From positions 4,920,101 through 4,984,100 of the forward strand of contig NC_092677.1 of NCBI RefSeq assembly GCF_964355755.1: a DNA stretch of 64,000 nucleotides, given 5' to 3'. Under the pieces are notes generated by a model, which saw only the letters and a list, made by a program, of their open reading frames with translations, had not been told where the DNA came from and made no database searches. This DNA is from Antedon mediterranea. Its lineage: Eukaryota > Animalia > Echinodermata. Both the position numbers and the translations under genes were made by a program. The stretch's first letter is position 1; every line of letters starts with the position of its first letter. Positions 1 through 64,000 of this stretch are shown here, piece by piece.

Positions 1-407
1 TGGGTAGCTTTAAGAAATAAGATTATGATAATATAATTTCTAATTTGATACGATTAACCGAAAAAGAATTACAGTGATACGGGTTACTGGTGGTACTGAG
101 CTATTATTGTTTTTTTTGTATCATGTATATAAATATATTGTATAATCCGGGTTGTAAAATGAAAACAAACAAATGAAAAAGTGTGAACTATTTTAAAACG
201 GGATAGATGATAATGATGATCCTGTCAAGTGTATAACAAAATATAAAAAAATTAATGAAAAAAGGAGTAATACAGAATTCATATATGTAAAAATGTTACT
301 TATGAACTGTAACGACATTTACAAGTTAAATAATACGATTTTATGTAATATGAGATAATATGAATGTGAATAAAAGTGGTGTTTGCGCCACAAAAGAGAA
401 AAAAAAA
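1..407 (+). repeat. Dispersed repeat, A-tailed 3' end of a probable non-LTR retroposon (second copy inverted at 39103-39491)
   Basis: tgggtagctttaagaaata...gtggtgtttgcgccacaaaagagaaaaaaaaa matches the reverse complement of 39103-39491; AATAAA shortly before an A-rich end. Confidence 0.6.
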
Positions 408-958
408 GTACAACAATTCTACTATCTAGTCATAGTCATATATACTTTATTGTCCATTTAAAAAACAGAAATGTGATTTGAAAACTGGCAAAATACAAAA
501 ATAAAAAAAATCTACACAGTTGCTGCAGTATATTCTGCCTATTTGTGAAAGTATTCTTATATCTTTAAAAATTATATTTAATAATGTCATTTAATATAAC
601 TAGAGCGTGTGCTCGCTCACCTTCTAGTAAGTTACATGATGGTTCTCGCAAATATTGACAATAGGCGTAGGCCTACTAAATGTTTGCTGTTTCGGCCTAA
701 AAGTGAGTGTGGACCGAAATGTCCCAGATATGAGTTTTAAACGGGGCGTAGCATGACATGCAAAAATGGATTGAAAACGCTCCATTTAGTGGTTGTAAAA
801 CCCCATATGAAACAATATTCTATATGCTTGCTAAAATGTTTTATCAAATCTACCCATCTCAGTACATCTCTTGGTGTGAGTTGGATGGTGTGTGGCAGTT
901 TTTTTTTTGCACATTGTGCAGGGCTATGTTGTTGAACTATAGTTGTTAAGACGCTTAC

Positions 959-3647
959 CTGCAATACAGTAGTTTTCTAGTAGACATATTGCTGTATCGT
1001 TCAGCTCTTTTTCAGTTTCTGTATGCCATGGAATACTTGACTGACATATCTTATCATTAGTTCCTAAAGTAACTGTATTTTTCCCTTGCTTAATCACTTC
1101 CCCATTTTGTATTATCATTACTGATGATGGCTTGGGTTCGTCCTCTTCTGTGCATGTTGCTAAAACATCTTCCGATTGAAATGTTACAAAGACATCTAAA
1201 CAAGTGAGAATAACTGTATGGTATATTTTGTATTTATGGTCAACAACACATATTATGTCTCTAGATCTGAAATCTGACATATTATGTGTTGTTGGAACAC
1301 AACTTCTTGAATTGAAAAGGCTTAAGCCAATAACTGTTATTCCAATACCACTTTTACTTACTGTATATGCTCAACTGTTTTCCAACACTTGTTTTAGCAT
1401 CCTCTCCTTTAAACTGATCACTTTCTGCTTTACATGTATAATTCCCACCATCTTCTTCAGTAGCTAATTTAATCTTAAGAACTGACTCTGTACTGTTAAT
1501 ATTGGTAATCTCATATCTAGAAGAGTTGTTTGTGTTGACTGTCTGTTCATCTTTATACCAAGTAATGTGAGGAATAGGATCACCATCAGGTTTGATACAG
1601 GTAAAGGTCACCGATTGACCTTTATAGGCAGCACTTTCTGTTTCACCAAGAAGTGGTTGATTCAAATCTGAAAAGACATACGAGACCTACTATTATGAAA
1701 ATGCAATATAATGTCAGCCACATGCTGCTCACAATTTAGATTTTTTAAGATTTATATAGTCATGAACTTCATTTCATGTTAGTAACATTGTTTTTGTAAA
1801 TATCTCATTGAAGAAAGTCTAGCTTCTAATCATTAAGTTTATTTAAATTCCCAATAATCAAAACTTGAAATGTCCAGTACAAAGATGATTAAAATGCACA
1901 TTTTAAACATGTTTTTGCACCACAAATCAGTTGGTTAAATTAAGTAGCAGAAAAGGAGCGTGTTGAATTGTTGATTAAATGTCCGATGTCGTTGGAAACT
2001 CCATCGTCCACATCTACAATGACCCGCGGGTACAAGGTACAAAAACAAGAAGGCAAATCTCCAAAACTGGTTCAGCTATCATTAAATCACATCAGGCATG
2101 TTATTAAGTGAGTAATGTTATATCTCTTTTCATTCAGTATACATTTACATTGGGTGAATATATTATTATTGATAACAAAATAAAAATGAGGAAATTCCAT
2201 TTAAGCAAAATGCTTTAGCAAAAGATATTGACCGCTATTTGAAAAAAAGAGTACATAGTCTAACAGTTCATTTTATTTTTAGTCGCGTGCAACGCGACTC
2301 TACAGCTCACTATGTCGGTTGGTTGGTCCATACCTCCATGGTTGGTCGGCAATTACAAGATGGATAAACTATATTAAGTAACTTATCGTGCTTATAAACT
2401 AAGTCTCATTTGCGGCTTAAGGAGTGGAGTTGAAAGTTAGTTACAACCCTGGCACTAGGTCAGTATTGCACCATGGGATTGGAAGCCAAGCACGTTAACC
2501 ACCAAGCTACAGCTGCACTTAGTAGAATATTTTTTTATACTCACAATATACAGTTAGAATAGATGGATTTGATCTTTGAATATCACCTCTTGTTCCTATC
2601 TCGCACTGAAATTTTCGTTGAGAATCATTTCTCATTGGCTGTGAGATCACTAAGTCAGTTCTCCCAAGTGATATATTCAATTTGAAACGATCATTTTCTA
2701 GTTTATCGTCATTTACACGGTTTATTCTGGATCCGTCCTTATTAATTTCATCCCATTCGATTGCATCAGGTGTAGTAAAAGTAAATTGTGAATAATCACA
2801 AGTTATCAACACTTCAGCATCACCTTCCTTGGCTTCCTGGTCAGAAGTTGTCACCAATTGACTATTGGCCTCTAGAAAGGAAAGAATACATTAGGTCAAG
2901 TAGAACTAAATCTACGCTTCTTCTTTTAATTGCCTTTTGCTTGAGTTCCTTTTTCACTGAATACTATGATCAATTGTACTTTCATTTTATTTTACAATCA
3001 TTCAAATCATATATTTCATGTTGTACAAACGTTTTTATGAAAAATAGTGAAATAAGATATGTTATTATAATTATGTTTTTTAAATTAGTATATTAAAATT
3101 TTACTCACGATATACAGTTAGAATAGAAGGATTTGATCTCCTTATATCTCCATTTGTTTGTATCTCACACAGAAATATTCGTCCAAAATCATTTGTTGTT
3201 GGCTGTGACATCACCAAGTCAGCTATTCCAGGTGTAATATTCAATTTAAAACGTCCATTTTCTTTCCTCTTATCATTAACAAAACCAGGAGTAATAACTG
3301 CTTCATCTTCATTTAGTTCATCCCATCGTATTGCATCAGGTGTAGTAGTAGTAAATTGTGAATAATCACAAGTTATCACTACTTCAGCATCACCTTCATT
3401 GGCTGTCTGGTCAGATATTTTCACCGATTGACCATAGGTATCTAACAAATGACGAATACAGAACATTACGTAATAGAATTAAAACAAAAAAATTGTACAA
3501 ACCAGATGTCTAGTTTGGGCTTTAGACAGTAAATCTCTACATAATGAACTGAGATGAATTTAATTTAACTAAATTGTAGTCTGTTACTTTAACAAAATTA
3601 CCGTATAAAGAATGTGAAGCAATTAGAATCGTCAACCATAATGCCAT
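959..3647 (-). CDS. IgSF receptor-like gene A (signal peptide, two V-type Ig, I-type Ig, short Ig-like domain); 3' part not found in the window
   Basis: Exons 3647-3602 (MALWLTILIASHSLY), 3441-3109 (V1), 2871-2545 (V2), 1667-1362 (I-set, WYKD..EEDGGNYTC), 1195-959; all GT-AG, all phase-1 introns, frame open throughout; paralogous to genes B-D. Confidence 0.85.
2278..2350 (+). mobile_element. DINE-1/HINE-like short element fragment (other copies inverted at about 59718-59817 and 60467-60575)
   Basis: ttttagtcgcgtgcaacgcgactctacagctcactatgtcggttggttgg: subterminal inverted repeat, 4-bp microsatellite; the other copies also show a 3' stem-loop. Confidence 0.6.
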
Positions 3648-5659
3648 ATCTGAAGGAAAAAAGTATTATGGACTTCATTAAAATAATGTTGGAGTTTACA
3701 GTACATGTACCTATTATTACGTGACACAAACACATTCCAATACTAATTTTTTTAAATAACCAGTTTCGTATAAAATTCACCTTTCCTAGTGAAAAAATGA
3801 TAGTTCTCCATCGGCCTCTCGCGTGGCACAGACATTTGTTTTCTTTATCTACTGCTTTTACAACACGCTGATGATTAATTATGAATTTAATAATAACCAA
3901 CAGCATTCAGTGATTATGATAATCATCTTTAATGTTCATTCATCTAAAATCATCTTTGTCAGTAGCCTACTATACAGAGTAGGTCTATATCATAATTAAA
4001 TTTTTCATAAACAATCAACTCAACTACTTACCGATATCTCTTATCATGTCCGCTTTTTAAATTGTATCATTTCGGAATAAAATGTACTGGATGTGTTTTA
4101 CAGAATTATACCTGATTGTTTCGATCACCAACAACCAAAACTACTATTGTCAATAATGTCTTACATGTTTAGTTTCCATTGCAATATTCTTTATACAGTT
4201 TTTTCTTTGGTAAACAATAAATAGGATTTGTCAGAGTAAATAATATAGACAATAACTTTATCTTAATACGATAAGAGAACAATTCACGTAGGCTAAACCA
4301 GACTTTTGAATTATTTTTTATAAAAATCAAAACATCCGATAGGCTTAATTTTTATGAATTCATAATTATCTACATTTCATAATTGAGATAATTGTTACAC
4401 AAGATAGTGTACAGAAAGACGAAGAAGAAGAATAATACGATTTCAAATACAATAACAATAGGGGATCATTTTATTCTAAATGATCACCTAATAATGTTAT
4501 TATAAGATAATTAGTACAGTAAACTGATTGTTTTTTAATCCAAATCAGGTAAAACACTTGGGGATGTAGGCCTATTAATTGAATTGTGTTTGAAACTACT
4601 GTACTAATAAGTTTCTTTCAAAGGATTTGAGATAACAATAATTTCACATTAAGGGACATAAATGCATACTTGCACACCTTTTATGGATATGAATATAATG
4701 AATATTCATTTTTATTTTTTGACGTTCCATGAGGGGCCGGTCCCCAACTTATGTACGAAAAGAAATATCTCCGCCCGGCGGCCCCTGGTAGCCTAGTTAA
4801 AGTTCTATTTGGCAGTTTTTTACTAAATAAATTACATAAAACTAACAATTAAATATCTAAATAGCATTTAATATGATGTTAGCATGTAGTTGATAACATT
4901 GTTTTATCCTGAAAACACTACTGGGCAGGTGGTCCTCCAGGGTTAGATTAGTGTGACCGTCACAAAAAGTTGTATACATCTTGACTTATGGTGGCGCCCT
5001 ACCACTTGGACAATATTATTACTGTTACTTCTTAACTTACAAACTGCAGATTAATTATTCTTGTGATAATATTATATATGTACATTCTTTTTTCTTTTTG
5101 AGTGTAGGTTGTCGTGAAAATGATAGGGGCTCGGGGATCCAAATAAAATGACGAGAGGAGTAAACGGTAGTAATAGTAGGTCAAGGAATGGAGGAATATT
5201 GTAACTGGATATCCGTAGGAGGCATAAAGTAAGCAGATTAACATTTTGATGAATGACGGACACATCGACTGTGACATGACACACCTTAATAAAAAATGTC
5301 AGTGACTAGGCCTAGGCTCTACTCAATGTTTCCGGTATATCCAGGGACGCTTTCTCGGTCCGGCGGGTCGAAAACGTATAGATAGCTAGTATAGCCCGAC
5401 GACGAGAGGGGAATCATGTGCCCGAGCAAGCATATATCCGCGATATAATATTCAGTTCCTAATAAATTATTATATTGATACTTAATATATTATGTTCTAG
5501 GTCTAGGCCTAGCCAAGTTTAGTTAGGCCTAGGCCAAGAAACCCTAATTGCTAATTCATTGGTTATCCGCACTTGGTTGGTATATAATACGAAAGCCTAT
5601 ACTAATATCGGCGTACTAGCCTAGGCTTGTGCCATATAAAGTAAATGTTCTACAAAATA

Positions 5660-6075
5660 ATGTTCAAACGAATTAGTATGATCCGTTCTAACGAATTACA
5701 ACATATACAGCCATTTAAGTGTGTTGTAATTCTTTTAAATGGATTAATTAATAATCTGTTAAAACAAATTAATAATCTGTTCAAACAAATTAGTAATCTG
5801 TTCAAACGTGAATTAGTAATTATAATTATATTCTAAACAAATTAGCCTACTAAAAATTTGTTAACAGAGTAATTCGTTTAAACAGATTAGTAATCCGTTC
5901 AAACGAATTAATAATCCGTTCAAACATATTAATAATTTCTTCAAACAAATTAATAATTCGTTCAAACGTTTAAAATTCGTTAATAAACAAATAATAATTT
6001 GTTGAACTAAATTAATCAATCGTTCAAACCATTAAATTAATAATTTGTTCAAATAAATAATTTGTTTAAACAAAT
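5660..6075. repeat. Degenerate ~21-bp minisatellite between the divergent genes A and B
   Basis: Repeated aaacaaattaataatctgttc variants. Confidence 0.8.
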
Positions 6076-6427
6076 TAAAGATGTATTTCAGTTCGACTAA
6101 TTTATGATACTTCAAAATGACCCACTTTTTGTCGAAATCTTTTTTAAATATTTTTTGGAATTATTCAAAGGGACAATACATCTCCAAATTGACAGTCGCA
6201 TATATTTAAAAAAGAGATTTTGATACTTTTAAGTATTAAAATAACTGTGTAATTAAGTTGTTGCAACATGTTCGCCTTGACCTCTACTTCTTCCGGTCAA
6301 AGTTCTATAGCATTGCATGCATTTACGCCCTCTACGACAAATATGTAAATAAGTTTTTGTATTTATTTAATTTAGGGTATTTAATATTAAGTAATTATAT
6401 TACTTTTCTTTTCAGCTTTTTGGAGCC

Positions 6428-9400
6428 ATGTATTTTCTAGTAATATTGCTGAATTTTATAACTAAGGGTAAATGTTTTTTTTTGTATTTTATCACATCTT
6501 AACATAGCAATAGAGATTTCTGCAGGTTAGAGTGCCGTTCCGTAGGTATGATCATCAGGCCTCTGATCTGACAACCCACATTAATACATGGAGCAACAAA
6601 AATAAAAAAGGCTCCTCATGTCTATGTCCTTTAGGCCCTTTTCTCACAGGCTAGATGCCTTCATCATTACTGGCGGTTTATACCGGTACAACTATTTACA
6701 TTGGACTGTTATGCTGGGAATATAACCAGTTTGAAAAGAAAAAGGGACGAGTTCGCGACACTGTTTCAATACTCAAGATTGTCACCATTTTTCAAAATCA
6801 AGAATATCACATGTACAGGTTTATTTTTACTCTAGAAATTTAACATTGTAACATATAGTAATGCAGTACTCATGAGGTAGTGTTCTTTAATTTGCAGAAG
6901 TACATGGTCAGTCGATTATAACATTTAACCAGACAGCTAAAGAAGGTGATTCTGAAGTACTGATAACTTGTGATTATTCACAATTTACTTCTACTACACC
7001 TGGTGGAATACAATGGGATGAACTAAATGAAGATGGATCTGCAATAAACCTTGTGAATGATAAGAAGTTACAAAATGGACGTTTTAAATTGAACATAAAA
7101 CCTGGGAAAGCTGACTTGGTGATGTCACAGCCAACGAGAAATGATTCTGGACAAACATTTCAGTGTGAGATACGAACAAATGGAGATATTAAAAGATCAA
7201 ACCCATCTATTTTAACTGTATATTGTGAGTAACGGATTCAATTTCAATAATTGACTATAGCATTGCATAAATATATGTATAGCATGTTTAAAAGCCACTC
7301 CTTACTCAATAACTCAGTCTATAACTCACAAATCTAAAGTATTGATAATTGTAAGACCTTGGGGATAACTGCTGCTTTATGCTTGTAATATAATCTGCCA
7401 CCATTTTTTCTTTTTACTTAACTGTATGTTCTAATAAATTGACAAATTTCCAAGAAAAATTTCTTTTTAAAAGCTCCCATTTAGTTTATTGCTGGGTAAA
7501 ATTTAAGTGACACATTTTTAATATTTTATTTTCTCCTTTCACAGACTTGAATCAACCAAATCTTAATGCAACAAATGGCATCTATAAAGGTCAATCCATG
7601 AGATTTACCTGTAGTAAATCTGGTGAGCCTACCCCTTACATTACTTGGTATAAAGATGGACAGCAAGTTAACAACTCTAGATATGAGATTGCAAATAACA
7701 GTACAGAGTCAGTTCTTAAGATTAAATCAGCTACTGAAGAAGATGGAGGGAATTATACATGTAAAGCAGAAAGTGATCAGTTTAAAGGAGAGGATGCTAA
7801 AACAAGTGTTGGAAGACATTTGACTGTATATTGTAAGTAAACATTACTTACCCTAACAAATCTGTAAAGTATATAATAAATAAAGAGCTTTTACGCACGC
7901 TCGTATTCTTAAGGACATTAGTCGTAGGTCGAGCTAAAACTTCATTCATAAACCGAACTAAATCTGTGACTAAATCAGGCCAACCTCGACTAATCGAGAC
8001 GGATTTTGATCGATTTTTTTAAGTCCTCGAGGGGGAGGCTAAATCGCCGACTAAATGGTATTTAAACAATGTTTATAAAAAATGTAACAGTTATTGAGAA
8101 ATGAAATATCTATTTTTATATTACTGTAGCTTAAAGATTTATTGTCTCCCCTGAAAAAATAATTCTTAAAACAAATTTTGATGAATATGCCATTTTAATG
8201 TAACATTATTAGTTATCCACTTTGACCAAAAATTGGATTGAAAAAAAATATATTTACCGGAAAAAATGTTTTTTTTTTTTTTTTTTTTTATAAGTGAAAA
8301 CATGATTTTTTTCGGTTTTTTTTCTATTGATGTGATAAAACTTTATTAAAACTACAAAACACAGAACATTATCTTCATTTTTCATGTTTATGAGGGACAG
8401 TACATCTTTAATTAAATATACATTGGTATATGTTATAATAATGGAAATCATCTTTATTTACAACCATATACAAATTGCATTATTTTCTTCGCGCAAGTCA
8501 GACTTGAACTATGTCACACACCACAGCGACAATGGGAGATGCGGAAATTCACCACAAAAAACCACCACCAAAAGCTCAAACTAGTACTTTTTGAAGTTGA
8601 AGAATACGAGCGTTAATTTTAATGTATATTACAGTGCATGAATGATATTTGAATAAAATTAGTGGATGCTTAGTCCACAAAAGAGAAACAAATTCGAATG
8701 AGTTAAGTTATTTGGTAATAGTCACAATGGACTTCTGTTGAGTTGTAACAATAGCTGATTAATTCATGAATACAATAGATTTAAAAAATTAACTTTTATT
8801 TTTTTACCAACAAATACTATAAATAAAAATTTATATTAAATTTTTCATATTTTAGATATTGCTGTTAATTTTACATCTGAAGATGGTATTGCAACATGTA
8901 CAGCAGATGGCCGTCCCAAGCCATCATCTGTAGTGATATTACAAGATGGAGAATTGGTTAAGAAAGGAGAAAATACATCAACTATAGAAATAGATGACAA
9001 GATATGTCAATCAAATATTACATGTAATGCAGAGAATGGACAGCTATATAAAACAGCAACACTTGAGAACTGTGAAGCAGGTAAATATGTAACATTTATG
9101 CCAGGTAGTTTTATGTAAGTTAAAATGTTCCTGAGTTAATAATTAATTTGGGATAAATATTCAGAGATAACTAGAAGAAAATTGAAACTGATTTTGCAAT
9201 CCTATGCCTACCTAGATCAATGCTCCAAAAGACTTAGTACTGTACTACTTTGTTGACACAGTTTTGTACAGAAGACCAATGGCTTAATGTCTTATCTAGA
9301 GCACAAGACAAAGTAAACCTGAGAAGTTCCTGTTGAGACAAAGCCTATTGATTTTCATGAAAATTGACATAATGTTGATATAAAGTTATCTTTGTTTTCA

Positions 9401-12400
9401 ATAGTGTGCCCTCTGTTGCCAAAAACTGTTTGTGTTTTACTGCACAGCAATTTTTTATTTATTAAGACAAAACCATAATAAATCTTCATAAAGTAACTAC
9501 CATTTGTACTTAAATACAATTGTAAATATTCAAAAAAATTTAAAAACTTCAAAATCAAATAAATCTGTTTCAAATGTATTTTTCTTAAAATTTCCATTCA
9601 AAATTTGAAGTAGTAAGAAAGGTAAGGCAGTCCAAAAATATGCCACACCCACCTCCATTTTTGGTTCCAAAGCACTTTTTTAAATTGTTTAGCATTTTCG
9701 TTTAAGCAATAATTTTGATTCAAAGTTTTGTCTCTACTTCCAAAATCACTGAGATAGGTTACATTTTTATGTTGTGAAACAAAATATCGTTTGATCAATT
9801 GTAGGCTCAAATATTAAATTGAAAAACATTTTTTTGATATGTTATTGGAATTATTAAATCATTTTTTACAGATATTTCACCAGGTTCAAGACAGTTGTAC
9901 ATCATCCTAATTGTTTTAATTATTTTATGGTTACTGCTTCTTTGTTGTAAGTAAAACCTCTAATCTCTTAATCATTTTATTCTCAATTAGCATGCATGGA
10001 CATAGAATTATCCTAAATAGTATTCACAAATTCCTCACCCCAACTTAACTCTGTCGACATAAGCGCTCTGCGCAGCTGACCACAAGTGACAGACCCACAG
10101 CGCAACATGTAAAGAATAACTATTGAAATAGGCGAGTTTTTAGGACAGATTTGAATTTAAAAGGAAATGGAGTGAGCAAGTTGGTTCCAGAACTCTGGTG
10201 CCTAAGCAAAGAAGCCCTTAGGCACGGATTTTAGCTTAGATCTAGGTGGTTTTAACATATCCGTTTAATGGTAATAATAATGGTTTCAAATTCAAATTCA
10301 AATATTCTTTATTCATCCTCTATCATGAAAATATACAACAACAATATATGAGAACATAAAAAAGATGAAAAGGAAACACATAAAAACTCAAAAGAGCTTG
10401 ATTAGTTGTGTCCCCCTATGTCCCTAACTAGCCTAAAAAACTAAAACATAAATAATAAAAAAGCTAAACCCTGGTTTAATTAGTTTGTGAAGATAATGTG
10501 GAACAGTTTCATCTTTAAGTTTGTTTTATTTATACCACTGTCGCAGCTGAAGCTGAATTACTGTGTATTTACATTAAAATGTGTTCGTTTGTTTGTTTTA
10601 TTGGTTTCTCCACACATTTTAAAATAAAAGATAAAAATTACAAATTGCAAAAAGAAAATTACAATAAACAAGAAAAACATCAAAAATGTGCGGATGGACG
10701 TCAAAATAAGTTGCGAACAACTTTAAGTCGTGACCACCAGTTAAAAAAAAAAAATGAAGGTATACAATAGCAGTCCGGCTTACATAAAAAATACAGAAGC
10801 TTAAATTGCAAAGACAATAGTACAATTACAAGATGAACAATATGATAAGGTATTCAATTCAATAAAGTGAAGAAGAAAGGAAACAAGAACAACAAGAACA
10901 GGAGATTTAGCTGCCATATGCTGCGACCAAAGACTTTTTTAGGTTAGATTTGAACAAAGGTAGATTAGGAAGAGATTTTAATGAAATACTTAATAAATTC
11001 CATAGTTTTGGACCATTATAAAAAATCGATTTTCTTCTTAAATGAAATGTATCGTTTTCAGATAAAATATTTGTTTTAGCAAATCTTGTGAATATCAGGT
11101 TGTTGTTTAGGAAATAATATGATTTGGTAAAGAGTGATTTTTTAGACGATACATAAAAATATAAGTTTGTAATTTGTGTAAATCAAATACATTAAGTATA
11201 TTAAATTTATTAAATAAGTTTTTGGTGTGAGCTATTCTGGTTGACCCTGCACAAATCCTGATAGCACGTTTTTGTAGTTTGAAGATGTTGTCAATATTGG
11301 TTGCTTCAGGACTCGTCCAGGGACACAAGTAAAGAAATTTATCAATTGTGGTAGCCCAAGATATGTTACAATAATTAATATACAGTAGGGTAAAACTAAG
11401 GTGTTATATAAAGGTAAAAGAATGTGCTGTAGGAGATAGTGCTTTAGTTTATTCATTATTCCAATGTTTCTAGAAATTATATTTGAAATATTATTACGAT
11501 GGGACTGCCAGGATAACTTTGAGTCTAGGATAACACCGAGAAATTTTGTTTCATTAACTTGTTTAATTGATTACACTATCATTAATTTTAATAACATCAG
11601 AGTCTATATTTTTTATTTTATAATTAAAAAAAATATAGTTAGTTTTATTAATATTCAAAGATAATTTATTTAAATTGAGCCAATTGGAAATCTTAACTAA
11701 TTCATTATTTGTAGTTTGCACAAGTTCAGTAATATTTTTGTGTGAAAAGAAAATGTTAGTGTCATCAGCAAAAAGAACAAAATTGTGTAAAAAGATTTAA
11801 AAACAGTAAAAATTCAAGAAACAATTGTTATAAGCGCTCACACACTGGTTCCGTTCAGTTGCTCGAAAGTTGACATAAGCGCTCTCCTGCAACTGGTTTG
11901 TTTCAGTTCGACCTAAGCTTGCATAATTTTAGAATCGTAGTGCTTAGTTTCGTTAATTATTCTTTTGGAATTTTTCTGAATTCAAGGGGAAAATATGTGT
12001 TGACTTATGATTACGCAAATTATGTAATGACGTCTAATTTTTTTTATTATGTAAGTGAGTAAGGCTTAAATAAGAGTAGAAAAAAATATAAAAAAGGCAT
12101 TTAAAATAATATTAAATATATTTACAATTCTTTTATTTAGATTTTATGCATTGTAAGAATATTGAGTGGAGTAATACAGATGTTGATATAGTGACAGTTG
12201 AAGGTGGTAAACCAGTTGAGATGAGTTGGAAATATCGTCCAAGTATTGCATGGTTCAAGAATTTTGGAATAAAGAAAGAAGACAAAATGCTTGGTTCAAA
12301 TAAAAAGCAATTCAGTAGTTGGAAAACAGTCTGCCAGTTTGTCTGTTATTGTTGTGCTTACTTTTGTGGATTCTTTTGTATTGAATACTGTAACAAATCA

Positions 12401-15400
12401 TGTAAGTTAAATTTGTGTTCATTTTATCAATACACCATTGTTTTTCTTTTCAGTTCCTTATGATAAATCATACTATTTCAAAGGGTCGAGATATAGACAG
12501 TGATGACCATTAAATTCTGGAAAGAACTTTGCACAAATTATTTTTCATGGGAAAACCTAAACTTTATACTGTAGTATTGTATTACATTACACAAGATATG
12601 TTTAATACATTTTTTTTTAGATAACAAAGATGATAAAAAACGAGAAAGCAGGTGAGTTACTTCTATTAGAATTTGTATTGAACACATGGCACAAGGTCTT
12701 TCTTGTAGTTTGATATTATTAGGTTATATGCATTATTATGCATATAACCTCTTGATTCTGTCAAAATCTTTATTTGCTTATTTATTCTTTCCTTAGCACT
12801 ATTTTGTCCGTCAATTATCTTGATATCAGTTTCATCTATCTAAGTCAATTTTTCGGAGTATAATTCCTTATGGTCAGGAATCGATGTGGTTATGTTTTCA
12901 AGGTGCGCAATCAAAAATTACGCGGTCTACGCGCGATTTAACGAAATCACGTTTGTAATCATATCTTCACAAGCATGAATTACAATTAAACAAAATTTGG
13001 TACTCATAAATTTCAGGTCATATTTCATCATATGGCAATACAATTACGTGCGTAGCGCATATAACGCATGCGTACGCGCGCTTAAAATTTTCAAAATTGT
13101 CAAAATTTATTTTTGATGAAATTAGAGTACGTTTCAGGCAATTTTAAGCGTTTAAAAAATTGCCATGAGTGCGCAAATTTTTTTTTAAACGTTAATGCGC
13201 ATTATTTTTGTCCAATTTCTGTTGTACAATCTTTCTTTAATAATATCATCATATTTTATTCACTTTTCAACGCGAAATTGCGTTATACGAGCACTTCAAA
13301 AGTGACAGGCTACGCACGTGTAAGTTAACAAAATGGTGAAAATATGCTAAATTTTTAAATTAATATAGATCGTCAGAATGCTCGGGAACACCTATTTTTT
13401 ATTTCAGTTTCTTGAAGTGTATGTATCATATGTATGATTTATTATGAAATTAATAGAACAAAAGTTTATTAAGTCATCATTAATTGCATTTTAAATTTTT
13501 TTAAATTAATTTCGACAATCAAACAAATTATGACATTTTCTTAGGCCAAAATAACAAATTAACATTAACTTTCTCCCTTAAAAAGTTCATTATATTAAAG
13601 TTAAAAGTATATAGTTTGACAGTGCATATTTTTTTTTATTTTTTCAAAATGTCATCATAGTAAAAAATTATAATTCATTGCGGTATTTAATAATCTATCT
13701 GCACCAAAGTGGTTACTGTATTGTAAATACACGGAGGAATCTTTCTACAACCTTTAGTCAGTTGTGTATGGCTTGGTGGTCTGTGCTCGTGTCTATGGCA
13801 TTCAAGGTACCGAGATCGAGTCTCACCTTGGGAAACGAAACGAAATAAGATTTTTTTTATTATCTGTATTGTTTGCTCAATGTTATTTCTTAGTGTATAG
13901 ATTATACACATGATTTATAATGAAATTATATATATTATATTTAATGTAACTTATGTCTTTATTATGTAACAAATGTGGTTTATGACATTATACGCAGAGG
14001 GATCTTTGATCGGATTTTGTATTGTGTTTGCATTAGCAAGATTCTGCTGTCATATATTATAAATAACTAGATGGTACGCTCGCTTCGCTCGCGTACCATC
14101 TAGGTCGTGCCCACAGATGGTTCTCGAATACACAGTAATTTCAGCGTAACAAAACTTTCGATTTCAAATGTACGTACCGCAGGACAAATAAATAGACAAT
14201 GTGATTTATGTACTCAACTAAAAATAGCACCCTGGGAATTACTTCCGAAAGAGAAACTTGTCACAAAATGAGACCAATTGTTTAAGTCAAATTTAAACAA
14301 ACTTAATTTGTGTTTTGTATGTAACATTAGGGTTGAGGGATGGGGAAGAGGATGGGTGGAAAGAAAGAGGAACAATTTTTAAATATATTCTTTATCTATT
14401 TAGTAACGAAATATTAATTGTTTTCATGTTTTACAAATAATATACCACTAAACACAGTAAAACATTGCGATGTAATACTTTGTTGAAACTATAACCGTCC
14501 AAGTCGATTGAAATAGTACAGTAGCCTACATGTAACGATGTAACATCACTACGACGTGTATATGTTTATATAATGTAAAACAATTTGTGAAAACCACCTC
14601 TATTTGGGGAAAATCATAAATTCGATTTGATCGTCAATAAATATTAAATTATCTAACTCAACTTAATAAGTAGGCCTAATGGTTTTCAATTGTTTCTTAG
14701 AGCCAATTCATACTTAAGTTGGTTCCTACCCTACCCACCAAAGTTGTTCTGCGTTTAGGGCATGTGATGTACCGTAGGCCTATCCTCTACTGGTTTTACA
14801 ACGCTACTCATGCCAGTGAGGGAAGGGTGATGATGTGGGTGGTTTAATTGCAATAATAAATATTTGTACATAATATACGGCGAGTGAAAACTCTAGCTCA
14901 TTATCCGTTTAAAAAAATGTATATCCAACCACTGCAGCACAGATTGGAAAAAAAATGGATCGAATTTCTGCAGGTTATGAGATATACAGTACTTGCCTTT
15001 ACGACGCCTGAGGGAATAGACGCTTGTGGAACAGAGATTGGAATGTTCCATTCATCGCAAATCAATACATTTGTATAAACGTATATTAAATCTATCAAAA
15101 TAGTATTTTTTTTAAGAAAATCGGCCTGTCTTCAACATTATGATGCTGTACTCGAGCTGTTCAACCGGTTTTCAGCCATTAAAAACAATTATCGTATGAG
15201 GAGATAGGAAAATGCGAAGCATCCTCGTATTATTGTCTGCGGGTATTTTTCAAGACGGACATCCATTAGACAGTGTATACCACGATCGAAAAACACCCCT
15301 ATTTGGGGCAAATCGTTGAACCTAAATTCGTTTTAATCGTCAATAACTAATTATCGAACTCAATTTAATTAGTAAACAGGGTTACATCAGGTGGTTAAAA

Positions 15401-18400
15401 TCAGTACCGAAAGTACGAACCAACTTTATATACCATCGAGTAAACATTCTAGAAATAACGCGCGATTTACCGAATTTTGCCCTTACGTAAATTTATATAT
15501 AGATGAAAGATTCTGAGAAAATCAATCAGTCAATATGTCTTTTAAAAATCAATTATCTTTATTTAAATCAATGCATATAACCTATAATTCGTCATAGTGA
15601 CGAATTAAATCTAGTTATCTTGTATTGTGTTAACCCTACAGCAATGGTAATAGAATTAGTGGTGAAGAGTATCATGATGGGTGTATGGTATCTTAATGAT
15701 GCAGAGATCCCTGTTGTAGTTTACCATTAGGGATTTTTTTGAGATTTTCATGTCAACTGATAACTTATGATGTCATTTTTATGATATACTACCGCCAAAT
15801 TTGAGAACTTGTTCAGTGTCATTTGCCGTTCGCTCTCTGACATGAGTATGTAGTATGACTTCATAAGACTGCAAAAGTTTACCAAAATCATGGCGGAGAA
15901 TGATCCCGAGATGATTTTCTGAGAATACAGTAAAGGGCATTTCAGTTAAATTGTATTTACAAAGTGTGAATTATTGAATTTATTGGTTATTTTTAAATAG
16001 TTTAATACTACAGGTTAGGGCCTGAGTTTTGTCACTAGGACGCTAGCCTTTGTTCAGAAAAGTAAGGATCTAGGCTAGGCCTAAGCTACAGCCTACAGAA
16101 GGAGATCCAGGAATTTTAAATAGGAAGGGTCCTTTGAGCCACAGCGAGCCCCTTCCCACCTCCTCCCTCCATAGTTGGTAAATAACACCCCCAGATGGTT
16201 GGAAATGGTACTCTCCAACAAAAAATTATGATAAATGGCACCTCTAGTTGGCCCGAAAATAACACTCCCATGTGTCGCACAACAATCAGCAAAACGATCA
16301 GAATTTTTCCGCCGTATTTTAGATGCGCGTGTTTGATCGTGCTTCACACAGAGCCGGGTGTTTTGTTTTGGTTTGCGTTACCGTACAGGCTACATGCACT
16401 CGGACTGTCAACCAATTGAACAGAGTATTCAGTCGATAATACACAGCTGTGAGGCTTCCCCCTCTTCCACTTCTCGAGTCCGCCCCTTAATCAGCCCAAT
16501 GAGACCATGTGCATGTGCTTTGGTTGTACACGCCCGATCGCGACATTTATTTTTGTACATAAGTTGGGGACCCCTCATGAAACATCACAAAATAAACATG
16601 AATATTCATTGGTCATATCCGTAAGGTGTGACGTACAAAAACAAAAATCGTTGCCTTAGCTCCAAAAGCTCTTCTAGAGATTACAAGGTCAGATCCCAAG
16701 ATCATTACATCATACATTTACTAACACGTCGACGTAAATGTCGACTCAATCTAAACGTTCATATCTGTCAATGACACATAGTGAACATTTGGTCATATCT
16801 AAAAGTTCCTATTGAGTATTATTATCTTGTATTGTGTTAACCATACAGCAGTGGTAATAGAAGTGGTGAAGAGTATCAGATGATGGTCAATGAAAGAGAA
16901 TGTCCTGATGTGCCAACAGTCTCTGGTATCTCTGGACCACCAGCAGGAGTCTCTGGTATCTCTGGACCACCAGCAGGAGTCTCTGGTACCTCTGGACCAC
17001 CAGCAGGAATCTCTGGTACCTCTGGACCACCAGCAGGAGTCTTTGGTACCTCTGGACCACCAGCAGCAGTCTCTGGTATCTCTGGACAACCAGCAGCAGT
17101 ATCTGAATCTGAACAAAAGTTAGAGGTTGGTTAATAAATAGGGAGGTTGCGCAATGCTACAAATACGATAAATAAAACGTATTTGTTTTCGTTAGCCAGT
17201 AACAATCAGTTTCGCATAGCAATGAAATATTGAGGGTGCCGTCCAAAAAATATGCCTGTGGTAAATTTGAACGAAGTGCAGGTACGTGTTGCTTGGCCAT
17301 CTAGGCCAAGCATAACAACAGAGCAAGTAAGGAATTTTCAATTGACGTGACATTTTTCGTAAAAAACTTTCAATAAATTATCTATGATTATATTACAATC
17401 ATGAATCATTATTGTCTCAAATCAAAATGTGAAAAATAGATCAAAAACTATACTTGTTTTGTAGTTACGATTATGGTGATATTCGTCAATATGCTTTACG
17501 AATATGAAATGGGCATCAGCTCAAAAGTTTTAAAAATGTGTGAAATTATCGTATTCGTTCAAACAATTAAACAGACAAACAAACAAATTAAATAGAGTTT
17601 GTGAGAGTATATTTGAAAGCATTATATTCCTAACATTCTTCTACTTATTCACAGATAACTCCTGATGATGCTGAGGATGATGAAGGTAGTAAACTTTTAG
17701 CAGAACCTCAAGGACCATCTCATGGAAATGAAATTGTTACTGAAGGGGAAGGTAAACTTTGTTATTTTATAGAATACTTATAATACTGGTTCAACAATTA
17801 TTGTTTCTTACTATTATACATTTCCAAATATTAGTTCAGTTTTTAAAAAAAAGTGTAGGCCTACATTAGATCTGTCATTCGCATATCCTTTCATTCAATC
17901 AATAAACATAGCTAATTTGGTTAAACTTATGTATACATGTACTTTTGTTTTTCCAATTGACCCAAAATATTCCATAATGCTGTTTCTACATTATTAAATG
18001 GCATTTGTTTTGGTTTTTTTTTAAATTTATTTTTAACTATGCTGTACGAAAGAATTATTTTTCCATAGTTCTATACATTCCAATTGATTTATTTTTAAAT
18101 TTATTAATCGATTTGGTTAAGTATGTTGTTATTCCTTGGTCAATATATTAGCCCTTCTGTTTGTTTACTGTTTATGTATTATATTATTTTTTGTTTATTG
18201 TTAATATAGCAAACGACTCAAACAGGTAATTAATTTGTGGTTTTATATCCAGCAAAGCTTCTTGTTAAAATTGCTTACTCTTTTAAATTCAACAAATGTT
18301 AACTGGCGTTTTATCGTCTAGCGTTGTTTATCCTATGGCGCTGATGAGTTGGTATGGCGCTAGCAATATAAAAAAAGAGGAGGGGGCACGTCCTTTTGGA

Positions 18401-21400
18401 CCTATTGGTGGCGCCAAAGAAACTCATCGTTGTCATTGGCCTAATTGTTGCCTGGGTTGGGCTCTATAGTATTCATCTACCATATATTATCAAATAAACT
18501 TTTTGAGGTTAGAATCTTAACTACTTACTGTACTTGACTAGCTGTCTCTACCACTTTATAAATGATGTATATCACTGTTAATTAATTTTATTTAAATGTT
18601 TGGCATTTTAATTTTCACATGCTTAAATTGGTTTGGTTTCTGTCTTCTACAAATTAAGTTGAAAAAAAAAACAACTATTATCTGATAGTTATCTGAATTT
18701 GGTCTACTACTACTATGTTTACTAATGCAAAATCAATTTGTTTGTGAGCAAATTGCATTTTTATAACATTGTTTAAAGGCTTCAATATACATATAATGGT
18801 TCTTCTGTTGTAACTTTGGTCTTCAAAAACCCTACTTTCACTTTTACAGTTTTACTTCCTTTTCTTATAAAATTGGGCTTGTTCGTACTTTGATTGACAG
18901 AGTTTACAAATTGAATAATTCCTGGTCTAGCTTTAACAATGACATTTCAACTTTTAAAACCATTTTAAGTAAAAACTGTTTTCCACAACATTTACAGATA
19001 TCTTAATAATGTTTTCTCTCCCTGCAATGTTGCGTCAGTTGAGTCGATTATTGAACAAAACAAGGTTCTTTATTTTAAATTACCTTACTTACAGTTTGCC
19101 AAATGCGCACAACAAAGAATCGATAAAATTACACGTAAATATTGCAAAGGTATTAATATTAAATTAGCTTTCAAATCATTTAACATTTCAAACTTGTTTA
19201 GTCTTAAGGACCCGGTCCCCGATATGTTCCGCTCTCGTGTTTATATAAATTTAAATGTATGGGATGTAATTCTATGTATATTGGTGAAACCAATAGACGG
19301 TTGTCAATGCGGGTGCGTGAACATTTCAGGGACAAGGCTTCTCACATTTTTCAACATCTGCAGATTCCGCTTTCAAACTTAAGGTCAAGGAAGCCCTCCA
19401 CATCACGTGGAGTAAACCTTCCCTGAACAAACAAATCTATAACTTAGGCGTCACACTTACCATATAATTGTTTGTTGCTTACATTCCTTGTTGTTTTATT
19501 ATGCTAATTACTTGCTTATTTACATACAATATGTCCTATTCGTATATAAGCACTCTAGGCGTTGTTTACGGTTCTGATGATGAGAATAGTTTCTCGAAAC
19601 ATGTCACATTTTAAGGCAGTTTGCCTTTTCATTGAATGCCTCGCTATAGTAATTTTAACTTGTAAGTTTGGTGGTATTATTCATGATTTATCTAACATAT
19701 AATATAATTTTTAATGGTAAACTAAAGTTAACACAGTGTGTACCAGCTTTTATCTTAAATTTTAGGTTATGCTTTGTGAAGAGTGGTCTGCTTCATTACA
19801 CTTTGCAATATTTAAACTTAAGTGGATTTTATTCTGCAGTGTGAATTTTTTGTCCTCACTTTATTTACCAGTGTTACCGCTGTAACATTGTACGTTATCT
19901 GAAAATATTGCAGTGTAAAAGTGCATAATAAAAAATCATGGAATTTGACCATACTGTATGTTTTAAACATAAATTAAATTAATCCGTTCCCTGATTATTT
20001 TTTTTTTTATATAGATCTCAAAGTTCATACACAAGTAAGTAACAGATATCATATTTGTAATATAACATTTTACAATATTACATAACATTTACATTAACAT
20101 TACATTTTATATTGATTTTAAAAATTGGAAATAATAACTCTTGTTGTCTTCAATATCAAAATATATATATATTATGCTCATTGATTGTAAGGTATAATCC
20201 ATTTTCCAGTGGTGATGTACTAGAAATTGTATCTTCAACACAAATGATATGTACACACCATGACCCTGACAATCCTGACAAATTTGTGTTGTTAAACAAT
20301 GTGGCTACTTTGATTGCATGCGGATAACTTCAGAAGGGAAGTTGATCTGAAACAATATTTCTACAATATGGCATGAAATAAATAAGAAAGAACAAGTTAA
20401 ACTTGATAGGTATTATAACCCTAACCCTAACCCTAAGCTTCCAAAGTGAGGAAATTGCGTTTTGCGAATTTCTAAGAACCACGCCTCTTTTTTACATATC
20501 ATATAAGGCGATCCTATTACCGGTACAATAGTAAATCATATTTCTAGAGTTTTGTCAAAATTTGAGGCAATCGCGCAGGGCTTTTTTTAAATTTAGAAAT
20601 TGGCCCTATTATTTGTTTTTCCGTATCTTGGGAGAAATTTATTTGATTAAACATTCTACCAAATTACACCTAAAAAACACCTCTCTCAAATTAATGCCTC
20701 CCTCAAATAAACCCCCCCCCCCCCCCCTAAAAACACTCCCAAAAAATTATAATAAATACGGTAATGACCATGCAAACAGAAACACAGTAATAAATAAAAT
20801 TTACTTTCAAATTACATTAAGAAATTAAATTGACATGTCTGCATTCATTTTCCTTAGCAAATGGTAGAGGAAGCATCAGCCTAACACTTTTAAATCCTGC
20901 AAGATCTGATTCAGGGAAGTACAGCTGTAGTATAGAGGGCAGTAGACAGCAGTGTCCAGGTGTTAAGAATTTATTTGTTAATTGTGAGTTTTATTTCTGG
21001 AAATGAACTTCATAAAAATACAAAAAAGAACCATTTGATAATCTTATAAACTTATACAACATAATGAAAAAAGTCAAGGTTTAATAATTGTCCTGTTTTG
21101 AGTAACACAACATAATAAACACAATTAATATATTTTGTATGTATATTAAGTATACATTATTAATGCTTTTAACAAAAATGTTCATGAATTTTAAAAGAAA
21201 AATTACAATTGTATTGGCTCAAATTTATACGACACAGCTGGTGACTAACTGCAGAGTAATCGCTGCCCATGATTACTTTGAAACTAAAATAAATTTTTCT
21301 ACGAATATTAAGATACTGAGATGGTAGATCACAAGTATTCAACAGAAGAAGATATCAGTAATTTTAAAATGAAGTGCAGATATGGACCAGCAGATATGCC

Positions 21401-24400
21401 ATTAACAGGTTACAAGTGGAAGAAGATTAAGGAAGATGGCACAACAGAGATTGAGGATTGTTATAAAGATTCTAGATTTGAAGTAACAAGTTACCAAAAT
21501 AGCATTCTGTCTTTGAAGATAAAGAATGTTGTACTTGATGATGCTGGCAAGTATCAATGTGAAGTGAAGCCAGTTGATGGAGAAAAGAAGCTGGAAGATA
21601 CTACACAGCTAATAGTGAAGAAAGGTAATTGTAATCTGTATTTTACTTGCCAACAAAATTGCAAATACTTTATTTTATAAAGAAATTAATGAAAAATGTT
21701 TTGTTTCTTCATTTTGTTTTATAGACCTTGTTATAATGAATATTCCTGCTGTTACTACTAATGAAGGTAGGAATTCTGATCAATTGTTGCTTAACCTTAT
21801 GTGGGTTGGTGATGCTGCTGCAATATCCAATACATGTTGGTATAAGAAAGTTGAAGGTGGAGAGAAGGAACTGCTGACATCGTTGTAATAATATGTAATC
21901 TAATGTTGAAAGTTAAAAACATTTGTTTTCTTAAAACTGTAAATCCTAAATTAATTATGAAGTGACCTAAAATAAACAAAGACGGACTTTTGAATTTAGA
22001 TCCGTCTTCTATAGTAGTTTTGATCTTCGGCCTAAAATTTAAAAAAAGGAAAAAAAGCAATAAAAATAATGTTAAAAACAATAGTTTTAGCAACTACAGG
22101 GATCTTTAAGAAAACTGGTTTGTGGACTAATTTTGTTTTCATTTTGTCATACAATTTGATTAGACAATATTTTTGAGTGTATAATGAACTAATTTCATCC
22201 AATATATCATACTCACAGGTATCACAATGAATGATAATCTTGTTACACTTGGAGAAAAGGGTATTTTAACTTGCAAGTATAAAATTAAGGATAAAGTAGA
22301 AGTTGTCAATTGGTGTAAGAAGAAAGAAAACAAGTTGATATTTACTTCTGATGAATCTCAACAAAAGAAGATAGAAAAAGTGCCTAAAAGATGTAAAGCA
22401 ACTTATAAGTCTAATGAAACAAGCTTAGAGTTTGAGAAAGTGGAATTCACTGATGCTGGAGAGTATATATGTGAACTTAAGCCGAAGAAACACAATATTA
22501 ACTTTATTCCAGACAGAATTAGAAGAAAATTATCATTTTCTTCACCCCATACAAAATCAGCACACTTACGTGTACAGTGTAAGTAGATTGGTGGAGATTT
22601 CTATAGGTCTCTATGAAAATAAAATAAATATATTGCCTGCATTAAAAATATTGCCAAATTTTTAAATAAGTAAAATAACATATGACCAATTACTCAACTT
22701 CCTGATGCTACTCCACTTCATGGTATGTAATTCATAACAAATTATGACACTTATGACTGCATATTCAATAATATTTTAATAAATATTTTGGTTTTATAGT
22801 TAATGTGTTTACTGCAGCTGATTATGAACACGATAACACATACAGGTAAATGCATGGTTCTTTAAGTTGAATGTTAAAGTGTTGCTAACCAATTGGTTTT
22901 GAACAATACCATGAAAGCCCTAGTGGTCTAATAGTTAGGTCATCTGCTTTGTCATCAAGCAGAATTATTTTAATAAAAACCGTAATATATATTGGTTTTT
23001 TTTTAAATAATTTGTCAGAGTACTTTGATTTTTTTTTATTTCATTTGCTTTATTCAATATCGGCTCATTACAATTACAACAGAAAACATAAAAATATATA
23101 ATGAAATAAAAAGCCAGGATTGTCAAAAGCGAACCCAATCACTGTTTAAAGATTTTCCTTTAACAGAAATACAATATAATAAATAATAATATAGGCTAAA
23201 TGACGGTTAAAAAAAAAATATATTTAAAAAGCAAAATAAAGAAAAAAAATGGTTAAATTAAAATCTAAGACTCAAATCAAAAGGAAGAGAGGCAATGAGA
23301 GGAGAAATCAGGAATGGAAATAGGCGAAGACTAGTCACAAAATCTCGAAACCTGCTAAGGAGAGCAAGGTCTCTTAAATCAGAGGGAAGACCATTCCAAA
23401 GTTTACAGAATCTAGGAAAGAGTGAAGATTGACAGTTCGAGCAAAGGGTGGCCTAATTTATCAGGGGGCGAGTGCACTTATATTATACTTACTCATCCCA
23501 TGCACATTAGTATATAACCACATATTTAAAAAACAGGTTACTGCAGTATACTGTTAATTTGTATCCATTTTGTTCTCTTATTTTATAGACGTCCTGCAGT
23601 AGTTTTTATAAATTCTCATGTTCTTGTCTTTGTTGAGAAAAATAACTCAGATGTAATATTGAGAAGGGGAAAGATGAACATAAAGAGTTTGATTGAATGG
23701 GAAGAATCAAGAGTTATTTTACACGAAGAAGATAAAAGGTATTACATTTGAGTATGACAGTTATCTTGTCTTTAAAAAGTTGGGGTGTTTTTTTAACAGC
23801 AAGGGTGGGTTTGGGGAACACACCATGGATTTTAATTAATAATTAAATAAATTAAATACTTTGTGAACAATCTTAGGCTAATTAGCCATCTGGAAATTCA
23901 GGCTTTCAGAGCAATGATTTACAAACATATGTACTATAAAAATATTTCTGATTTTTTTATTCATTCTATGTAAGAAACACTAATAGAAACACTTTTTTTT
24001 TTGGCTATCCACAATCCATATGTGTGTGCTATGTATGTAATGAAAATGATGTGAATGAAGTTTGGAATTGGAATTTGAAGGTTTCCAATATTTTTAAGTA
24101 GAAACAAAAAATTGAAAACATGAAAATGATTAAAATATGCCAAGTGTGTGTTTGTTTTTACTTATACTATTTACCATACAGCTTTCAGAATCTAGTACCA
24201 ATTGTAACACACAACGGAAAGGTGATTCTAATGTGTGTTAAACAAAATAAAAACACAAAAGACTGGAATACAATAAAGATAGAAACTGATGATTATGGAA
24301 ACAATTGGAAAGAACCATTTGATGTAAAATTTCCATCAAAAATCGAAGAAATTACATCCCTCCTATGTGAGTATAGGCATGACCTATTCATGGCTTGTAT

Positions 24401-27368
24401 AAAATGTGATAGTTTTGGGAGTTGCCATGGCTAAACTGGCTATGCTGTGCATAATATCTGAGCTGTGCATATGAATGTCACTGAATTTCAAATATTAAAA
24501 TGTTCTTTTCTGCCATTAATGTGCTGGTAAAATGTTTTTGATAGTTGTAAATATTATCTATTGAATGTCTACAGTAATTGTACTTTCCTACTTTAAATTA
24601 CAATCAAATACTGACTAACCTGATAATCTATAAAGAAGAATAATGCAATTAAAACTAATAATTTGAAAATATCACTTATTCTTTTTCTCCAAAATAATAT
24701 TTTGTTATAGTTTAAAGATGTATTGTCCCTTGAAACACAAAAAAAAAAAAAAAAAAATATTCTACATTTAAATTAGCCATATCAAAGTAATATTAAAGTT
24801 ATTCACTTTAAGTCGAAAATTTGAGCCAAAAACAACAAGTTTACGTAATTAACAGGTAAATTAATTAGATTACATTTCGTCTGGGAAATCGTCGCAAGCG
24901 AAAGTAAACAAAGATTTCAAACCATGAGTATGCATTATGCATGATGCTAATTAGGATTGTTTACAACTCGTCACGGTTGAAAAGGTGTTTTTACACAGAT
25001 CGCGAAGAAGTTTTATGATTATGCATACAGAGTAGCCAAACAAGCGCGTTGCATTATGAGATATGTTTTGATTGAAAACTTTGACTGGAAGTCAAAGTTA
25101 TTTTTTGAACAAAAAAACATCTGTATTTCGGTTAAATTTTTTTTTTTTCGACTAATTTTTGGTGAAAGTTAATAACTATTATGATACTTCAAAATGACCC
25201 CCTTTTTTTGAAAATTAAAAAAAAATAAATTTTTTTTTAATTAGTCAAAGGGCATCTGATCTCTTTAAAAAATACCAAAATTAAATAAAAGTACTACAAA
25301 CTATAAAAGTAAATTTTTATCTTTTTGTTTTAACATATATTATACACATACATTTTTTTTAGGCATTGATGGTGTTTGCTTAGAGTCAGGGAATCTGGTT
25401 CTTGCAGGAGTTTGCAATATCGACAATAATGGCAGTAAAGAAAGTAATTATTTAGAAAATTTGAATATTATTATTTATACTTGTATTGTATTAGCTTTTT
25501 ATAACAGACCCTGGCATTACACATGACATTCACTTATTTTAACACACATATTTTCTATAAATACTTTTTATAGAAATAAAAATAGGCTATTGAATTAGAA
25601 TCTATTTCTTTATAGAATTATCCTGACCCTGGTTTAAAGTCCCATTCCCTACATTTTTTTTATCTCATTTAAGGTCACTAAGTACATTTAATGTAAAAGT
25701 AAATACTATATGGTCCTATTGAGATAACTTTTTTCGTCTTTAAACGTTTAAAAATGTGAAAAATAAGTGGATTCTAATAATTTTAGCGTCCCGCTATAAA
25801 TCCCAACATGCATTGTGTACAGATTGATATTTTCGTTTTTCTTCTGTAATTCACCCACTTTTCGATCGATCGTGAGGCCAAAACAATGGAAGACTTTTTC
25901 AGTGAAAGTACCGGTTTTCCCCAATTTATATCAACGGATTCTGGCAAAAACAGAAAGACAATCAATGCAGCAACTATACAACGTCAGGCTAGGCCTATAG
26001 CTAGCATACGATGTTCGTACATTACCGATGTTTACCAGCTAGGCCTACAAAACTAAGCCTAGCTAGGCTAGGCCTAAAGACCGTCCACGAGAGGACATTT
26101 ACCGTGAGCTACATTTAAGACAAGGATTGACCTGGTTTAATGTTTTTAAAGTTATATATATGCATTATTTTTACAAAACGTCACAAATTGTAGGGAATGG
26201 GTCTTTAAATAATAAGTTGTGTTTTTCATTTCAAAACACTCACACTCAATGTAATATCACAAAAAATTGTATACACTGGGACATTTGTCAGAAAAGTACA
26301 CATGATTCAGAAAATATTTTGTTGGCCCAGCATTAATACTTTTATATGAAAATACATATGCGGTAATTTTGCATCTGTCATGAGCTATTAACAGTCATAA
26401 GAAATATAAATTATTTGTGTTGTTTTTGTAGGAAGCCTACTTGTAATAATAAGTACGGATGATGGTGACAACTGTAACATTGAACATGTTATTAAACTAC
26501 AAGTTACATCAGGAATACATACACAAGTAAGAATACGAGTGAATTCTCTTTTCATACAATAAAATGTTTTTAATTAACACACTCGTATAATGATTTTTAT
26601 TACCTGTAGGTTGTTGAATATGGTCAAGATCAAGTTTACATCATCTGTACATTGGAAGATGATAGTACGCATCTTTTTATTATAAACAGCAAGGATGGAT
26701 GTAAAACAGTTGATGTTGTGAATGAGAAAGAAGAGACAAATCTCGAATGCCAGGTATGCGATGTTATTTTGTATCTCTAGTGGCTACTGTCATTTCTTTG
26801 TCATATTCTATAAAGCACTACTACTTTATGCATTACACTCGTACACATTGTATGTGTTACCTCCGCCAGAAAGACGAGAGGTTATGTTGCCTAGGCCTAG
26901 ATCGAGATTTGCGCTTTCTGTGTGCACTTTTAGTAATTTATATTTAAATAGTATATAAATTAATAGTCTTATTTTTACTCGCATTTATCAACACACAATG
27001 ATTATTTAAACTATATTTGCCTTATTTATGGTACATAAATTACGTTGTCATTTAAAATCTCTTAGAGTGGTATTATACCAACAAAGACAGATGAGTTCTA
27101 CCAAATAGCAATGGCAAGTCATGGAAATGAAACAAATAAGGATCTTACACTTTACTTAAGTGAAGATGGTTGTAAAACCTGGTCTAAGTTTAACACACTA
27201 GGTGCAGTGAATGCAGAAGAATCTGACCTAGCTTACTACAGTGTAAAAGAAGGGGAAGAAGAAGCAGAAGGAATAGTGTGTGTTTACAGTTATGGTTCAG
27301 AAACAGAGGGGTATAATATTGGAATGCAGTTGATTTCTAAGAAAGAAATTAAGCAAACAGAAATATAA
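6428..27368 (+). CDS. IgSF membrane receptor gene B, long form: SP-IgV-IgI-Ig-like-TM-(split Ig with Cys-rich segment)-Ig-Ig-sialidase-like domain
   Basis: Exons 6428-6467 (MYFLVILLNFITK), 6898-7224, 7545-7832, 8856-9080, 9872-9946 (TM LYIILIVLIILWLLLLC), 12141-12401, 12621-12651, 16849-17125, 17655-17751, 20858-20983, 21313-21624, 21725-21766, 22219-22578, 22800-22845, 23589-23738, 24182-24366, 25363-25443, 26432-26526, 26610-26753, 27066-27368 (TAA). Every junction is GT-AG and phase-compatible with no internal stop. Which internal exons co-occur in one mRNA is inferred. Confidence 0.75.
8135..8407. mobile_element. Kolobok-like MITE (TTAA TSD, AG...CT termini)
   Basis: ttaa|agatttattgtctccc ... 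gggacagtacatct|ttaa; same TIR family at 6079-6183, 24716-25264, 37763-38121 and from 63099. Confidence 0.65.
10285..11790 (-). mobile_element. 5'-truncated, decayed LINE (CR1/L2-group RT C-terminus plus 3' UTR)
   Basis: Minus strand FADDTN, KFLGVILDSKLSW, LYNTLVLPY, LQKRAIRI with frameshifts; ends in AATAAA and (ATTTGA)n tail. Confidence 0.85.
12721..15614 (+). mobile_element. Non-autonomous Helentron/HINE-like element containing a nested Helitron
   Basis: 5' palindrome aggttatatgcat-tatt-atgcatataacct, matching subterminal repeat at 15571-15583, 3' hairpin aattcgtca-tag-tgacgaatt, then CTAG. Confidence 0.65.
14067..15503 (-). mobile_element. Non-autonomous Helitron, copy 1
   Basis: Minus strand A|TCTATATATA start, GC-rich hairpin atggtacgc...gcgtaccat next to terminal CTAG|T, no TSD; collinear with 34622-36110. 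Confidence 0.85.
16919..17100 (+). repeat. Coding 30-bp tandem repeat, about 6 units (VSGISGPPAG), in a gene B tail exon
   Basis: gtctctggtatctctggaccaccagcagga repeated; frame fixed by flanking splice phases. Confidence 0.9.
18820..19660 (+). mobile_element. Decayed Penelope-like element (RT thumb plus GIY-YIG endonuclease plus 3' repeat)
   Basis: GLVRTLIDRVYKLNN..ILSKNCFP, YFKLPYL, YKFKCMGCNSMYIGETNRRLSMRVREH, LKVKEALHITWSKPSLNKQ across frameshifts and deletions. Confidence 0.85.
19565..19612 (+). ncRNA. Minimal hammerhead ribozyme motif of the Penelope element, probably degenerate
   Basis: CTGATGA-t-GAGAA-tagt-TTCTC-GAAA-CATG-TC; palindromic helix III; helix I pairs poorly. Confidence 0.55.
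20015..20197 (+). CDS. Alternative terminal exons of gene B, short form ending DLKVHTQ-V* (or -W*)
   Basis: Micro-exon 20015-20034 with strong acceptor and gtaagt donor, phase 1 to 0; next acceptors give GTA TAA (20192) or TGG TGA (20210); AATAAA at 20377-20382. Confidence 0.55.
22800..27368 (+). CDS. Sialidase (GH33, NEU2/3/4-like) beta-propeller domain of about 330 aa, predicted catalytically inactive
   Basis: Seven exons give in order TYRRPAVV..VFVEK..VILRRG..IEW, FQNLVPI, Asp-box TDDYGNNW, GVCLESGNLVL, STDDGDN, SKDGCKT, ECQSGI, DLTLYLSEDGCKTWS, SDLA, collinear with animal sialidases. Confidence 0.85.
23030..23460 (-). mobile_element. LINE 3' end fragment
   Basis: Minus strand KLWNGLPSDLRDL motif, then UTR, AATAAA and A-rich tail. 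Confidence 0.6.
24716..25264. mobile_element. Kolobok-like MITE
   Basis: ttaa|agatgtattgtcccttga ... tcaaagggcatctgatctct|ttaa. Confidence 0.65.
25638..26204. mobile_element. Kolobok-like MITE, second family
   Basis: ttaa|agtcccattccctaca ... tgtagggaatgggtct|ttaa. Confidence 0.75.
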
Positions 27369-27639
27369 AAATTCTGAGAAGAGAATGTTGGGTGGGGGTG
27401 GAGATCATATTTTTTCTTTTTTGTGTTGTATTAACCACATAACATCAATGACAAATTTCAGTTGTTGAGAATATACATGTGACAAAAACTGCTTGACTTA
27501 TAACACAGATAATTAAAATAATATTGTTTATAGAGAAGCAAGTAGTTTAGACTCTTCAGTAAAATCTAGAATGTTGATTTTAATGTGTACTATAATACTA
27601 TTTTTAATCCAGTGACTTGCTTAATAATGTACTTGTCTA

Positions 27640-30016
27640 TGTTATGGTTCAGTGATTTTGTTTGATTTTTTGATAATGGAATAGCCCATGGGGAATGGGA
27701 ACCCTGCTGGACACCCAAGCCTAGAGAGCGGTATCCAAGGAGACATCTTTCTCTTTGGCCTGGGTGACTGGCAGGGAGAGGTGTGTTCTACTTGCTATAA
27801 AGCAAATAATAAGTCAAGTCAAGTCAAGTATCATAAATGCTAAAATGTATAAGTAAATTAAACTGCTATAAACTGAGCCTGTTTTGCTTGCCTGTTTTGC
27901 TTGCCTGTTTATATTCCAATAAATGTTTGTTGTGAGATCAAATCAAGACGATTTACCTGGTACAGTATCATTATTGTTGCACGTGTCAACCGCAATCCCA
28001 CACAAGTTAGGGAGGCTGGAGCCTTTTACAGTGGTGTCAGAAGTGGGATTGAACACAAGACAAGATAAAGGTAAAAAGTACGTTATTCAAGGAAGCAGCT
28101 CCAGTTTATGGAAGACCTTAGTTTATGGAAGAATATTATATACTATGGCTATGGAAAACGGAGAAGGTCCTTCTACACAGGAGATTTTACAAACAAATGC
28201 AATACAGCGATCATATTGTGTATTCAAATAATATATGTAATTGAATTCCGTTACATGCCCTGACTGGAAAGAAAACTAGAAATGCGGGGAAGGGAAACTA
28301 TACAACAAGCCCATCAAGTGGCAAAAGATAGCATTGAACGGAAACTAGGAAACTCGACACTGAAGCAAAATATACATAAGATGAGTCCACAACTGAGCGT
28401 TGGAGATCGTGTACTGTTGAAAAGGTGTGCTTTTGAAGGCAGACACAAGTTAGAAGACAAGTTTCATCACGATGCCTACATCATAGTTTGGGTTAACGAC
28501 GCTGGAGACGTTTACAAGATTCGGCCTCTCCTGGGTGGCCCAACAAGTACTGTAAATAGAAAACTCTTAATTGTTGATCCAAGGGAAGCAACAACTGAAG
28601 ACATTGTAGGAAGCGACTCAGATGAAGAAGATGATATGCCAACCTGGGTATTTACACATCATGACTTACCACAGCAGGATGCAATACACCAACCAGTAGG
28701 AACACAACTCAGACGATCATCAAGATCAACTAGAGGTTTTCATAGTAACCCTGAGAAATGGCCAAAGTCTACAGTTTCTCGCCATTAAGTGTTGACTTAC
28801 TTTATGAACTTGTATTTTACGTATGCACACCTTCTATTGTTTTGTGCTACTTTTCTGTAATTGTTAAACCATTTTAAGCTAAATAATCTATGATGATAAA
28901 GTGTTTAGTGTTCATCAATCTTTACTGCATAAGAGTTATTGTTATAATTATGTTACTATTGTTTACCTAATTGTTAATAGGTATTTAAGTTTATGAGTAC
29001 AGCATGTTATGGTGTCATAATATGGTATTTTGAAAATAATTAGGTACACACAGGTTCTTGTATCATGTAACATGAGATGTATTTATAGATGATTGAAAAG
29101 TTGATAATAATGGTTTAAAGTACCACAATCTCTGGAGCTTGTATTATATAATGTACTGATCTGTCACAGGGTAATGATTATAGGGTAACCTGTGAGTTGT
29201 AGTTATAGTTTTTGGGGTATGAAGCCGTATGGTGGCACCTATTGGATTGGTCATGCTCCTTGAGCTGTTAGTTGTGTTGGAAAGCAGTCTTATGGGTGAA
29301 CCTTTAGCAGTGGTCATGAGGTGCGATCAGAACTTTACTGATCGGGTGAGTGTCATGGTAACAAGGGCCATGATGGGTGGACTCGCATTGGAAATTCCTC
29401 ATACTTCTGCTATTGAGAGGGACCGTACTGGCTCCGTATTTAGTATCTTCACTTTAACAGTTGGCATGACATGATGGTTAGGAGTCCATTGCAGAATGTC
29501 TTAACGGGGAGTGGCATCCCAATGCTATTTCAACCAACAATCGGGTATCTAATAATCAGTATACTTTTATATTGCGACAGTGTGTCAGATTACAATACTT
29601 GGGGGCCAAGTATAGTCATCACGGGGAACATGTTATGGTTCAGTGATTTTGTTTGATTTTTTGATAATGGAATAGCCCATGGGGAATGGGAACCCTGCTG
29701 GACACCCAAGCCTAGAGAGCGGTATCCAAGGAGACATCTTTCTCTTTGGCCTGGGTGACTGGCAGGGAGAGGTGTGTTCTACTTGCTATAAAGCAAATAA
29801 TAAGTCAAGTCAAGTATCATAAATGCTAAAATGTATAAGTAAATTAAACTGCTATAAACTGAGCCTGTTTTGCTTGCCTGTTTTGCTTGCCTGTTTATAT
29901 TCCAATAAATGTTTGTTGTGAGATCAAATCAAGACGATTTACCTGGTACAGTATCATTATTGTTGCACGTGTCAACCGCAATCCCACACAAGTTAGGGAG
30001 GCTGGAGCCTTTTACA
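27640..30016 (+). mobile_element. Young non-autonomous Ty3/Gypsy LTR element with large internal deletion
   Basis: LTRs 27640-28030 and 29631-30016 (TG...CA, differ visibly only by one 5-bp repeat unit), TCTA TSD, tRNA-Leu PBS TGGTGTCAGAAGTGGGATT at 28032-28050, purine tract before the 3' LTR. Confidence 0.95.
28282..28788 (+). pseudogene. Integrase C-terminal remnant of the deleted LTR element
   Basis: LSVGDRVLLKR..GRHKLEDKF..YII..VYKIRP..VNRKLL..LRRSSRSTRG; no gag, RT or RNase H present. Confidence 0.8.
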
Positions 30017-30074
30017 TCTATGAGAGGTTAATGTACCATAATAATGTATTCATTCATTAGTTGTTATTAGTATA

Positions 30075-30250
30075 TTAATAATAATTATAGTAATAATAAT
30101 TATAGTAATAATAATTATAGTAATAATAATTATAGTAATAATAATTATAGTAATAATAATTATAGTAATAACAATTATAGTAATAACAATTATAGTAATA
30201 CTAATTATAGTAATAATAATTATATTAATAATAATTATAGTAATAATAAA
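30075..30250. repeat. 15-bp AT-rich minisatellite (ATAATAATTATAGTA)n
   Basis: About 11 tandem units visible. Confidence 0.9.
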
Positions 30251-32985
30251 TCACTAATACAAATTGTGTGCTTGAAATCAAAGAAAATGTTGAAAAAAAT
30301 TCTCTGTATGCATTATGAAATACTTGTTATTATGATGTAATATTTTTATAAATGTGAACAGTAAAGTAAAGTAAAGTCTACCTTTTTTTGGTTCTGATGA
30401 ATACTACAACATTTTAGTAAATAACTAATGTATACCGGGAACAGATTATTAGAAATGTCGCATTTATGTTAAACATTATAATTGTCCACAGTGAAATTCA
30501 GTCTGTTTGAATATGACCAAGTAAAGCCTAACATTGAAACATAGAAACTGTTTTTACCACCGCAAGGCTTTCGTCAAACACTTTTCATCATCACATATGA
30601 GTTTAAGGAATCTGTGTCTTTAATTGAATAGTATACTATAGGCCTACTGTACTTCATTTCATTTCGCATTAATAATACTATATTAATATACTATAGTCAT
30701 TGTCTGTTATTGTATTAGTTTATGTGCCCCAAAAGTAGTACACAATACTTTATGGTATGTCGGTACGATTTGCACAAAGCGAGCTTATTTTTGTTTATAT
30801 AAGGAAGTTGTCTCACTTCTACGCCAGCCAATATATTATTTGTAATACAGTAGTGCAGCGCGTTAATCGTGAAAAAAGAAAATTTCGTTGATTTTTAACG
30901 TTTTTTGTTGATGTTTACGTTTCGAGTTAATTTTACGTTTTGTTGCGTAGATTTTTAAGGTGTTTGTATCAAAATCGTTGATTTCACAGTTTACAACAGC
31001 TTCAACGTCCTGAAGGAATGTTTTACGTTGGTTTGTAGGCCTACAGTACTGTACACTAATGTATTGCTTATAAAATTGAACAAGAAATATGAATAATTAA
31101 CGACGAAATTGGATGTTCATTAAAGTTTTTCCATTTTTATATCAATATTTTTTTTATTTGCGGATTGTTATGTCAGATTTTTCCGGGGCTCATTTTCGGT
31201 TAGCTTTCGACATTTCGTTTACACATATGTTTCAGAAACAAAGAGTATATTATAATGGAAAGCTATTGATTTCTAAAAAACATTAGATGATATACTAATA
31301 AAATATCTGATACTGTTTATTACATTTAAACAACACACCCTTTTTTGCCATTTGTTACCTGTACAACAACACATACTTTTTCATACAGTTTATATTAAGA
31401 AAACAAGTATAGTTTTGTTTGCATAGTCGATCGTTTTCGGTGTGACTTTTCGTCGTTTGTTTCGTTTATTTGACCAGTATCAACATAATGCAATACCGTA
31501 CAATATAACATAAAAAGGCCGGACACAAGCAGCTTTTCAAATTAGCCAGATGGGCCTATAAGTAGGTTAATCAATCAGTAACATTTTAATAAATTGCAAT
31601 AATAGTTTCATGTGTCTACACATTTTATTAACAAAGTACAATTAAGCATGTAAGATGCGAGAGAAAGTTTAAAGTTACTATCTACTCTACTTTCTATTAT
31701 TTTACAATTTTCTAATCTTCCTCAACTTGTTTATGTTGCAGCAGTAACGTAATTGCTATCAAAATACTATAACAAAGCACCGTATTTGTCACAGAATTAT
31801 AAACCGCGCTGAAACCTCGGTAACTTGTAAGCAGCGTTCATCACTGTTTTACAGTATTTCAAATGCTATTGGTTGTTATATGTATTAACAACGAACTTTT
31901 AAATGAGTCGTCTGTACGACACAGAGTAGACCTCGTATCTTGTATCATCATTAAGGTACGATAAACAAAACAATTATTGTTTTCATTTGCATAAGATGTT
32001 TTCAGTGTGACTTTCTATACAGTTTGCAGTATACTTTCTATTTCTACTTTCTATTATTTTACATTTACATAAGTTGTTTTAAACTTTATCAATTAACAGA
32101 TCTTCATTTGAAAATTTGTTCTCATTAACTAACTACTTGTAAAAATAATGCAGTAATTATCGATAATAATCAGTCTGTTCGAAATAAACATAGGCCTAAC
32201 AGATAAGATGGTATCTCTCACCTCTTCCAAATTACAAATTTCTATGTGTACCAACCATACTTAATCATGGTTATCTTATCTTATCTTAGGCCCTAATTTT
32301 ACTATTCATTACTTTATAACTTAAACACTAATTCGGGATGAACGTTTAGTCGTATAACTGTTTACTATAATGTGGTTCTGCAACCTTTTCTTTCTGTGAC
32401 GTAATACAATCACGAGGCTCTTCATAAATGACCTCTTGACTTAAAGAAATAGGACTTTCAGGAGTTTGACATTCGATTTCAATCTCTTTTCTTTCCTAAA
32501 AAAACAAACAATAGCAATAATAATTGATTGTTTCTATTGAATATATTTTAACAAAATATTGTTAATGATGTGTTAAAATGTTATCAATGTATGTGCCATG
32601 TCGTAGAAAAGATGGTTTATTAGTCACTAACAAATTCATGGTACTTAAAAACAAGTTTCGATTGCTTATGATATAAGTAAATGTACTGGGTATATTTATT
32701 AATGTCAACAGAATCTTTCCTACACTGAACGTTATTTTTTGTTAAGCTTAATTCCCTCTTGCATGCAACGTGTTGTTTTTTCCCGCTGTTCACTCCGTCA
32801 AATCGAAAAAAACTTCGGTGTAAGAGTACAACCATAGAGGAAATTATACAATAGAATATTGGAAAATTATGATTTCAGTCTCCCATTGATTCTGTTTTGT
32901 TGGAATACTTCAACAGCGTCAAACCACAGAGTTGTCAAAATTAATTGTAAATCTGTTCAGTATTAATGTATTTAGGTTTTTTTAC

Positions 32986-35900
32986 CTGTGTTCTTGTTCT
33001 AAATTGCCCTCTGTTGATTTTGCTGTAAACGTCAACATTGGATTGAGTTTTCACTTGGCATTGAAGATTTTGATATTTTGAATGGACTTCTCTTAATCGT
33101 CTTTGCTAAAGAAACAATTTCAATAAAAAGTTTGTTTGTTCGTTGGGTGCTTAAAGGAATGTTTATTCATCATCTTGACTTAAAACTGTAAACAAAAAGT
33201 ACTTACAGCAATATAACATGTAAGAACAGAACCAAGAATGAATGCAATGATGATAGCCACAGTTAGTAGGCCCACTGTACCCATTTGAAACGAATCATCT
33301 ACTGTAGAAAAGATTTAACCGTTTGTTCGGTTGTGAAATCATTGAAAATATTATCTTCAATACTGGGCTAAAAATGGTGAATGATTAAGTGGAAATGTAT
33401 AATTCAAACACTAAACTATTACTTGGTAAATACAGTATGGTGACTTACCTTTCAAATTGTCTGTAGGCCCATCTGTAGGCCTACCTGCTTTGGGCCTACA
33501 GTTCTCAAGTGATGTAGAGGCATTAAGTTTTTCATTCTCTGCATAACATGTAAGATTTGATTGACATATCTCATCAGTAATTTCTATAATTGCTGTACAT
33601 TCTCCTTTCTTAACCATTTCTCCATCTTGTAATATCAATACTGATGATGGCTTGGGATGGCCCTCTGCTGTACATGTTGCAAAACAATCTTCAGGTTTGA
33701 ATGTTGCGATAATATCTATTGAGAGAAGATAAGGCTTAAAGCTTAAGAAGATTTAGAAATATTGTTTTGAATCGATATGGGCCTAACAGCAAGACAAATT
33801 ACGCTTGTTATTACAGATTCAGTTCATCACACGTTTATTTAGTTATGAATGTAACTGGGTCCCAAGCAGAAAAAATAATAAGGATTTTCAAAATTTTAAT
33901 ATTTAGAATATAGATACAGAAATTTTATTTTTAGAAGAAAACAAAACAGTGGAACATTTTCTAATTTTTGTATTGCCTCATATATTTAATAGTAGGCTAT
34001 ATATATATATAATTTTCTACATACAAAATATTTCCAACTGTTTTCCGGCACTGGTTTTAGCATCAACTCCCTTAAACTGATCACTCTCGGCTTTACATGT
34101 ATATATACCACTGTCTTCCATAGTGGCTGCTTCAATATTAAGGACATTTCCTTTGGTATTTATCTTCTTTCCATCTTTATACCAAGTAATGTAAGGAATA
34201 GGATCACCATTAGGTTTACTACAGGTAAATGTGACTATTTCACCTCCATAGGCAGTGCTTGCTGAGGCATTAAGACGTGGTTGATCCATGTCTGAGAAAA
34301 ACAATACAAAAAACAACGAAAATAATGGTATAAAAATAAAACAATTTACAAATGGAAGAATGAAAGACATTTATAGAGTAGACCTAGTATTAATGAGGCA
34401 TTAAGACGTGGCTGATCCAAGTCTGAGAAAAAGTATAAAACAAATTAGACAGCAGACAAATAAACATGTAGTCAACACAAATTACAACAAAAAGAAGTGT
34501 ATATAGTATTATGCCTATTGATACTCAAGAAAATGTAACTCTAATTCCGGAGTTATACTATTGGCGTGACGTGGGAACATTTAAAATTATAGGCCTACTA
34601 TTTAGTAAACAATTATAAGGACTAGATGGTACGGTACGCTCGCTTCGCTCGCGTACCATCTAGGTAATGCCCACAGATGGTTCTCGAATACATAATAATT
34701 TCAGCGTTAAAAAACTGGCGATTTCACTGATGTACGTACCGCAGGACAATAATACATGTCGTTTACAGGAAAGAATAAATAGACACTGATTTATGTACTG
34801 AACTAAAATTAGCACCCTGGGAATTATTTCCGAAAGAGAAACTTGTCACAAAATGAGACCAATTGTTTAAGTCAAATTTAAACAAACTTAATTTGTGTTT
34901 TGTATGTAACATTATAGGGTTGAGGGGTGGGAAAGAGGATGGGTGCAAAGAGGAACAATTTTTAAATATATTCTTTATCCATGTAGTAACGAAATATTAA
35001 TTGTTTTCATGTTTTACAAATAATATACCACTAAACACAGTAAAACATTGCGATGTAATACTTTGTTGAAACTATCACCGTCCTAGTCGATTGAAATAGT
35101 ACAGTACATGTAACGATACATCACTACCACGTGTATATGTTTAGGCCTATATAATGTAGAACAATTTGTGAAAACCACTTCTATTAGGGGCAAACCATAA
35201 ATTCGATTTAATCGTCAATAAATATTAAATTATTGAACTCAACTTAATTAGTAGGTCTAATGGTTTTCAATTGTTTCTTAGAGCCAATTCATACTTAAGT
35301 TGGTTCCTACCCTACCCACCAAAGTTGTTCTGCGTTTAGGGCATGTGATGCACCGTAGGCCTATCCTCTACTGGCTTTACAACGCTACTCATGCCAGTGA
35401 GGGAAGGGTGATGATGTGGGTGGTTTAACTGCAATAATAAAGATGTGTACATAATATACGGCGACTGAAAACGCTAGCTCATTATCCGTTAAAAAAAATA
35501 CCAACCATGGAACTATAATATAAGATATATATATATATATATATTATAGTTCCATGATCCAACCTCTGCAGCACAGATTGAAAAAAAAATGAATCGAATT
35601 TCTGTTATGAGTATACAGTACTTGCCTTTACGACGCCTGAGGGAATAGACACTTGTGGAATAGAGATTGGAATGTTCCATTCATTTCAAATCAATACATT
35701 TGTATAAACGTATATTAAATCTATCAAAATAGTAGTTTTTCAACATTATGATGCTGTACTCGAGCTGTTCGACCGGTTTTCAGCCATTAAAAACAATTAT
35801 CGTAGGAGGAGATAGGAAAATGCGGAGCATCCTCGTATTATTGTCTGCGGGTATTTTTCAAGATGGACATGCATTAGACAGTGTATACACGATCGGAAAA

Positions 35901-36818
35901 CACCCCTATTTGGGGCAAATCGTTGAACCTAAATTCGTTTTAATCGTCAATAACTAATTATCGAACTCAATTTAATTAGTAAACAGGGTTACATCAGGTT
36001 GTTAAAATCAGTACCGAAAGTACGAACCAACTTTATATACCATCGAGTAAACATTCTAGAAATTACGCGCGATTTACCGAATTTTGCCCTTACGTAAATT
36101 TATATATAGATGTCGGTTTATGATGGGTTTTTTTTTCAGGCTACAGTACATCATGATTATCTGTTATACTCACAATATACAGTTAGCATAGATGGACTTA
36201 ATAATTTAATCAATCCATCTGCGATTTGTATCTGGCATCTAAATCTTCTCTGAGAATCGTTTCTTAAAGGATGTAAGATCACCAGGCTAGCTTCACCAGG
36301 AGCAGTGTGTAACCGGAAACGTGCATTTTCCATCTTTTTATCATTCACAATTCCTGGGTTGATCGTTACTTCATCTTCATTTAGTTCATCCCATTGTAGT
36401 GAAGTAGGAGTAGAAGTAAATTGTGAATAATCACAAGTTATCACCACTTCAGCGTCGCCTTCTTTAGCTGTCTGGTTAAAGGTCGTTTGACCATGTGCTT
36501 AAAATATTAAAAATATCCTATTGTTTACATTTAACCATTTTACTGTTGATAATTCAATATTTAACTGCCGCAAACTAAAAAAAAATATTTTCTATACTAT
36601 ACATACAAACAAGTAAAAAGAATAAAACTGCTTTCAACCTACTGTTTTTAGTTTTACGCGTTTGTAATCTGGTTATATAAAACTATTTCAATATTAACTG
36701 GCTGACTAAAAATTGTATTTGTCGTTTAGTTGTTGATTATCATATTTAGTTATATTTTAATTATCTTACCGAATAAAGATTGTAGATATACAATAAATAA
36801 AATTCGCTTCAACCCCAT
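32986..36818 (-). CDS. IgSF type-I membrane receptor gene C with paired-tyrosine cytoplasmic tail; last exon or stop not resolved
   Basis: Exons 36818-36770 (MGLKRILFIVYLQSLF), 36497-36174 (V), 34291-34025, 33715-33449, 33301 or 33298-33207 (TM VGLLTVAIIIAFILGSVLTCYIA), 33105-32986 (QRRLREVHSKYQNLQCQVKTQSNVDVYSKINRGQFRTRTQ); phases consistent. Confidence 0.85.
34622..36110 (-). mobile_element. Non-autonomous Helitron, copy 2, in a gene C intron
   Basis: Same termini and internal sequence as 14067-15503; extra hairpin/(TA)n insert near 35505-35557. Confidence 0.85.
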
Positions 36819-39102
36819 CTGGAAAAAAATGGATAAAAATATCTTTTTATTAAGATTGGCTTACAGCATGGAGGAAATCTATTTTTCCTCCATGAATATA
36901 TAAAGTTGATATTATATATAATGAAATCCAAGTCGTAAATAATCGTTAACAACGAACAAAACAGAAGGATAGTATATTTTAAAAGAATAAAAGCTATTAT
37001 ACAGACACGCTTGTTCGTTACACGGAACCGGAGACGGTGCCGTTGCATTCTGTATATAAAAGTGACGGCACCGTCTTCCGTTCCGTGAAACGGATCATGT
37101 GTGAATTTAGCTTTTTCTATGCCCAACATAAATACAAGTTCTAGGCCTATATCTCTCTTTTTCTTCGATATCTGTAATCAGTATTATGAGTTTTGTTTTC
37201 ACAATTATCGTCGCCGCCGCCGGCTCGTTTCATTTAGTTATCTTTATTATCATAATAGTTATTTCAAGATCAATGACAACATTGTCGCATTATATTAATT
37301 TTCAATCTCTCCTTCGTCTTCTTTTTTTATTTATATTTAGTTATGGTTAAGCTACTTACCTTTGTCTTCTCTGGAAAAAATTGTGTGTCTGTGTCGGTTA
37401 TTAGTAGGCCCTATAATTCGTTATTATTTTAAATAAAATTGTACTTTTTTGTTTCATTTTCGATCGCATTCAAGGACGTAATCAACCATGACATTGATAT
37501 TTAAACTGATGATTGGTTGATTAATTTATAATATAAACCTTTATTTTATATTATCAATTATATATGTTTGTTCTATCACTCTCGTCTTATTCTTTTATAC
37601 GATCACAATAATCGTATTTTAGAGAGTGGCTCAGAGGATGCACGTGGGCATAACTACTGTGTAGGCCTATAATTCCCGTTCGATGAAATGCTTATACAAA
37701 ATATCATCTTCAGAAAATATTGTACATCTTCATAGCGAATACCGTTATGAAGTTAAAGTTAAAGATGTATTGTCTCCCTGGAAAAATAATTCTTTATGTT
37801 AACATATTTTTTTCTTGAAATATGCCATAATTCTAATGTTCCATAATTCAATTTGACCAAAAATTGGATCGGAAAAACAATCAATCAACCTGTTATTTAA
37901 AGCAAGAAAGTAGTGAAATTGGCTGCCAGCCAATAATGGGTTTTTGATTGAATTTAACCGTTTGTCAGCATGTCGGGTCTTATAAGTGAAAACATTTTGT
38001 TTTCGTTTTTCCCTGCCGGTAAGTATAATTAATTATTATTTATTAAAACTACAAAATGGCCTATTCAAAATTTGATTTTATTAATCTTATTTTTTTCATG
38101 TTTTTGGGGGACTATACATCTTATTTATTATACACTGTATATGCTAAAAAATATAAAAAACAAGAGTAACATAATTACCCTTTTTGTCACTTCGGGCGTT
38201 CCATAACATTTTATTTTTGAAGTACAGGGATGTTTAAAAGCAATGGGGGGTGTCACGCCAAATGAGGTACCACTGCCAAATGAGGTACCGCACTTAATTT
38301 GGCGTCTAAGGCGCCAAATTAGGTACTATTGCAAAATGAAGTTCTATTGTAATTTTGTAAAATACAGTTTATATAAAACAAGCATTATTTAAGCCAGTAT
38401 TAAACTACAATATGTATTCTGTGTTGTTACGCCTGTTATTAGATCAAGCTATTACATTAAATTAAATATAAAGCAGAAAATAGTTATCCTTTTTTGATTT
38501 TCGTCGAATAGATCGAAGCGGAAGTGCTTCGGTCATGGTCCGCAAATTATATGATACGCCTTGTGTACCAAAATGTTTTTACTGCTTTTAGTTGAATCAC
38601 CGCGTGTACAGTTAAAACCAATAGATTGTGCTGCAGTGCAGATTGTCTGTATAGTAATGTGGGCTGTGTGCTTCCTTGGGGGTCTGTCTATCAAGGTACA
38701 ACATTTCGACGAAGCCATTTAATATTTTCATTTTGTTTTAATATCTGTAGAATGCGTCGTCATTTATTCTGAAGCTAATACTGTAGGCCTACCGTAATCG
38801 GGCGGTATTATTAAGGCTAGCTCACGTACAGCAGAATTCACACGTAGAATTATGTGGTGTTGCTTGATTGTAAATTGCCCAGATTCTTCATTAGGAAAGA
38901 ACTGATCAATTTGAATTCAATGAAGGTTAATTCTAGAACTGATATTTAAGGAGTCTTTAGAACAGATTAAGATGTCCTCTATAAACGGAGTCCTCACAAA
39001 CTCATATAAGAGGTCCTCTTGTAAAATCAGGTTCCCGTCGAATTTATTTTAGATAATTAACTAAATTATCATAGATTTCGTACCCACCATTCCATCGATA
39101 GC

Positions 39103-39491
39103 TTTTTTTTTCTCTTTTGTGGCGCAAACACCACTTTTATCCACATTCATATACTGTATTATCATGTCATTACATAAAATTATATTATTTAACACATTTG
39201 TTAATTCCCAATTCATCAGTAACATTTTTACATTTATGAATTCCGTATTGCCTCCTATTTTCATTAATGTTCTTCGTTTTAAAATATTTTACACATAAAG
39301 AATTTGTGAGATTTTCAATTGTTTGTTTTAATTTTACAACCCGGATTATACAATGTATTTATATACAAGATAAAATGAATTAAATCAGATCAGCACCACC
39401 TGTAACTCGTATCATCACAGTGAATTCCTTTTCTGATAATCGAGCAAATTAGAATTTATATTAACATAATAGTATTTCTTAAAGCTACCCA
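39103..39491 (-). repeat. Second copy of the dispersed repeat at 1-407
   Basis: Reverse-complement similarity along its whole length. Confidence 0.65.
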
Positions 39492-40163
39492 TTTTTCTTT
39501 ATTGTTATATCTTTCACATTCAATGTTATGCATATTGCTTCCTTTTGAATGAATTCCATAAAGATTTACCCACTGGCTTATTTAATGCTGATTTATTCTA
39601 TAAATAGTGAAGGCTGCAAATGTGTAAATATAGGCCTAATCTACTATATTCCATCGATATAGCTAATTAAATTACTGTATGTCAATAAATAAAGAATATT
39701 AACTTACAGTAGCATCCCACTCTCATCACCCCACAAAGTATAAAAGTGCATGCATGTTCCATATTATGTACGACGTATGAATTGATGGAACGAACAATCG
39801 AGATGAAAATAACGCATGCAATCTCCATTGCAAAATTAGGTTCCATTTACGTATAAATTCTAATATTCCCGACCTCAAAATAATTAGTGTTATAACTACG
39901 GTATCTGCATTTAGCTTCCTAAAATTTCGTCCACCCCTCCGAACATGTTTTCAACATCGTATGAACAAACAAGGTGACCGATTTTTTAGGTTCCATTGCA
40001 TTATTGCGAATTTAAGGTTGTTTCCAACTTCGAAGTAATACTTACTTAGAATTTCGCTCACCACCCCATTCCCATCCAAACTTGTTTCCCACATCGTAAT
40101 ATGAACAAACGAGATGACGACTTTATTGCAAAATTACGTTCAATTAATTGCGAATTCACGTTG

Positions 40164-43100
40164 TAGTCCAGTCAAAAATCACCCTCACCATGGTATAAGA
40201 ACGTACCCTAATAAAATTTCATCCGTAGGTTCTATGTATATAGGTAATAACATTTCTTGATGTTGCGTCTTGCAAAACTTGGGATTTTACGAGAAAATTA
40301 GACTTTTATACCCAATTTATAACTACCTCATGTCGTATTATTGTGTACAGCGAATTCGACGAAGCGTGACTAAAATTACGAGACGCCGTTAGCGCCCGTT
40401 GAAAAATGCATTAACAAAGCTAAAAACCTACAAAATTAATAGTTTATACAATAATTTAAATATAGTTTACAATAAATTGTATAATAAAATACATAACATA
40501 TAAAGAAAACCCAAGTATAATCTCAAATATTTACAGATATGTGTTTAAAAATGTACAAATCAAAATGGCCTTCCATAAAATAAAGTGCGCCCTCACTCGT
40601 CATACTTTTATCGGACTTGTATGGATGGTTATACAAGGCATTAATATATGAAACACGATGCGGTTTGTTAGTTATTGCCTCTGCAAGAGGCAGAATATTA
40701 TATTTTCACAAATATATTTCCAATTTTTATCATGGAAAAAAAGAATTGTATATATTTAAACACATTACAACCTCCAGTATACCATCATGATGGATTAAGT
40801 GTATATTTGTATATCTGCGCTGAAGCGTAATGATCTACTAGTTTTTCTGGTTTTATTTTTAGACATTCTTTTTTTTTAACAGCATTACTTGCGTGGATAT
40901 CACAATGCATTGCATATTTTGAACTATCATTCGCGATTATGATCTTAATTAGTGTAAGAACCAATCATTTAAGGATAATCCATTTCGTGTAGGCCTATAC
41001 GAAAGATACTAGGCCCTACCTCAAGTAGCCCTACTTTCACTTTCCAACAATTATTAAGAGCGTATCAAAGGGGCTGGTTGGCATTCGTCTGAATCAACAT
41101 TTATCATTTTTCCCTTTCACCCGCCGATGCCCCCACTGCCAATGGGGAGGAGGAGCCGGTTTGATCCTCTCTGAATCCGTCTGGCCTTCACATCGTACCG
41201 ATGTGTGAAGTTTGAGCCAATAAACGTCATTCATGACGATTCTTTAAGTTCGAAGTCGTCTTCCAGAATTCAAAGCATTCTAAATTTAAAGTATTTTTCC
41301 GTTTTTCCACCGTTCACATTTCACTAAATAAAAGAAAGTGAGAATGTTGGAGTGTGATTCGCGAGAAACGACATACTGTATTACCCAATTCTCCCAATTT
41401 TTTAAGACGTGACGTATATTAAATACATTCTAATATAAAGTGTTTTGGTTGAGAGTAGTCCTACAATTATTATTGGACATTTTATACACAAAAGCATGTC
41501 ATAAACGATCGGTTCACCTCCACGGCCTGAAAGTTCTCACTTGGGACAAAAAAGTAAAGTCCAGAACAAAAGTTTTATATGCATTTATTTCAAATATTGT
41601 TATCCGCCGAGTCCGACACATTTTAATGCATTTAAATAAAATTTAAAAAGCTTGGGAGAACACAGTAGTTTAATTTGTTGGCTTATTCAAATGCTTATAA
41701 ATGACGTTTTAAACATAAAAGATGTAGGCTATTTTTCCCAAAAGTGAAGATGAACATTAATTAATTAATTAAATGTAAAAGAATAACACAGTTATCCGTC
41801 AGAAGTCTTCGAACAGAAAGAATCTTCGGTGGCAGGATTACATTTTCTAAAACACGAAATTGTCTCACACATCATACGATGCCAATAAACAATTCAAAGA
41901 AAATTAAACAAAACTAACAATCACAAGGATTCTTTGTTGCGGATAACCAATGAGAAAATATTTCAGAGTACTTTATTAATTTAAATCTTTATTATATCGT
42001 ATACGCGAAATGGACTGTCATTTAAAAATGATTCTTACTCAAATTAATATTGACTATAATCGCGAATAAACAAATGCATTGTGATATCCACGCAAGTAAT
42101 GCTGTGAAAAAAAGAATGTCCAGAATATAACCAGATAACTAGAAGATCATTACGCTATAGCATATACAATACGGCGCTTCACTTAATCCATCATGATGGT
42201 AGACTGGAGGTTGTAATGTGTTTAAATATATACAATTCTTTTTTTCCATGATAAAAACTAGAAATATATTTGTGAAAATATAATATTCTGCCTCTTGCAG
42301 AGGCAATAACTAACAAACCGCATCGGGTTTCGTATTATTAATGCCTTGTATAACCATCCATACAAGTCCGATAAAAGTATGACGAGTGAGGGCGCACTTT
42401 ATTTTATGGAAGGCCATTTTGATTTGTACATTTTTAAACACATATCTGTAAATATTTGAGATTATACTTGAGTTTTCTTTATATGTTATGTATTTTATTA
42501 TACAATTTATTGTAAACTATATTTAAATTATTGTATAAACTATTAATTTTGTAGGTTTTTAGCTTTGTTAATGCATTTTTCAACGGGCGCAAACGGCGTC
42601 TCGTAATTTCAGTCACGCTTCGTCGCATTCGCTGTACACAATAATACGACATGAGGTAGTTATAAATTGGGTATAAAAGTCTAATTTTCTCGTAAAATCC
42701 CAAGTTTTGGACTAGTCCAGTCAAAAATCACCCTCACCATGGTATAAGAACGTACCCTAATAAAATTTCATCCGTAGGTTCTACGTATATAGGTAATAAC
42801 ATTTCTTGATGTTGCGTCTTGCAAAACTTGGGATTTTACGAGAAAATTAGACTTTTATACCCAATTTATAACCGCCTCATGTCGTATTATTGTGTACAGC
42901 GAATGCGACGAAGCGTGACTGAAATTACGAGACGCCGTTAGCGCCCGTTGAAAAATGCATTAACAAAGCTAAAAACCTACAAAACTAATAGTTTATACAA
43001 TGATTTAAATATAGTTTACAATAAATTATATAATAAAATACATAACATATAGATAAAACTCAAATATAAACTAAAATATTTACAGATATGTGTTTAAAAA

Positions 43101-45361
43101 TGTACAAATCAAAATGGCCTTCCATAAAATAAAGTGCGCCCTCACAAGTCATACTTTTATCGGACTTGTATGGAATGGTTATACAAGGCATTAATATACG
43201 AAACCCGATGCGATTTGTTAGTTATTGCCTCTGCAAGAGGCAGAATATTATATTTTCAAAAATATATTTCTATTTTTTATCATGGAAAAAAGGATTGTAT
43301 ATATTTAAACACATTACAACCTCCAGTCTACCATCATGATGGATTAAGTGAATTGCGCCGTATTGTATATCTGCTAAAGCGTAATGATCTCCTAGTAGTT
43401 ATCTACCTAGTTTTATTCTGGACATTCTTTTTTTTTCACAGCATTACTTGTGTGGATATCACAATGCATTGTATATTCGCGATTATAGTCAATGTTAATT
43501 TGAGTAAGAATCATTTTTATATGACAGTCCATTTCGCGTATAGGCCTACGATTTAAATGAATAAAGTCGTCTGAAATATTTTCTTATTGGTTATCCGCAA
43601 CGAAGTTAATCCTTGTGATTGTTAGTTTTGTTTAAGTTTCTTTGAATTGATTCATCCAATTTCGTCTTTTAGAAAATGTAATCCTGCCACCGAATATTTT
43701 TTATGTTCGAGACGTCTGACGGATAACTTTTACGTTTAATTAAATAATCTTCATCTTCACTTTTTGGGACAATAGCCTACATCTTTTAAGTTTAAAACGT
43801 CATTTATAAGCAATTGAATAAGCCAACAAATTAAACTACAGTGTTCTTCCAAGCTTTATAAATATTATTCAAATTCATTAAAATGCGTCGGACTCGGCGG
43901 AAAACAATATTTGAAATAAATGCATATAAAAAGATTTTTGTGGACTTTACTTTCTCGTCCCAAGTTAGAACTTTCAGGTCAGGCCGTGGAGGTGAACCAA
44001 TCGTTTATGACATGCTTTTGTGTATAAAATGTCCAATAATAATTATCATTGTAGGACTACTCTCCACCAAAAAAAGTTTATATTAGAATGTATTTATTAC
44101 GTCACGTCTTAAAAAAAGGAGAATTGGGTAATACTGTATGTTGTCGTTTCTCGCGAATCTTACATCACACTCCCACATCTCACTATCTTTTATTTAGTGA
44201 AATGTGAATGGTGGAAAAACGGGAAAATACGTTAACTTTAGAATACTTTGAAATCTGGAAGACGACTTCGAACTTAAAGAATCGTCATGAATGACGTTTA
44301 TTGGCTCAAACTTCACACATCGGTACGATGTGGAGGCTAGACGGATTCAGAGAGGATCAAACCGGCAACTCCTCCTCATTGGCAGTGGGGGAAGTGGTTG
44401 GTGGCGGCGGGTGAAAAGGGAAAATGAAAAATGTTGATTTAGACGAATCCCGACCAGCCCCTTTGATACGCTCTAAATAATTGTAGGAAAGTGAAAGGCC
44501 TACTTGAGGTAGTATCTTTCGTATAGGCCTACGCGTAATTGATTATCCTTAAATGATTGGTTCTTACTCTAATTAAGATTATAATCGCGAATGGCAGTTC
44601 AAAATATGCAATGCATTGTGATATCCACGCAAGGAATGCTGTGGAAACAAAAATGTCCAAAATAAAACCAGCAGAACTAGTAAATCATTACGCTCCAGCA
44701 GATATACAAATATACACTTTATCCATCATGATGGTATACTGGAGGTTGTAATGTGTTTAAATATATACAATCCTTTTTTCCATGATAAAAAATATAAATA
44801 AATTTGTGAAAATAAAATATTCTGCCTCTTGCGTCAAAAAAAGGCAATAACTAATAAACCGCATCGGGTTTCGTATATTTATGCCTTGTATAACCATTCA
44901 TATACAAGTCCGATAAAAGTATGACTCGTGAGAGCGCACTTTATTTTATGGAAGGCCATTTTGATTTGTACATTTTTAAAACACATATCTGTAAATATTT
45001 TAGTTTATATTTGAGTTTTCTCTATATGTTATGTATTTTATTATACAATTTATTGTAAACTATATTTAAATCATTGTATAAACTATTAGTTTTGTAGGTT
45101 TTTAGCTTTGTTAATGCATTTTTCAACGGGCGCTAACGGCGTCTCGTAATTTCAGTCACGCTTCGTCGCATTCGCTGTACACAATAATACGACATGAGGT
45201 GGTTATAAATTAGGTATAAAAGTCTAATTTTCTCGTAAAATCCCAAGTTTTGCAAGACGCAACATCAAGAAATGTTATTACCTATATACATAGAACCTAC
45301 GGGTGAAATTTTATTAGGGTACGTTCTTATACCATGGTGAGGGTGATTTTTGACTGGACTA
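40164..45361. mobile_element. Two ~2.6-kb long-TIR DNA elements (TAGTCCAGTC termini, possibly Academ-like) joined in inverted orientation into a 5.2-kb palindrome
   Basis: Copy 1 40164-42714, copy 2 42713-45361; each has ~0.7-0.8-kb TIRs; central segments are reverse complements; centre GGACTAGTCC. Superfamily assignment is tentative. Confidence 0.8.
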
Positions 45362-45673
45362 TTTGTGTTTATTTGGAAATAAGTAATATCAATATTTATA
45401 ACACGATTAGCTCGCCAGAAAAGTGCTGCCAAAGACCTAGCCTTGTGTGATACAGGCCACGCGAACCTCATTTGGCAATGTCACTTCATTTGGCGTTACA
45501 GGGCGTATTCGATCCGGCGATTTCCCACAAGTCGCGTACAAATTTATAGAAGCTCCAGTTTATTTTAGCAGAAGTTATTAAACCTGTTCAAAAGAGGGAG
45601 AGGTAACTATAGCCACATTCTACTTGATTTTAAGGAGATTAGATTTAGCCTTTACATCCAGCAGCTAACGAAA

Positions 45674-46736
45674 GGGTGTCACGAAAGCTCAGACCACGAA
45701 AGCTCAGACCCCCTAAGACCTAAGAATAGATCACGAAACCAAACACCTAAGATTACAAATATTTATCTTTCGCACCTGCCTTGTATTTTAACTCCCAACA
45801 TTTATTCTGAATACCACACCTTAGAATTGGCACTTTCATGAAAAAGAATCACATAAAAAGTAACAAATACATTTTTAAATTGATGATTTTACAGACGTTT
45901 TTCTCGCACACAAAATGACTAGCCTACAGTACAGAGTAGGCCTACCCCATGGGCCATGTTCAATGTTTTTGTTTCTATGGAACGTCAAAAGAGCAAAAAC
46001 TATATAGAGGGCTGAAAACTCTGTGGAGTCCATCTACAGTGTGGATGGAACAATGTAAAATTAAAATTGTAATGATAATAGTATAATCATGCAAGTACGA
46101 AGAAATAAATACTGGCAAATACATTTTAATTTAAAAATCAGGATAAGTTTTTTTGTTTCGTTTTCTTTCTGTTTTTATACTTGTACTATTATTGTTGCTC
46201 TTTTGGCGCTCCATAGAAACAAAAATATTGAGCATGGGGAGCTCGAGGAGTTACATTGTCATTACAGTATACAAAGAAACACATCTGTAAAATCATTATT
46301 ATGTGTTTCTCCTTCTGAAAGTACTTATAAGTCCTAATTTTAAAGTGTGGTGTTCAGGATAAAGTTAGTCAACAAATTTGGAGTCAAAATACAAGAAAGG
46401 CAGGTGCGTAAGAAAAACATCCTCTGAAGCAACACAATGGAGTAAATATATACCAACAAACAACCCGTCAAGTTTGTTTGTTGTAAAGAAAAAATATACA
46501 TTTACTCAACGGGCGAAAATAATGTGAGTTTATCTATGTTTTGCGGTAGTATTAAATTATATTTATGGTAATAAATGAAACCTACTGTGTTTAAAATTAT
46601 GTATGGATAAACAAGTATTGTTTTTAAGCTGTAGTATATCTTAGTATTTGTAATCTTTTAGGTGTTGGGTCTTAGCTTTCGTGATCTTAGGTCTTAGGGG
46701 GTCTGAGCTTTCGTGGTCTGAGCTTTCGTGACACCC
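45674..46736. mobile_element. Mutator-like foldback MITE
   Basis: TIR gggtgtcacgaaagctcagaccacgaaagctcagacc, 10-bp TSD GCTAACGAAA on both sides, inverted similarity extends ~330 bp inward. Confidence 0.9.
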
Positions 46737-48046
46737 GCTAACGAAATGGCCAGTAGTGAGTTTTAGTTAGAGAGTTAGGACAGGTTAGCTAAACCATGGA
46801 TTAAAGAATAGAATATTCTTTAATCCATGGCTAAACTAAGCGTCTACCACCCACGCTCATTTTGTCGTGGGAAAACCCAGAAACAGTGATTATCATTTGT
46901 GGGTTTATTATTGTTTTGTCCAAAATTATTGTGTTTTGCAAATTGTGTTTAGCCAGACAGGGATTTCCCATAATTTTATTCCCAACTTGAAAAAATGAAA
47001 TATCGGGAGGTTTTATAAAACTGTAGAGGGCGCTAAAATAATATGTCAAACCATAGAGGGTGCTGTGGAAAACCTAAAAATATTATCTACAATTGTTAAT
47101 GTGGATTTGTCAGGTGTCCCGAAGGCGGAAAATTATTTCATTATAACATATATACTGTACATACATATAATATTTATAACACATGAATGCATTCCGGCTA
47201 TAGGCCTATATATAAAATCTTACAGACTGATATAATTGATATGTTATTAGTATGTTTTATATTCCCTTATCGTCTAATGTAATATAAATCAATACTGTAT
47301 TAATATATCGGGAGATTTTTTTGGTTTATCCAAAATATTGGAAATACAAGAAATTGCATTTTAGCAGGAGAGCACTAGGAGATGACTCAAAATATCGAGA
47401 GACTCCCACCATCGGGAAAATTGGCAGTCTGCTAGTACTATCTTTTCCATACATCTACAGTAATCACGAACGTTCCATAGTACAGAACACTGTTACTGTG
47501 CAACGTACAAATTATTTTTTGCTGAAAAATATGCTATAATGAAAAACAAACTTGAAAGTCAATTGAAACTACTTATTGCTTTTGAAAGGCAAATGAAATT
47601 TCATTGCATTTTCACATGACTGAACACCAGTAGGCCTAACTGTTCAAACAACAATGGTAATTGTAGTTTGGAAGCCCAAATCTTGGTAGTACCACTGTAG
47701 TGGTTACTGGCTGTATAGTAATTTAAGTTTCGTTTTTCATTGACATTTTCATTCCAAACAATAGAACAAAACAGAACGAAAATGGAATGGAATGTGATAC
47801 AAGCTTTGTTTGTCAATTGGAAAAACCAATTTTGTCAGTATAGTGCTCAGAGACAAAATATATATATATATTTTAAAAATCAATTTTTTTGTAACCCTAA
47901 CGAATAAGTAAACAATTGTTAACAATAATATACATCTTTCAGATATATAAACCACTTATTTGTTATTTCAGAATGCCCAGGGTACATAGACTGTATACTC
48001 TTGACATGATTACATCAATTTAGTGTTGTATTATTTTAATATACAG

Positions 48047-51000
48047 ATGCATTTACTAGTGGGTGTAGTCATATTCTTCGTTTTTAACAATGGTAAGTAC
48101 TTCATATTTCATTTTGTTCTAACTTTTCTTTCGTTTACAAAGTAAAAGTTACATATCAATACAGTTTTATATTTAATGCTTTTTTTTTGCGATTGAAAAT
48201 AGCATTTTCTGTGCTAGTTGGTGTATGCATGTATTTTATAACTCACTGGTTTTATCTATGTTGCTGATAATCATAACATTCACACCTTGGTTTGGCTAGG
48301 TTGATTAATCAATTGTTGTATTTGGTATTACCTTTTTTATACCTCCATGGTATTACAGTATTAGTAGTTTATAGAATAAAAAACATTTCTATTGTTTCCT
48401 GATTGTACAGTATTCTTGCAATGGCACATGTCATTTGATATTAGTTAGAGAAATCTTTTTTATAACTGTTCTATCCTTTTTAAATGGCATCTATAACTTC
48501 TAGGCCTATGTAGTGAATTTATTTTAGTTGGTTCCGAGCTTTCTCAGGCGTATATATTTCCACGCGACGTACACTGCTGTCACTGAATGATAACTCATAC
48601 AAAAAGTATATTTAACTCAACTAGAACTTTTATTCCTTGTAATTCGATTAATACATCTTTCTACCTCTACCAGTCAAGCCTTAATATTTTCTTTATCAAC
48701 TTTCCGTTTATCTACTCTGATCTTATTCTCTCTTCTCCTCTAATATCTATTACATTCTACTTTATACTGGATATGCAAATTTTAGGCTTCAGAGGAGGAT
48801 AACATTTTCCCTCCAAAAATTATACGATTTTGATTGGCTAATAATAAGGCGGACCTGGTCTAAAGCATCCTTCTCTAAACACAGAGAATCACAACATCAA
48901 TAATATGACATTCCCCTTTTTGGGAAAAAGATTGTGTCAATCTTTCCAAAAATGTTAACATTTAAAACCATTTTACTTTAAACTATCTACTAATAACACC
49001 TCTATAATATATTTATGCACGGCTTAATCCATCTGCATTTCCATTTAATGATCCTTTCTTGTAAATAACTTTAAATTTATATCCTTGTAAAAACAGAGCC
49101 CATCTCATAAGTCTAACATTGGCACCCTTCATTGAGTCCATCCATCTCAATGCCTGGTGGTCAGTATGAACTTGAAATTCACAACCATACAGATAATACT
49201 TAAGTTTATTGATAGCCCAAACAATAGAGAGGCACTCTTTTTCTGGCACAGAATATCTCTGCTCATGTACAGATAACTTTCTACTTAAGTACACAATGGG
49301 ATAATCATTACCCTCACCATCTATTTGGATCAGCACTGCACCTATGCCATAATTTGAGGCATCGGTTTGCAATATAAACATCTTATCAAAATTTGGGGCT
49401 TTTAATGCATTATCATCAGTAAGTCGTTTCTTTAAAGTTACAAAGGCATTTTCACATTGTTCATTCCACTTAACGGTATTACTTTTACTCTTTAAAGTTA
49501 AATCAATCAATGGCTTAGCAATTATTGGCATAGTTCTGTACAAATTTTCTGTAATAGCCCGTTAATCCGAGAAATGATCGGACTTGTTTCTTAGACAAAG
49601 GTCTGGGGAACTTTTCCACAGCCTCAACCTTATCAATCATGGGTCTAATTTCTCCATTACCAATCTTATGCCCCAGAAATTCTACCTGTGCATAGGCAAT
49701 TTTACATTTCAAAGGCTTTGCTGTCAATCCAGCACTACTTAATCTTTCTAATACATCATTCAAATGAAAAATATGATCTTTCCAAGTTTGACTATAAATA
49801 CATATGTCATCTATATATGTCTTAGCATATCCCTCAGTACCTTGTAATACCTTATCCATTAATCTTTGGAAAGTACTAGAGCTGTTTTGCATACCAAATG
49901 GAAGTACATTGTAACAATACTGTCCAAATTGTGTAATAAATGCTGATTTGTCTTTGGTCTTAGGATCCAGAGGCACCTGGTAAAATCCTTTAGTTAGATC
50001 TAACGTAGTTATGTATATTGCGGATGATACCTCATCCAACATTTCGTCTATGCGAGGCATAACATAAGGGTCAAATTGTGTAGTCTTATTTAGTGATCTA
50101 AAATCTGTCACCATTCTAATTTGATTCTGGCCTTTCTTCAGGGCAATAATAGGTGCAGCATAGGCACTAACTGTAGGTTCTATTATACCCATAGCCAACA
50201 TACTATCTAATTCCTCTTTCAATTTACCCTTTAATGCTTGGGGCGTTCTATATGCCCTATGCCTTATAGGCATTTCACCATTAGTCTTAATTTCATGTGT
50301 CACTAAGTGAGTTCTACCTGGTACATCCGAGAATACATTCTGTTGGTACTTTAACAATTCTGTTAATTGTTTAGTTTGTGTATCATTTAAATTACTACTA
50401 ACGTTAACGTCTCTCCATGTTTGTGATTGATGATAAGACAATCCTATGTCTATTTCACTATCTAACTCATTGTCATGGACTGTTTCATTTAAGTCTACTT
50501 CTTCTATCGACTGAACATTTGTTACTACATAATAACCATCTTTACTTATTTCTACTTTATCATACCATCTCTTTAACATATTAACATGTAGAATTTGTTT
50601 TTCTTTTCTTCTACCTCCTATGTATATTTCATAATTTACATCATTGACCTTTTTTGTAACAGTGAAGGGGCCTTGCCATTTACTGTCTAACTTACTATTT
50701 CCTACTGGAAGGAATATCAACACTTTGTCCCCTTCTACTGTACAAATTCTCTATCAATAGCATTCTTGTTATAATTGTGGGACATAATTTCTTGTTGTTC
50801 AAGTTTGTTTACATTAGCATCTTTCATTAATTCCTCCATTTTTTCTCTTATGTCTAACATGTATTTGATAACATCAGTAGATGTTTCTTCATATTCTACC
50901 CAATTACTTTTGAGTAAACTCAAGGGTCCCCTCACCTCTCTACCATAAAGCAATTTAAAAGGTGAATGGCCCGTCGCTTTACTAGGAACTTCTCTGTATG

Positions 51001-54000
51001 CAAACAGAAAGGGGGGTATGTAGTTATCCCAATTTTTTCTTTGCTTAACTGTAAGTGTCCTTATCATATTTTTCAATGTACCGTGAAATCTTTCAACAAG
51101 CCCATTGCTTTGGGGGTGGTACACTGTAGTCTTTAATTGATTAATCCCCAACATACTACATATAGATTGCATAATTGAAGACATGAAATTAGTTCCTTGA
51201 TCATGTACAATCTCTTCGGGTAATCCTACTCTAGTAAAGACTTCTATTAGAGCCCTGGCTACTGTTTCAGCTCTAACATTGGGTAACGGGATAGCATCCG
51301 GATATCTCGTAGCATAGTCAATTATAGTAAGCATATATTTGTTATTACGGCTTGTTCTAGATAAGGGTCCAACAATGTCTATCGCTATACGTTTAAATGG
51401 TGTACTTATAATCGGTAATGGTATCAAAGTATGTTTCCTTTTACTTTTACCCTTATCTACCTTTTGGCATTCCTTACAGACTTTACAATAGACTACCACA
51501 TCTTTAAATATACCTGGCCAATAGAATTGGTTCAGGACCCTACTTTTAGTTTTCTCAACACCCATGTGACCTGCAAATGGCACATTATGACCTAAGTGTA
51601 ATACACCCTGTCTACACTGAGTGGGTAATACAATCTGTTCCACTTGGTTATTCTTATCTTTAATACTACTCCAATTTCTCATCAATATACCTTGTCTCAT
51701 AAAGAAACATACCCTATGCTGACCTATTTCTTCTATAGGGACTACCCTGTCAAACACTCCTTTGAGTGAGTCATCCTTAGTTTGCAATTTGATCAGTTCT
51801 TGTTTAGTTAGGTTCAGCTTGTGCTGTTGTTTTATGTTTAACTGTTTTATCTTTAGCTTTATCCTCATTTTCGTCAAACAAATTATTCATTTCTGTTCCA
51901 TTCATATCATCTAAACACTTAGTTTTATTTACTTTGTTGTCATTTACTACTGTTTTCAACAATTGTACATTAGTTTCTTTAGGCGGCTCTTCTATCGGCT
52001 TAAAGTTACTATCTTTCCCTAACAATATCATTTCGTCTTGTATTCTAACATCATTTTCTATTCTGGCTTGCTCCCTAGTTAGGACGAACATTTCTTTAGC
52101 CATTGTTTCCCCACAATTCTGGTCCAAATCATGACCCAATAACATGTCCCTCTGTAATCCTTCGATTACGGCTACAATCACTTTTCCTGTCACTATCTTA
52201 CTTTCTATAGCTACCTCAGCTAAGGGGACGGTAATATCGCCTCCTATACCTCTTAACGTAACCCATTTTCCTGGCAAGTAACATTTGTTAGGCACTAGAC
52301 TTTCCTTAACAGCTGACTGGGTACATCCCGAGTCTCTAAGCATAGTTATATCCTGTCCTTCTAATTTTCCTGGTATTATACACTTCTCCATTTTATTTTC
52401 TACACTATCCATAACTACTTGGGGTCTATCTGATTTTATTCCTTTACATCTTAAGCCATCTTTCACATTCGGGCCCTTCTTAGTGTCACTAGTCTTTCCT
52501 TTTGCTACCATCTTAGGACAATCCCCTATTTTATGTCCCTTCTCTTTACAATTGAAGCATAGGCCATTAATCCATTCATTTAAAGGTTCTCTCTGTTGGA
52601 AATTTCTACCATAGTTATGGAATTTGCCTCCCCTTCCGCGATACCTATTGTATCCTTGCTGCCTAGCTCCAGGGTTATTCTGAGTCGTACTATTCTTAGG
52701 TTTACTATTTTCTTGGCCCTTATAATACGTAGGCTTATTTTCAGAATTTACGGCATTCCAATAGCCACGGCCACCTCTATTAGCTATATAATCATCGGCT
52801 ATCATAGCCATATCATTGCTCTTATTTACTTGTTTATCTCTAAGATAAAGCCTCAGATCTTCAGGCATCATCTTCTTTTACATTAGCACATTTCATCCAA
52901 CATTTTAAATAATGGGAGAGCTCATTCAGCCATTCCCTGATGGACATATCTTTAACTCTGTTTGAATTTCTAAATTTAAATCTGTAGGTCTCTGCGGACA
53001 CATCATACTTTTCTAAGATTGCCTTCTTTAAGGTATCATAATCTACACATTCTTTTACGCTTAAGGATGCATATGCTGTCCTAGCTTTACCAGACAGTTC
53101 AGGTGCTAACCTAGCAGACCACGTATTCTTATCCCAACCTGTGGCTTCTGCCAAGTGTTCAAATGTTCTAAAATATATATCAATATCATCTGATTCCTTC
53201 AAAGTAGGAACCTTTACCTTCATTTCATCTACTATATTCCTAGCATTACTGTAGCTAGACCTATTTTCTAATTCCATCATTTTCACTCTTTCTTGTGATT
53301 CTATTTTCTTTTGCTCTATATCTGCTTCTAATCTTAATTGGTCTTGTTGGTATTGTAATTTTAACTTTTTGTTTTCGGCCTCAAACTTCATTCGAAAATA
53401 TTTGAGCATCATATCTTTAGGCATACCGCCGGGTATTTCGGGCAAATCAATATCCCTAGCCATTTTATCATATATTTCATTGACTTGGTCAACCTCTTCT
53501 TGGTCAACCATATCTTCCCTAGTATCTTTTTCTGACATAGTCTTATCTATATTTTTACCCGATCTTAAAGTTGTCATGCTAATAACAATTTTACTAATGA
53601 AATATGTAAACTTATGTATACAAAATATGTTATAAAAGTATTTGTATTACCTTGATTCCATTCAGATATGTAAAAATATGAAATCCACATAAATTTTTAA
53701 ATGCAATACAATATAAGACATTAATTTACTTCAAAATCAAAGTCACAAACAACGTTCCAAGTTCGCTCCGTACAAAAATTTACTTTCGAAATAAAAATAG
53801 TTTACAAAGTCAGCTTTGCAAATCTTCTCCAAATTTACTGGGCTTCCTTCTGTTACTTCAGTCTTCTTCTTTCAGACCTCGGTGAATATATACAGTATCT
53901 CCGATGAATATCCAGCAGTCTTGAGCTCAACAGTATTTCTTCTTCGTTGTAATATCCAAACAACGCACGGTATAAAAACTGTCAGGAATCCAGATCTTCG

Positions 54001-57000
54001 TAACCATTTAACTTTTTGGTTACTGATTTAACAGGCCCGTAGAGTAGGCACTGTCACTTCTTCTTCTTCTTCTTCTTCTAGATACTTAAATCATGTATCT
54101 TTAAACAAAAATTTTCACCGCTGCCACCATATAGTGAATTTATTTTAGTTGGTTCCGAGCTTTCTCAGGCGTATATATTTCCACGCGACGTACACTGCTG
54201 TCACTGAATGATAACTCATACAAAAAGTATATTTAACTCAACTAGAACTTTTATTCCTTGTAATTCGATTAATACATCTTTCTACCACTACCAGTCAAGC
54301 CTTAATATTTTCTTTATCATCTTTCCGTTTATCTACTCTGATCTTATTCTCTCTTCTTGTTTATCTACTCTGATCTTATTCTCTCTTCTCCTCTAATATC
54401 TATTACATTCTACTTTATACTGGATATGCAAATTTTAGGCTTCAGAGGAGGATAACATTTTCCCTCCAAAAATTATACGATTTTGATTGGCTAATAATAA
54501 GGCGGACCTGGTCTAAAGCATCCTTCTCTAAACACAGAGAATCACAACATCAATAATATGACAGCCTAGTATAGCCATGTCAATGTTTTAAGATAGATAC
54601 ATTGAATAAAAGTTTATTTTAAAAGAGTAGGTACAGTATGTTATAAAACAAGTAATGAATGTTTTTATAATGTTGTATTTGTTTTCAATTAAAGATTGAC
54701 GGCTGTATTTAAGTCTGTTCCTCGTTAAAAAAAGCAGTCAATCTTTCACCTCATGAAATGTTCTCACCATCCAACTCATAAACATTCATTATTTGTATAT
54801 TATTAACTAGGCATAGGCAAATGAAGGATGAAACTAAGTAAACCTCACAAAAAGACAAATAAAAAAGCATAAATATATATTTTTTTAACTTGGCCTAATA
54901 GTAATTGTTTCATTTCTAGAGGCCCATTGTCAGTTGGTGACATCATCTAACCAGGAAGCCAAGGAAGGTGATGTTGAAGTAGTAATGACTTGTGATTATT
55001 CACAATTCACTTCTACTACGCCTGATGCAATACAATGGGATGAACTAAATGATGGTGGAGTAAATATCAACCCAGGAATTGTAAATACTAATAAGGTACA
55101 AAATGGACGTTTCAGGTTAGACACTGCTCCTGGTAAAGCTAGCCTGGTGATGTCACAACCTATGAGAAATGATTCTCAAAGAATATTTCAATGTCAGATA
55201 AAAACAATAAGCGGAGAAATTCAGTTATCAAATCCATCTATTCTAACTGTATATTGTGAGTACTGTAGATTTAAATGTTTTGTTATAAATACCACTAATG
55301 CTGATGTAATACAATATTGCAACTCAATGGAAAGTTAACCTTTTTAGCAGATAGAGTCCTGGGGCATCAATTTGGTGGTAGGGGTGTGAGAGACTGAGGT
55401 GAACACATTTTTTAAAAGATGGACTTTTAGGTGCCTAGAAATTGCGTTTTTACTTGAAAAATCTTACATATATTCTGATTTTTAAATCTGGATTGCCAGG
55501 AGTTTAGAATTTGTTGACAATTAATATTTATTATTATATTTCTGCGGTTCTATCCAATGTTCTAGCCACTTTGAAAAATAGTACACTACTAATGAAAGTG
55601 CTAAATTATAAGTAATAAATATACTGTATCCAATCTGTGGACAGTACTATTTCAATCTAAGGGTATGTTCAGACTCATGGAGTTACAGTGGAGTTATCTA
55701 TGCAAGGCGTACGGTAATCCGTGGCGTTAAAAGCCAAGGTGTTCAGACACAACGACCAACATTCCTGATCAGGTCAAAGCAGATAGAACTATATGTATAC
55801 ATTCATGACAATGCATGAAAGTTTACATCGTTTACATTGTTTTTTGTTAGTTTATTTATATAATGTTTACCTTCAAATATACTGATTTGTTCTTAATACT
55901 TGTAGAATTGCATTTTAATTCAAAATAATTTAAAACGTAATTGTTACACGGACAATTATCTGATTAATTGATTTAATTAATCACTGACGCCAACTTTACT
56001 GTTCTTTAAAATCTGAACCTGAAAATACATTTGACATAGCTATTTCACTGTCGTATCATAGGGTACGGGTATGTAGTTGCTGTCTGCTAATCGTGGTTGT
56101 GTATTTACATTGGTTAAGGTTAAAATCACTGATGCATCCCTGGATTAGCGTTATGAAATCTACCCTCTCCCGCTAGAGTTATTAACGCCACTGGCGCGGA
56201 GTAACAGCTCCCTAACGCTAATCCGCGGCATGGTTCAAACACAAAAATATGTACGCCGCTTACATAACTCCACCGTAACTCTGTGAGTCTGAACATACCC
56301 TTAGATCTTGTCAGTGCAGCTCAGGTTTCACAATTATAATATAGCTTGAGCCAGTTAATGTCAGACATGGTACAATGATTATGAACACAAAGAGTGCACA
56401 AACTAGAAAGGTGTGCTGTGTAAAATGATAATAGTATTTACAACAAAAATGCACCTACTATGTAGTATATAGAGAATGTAGAGGAGCGTAATATCTTATC
56501 TGCATAAAAGAATAAGTTATATATAAATAAATTATTTAACAACATTTATGATATTTAATCTGGAAAATCTATTCTTAAAATACAATTTATATTTCCTTTC
56601 TTTTGATTATCAGACTTGGATCAACCATTTCTGGATGCCTCCGCAACCACTGTCTACGAAGGTTCATCAGTGACCTTTACCTGTAGTAAACCTGAAGGTG
56701 ATCCTGTTCCTGACAATACCATTTGGTATAAAGATGGACAGACAGTCAATACAAATGAGACTTCTAGATATGAGATTGCAAATAACAGTATGTCAGAGTC
56801 AGTTAAGATTAAATCAGCTACTGAAGAAGATGGTGGGAGATATACATGTAAAGCAGAAAGTGATCAGTTTAAAGGAGACGATGCTAAAACAAGTGAAGGA
56901 AAACAGCTGACTGTAATTGGATATTGTATGTACACATTTGTATATTACCATTTAATTGTCTTCGTAAAAGTACTCTATGTGATTTAAGTTTGCTTGTGTA

Positions 57001-60000
57001 TTAACCTGTTTTGAAAGATAAGAATACAGCAAATTATTTTAGATCTATAGAGATAGACATTACCTAAATTTGTCTTTAGATATCACTGCTCCATCATAGT
57101 ACAGTGTACATTGCTTGAATTGTAGATCTAATATGTTTTATCTAACATATTTTTAACAAGTTCAAAAATGAGACAAGTAATATAGATTATATAAATTATT
57201 TAAGATAATATCTAAAATATTGACTGATTGGCATTAGCTGATCTTGTCTCTTTTTTTTAGATATAACTGTTACTTTTACATCTGAAAATGGTTTAGCAAC
57301 ATGTACAGCAGAGGGCCATCCTAAGCCATCATCTGTATGGATATTACAAGATGGAAAAGTGGTTGACAATGGAGAAAATAGAGCAACTATACAAATTAAT
57401 GATGAGATATGTAAATCACATCTTGAATGTTATGCAGAAAATGGAAAGATTACTGACTTAATAACATTATTGAACTGTGATGCAGGTAATACATTTATGA
57501 TTACATCGGCAATATAATTCAGTTCACTTATTGACTTTTAACTTGTCCCTGGTTATTATGTAACTGACGATATATCATAATAGAAATTTAAGCATTTTTC
57601 TATTTTTAAATGATGGATGTATCTTTTATTAGAAAAATGAAGGTTTACTGTACTTGATGTTTTTTTATGTATTGAATAATATTTTAATGAAACACCTAAA
57701 TTTAGTTAACGTATGTACCAAGTGGTTTAAGTTTTATATATTGCAGTACATACTCTACATTTAAAAAAATGTTATCTATAAATTATTATTTTGTAGGTTC
57801 ATTATCACCACACACCATCATGATTATTATTACTGTTGTTTTAATCCCTGTTGTCGTTGTAATCCCTACTGCATCGTTTCTGGTTTTACTTGTTTGTAAG
57901 TATCTGATTTTGTCTTTTTTTATTCTCAGTAAAGTATAGCATCAGGCATGAGCGATTCCACTTGTCCGACGTCCGGGACAACCATTTTTACGATCGGACA
58001 ACTGTAAACTTTTTGAAAACAGAAATATGTACGCTATCTTTGAATCTCAATGAACTAGGCCAACTTATAATATAATAATAATATAGCGAACATCCAGTCG
58101 ATCCAGAAACGATGCCAGCAAAAAAGATCGTTACAAATTCATTCTAAATATAGTATCAGAACGGTAACGGGACGATTCGGCCCTGAGACAATTCGGCCCG
58201 GGACGATTCGGCCCGGGACGATTCGGCCCTGGGACGATTCGGCCCTGGGACGATTCGGCCCTGAGACGATTCGGCACACTTAAATTTATCGGCTTTGATA
58301 TGCATTTATAAGCATAAAATAAGCTTTTTTCCCCAAACTTTATTTTCAGAGAGACTATGGGGTAGTACTACTAGGGATAAAGATGCAATAAAGCAAACAT
58401 TTTGAAAACATTGTCGAAAATGATCATTTTTTAATCACGCGAACGATGTAAACAAGTTACGCCCTCTGTTGGTTGCTTGGCGAATGCATGAAATAAACAA
58501 GGTTTTCGAAGTAATAAATTGAATATAAAATTACGTTTTTTTAGTAATTTATTATATTATATCAAGATTGTCAACGACTCAATATCAATAAATACGGATT
58601 GTTAAACACCTTTTACTCTAGTAGCTAGATCAACTTTCGTATGCACTTTGAGGTCCAGAGAATTTGACATCAGAAATTTGTTTAGGATGATCAAACAATC
58701 ATTTTTGGCTTGGTTACACATTTTGAAAATGTGGCGAAAGGTCAAAAGGTCAGGGTGAAAGGTTATAATACCAAACACCAATAGGTCCTTAAATCTCGAC
58801 AACCACTGGTCACAGCAAGGTAATTTTGGTCTCAAATTGATCGGAAGGTATACATTTATATTCAGTCTAATGGGACAATTTAGTCAAAAATTTCCGGAAA
58901 TGCCATTTCTGACCTTTGACCCACTACAGAGGGCATGTGTGTATCTCCGTAAGTACTGGTCGTAGACACTTGAATTAGGTCCTAAAATGTTCGCAATATA
59001 CATTTATTTATTTGTTGCACATTTTGAAAAATGTTACAAAAGGTCAAAGGGTCAGGGTCAAAGGTTATATGAACAAACACAAATAGGTACTTGTATCTTG
59101 GCAACCACTGGTCGCAGCAAGTCAATTTTAGTCTCAAAATGTTGAGAAGGCATGTATTCATATTCAGTCTAATGAGACATTTTAGTGAAAAATGATCAGA
59201 AATACCATTTCTGACCTTTGACCCACATACCAGGGCATCTTAATATCTCTGTAAGTATTGGTCATAGAAACTTAAATTTGGTATGAAATTGTTGGAAATA
59301 TACATATTTACATTCATTCTAACAGAAAATTTGGTGAAAAGATGATCAGAAATACTATTAATTACTAATGTTTCAAACAAAAAACATACCTCTACACAAC
59401 TTATTCTTATATAAATGGTATGCAATAACTGATGCTTTAAATGGTTTCATTATAGGAATTACAACAAATCCTTTACTGTTTGTAATGGTACCTTTGCTTA
59501 TAATAATGCTAGAAAGGACGATCAAGCATTGATAGAAACGTCGAACTCAACAGTTCTTTTCAGAATGCTAGAAGTAACTTACCGTATTTATCCGAATAAA
59601 CGCCCCGGACATTTATTGTTTAGGGGGAGGGATGTTTATTCGGTGGAGGCGTTTTTGTTTGTTTTTGGTGTGATATGGTAAAAATATATGTATATCAAAT
59701 AAATACACCCTAGATAACAAGGCCATATAGATGGCTGCAGTCGCGTGCTCAAGTGAGTGTTTACCGACCGACCAACCGACCGACATAGTGAGCTGTAGAG
59801 TCGCGACGCGACTAAAAGTACAACACAATTAATATTGTAATAAGAATAACTGGATGAAACCTCCTTCATCCGGGTGCAAGTACAATCATGATATTGAAAA
59901 GGTATCGGAGACAACTATAATAGACCAATTCATTGTCATCATTCTGTATAATATTTTTGAATGTCACAGACAAATTATACATAATTTATACACGTCTGTT

Positions 60001-63000
60001 CCCAGTGTACATAATAAAACAATATTTCTGGAGATTTATTATCAATACCACTAGAAACTTAGGTTTTTTTATTTTTTAAGTACTAAATGCATTGACAATA
60101 AAAGCATCAGAAGTGTATTTTAAAATCATGATAAAATCATACTACAACACACTACAGTACACAAGGGTGTTTTCAGGAAAGCTGGACATATTGAAACTAT
60201 GTATTGGCATATATATGCAAAAGACAGTGTTGATTGTTGACAAATTGTAGTTACAAACAAACAGATGACAAATTGTGTAATCGTGTCTCATATAGTGTCT
60301 CAGGATAATGATGTGTCATTGTTTTATATCATTATACTGGCACCTGGAGAGGAATCGTTAAATGGAGCCTGTGACAGTGTCACTTTTATTCTAAAAGACA
60401 GAAACATTTTAAATAAACGTTCACCCCTCCCTTCGATTTAAACGCCCCGCCACATGCATATACACAACAAGGCCATATATATACATGGCTGCAGTCGCGT
60501 GCTCAAATTTTTGTTAGTCTTTACCGACCAACTGACCGACATAGTGAGCTGTAGAGTTGCGTTGCACGCGACTAATAATTGTATCACAACACATTTCAAT
60601 GACTACCATAATCTACAATTTACCAAGCATTTTTTTATCACTTTTTGATAATAATTGTGCTGTATTTTTTTTTCTGCTGTAGGTAGTATTTATTTGATTA
60701 TACATACCATATTACACCAATAAAAAACGAAAAATCCCTTCTGAACAATAAATGCCCGGGGCGTTTATTAGGATGAATTCGGTAAGTTACTTTAGCATTC
60801 TGAAAAGAATTCTGTTGGGCTCGACGTTTCTATCAAAATGTTTGATCATCCTCGGGGGTCAAAAATACTTTCTAGCATTATTATAAGCAAAAATACAATT
60901 ACAAACAGTAAAGGATTTGTTTTAAATCGTATAATGAAACAATTTAAAGCATAAGTGATTGCAAAACATTACTGTCCAAGGATAAGTTGTGTAGAGATAT
61001 GTTATTCGTTTGAAACAATAACCTTAGTAATTAATAGTATTTCTGGTCATCTTTTAACCAAATTTTCTATTAGAATGAATGTAAATATGTATATTTCGAA
61101 CAATTTGATACCAAATTTAAGTTTCTACAACCAGTACTTACAGAGATATGAAGATGCCCTGTCAGAATAAGTTGTGTAGAGGTATGTTTTTTGTTTGAAA
61201 CATTAGTAATTAATAGTATTTCTGATCATCTTTTCACCAAATTTTCTGTTAGAATGAATGTAAATATGTATATTTCCAACAATTTGATACCAAATTTAAG
61301 TTTCTACGACCAGTACTTACAGAGGTATGAAGATGCCCTGGTATGTGTGTCAAAGGTCAAAAATGGCATTTCTGATCCTTTTTGACTAATATGCCCCATT
61401 AGACTGAATATGAATGCATGCCTTCTGAACATTTTGAGACCAACATTGACTTGCTGCGACCAGTGGTTGCCAAGATACCAAGTCAAGCAAGTAGCTATTT
61501 ATATTTCTTCATATAACCCTTGACCCTGACTCTTTGACCTTTTGTAACATTTTTCAAAATGTGTAACAAATAACAAAATCTATATTTCGAACAGTTTAAG
61601 ACCAAATTCAAGTGTCTACGACCAGTAGTTACGGAGATACATACATGCCCTGGGTTGTGGGTCAAAGGTCAGAAATGGAATTTCCGGTCAGTTTTTACTA
61701 AAATGTCCCATTAGACTGAATATAAATGTATACCTTCTGATCAATTTGAGACCAAAATTACCTTGCTGTGACCAGTGGTTGTCGAGATTTAAGGACATGT
61801 TGGTGTTTGGTGTTATAACCTTTCACCCTGACCTTTTGACCTTTCGCCACATTTTCAAAATGTGTAACCAAGCCAAAATTGATTGTTTGACCACCCTAAA
61901 CCAATTTCTGAAGTCAAATTCTCTGGACCTCAAAGTGCATACGAAAGTTGATCTAGCTACTAGAGTATTTAAAAACTGGCCCAAAAGTGGGCCGAATCGT
62001 CTCACCTAAAGTGGGCCGAATCGTCTCACCTGAAGTGGGCCGAATAGTCCCGGGCCGAATCGTCTCAGGGCCGAATCGTCCCTGAACCTATCAGAACGTT
62101 CAGTCGGTCGCTCAAAAAATCTGCCGACAACAGAAGACGACTGTAATTAATACAGACCTAGTTTTTTTGGTCACATGACATAAAACGCGATACTCTCTGT
62201 TTTAGCGCAACCTCTCACAGACGTTCCGTCCATGAGAGGGTCCGACGACGACGATAAACAGTAATTGAGATCGTGTATTTACCTGGATCTGTTTTTCCAC
62301 TCCAAATGTAAAATTACAATAACCGATGCTTAGGGCCTCTACAAAAACTGACATCTTCTAACTTTAGATAGGATTTAATTAGCGAACAATACATTGTTTG
62401 TGTGCATTGTCCATGCTTTGAAAGGCAATGACAACCCTACGATTGACGCATAGATAATTATAATAACAATACAACAGTCGTAGGTTACGAACAATACTTT
62501 GTAGGCTACGTTCAGACAGGGGCCTCCCTGATTCAGAGAACAATGACCTAATTATGATCCGGAAGAGGGACATTTTATTGCTGATAGACAAGCTCTTAGG
62601 CTTCATGGACAATGTATTAAATCCTGTCAATTATAAAGACAGGAATACTGAAAAAAAAAACATTTGATGACATTGACTAACAGAGTCCAACAAATCAAAA
62701 TAAAGGAATCAAAATAAAGGAATGGAAATCAACTACGTTTTTTTTGTGTATTGCCTATAATGTGTGAAATTTAGTGCAGGGCAAGTGACTTTTCAAATTT
62801 ACTTGTCCTGGGACAAGTGAACAAAACTGAAATTTCCTCATGCCTTACATTTACATTATAAATATAATTCCTGTTTGCTTTTTTACCTAAATGTTACATT
62901 AGCCTGTTCAGAACTAATTGACATTTATACTTCTTGCTAATTTGTAGCTGTAAATATATGAACTAATTAAATCAACTTTTAGTTCATAGTATATAAGAGA

Positions 63001-63050
63001 TAATTAATCTTTTTTTTTATGTTTCTAGATCAAAGGAAACGTAGAAGCCG
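48047..63050 (+). CDS. IgSF type-I membrane receptor gene D; cytoplasmic part continues beyond the window
   Basis: Exons 48047-48092 (MHLLVGVVIFFVFNN), 54920-55255 (V), 56614-56925 (I), 57261-57485, 57797-57895 (TM), 63029-63050 (YQRKRRS); phases consistent, no stops. Confidence 0.85.
48509..48910 (-). repeat. 3' LTR (402 bp)
   Basis: TG...CA, near-identical to 54130-54563. Confidence 0.95.
49013..49543 (-). pseudogene. pol: Retrotransposon RNase H segment (frameshifted from RT)
   Basis: FILQTDASNYGIGAVL, YSVPEKECL, TDHQAL, NADGLSR. Confidence 0.9.
49515..50735 (-). pseudogene. pol: Retrotransposon integrase tail plus reverse transcriptase segment
   Basis: KWQGPF, LDLTKGFYQV, LPFGM, YIDD, FLGH. 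Confidence 0.92.
50735..51877 (-). pseudogene. pol: Retrotransposon integrase segment (HHCC and DDE core)
   Basis: GHNVPFAGHMG..CKEC, IAIDIVGP, DQGTNF, NGLVERFH. Confidence 0.92.
51804..52871 (-). pseudogene. gag: Gag C-terminus with zinc knuckle plus aspartic protease
   Basis: CFNCKEKGHKIGDC (CCHC) and LRDSGC. Confidence 0.9.
52861..53577 (-). pseudogene. gag: Gag N-terminal/capsid segment of Gmr1 type
   Basis: DDIDIYFRTFEHLA..W..LSGKARTAY..YDTLKKAILEKY..ETYRFKFR. Confidence 0.85.
54130..54563 (-). repeat. 5' LTR (434 bp, with internal 32-bp tandem duplication)
   Basis: Matches 48509-48910 apart from about 3 substitutions and the duplication. Confidence 0.95.
55661..56300. mobile_element. 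PIF/Harbinger-like MITE
   Basis: TIR gggtatgttcagactca..gagttac, flanked by TAA and TTA. Confidence 0.7.
58163..62088. mobile_element. 3.9-kb Mutator/Foldback-like element in the post-TM intron of gene D
   Basis: 9-bp TSD TATCAGAAC, tandem ggacgattcggccc units at both ends in inverted orientation, ~1-kb inverted arms (58615-59610 vs 60745-61966), pogo-like MITE ends in the centre. Confidence 0.9.
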
Positions 63051-64000
63051 GTGAGTTATAGTCTGCATTATAACTTTAAATGACTGTATTTTGATTAAAG
63101 ATGTATTGTCCCCCTGAACAAAAATTTTTTTTTTTTTAAAGGCCATTTTAATGATACATAAAAGTTATTCACTTTGAAAAAAAATTGGATCAAAAAAAAA
63201 ATTATTTACCTTAGAAAATCGTAATTTAAAGTAAAAAATAGTCAACCGGAAGTCGGTTGGCTGGCAGCCAGCTGGCTTCCGGTTTAATTTAACCCTTGAC
63301 CTGAATTAGCTTATGAATTATGCATATTGTATGATTCTTGTGCGTGTATGTGACCTCTAGGTCATCAGAAAAAAAATACGACGTGATATGGCGAGACGAC
63401 GATGTGGGAAAGTTCTGTAGTTTAACAACAAAAAAAACAACTCCTACTTGAAGAAAAGACTATGGCTAGGCCCTAGCAGATTGGTAAGTAAGAACTGTAG
63501 TTTCTATGGTGCAGCTTTGTTAGTTAGTACTATAGGAAGCCTAGCTAGCCCATTACAGCTGTACTGGCTATCTAGTGTACTATCCCACTATCTATTGGCT
63601 AGGCCTAGAGTAGTAGCTAGTCTAGTAGTGGTAGTAGTACTAGGCCTAGTTGTAGGCCTGAGTGAGGGTTCACCCTGAGTGAGTAGCAGGCCTAGCTAAT
63701 ACTAATAGATACAACTTGTAAGCCTTATTAATAGTTATTGCCAACCTAGCTTTAAATAGGATTAGGCCTAAACATGCATCTGTGAGCATGGAGTAAGGAA
63801 TAAGGTTTTAGCATGGAGGTATAAAAATAAAATATTTTATACCTCCATGATGGTTTTATTGTGACTTGTGTGAATTTCGACACCACCAACTCGTCTTATT
63901 TTTAGTATAATACTATAATATTAATAAGAGCAGCGAAACTCAAAAAGCGAAAACTTGTGAATGGCTGCCAAAAATAGAAAATAAGGTCACCCACCACCAG

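Follow-up and report, generated by a model that had tools for sequence, protein, structure and literature searches.

Whether an immunoglobulin superfamily (IgSF) receptor can carry a sialidase-like domain behind its transmembrane (TM) helix, all within a single gene, is the question raised by a locus at 6428-27368 in a 64-kb stretch of Antedon mediterranea DNA (the window, meaning the whole stretch analysed). The initial annotation had proposed that exons for a signal peptide, three Ig domains and a TM helix are spliced in frame into seven sialidase exons. We rebuilt 22 exons from the window, and the proposal was borne out. All 21 introns were GT-AG and the frame was free of stops over 1166 codons. 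A search with the last exon returned P0001 at 100% identity, and the spliced frame agreed letter for letter with this protein (XP_071958647.1/XP_071958648.1, 1166 aa, Antedon mediterranea 'uncharacterized protein'), a record that probably comes from the same assembly as the window and is not independent DNA. Between 17751 and 20858, the join between the two halves of the gene depends on a pair of micro-exons, 16 and 20 nt long, which the initial annotation did not mention and which are both used in the P0001 model. One protein stands under two RefSeq accessions. From the micro-exons and the multiple accessions, and given the habits of the NCBI pipeline, we assume that the model has transcript support. 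Read run X1 covered some exon and repeat bins, had zero joints in 16800-24700 and is neutral on splicing; runs X2-X4 behaved as DNA. Reads of paralogs were indistinguishable from those of alleles. The prediction is thus of a single gene, whose product is an IgSF receptor that has a domain derived from a sialidase behind its TM helix.

The focal protein consists of a signal peptide, three Ig domains, a TM helix, a Cys-rich stretch, a basic and then an acidic linker, three further Ig domains and a sialidase fold. The linker contains a 10-residue repeat. A signal peptide (by eye), an Ig ectodomain and one TM helix are the features of a type I IgSF receptor. Hydrophobicity analysis gave a single strong segment at residues 302-320 (KD 3.1) and a weaker Cys-rich one at 381-399 (KD 1.77). 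Pfam found Ig families, and it assigned residues 867-1118 to BNR_2 with E 1.5e-15 and 57.8 bits, the cut-off being 31.4.

Table 1. Exons of the focal gene and the sibling receptor in the window.
Feature	Position	Strand	Evidence
Exon 1: start codon; signal peptide (predicted), aa 1-13	6428..6467	+	hydrophobic core, AHG/VHG-type cleavage context, by eye
Exon 2: V-type Ig1	6898..7224	+	V-set E 3.4e-5, under curated cut-off
Exon 3: I-set Ig2	7545..7832	+	I-set E 3e-19
Exon 4: short Ig3	8856..9080	+	Ig_2 E 0.0015
Exon 5: TM helix, aa about 302-320	9872..9946	+	KD 3.1
Exon 6: probable N-half of split Ig (aa 324-376) and Cys-rich hydrophobic stretch (aa 381-402)	12141..12401	+	
Exon 7: polybasic stretch 3' of the Cys-rich segment	12621..12651	+	
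Exon 8: linker, YxxM motif (Y425), 30-bp tandem repeat (16918-17105, 6.3 copies)	16849..17125	+	
Exon 9: acidic linker	17655..17751	+	
Exon 10: 16-nt micro-exon joining the gene's two halves	18210..18225	+	related residues in 4 paralogs
Exon 11: 20-nt micro-exon	20015..20034	+	related residues in paralogs
Exon 12: C-half of split Ig, aa 553-594	20858..20983	+	
Exon 13: post-TM V-type Ig	21313..21624	+	V-set E 3.2e-7
Exon 14: 14-aa remnant, start of an Ig exon complete in paralogs	21725..21766	+	
Exon 15: post-TM V-type Ig	22219..22578	+	V-set E 2.3e-10
Exons 16-22: pseudo-sialidase propeller (predicted), aa 833-1166, and stop	22800..27368	+	
Propeller exon limits	22800-22845, 23589-23738, 24182-24366, 25363-25443, 26432-26526, 26610-26753, 27066-27368	+	
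Sibling receptor, 7 exons, 423 aa, candidate GT-AG model	32346..36818	-	own splice model

The join of TM helix and propeller was not confined to this gene. It was repeated in P0005, P0006, P0009 and P0010/P0184, whose linker and micro-exon residues are related. Each paralog had 3-6 Ig motifs after the TM helix, and the last exon was 83-87% identical among five paralogs. Six more Antedon models (P0002, P0003, P0004, P0007, P0008 and P0042) were TM-less or fragments; these family counts are based on protein records alone. All Antedon copies lay on one 28.6-Mb contig with the exception of P0008. This model, on another Antedon contig, has Ig domains and a propeller without TM or signal, begins at a half-Ig and is represented by three RefSeq accessions; it may be a soluble cytosolic form.

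In a profile search of 1.84 billion representatives, the next matches after the Antedon copies were P0040, P0041 and P0045 of Anneissia japonica. P0040 and P0045 had Ig domains, and P0045 started at the same half-Ig as exon 20858. The TM helix was absent from all three Anneissia models, and the fusion to a TM helix is known in Antedon alone. A Pfam scan of 51 of the 143 new profile matches, showing the best 5 families for each, gave Ig families only in P0040 and P0045 and in none of the 49 others. As 150 of the 404 matches were listed, there is room for fused forms in further taxa. The receptor had been described as lineage-specific: among the matches examined it was indeed found only in crinoids, but it is a member of an expanded family and not a lone gene. 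On the architecture search in related genomes that the initial annotation had suggested, the protein matches gave a divided answer, with the Ig-propeller half common to Anneissia japonica and the TM join found in Antedon only.

Exon 20858 was initially described as beginning in the middle of an Ig domain. Profile evidence agreed, since this exon (exon 12) encodes the latter half of an Ig domain. The segment that directly follows the TM helix, residues 324-376, resembles a first half that lacks the B-strand Cys. When a profile was made of 31 Ig segments from these proteins, the two halves joined together scored 18-35 bits against it; in each of five proteins, the first half was shuffled 500 times and only 0-2 of the shuffles reached the score. 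With HHalign, the joined halves gave 95%, and the first half alone gave 9% with E 0.0035, a weak match of 4.5-11.3 bits. The insert between the halves was 104-171 residues long, and co-folding of the two halves, with the alignment unused, was neutral on the split (0.13). The conserved block after the TM helix comprised 55 residues, and across the family no part was better conserved than the exon-6 block, with 68-83% identity among paralogs. Exon 20858 probably completes an Ig domain that begins just after the TM helix.

The sialidase-like part was modeled from 87 sequences with a pLDDT of 89.8, and the seven exons gave a complete six-blade propeller with Asp boxes. The best PDB match was human NEU2 (TM-score 0.80, Z 34.5, rmsd 2.9 over 317 residues). 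Together with the BNR_2 assignment, this confirmed the NEU2/3/4-like fold that had been read from the exons. The ESM Atlas returned sialidase clusters for the propeller and no usable match for a query of Ig plus propeller. AlphaFold modeling of the full-length protein with 8 sequences gave a poor result (pLDDT 39.5), which was left unused.

The catalytic site told a different story from the fold. The available part of PMC3431349 gives six essential, fully conserved sialidase residues, R21, D46, E218, R237, R304 and Y334 of NEU2; these numbers were placed on the focal protein by motif equivalence, with NEU2 itself unaligned. The catalytic columns were invariant in 19/19 microbial sialidases, and all seven Antedon copies retained the first Arg only. 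In the focal protein, R848 is the one kept member of the arginine triad (R21, R237, R304), with T1032 and N1090 at the other two positions, and the nucleophile pair (Y334 and E218) is replaced by E1118 and H1016. The loop with the acid/base Asp (D46) was deleted in 7/7 Antedon copies, and the alignment was ambiguous there in two Anneissia copies. Across the Antedon copies (n = 7), the second Arg was changed to Ser or Thr, the third to Asn, Glu, Asp or a gap, the Tyr to Glu and the Glu to His. The two Anneissia copies had His and Ser as in Antedon, and Phe and Ser/Cys at the third Arg and Tyr positions. In 9/9 crinoid copies, the Glu position held H, the second Arg position S/T, the third Arg position a residue other than R and the Tyr position E/S/C, whereas E, R, R and Y were kept in 93-95 of the 99 other aligned rows. 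The substituting His was fixed in all nine crinoid copies and the substituting Glu in all seven Antedon copies. Judged from these positions, the propeller is a pseudo-enzyme and not an active GH33 sialidase, five of the six catalytic positions being lost. Because the Anneissia copies share substitutions, we infer that the loss is older than the split of Antedon and Anneissia. Sensing of sialic acid by the propeller is doubtful because two of the three carboxylate-binding Arg have been lost. Among the roles suggested initially (glycan sensing, scaffold or decoy), glycan sensing is consequently the least supported, and scaffold or decoy remain.

The propeller also proved to be of host origin. 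The dead copies grouped with the intact crinoid sialidases P0046 and P0043, which are sialidase-3/4-like proteins, with support of 100/98. A clade of dead copies with microbial enzymes was rejected (p-AU 0.003), and support against 12 microbial rows was 100/100. This tree was built from 29 selected rows of 110, leaving out the metagenomic P0131 and long-branch rows, and no NEU1 was identified among the rows; a quick first tree with long branches agreed on the animal placement. By this phylogeny, the propeller descends from the crinoids' own NEU-type sialidase and belongs by descent to the animal NEU2-5 lineage. Horizontal transfer from bacteria had been considered when a search returned, beyond Antedon, only metagenomic or bacterial-type sialidases; the Anneissia homologues and the tree refute it.

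What might such a protein do? The reading that we favor, with a little more than even confidence, is a single-pass immune-type receptor in which a non-catalytic docking platform is made up of the cytosolic Ig array together with the dead propeller. The three outer Ig domains would likely bind a surface ligand. In a type I topology, everything after residue 320 would be cytosolic, and the Cys-rich stretch would be a lipid-anchored helix on the inner leaflet. Ligand binding or clustering might lead to phosphorylation of the YxxM tyrosine and so to recruitment of partners to the Ig array and the propeller. The family may have arisen when phase-1 exon shuffling placed an Ig-array/pseudo-sialidase module behind the three-Ig ectodomain, and may then have evolved by duplication and loss, like clusters of immune or self/non-self receptors.

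The topology of the tail was assessed from several features. Before the TM helix, 33 of 97 Asn were in sequons, versus 40 of 250 after it, the latter rate being near chance (Fisher P = 0.0004, from four non-independent paralogs). Invariant Cys columns amounted to 8/8 in the ectodomain, 10/21 in the post-TM Ig domains and 6/17 in the propeller. Several post-TM Ig domains had no B-strand Cys, and several others retained the canonical Cys pair. P0009 has no Cys-rich stretch and keeps the rest. The Cys-rich stretch is flanked by lysine-rich sequence on both sides. An acidic YxxM occurred in 4/5 paralogs, and the tyrosines of the focal linker, which was the only part scanned, gave YxxM and not ITAM or ITIM. 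YxxM is the consensus for PI3K-p85. The tail is quite probably cytosolic because of the low post-TM sequon rate, the poor Cys conservation, P0009, the lysine-rich flanks and YxxM. This reading is weakened because three propeller sequons are conserved (N866 in 8/8, position 921 in 7/8 and N1087 in 7/7 copies), as expected of a lumenal domain, and Cys pairs are retained. The membrane topology of human NEU3 is itself unsettled, according to the part of PMC5482835 at hand.

These last features would fit a single gene for a two-pass protein, in which the Cys-rich stretch spans the membrane and the Ig array and dead propeller become an extracellular arm for adhesion or lectin-like binding. The stretch has a KD of 1.75-1.9 over 19 residues in 4/5 TM-bearing paralogs, and the accessible text of PMC4393008 reports sialylated gangliosides in echinoderms. 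Against this, P0009 lacks the stretch, the polybasic cluster and YxxM come after it, post-TM sequons are near chance level, Cys are poorly conserved, and the probable split Ig would straddle the membrane. With two of the three carboxylate Arg gone, sialoside binding is also doubtful. We regard the two-pass arrangement as unlikely, though deserving of attention.

A candidate sibling receptor sits tail-to-tail with the focal gene, 5 kb away. Its ectodomain has three Ig domains that are 58-63% identical to those of the focal protein, its TM helix is different and its tail is short. The tail contains an ITIM match, SKYQNL, followed 12 residues later by a second motif, YxxI; there are other tyrosines as well. 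By the definitions in the available part of PMC9546547 (ITAM, Yxx[I/L]x(6-9)Yxx[L/I]; ITIM, [I/L/V/S]xYxx[I/V/L]), the YxxL-x12-YxxI pair falls outside the ITAM spacing of 6-9. The two-tyrosine pattern was found in 0.11% of shuffles of one 40-residue exon, in a test picked post hoc. It is predicted that one type of ectodomain serves two unrelated tails, the propeller and the ITIM tail, and that one branch exchanged a short tail for the Ig array and dead sialidase. Such shuffling is easy because the exon borders are phase-1. The window held four copies of the three-Ig ectodomain; with the 3-6 post-TM Ig motifs per paralog and the ITIM sibling, these are the immune-type points, and a crinoid immune-type receptor family is the best reading of the sequences.

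The two other ectodomain copies are cassettes. The one at 3647-~990 (-) lies head-to-head with the focal gene and has a candidate signal exon, two Ig1-type exons (3475-3110 and 2902-2546), Ig2 and a diverged Ig3. The one at 54895-57490 (+) has an Ig1 that is 82% identical to that of P0009. No TM exon was found for the former up to the window edge or for the latter to 64000. Mobile and repeated sequences also occurred. A small LTR element (27640-30016; LTRs 98.7% identical, TCTA flanks) begins ~270 bp past the focal stop codon, and the first AATAAA downstream of this stop (27918) lies within its LTR. At ~48500-54560 (-) there is a retrotransposon-like element with terminal repeats 92% identical, whose long frames resemble, by eye, gag, protease, integrase and reverse transcriptase/RNase H. 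A 1.5-kb repeat, 88% identical between 14073-15505 and 34633-36112, is intronic in both the focal gene and the sibling. More direct or inverted repeats of 0.7-0.9 kb occur at 40164-45361 and 58614-61967. The segment 31217-31280, possibly a decayed copy, matches the final part of the last propeller exon at 80%. The bridging intron of the focal gene contains a high-copy repeat (18900-19700), in which there are GIY-YIG-like words and a signal-peptide-like ATG..GT stretch at 19577-19661.

If the docking platform is replaced by a sensor, the cytosolic propeller would mimic the host sialidase, or offer a new His/Glu pocket, and bind a microbial factor or metabolite before signaling, possibly together with the ITIM sibling. 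It is a borrowed host domain, derived from the crinoids' own sialidase, whose activity has been lost; the His and Glu are fixed as described above, the last exon is highly similar among five paralogs and a sibling with the same ectodomain lies close by. However, both ligand and effector are putative, the last-exon identity could also be explained by gene conversion, and Anneissia has S or C in place of the Tyr. We consider this decoy or sensor reading distinctly improbable. The same low expectation applies to its extension, an animal counterpart of plant decoy pairs in which the propeller would bait or sense cytosolic microbial factors and be balanced by the ITIM sibling. If true, it would be a decoy pair with a dead sialidase of the host's own, grafted behind a variable intracellular Ig array and a split, membrane-pinned Ig.

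The annotation could also have merged two neighboring genes, or a rare read-through: an Ig receptor gene with its end near 17751-20400, and another gene that encodes a cytosolic Ig-pseudo-sialidase. There are TM-less models (P0003, P0004, P0008, P0040, P0041 and P0045), of which P0008 and P0045 begin at the half-Ig, as well as AATAAA hexamers and a right-phase signal-like stretch (19577-19661) in the interval. The stretch, however, is inside the high-copy repeat. The hexamer at 20377, initially taken for the polyA signal of a short form, is one of seven across the AT-rich 17751-20858, and the short isoform itself was not seen, since the P0001 cluster had one member and none was short. The join is common to five loci with related micro-exon residues, and exon 20858 starts in mid-domain with its probable other half in exon 6. 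The earlier judgment that a separate downstream gene is unlikely was therefore upheld, and we think two genes very improbable. That an adhesion receptor here tethers a membrane sialidase or trans-sialidase with activity is barely credible. The intact fold nearest NEU2, the first Arg and the Asp boxes are kept, but the protein has lost the nucleophile Tyr and the Glu that pairs with it, as well as the loop of the acid/base Asp and two Arg, and all six residues are essential and fully conserved according to the part of PMC3431349 at hand.

A full-text literature search, outside which lay most subscription papers and supplements, found no description of an IgSF receptor with a sialidase fold, in line with the initial statement that no such receptor with a post-TM sialidase was known. 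On whether the architecture had already been catalogued, the answer was split: the protein is present as an uncharacterized RefSeq model, and no description of its architecture was found in this literature. In the accessible text of PMC11999971, a 2025 review of invertebrate IgSF proteins, 'sialidase' has 0 occurrences, and the part of PMC3431349 available describes animal sialidases as enzymes that stand alone and in which all six catalytic residues are fully conserved. The family would be a pseudo-sialidase of animals, conserved and expanded, that serves as part of a receptor; it occurs in crinoids, a group in which immune receptors have received little study. The cluster, in which a common ectodomain would be combined with tails of activating and of inhibitory type, is a candidate for innate or self/non-self recognition in crinoids. 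It may also be a natural case for studying the reuse of an enzyme fold as the tail of a receptor, and whether Ig arrays can work on both sides of one membrane protein.

Several known systems resemble parts of the favored docking receptor. PTK7/Otk with its pseudokinase and the LAR family with its D2 phosphatase are IgSF receptors with cytosolic pseudo-enzymes; they share the Ig ectodomain, the single TM helix and the intracellular enzyme fold as a scaffold, but the dead domain here is a glycosidase propeller after 3-6 intracellular Ig domains, in a lineage-restricted and expanded family. Butyrophilins have cytosolic B30.2 sensor domains and plant NLRs have integrated decoy domains. In both, a folded, borrowed module lies on the cytosolic side of an immune receptor clustered with siblings, although the domains are unrelated and ligand and pairing are only putative here. 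Inactive trans-sialidases of Trypanosoma are likewise an expanded family with a sialidase fold lacking the catalytic Tyr. They keep the Arg triad and bind sialosides, whereas two of the three Arg are lost in the focal protein, and organism and architecture differ. Animal GH33 enzymes, NEU2/3/4 and the NEU5 group of invertebrate deuterostomes (PMC3431349, as far as available), share the six-blade fold, the Asp boxes, the first Arg and descent, but not the loss of five of six catalytic positions or the fusion behind Ig domains and a TM helix. In the Alr family of Hydractinia, single-pass IgSF receptors lie in clusters; their ectodomains are related, and their tails, which bear ITIM/ITAM motifs, diverge (PMC9546547, in the part at hand), a pattern into which the sibling fits. 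The tails there bear motifs, 'sialidase' occurs 0 times in the available text of that paper, and a role in allorecognition is putative for the focal family; the likeness drawn here is one of layout.

Follow-up and report, generated by a model that had tools for sequence, protein, structure and literature searches.

A sialidase-like propeller without most of its catalytic residues ends a predicted immunoglobulin-superfamily receptor in crinoids

The 64,000-nucleotide stretch of the genome of the feather star Antedon mediterranea analyzed here (hereafter, the window) contains a gene that RefSeq models as a protein of 1166 amino acids (XP_071958647.1, referred to as P0001). Exon reconstruction yielded a 22-exon model on the forward strand, from 6428 to 27368, that reproduces this protein exactly, with all 21 junctions GT-AG and in frame. 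The first exon (6428..6467) holds the start codon and a signal peptide predicted by eye (residues 1-13), and it is followed by three sequon-rich ectodomain immunoglobulin (Ig) exons within 6898..9080 (6898-7224, V-set; 7545-7832, I-set; and 8856-9080) and by an exon (9872..9946) encoding a predicted transmembrane (TM) helix at about residues 302-320 (hydropathy 3.1; helix 300-323 in the structural model). With Ig domains at its N-terminus and a single TM helix after them, this predicted RefSeq protein has the pattern of a type I Ig-superfamily receptor. The exon at 12141..12401 encodes the N-terminal half of a split Ig domain (residues 324-378) and then a Cys-rich helix (residues 381-402; helix 379-405 in the model), in which six of the seven Cys fall on one face of a helical wheel. 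Five small exons (12621-12651, 16849-17125, 17655-17751, 18210-18225, and 20015-20034; together 12621..20034) encode a disordered insert that includes a 10-residue tandem repeat and an EEYQMM (YxxM) motif (16874-16885), and the C-terminal half of the split Ig domain is encoded at 20858..20983. Two more Ig exons (21313-21624 and 22219-22578), with a 42-bp linker exon between them (21725-21766), precede the C-terminal sialidase-like domain. Further Ig-TM relatives are present in the window, and of 22 pairs of their ectodomain exons, 21 have a dN/dS of 0.31-0.85 and the other has 1.54, values such as would be expected of recognition receptors.

The sialidase-like domain is encoded by seven AG/GT-ended exons between 22800 and 27368. 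Their frame continues from the Ig exon at 22219-22578 and runs to the end of the gene without an internal stop, as the earlier note on this DNA had claimed, and the 334-residue product is identical to residues 833-1166 of P0001. When the last exon was used as query, eight proteins were retrieved, all from A. mediterranea, with P0001 at 100% identity. The first of these pseudo-sialidase exons (22800..22845) ends with the first two bases of the R848 codon; the second (23589..23738) encodes the motifs YRRP and VEKN and has lost the loop that carries the acid/base Asp; and the third (24182..24366) encodes the sole canonical Asp box. Exon 4 (25363..25443) is followed by exon 5 (26432..26526), which places His1016 (26518-26520) at the catalytic Glu site; by exon 6 (26610..26753), with Thr1032 (26649-26651) at the site of the second triad Arg; and by exon 7 with the stop codon (27066..27368), with Asn1090 (27135-27137) at the site of the third triad Arg and Glu1118 (27219-27221) at that of the Tyr nucleophile.

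Evidence for splicing comes from sequencing run X1, which we take, as a guess, to be RNA, in comparison with run X2, which is DNA. A contig from X1 joins exon 6 to exon 7, skipping 26751-27064 (intron 6, with GT..AG ends), and the skip is absent from X2. A second X1 contig matches exon 5 with no differences, and its loose end matches the 3' end of exon 4. These two contigs indicate that two propeller junctions are spliced, in the one study covered. A further X1 contig covers 24183-24367, over exon 3, and X1 depth is zero over unique intron bins. One X1 contig retains 22 intron bases before exon 6.

Residues 867-1118 of P0001 score 57.8 bits with the Pfam family BNR_2, whose cut-off is 31.4; single exons searched separately reached E values of only 0.02-0.2. 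AlphaFold2, run on the domain with a 74-row alignment, returned a confident model (pLDDT 89.3, pTM 0.91), and the domain is predicted to be a six-bladed propeller. When this prediction was compared with known structures, a check that the earlier note had suggested for NEU2, human NEU2 entries were the top matches (Foldseek E value 1.8e-13; Z 35.1 and rmsd 2.6 over 317 residues), followed by bacterial sialidases (Z 33.4) and mouse NEU1 (Z 32.5); correspondence with NEU2 at the level of single residues is by sequence alignment. Human NEU2 was absent among the 15 PDB matches of the A1 profile but was retrieved with the copy from Anneissia japonica as query. The Asp boxes, which had been described as kept, are so in part: judged by eye, one is canonical and three are degenerate, one of them without its Trp. 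A pattern scan for Asp boxes gave two matches.

Six residues, R21, R237, R304, Y334, E218, and D46, are described in the available part of PMC3431349 as essential and fully conserved among animal sialidases, in a sequence set that retained only sequences having those six. The motif replacements that the earlier note had listed for the crinoid domain (YRRP, VEKN, HTQ, VYIICT, NKDL, EESDL, and VYS) are all present and align where it had placed them. The first triad Arg is retained as R848 in YRRP, in which Arg takes the place of the motif's Ile, and the second and third are gone, with T1032 at the R237 site and N1090 at the R304 site. The Tyr/Glu nucleophile pair is likewise gone (E1118 at Y334 and H1016 at E218), and N866 and S1141 occupy the R41 and E355 sites. 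The acid/base residue D46, which had been overlooked, is lost through the loop deletion, so that five of the six essential residues are missing rather than four. The D46 loop is deleted in the Antedon copies and the site is Thr or Ser in Anneissia, where the R304 and Y334 sites are Phe and Ser or Cys. P0001 has no Tyr within four residues of the Y334 position, and its E218 position has no Glu nearby; Asp869 lies near the D46 site in the sequence, and Lys1091 is adjacent to the R304 site. A misalignment concealing catalytic residues was rejected, since a MAFFT alignment, alignment A2 (8 family rows and 66 others), and pairwise alignments under three matrices agree on the six site assignments; the contrast between family rows and other sialidases described next recurs in A2.

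Among 41 comparison sialidases, chosen as single-domain-sized proteins from the 150 profile matches listed, R21 is kept in 38, R237 in 41, R304 in 40, Y334 in 40, E218 in 41, and D46 in 37. In the crinoid family, D46, E218, R237, R304, and Y334 are present in none of 13 rows, some of which are truncated. All 11 family rows that extend over the E218 site have His there; at the R237 site, 10 rows have Ser and P0001 has Thr. With five of the six residues listed in the available part of PMC3431349 lost and no Tyr or Glu substitute nearby, the classification of the domain as a pseudoenzyme holds. Because established sialidase chemistry requires the lost residues, sialidase activity has almost certainly been lost, and this conclusion is common to all the readings weighed below.

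We take positions I22, E39, R41, N86, Q270, and E355 of NEU2 to be part of the pocket. Across 17 pocket positions (11 of them from the available part of PMC3431349; mapped through P0054 aligned to NEU2, with the E111 column poorly aligned), the net charge is +1 in P0001, -2 to +1 in nine family members, and -2 to 0 in six active enzymes. The suggestion that the pocket had become acidic is therefore not supported: three Arg were lost, but so were D46, E218, and E355, and the charge lies within or above the active range. Acidity is limited to the P0001 domain as a whole (56 Asp/Glu and 31 Lys/Arg); in the Anneissia copy the two classes are in balance (43/42). The pocket of P0001 keeps R848, E864, and N901 and gains His1016 and an Arg at the I22 site. 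R848, N901, and H1016 are invariant in nine of nine family domains and E864 is present in eight, as is an Arg or His at the I22 site. H1016, C916, C1031, and Q1018 are family-invariant and unlike the active consensus, and two top-face loops are shortened relative to those of active sialidases.

A profile search gave 10 proteins below 1e-30, with the next at 2.6e-21 among the matches listed, and all 10, as well as a partial eleventh (P0017), are from A. mediterranea or Anneissia japonica. Among animal GH33 sialidases, the nearest sequences to the P0001 domain are XP_071940874.1 (A. mediterranea, an intact paralogue) and XP_033099279.1 (A. japonica). The RefSeq name of the Anneissia family member XP_033114277.1, 'sialidase-3-like', is misleading. 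Propellers of the two species are 32-44% identical, and since all five residues are likewise missing from the Antedon paralogues and from Anneissia, the family is an old crinoid one. In a tree of 51 rows, the 10 family rows are monophyletic (100/100) and sister to the intact crinoid sialidases P0014 and P0013 (98/93) on a long stem branch (1.55); identity to the intact crinoid enzyme is 25%. P0014 keeps all six essential residues and begins with MGxxxS, presumably a myristoylation-like motif. The family and animal NEU2-5 are separated from 31 other sialidases at 100/100, in a tree that has 10 sampled animal enzymes and no identified NEU1, and an AU test did not reject placement of the family outside those 10 enzymes (p = 0.21). 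A PDB search with P0011 gave NEU2 (6e-11) but no chain of NEU1, and the Anneissia copy adjoins chordate sialidase clusters in the Atlas. Echinoderm sequences in the NEU2-5 lineage bear the name NEU5 in the available part of PMC3431349, and for this reason we infer a NEU5-type parent. Pfam searches of 51 non-family matches (the intact crinoid enzyme and 50 long proteins) placed no V-set or I-set Ig among the best five families of any, and thus no active Ig-sialidase fusion was seen among them.

The family bears marks of constraint. Forty-eight positions are invariant in the nine full domains, and column conservation tracks that of the active enzymes (Spearman 0.36, 313 columns). Under neutrality, 8.2 stops would be expected on the terminal branch of P0001 (0.38), a rough figure that ignores indels, and none is observed; on this ground, together with the splicing, we reject a pseudogene. 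The same dead state in two species, an intact predicted fold, an open frame, and spliced transcripts lend indirect support to the proposal of the earlier note that the fold was kept for a non-enzymatic role. A DNA contig of a related copy has a 98-base deletion.

Receptor context and membrane topology lay beyond the scope of the earlier note. The TM helix and the propeller are linked in five models (P0001, P0005, P0006, P0154, and P0171). Counted over five paralogues, which are related and so not independent, sequons account for 34 of the 90 Asn sites that precede the TM helix and for 42 of the 233 that follow it (p = 0.0004). The two halves of the split Ig domain match positions 2-45 and 57-103 of the family Ig profile with additive scores and flank the Cys-rich helix, whose one-faced Cys are arranged as in palmitoylated helices. 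The whole-protein AlphaFold model, built on a 24-row alignment, leaves the split Ig domain unfolded, with pLDDT below 50 at 324-383 and 397-591. EEYxMM is found in five of seven paralogues, and the insert of isoform P0169 has three ITIM/ITSM-like motifs (shuffle p = 0.003). The P0001 insert has no ITIM, the sole match in the protein, at 1121, being a propeller strand, and a scan of 12400-20860 for unannotated ITIM micro-exons gave no candidate. The flank of the TM helix on its presumed cytosolic side has little positive charge. The Anneissia models begin later and show no TM link; a weak search for TM-bearing relatives in that species, with residues 1-270 of P0017 as query, matched only P0017 itself, and an Atlas query with residues 296-420 of P0001 gave no usable match.

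The sequon bias, the tyrosine motifs, the matching Ig halves, the one-faced Cys, and a model (P0171) that has the tail but not the Cys-rich helix speak for a cytosolic tail; the unfolded split Ig, sequons on the Antedon propeller loops, paired Cys in several tail Ig domains, the weakly charged TM flank, and the missing TM link in Anneissia speak against it. On balance, the propeller is probably cytosolic, and we infer that its role is one of binding. The reading that we favor, though by no means strongly, is that the dead propeller is a cytosolic partner-docking module that ends the signaling tail of a single-pass Ig receptor. A crinoid gene of NEU2-5 type would have been duplicated, fused behind an Ig tail, and inactivated before the split between Antedon and Anneissia, and the fused gene would later have multiplied along with the receptor cluster. 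In the present-day protein, ligand binding would fall to the three outer Ig domains, and a lipid anchor would hold the Cys-rich helix to the inner leaflet. Tyrosine motifs of the insert may recruit SH2 proteins, and the propeller would be displayed at the end of the Ig rod, where its opened top face (two shortened loops, with Arg848, Asn901, and His1016 invariant) may bind a cytosolic protein. A broader proposal, which we offer tentatively and consider rather doubtful, is that variable Ig receptors with a cytoplasmic Ig rod and a dead sialidase, its Arg/His pocket sensing a cytosolic ligand or phospho-partner, constitute an independent, butyrophilin-like form of inside-out or scaffold signaling in an immune or self-recognition system of an invertebrate deuterostome.

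Two alternatives concern the architecture itself. Were the Cys-rich stretch a second membrane span, the Ig tail and propeller would lie outside the cell and serve there as a lectin or in adhesion, much as inactive trans-sialidases or the attachment propellers of viruses do. The stretch is helical in the model and hydrophobic (Kyte-Doolittle 1.77), yet on a summed insertion scale it scores an unfavorable +1.8 against -6.5 for the TM helix. It lies inside the split Ig domain with Lys-rich sequence and tyrosine motifs behind it, and model P0171 lacks it, the only other hydrophobic stretch, while keeping the whole tail. Sequons recur on top-face loops of the Antedon propellers (N866 in seven of seven, the N1087 site in five of seven) and paired Cys are kept in several tail Ig domains, features that would suit an extracellular domain; sequons as a class, however, show no excess after the TM helix. 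The available part of PMC3515882 describes inactive Trypanosoma cruzi trans-sialidase as a lectin, but loss of two triad Arg and of R41 from the crinoid domain argues against binding of sialic acid specifically, and we consider a second span unlikely. It is very unlikely that the gene model joins what are really two genes, one for an Ig-TM receptor and another for a soluble Ig-propeller protein. Such a fusion error would accord with the family models that lack a TM helix (P0002, P0003, P0004, P0008, P0010, P0011, and P0017), with those that lack the propeller (P0168-P0170), and with the X1 contigs, none of which bridges the TM exon and the propeller exons. The five models that join the two parts and the in-frame GT-AG state of all 21 junctions nevertheless stand against it, and because the two halves of one Ig domain come from different central exons, both parts of the gene belong to one fold.

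The remaining alternatives concern what the propeller does. It might be a cytosolic sensor of small molecules, whose pocket would bind an anionic metabolite or phospho-group in inside-out signaling, as the B30.2 domain of butyrophilin 3A1 signals inside-out upon ligand binding. The order of Ig domains, TM helix, and cytosolic beta domain fits such a sensor, as do the invariant R848, N901, and H1016, the nearly invariant E864, and the Arg or His at the I22 site, but invariant residues may be structural, and the two species have different residues at the R304 and Y334 sites; this we hold to be quite unlikely. Scarcely plausible is that the propeller is a passenger under relaxed selection, drifting to loss. 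In exon 7, among contigs of at least 92% identity, which may include broken copies, and with a four-base cluster excluded, nine of ten single-base differences from related copies are non-synonymous (p = 0.34 under neutrality and 0.017 at a dN/dS of 0.3), and recent constraint may therefore be weak. The deletion in the related copy, the truncation of some models, and the lost Asp-box Trp in P0001 point the same way, against which stand the frame, open where about eight stops are expected, core positions conserved across two species, the confident fold prediction, and the splicing of the gene. Finally, a new pocket chemistry, with a His/Cys/Glu or metal site that makes the domain a different enzyme, would give a use to H1016, C916, C1031, and Q1018, the family-invariant residues off the active consensus; Glu at the Tyr site is confined to Antedon, though, and no known catalytic constellation was identified, making this extremely improbable.

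Among receptors, one functional parallel is the butyrophilins, which have an Ig ectodomain, one TM helix, a C-terminal beta-rich domain inside the cell, and a multigene cluster. The crinoid receptor would share this layout if the predicted topology holds, as a functional analogy only: B30.2 is unrelated to sialidase, P0001 has no Pfam match to B30.2/SPRY at an E value of 0.01, and butyrophilins have neither tandem cytosolic Ig domains nor a split one. ITIM-bearing Ig-superfamily receptors of the Siglec/CD33-like type combine a V-set first domain, a TM helix, tyrosine motifs, and fast-evolving ectodomains. The crinoid proteins have all four, tyrosine motifs being present in some paralogues, and the sequence matches behind the comparison are generic Ig ones; the crinoid tail, by contrast, is long and folded, and ITIM-like motifs occur in some isoforms and not in P0001.

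As a sialidase fold, the crinoid domain resembles animal GH33 enzymes (NEU2/3/4/5) in its six-bladed propeller, with human NEU2 as nearest structure, and in its YRxP, Asp-box remnants, and xSDL motif; it differs from them in the loss of five of six essential residues, the shortening of two top loops, and the fusion behind Ig domains and a TM helix. Inactive T. cruzi trans-sialidase (Tyr342His), according to the available part of PMC3515882, likewise has a sialidase fold used for binding without normal catalysis, but it is a parasite surface protein with a single substitution that still binds sialoside. In the crinoid domain most of the site is gone, including two of the three Arg of the carboxylate-binding triad on which a sialic-acid lectin of that type depends, and the domain is probably cytosolic. 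PDB entry 3pjq is among the Foldseek matches of the propeller model. The N10 and N11 proteins of bat influenza have a neuraminidase fold, but their active site is much altered and their activity undetectable, as stated in the available part of PMC4456350; they are extracellular, of viral GH34 fold lineage, and of unrelated origin.

Pseudo-glycosidases are a known kind, and an Ig-receptor architecture with a dead sialidase was found nowhere else in the literature covered, which includes few subscription papers and yielded no report of an animal non-catalytic sialidase fold or of an Ig receptor ending in one. Non-catalytic sialidase folds have so far been documented in parasites and viruses. The crinoid family offers a natural series in which a glycosidase pocket was rebuilt after catalysis was given up, and the genome that encodes it also supplies a control in the form of the intact parent enzyme. 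The family further exposes a clustered, fast-evolving family of Ig receptors with tyrosine motifs in crinoids, whose immune receptors have been little studied. The term 'pseudosialidase', where it occurs in the accessible literature, appears to concern carbohydrate enzymology.

A Cys-rich helix and a disordered insert of 94-174 residues interrupt one Ig domain of the predicted Ig-TM receptor between its strands (window 12141-20983), and this split arrangement was found in all six of the paralogues scored. In the paralogue P0169, which is encoded outside the window, residues 505-563 carry three ITIM/ITSM-like motifs on an 80-residue segment that is alternatively included; all three are missing from the isoform P0168. 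The disordered insert of the main gene also contains a coding 30-bp tandem repeat (16890-17105), in which a 10-residue Gly/Ser/Pro unit recurs about seven times; this repeat was not found in the six paralogues aligned. A tail Ig domain of P0154 and P0171, two of the paralogues in which the TM is linked to the propeller, holds another repeat, with an 8-residue unit unlike that of the main gene.

In both runs, related contigs were far more numerous on the last pseudo-sialidase exon (exon 7, 27066-27368) than on exons 5-6. This hints that there are many close copies or that the last exon has been homogenised. One DNA contig related to exon 7 has a 98-base deletion. The intact sialidase of A. mediterranea, P0014 (XP_071940874.1), has all six catalytic residues, begins with a myristoylation-like motif and offers a natural control in assays.

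Three Ig ectodomain exon sets related to the main gene lie at 970-3480 (-), with two V-set exons, 33400-36520 (-) and 54900-57900 (+), none with a sialidase domain within the window. TM-like exons, judged by eye, occur near 33230-33280 (-) and near 57800-57897 (+). Comparison of these sets with the main gene gave dN/dS values of 0.36-0.82, with a single pair at 1.54.

A short way 3' of the stop codon of the main gene, ~390 bp is repeated at 100% identity (27639-28030 and 29630-30016), flanking a 174-aa frame without a Pfam match; 27639-30016 is likely a young non-autonomous LTR element. An LTR retrotransposon with near-identical LTRs (99-100%) occupies 48508-54563 (-) and encodes protease, integrase, RT and RNase H, its coding region being split over several frames; the integrase precedes the RT and RNase H, an order like that of Gmr1 elements. 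Finally, an array of long direct and inverted repeats, 91-99% identical and with arms of up to 388 bp, spans 40164-45361.
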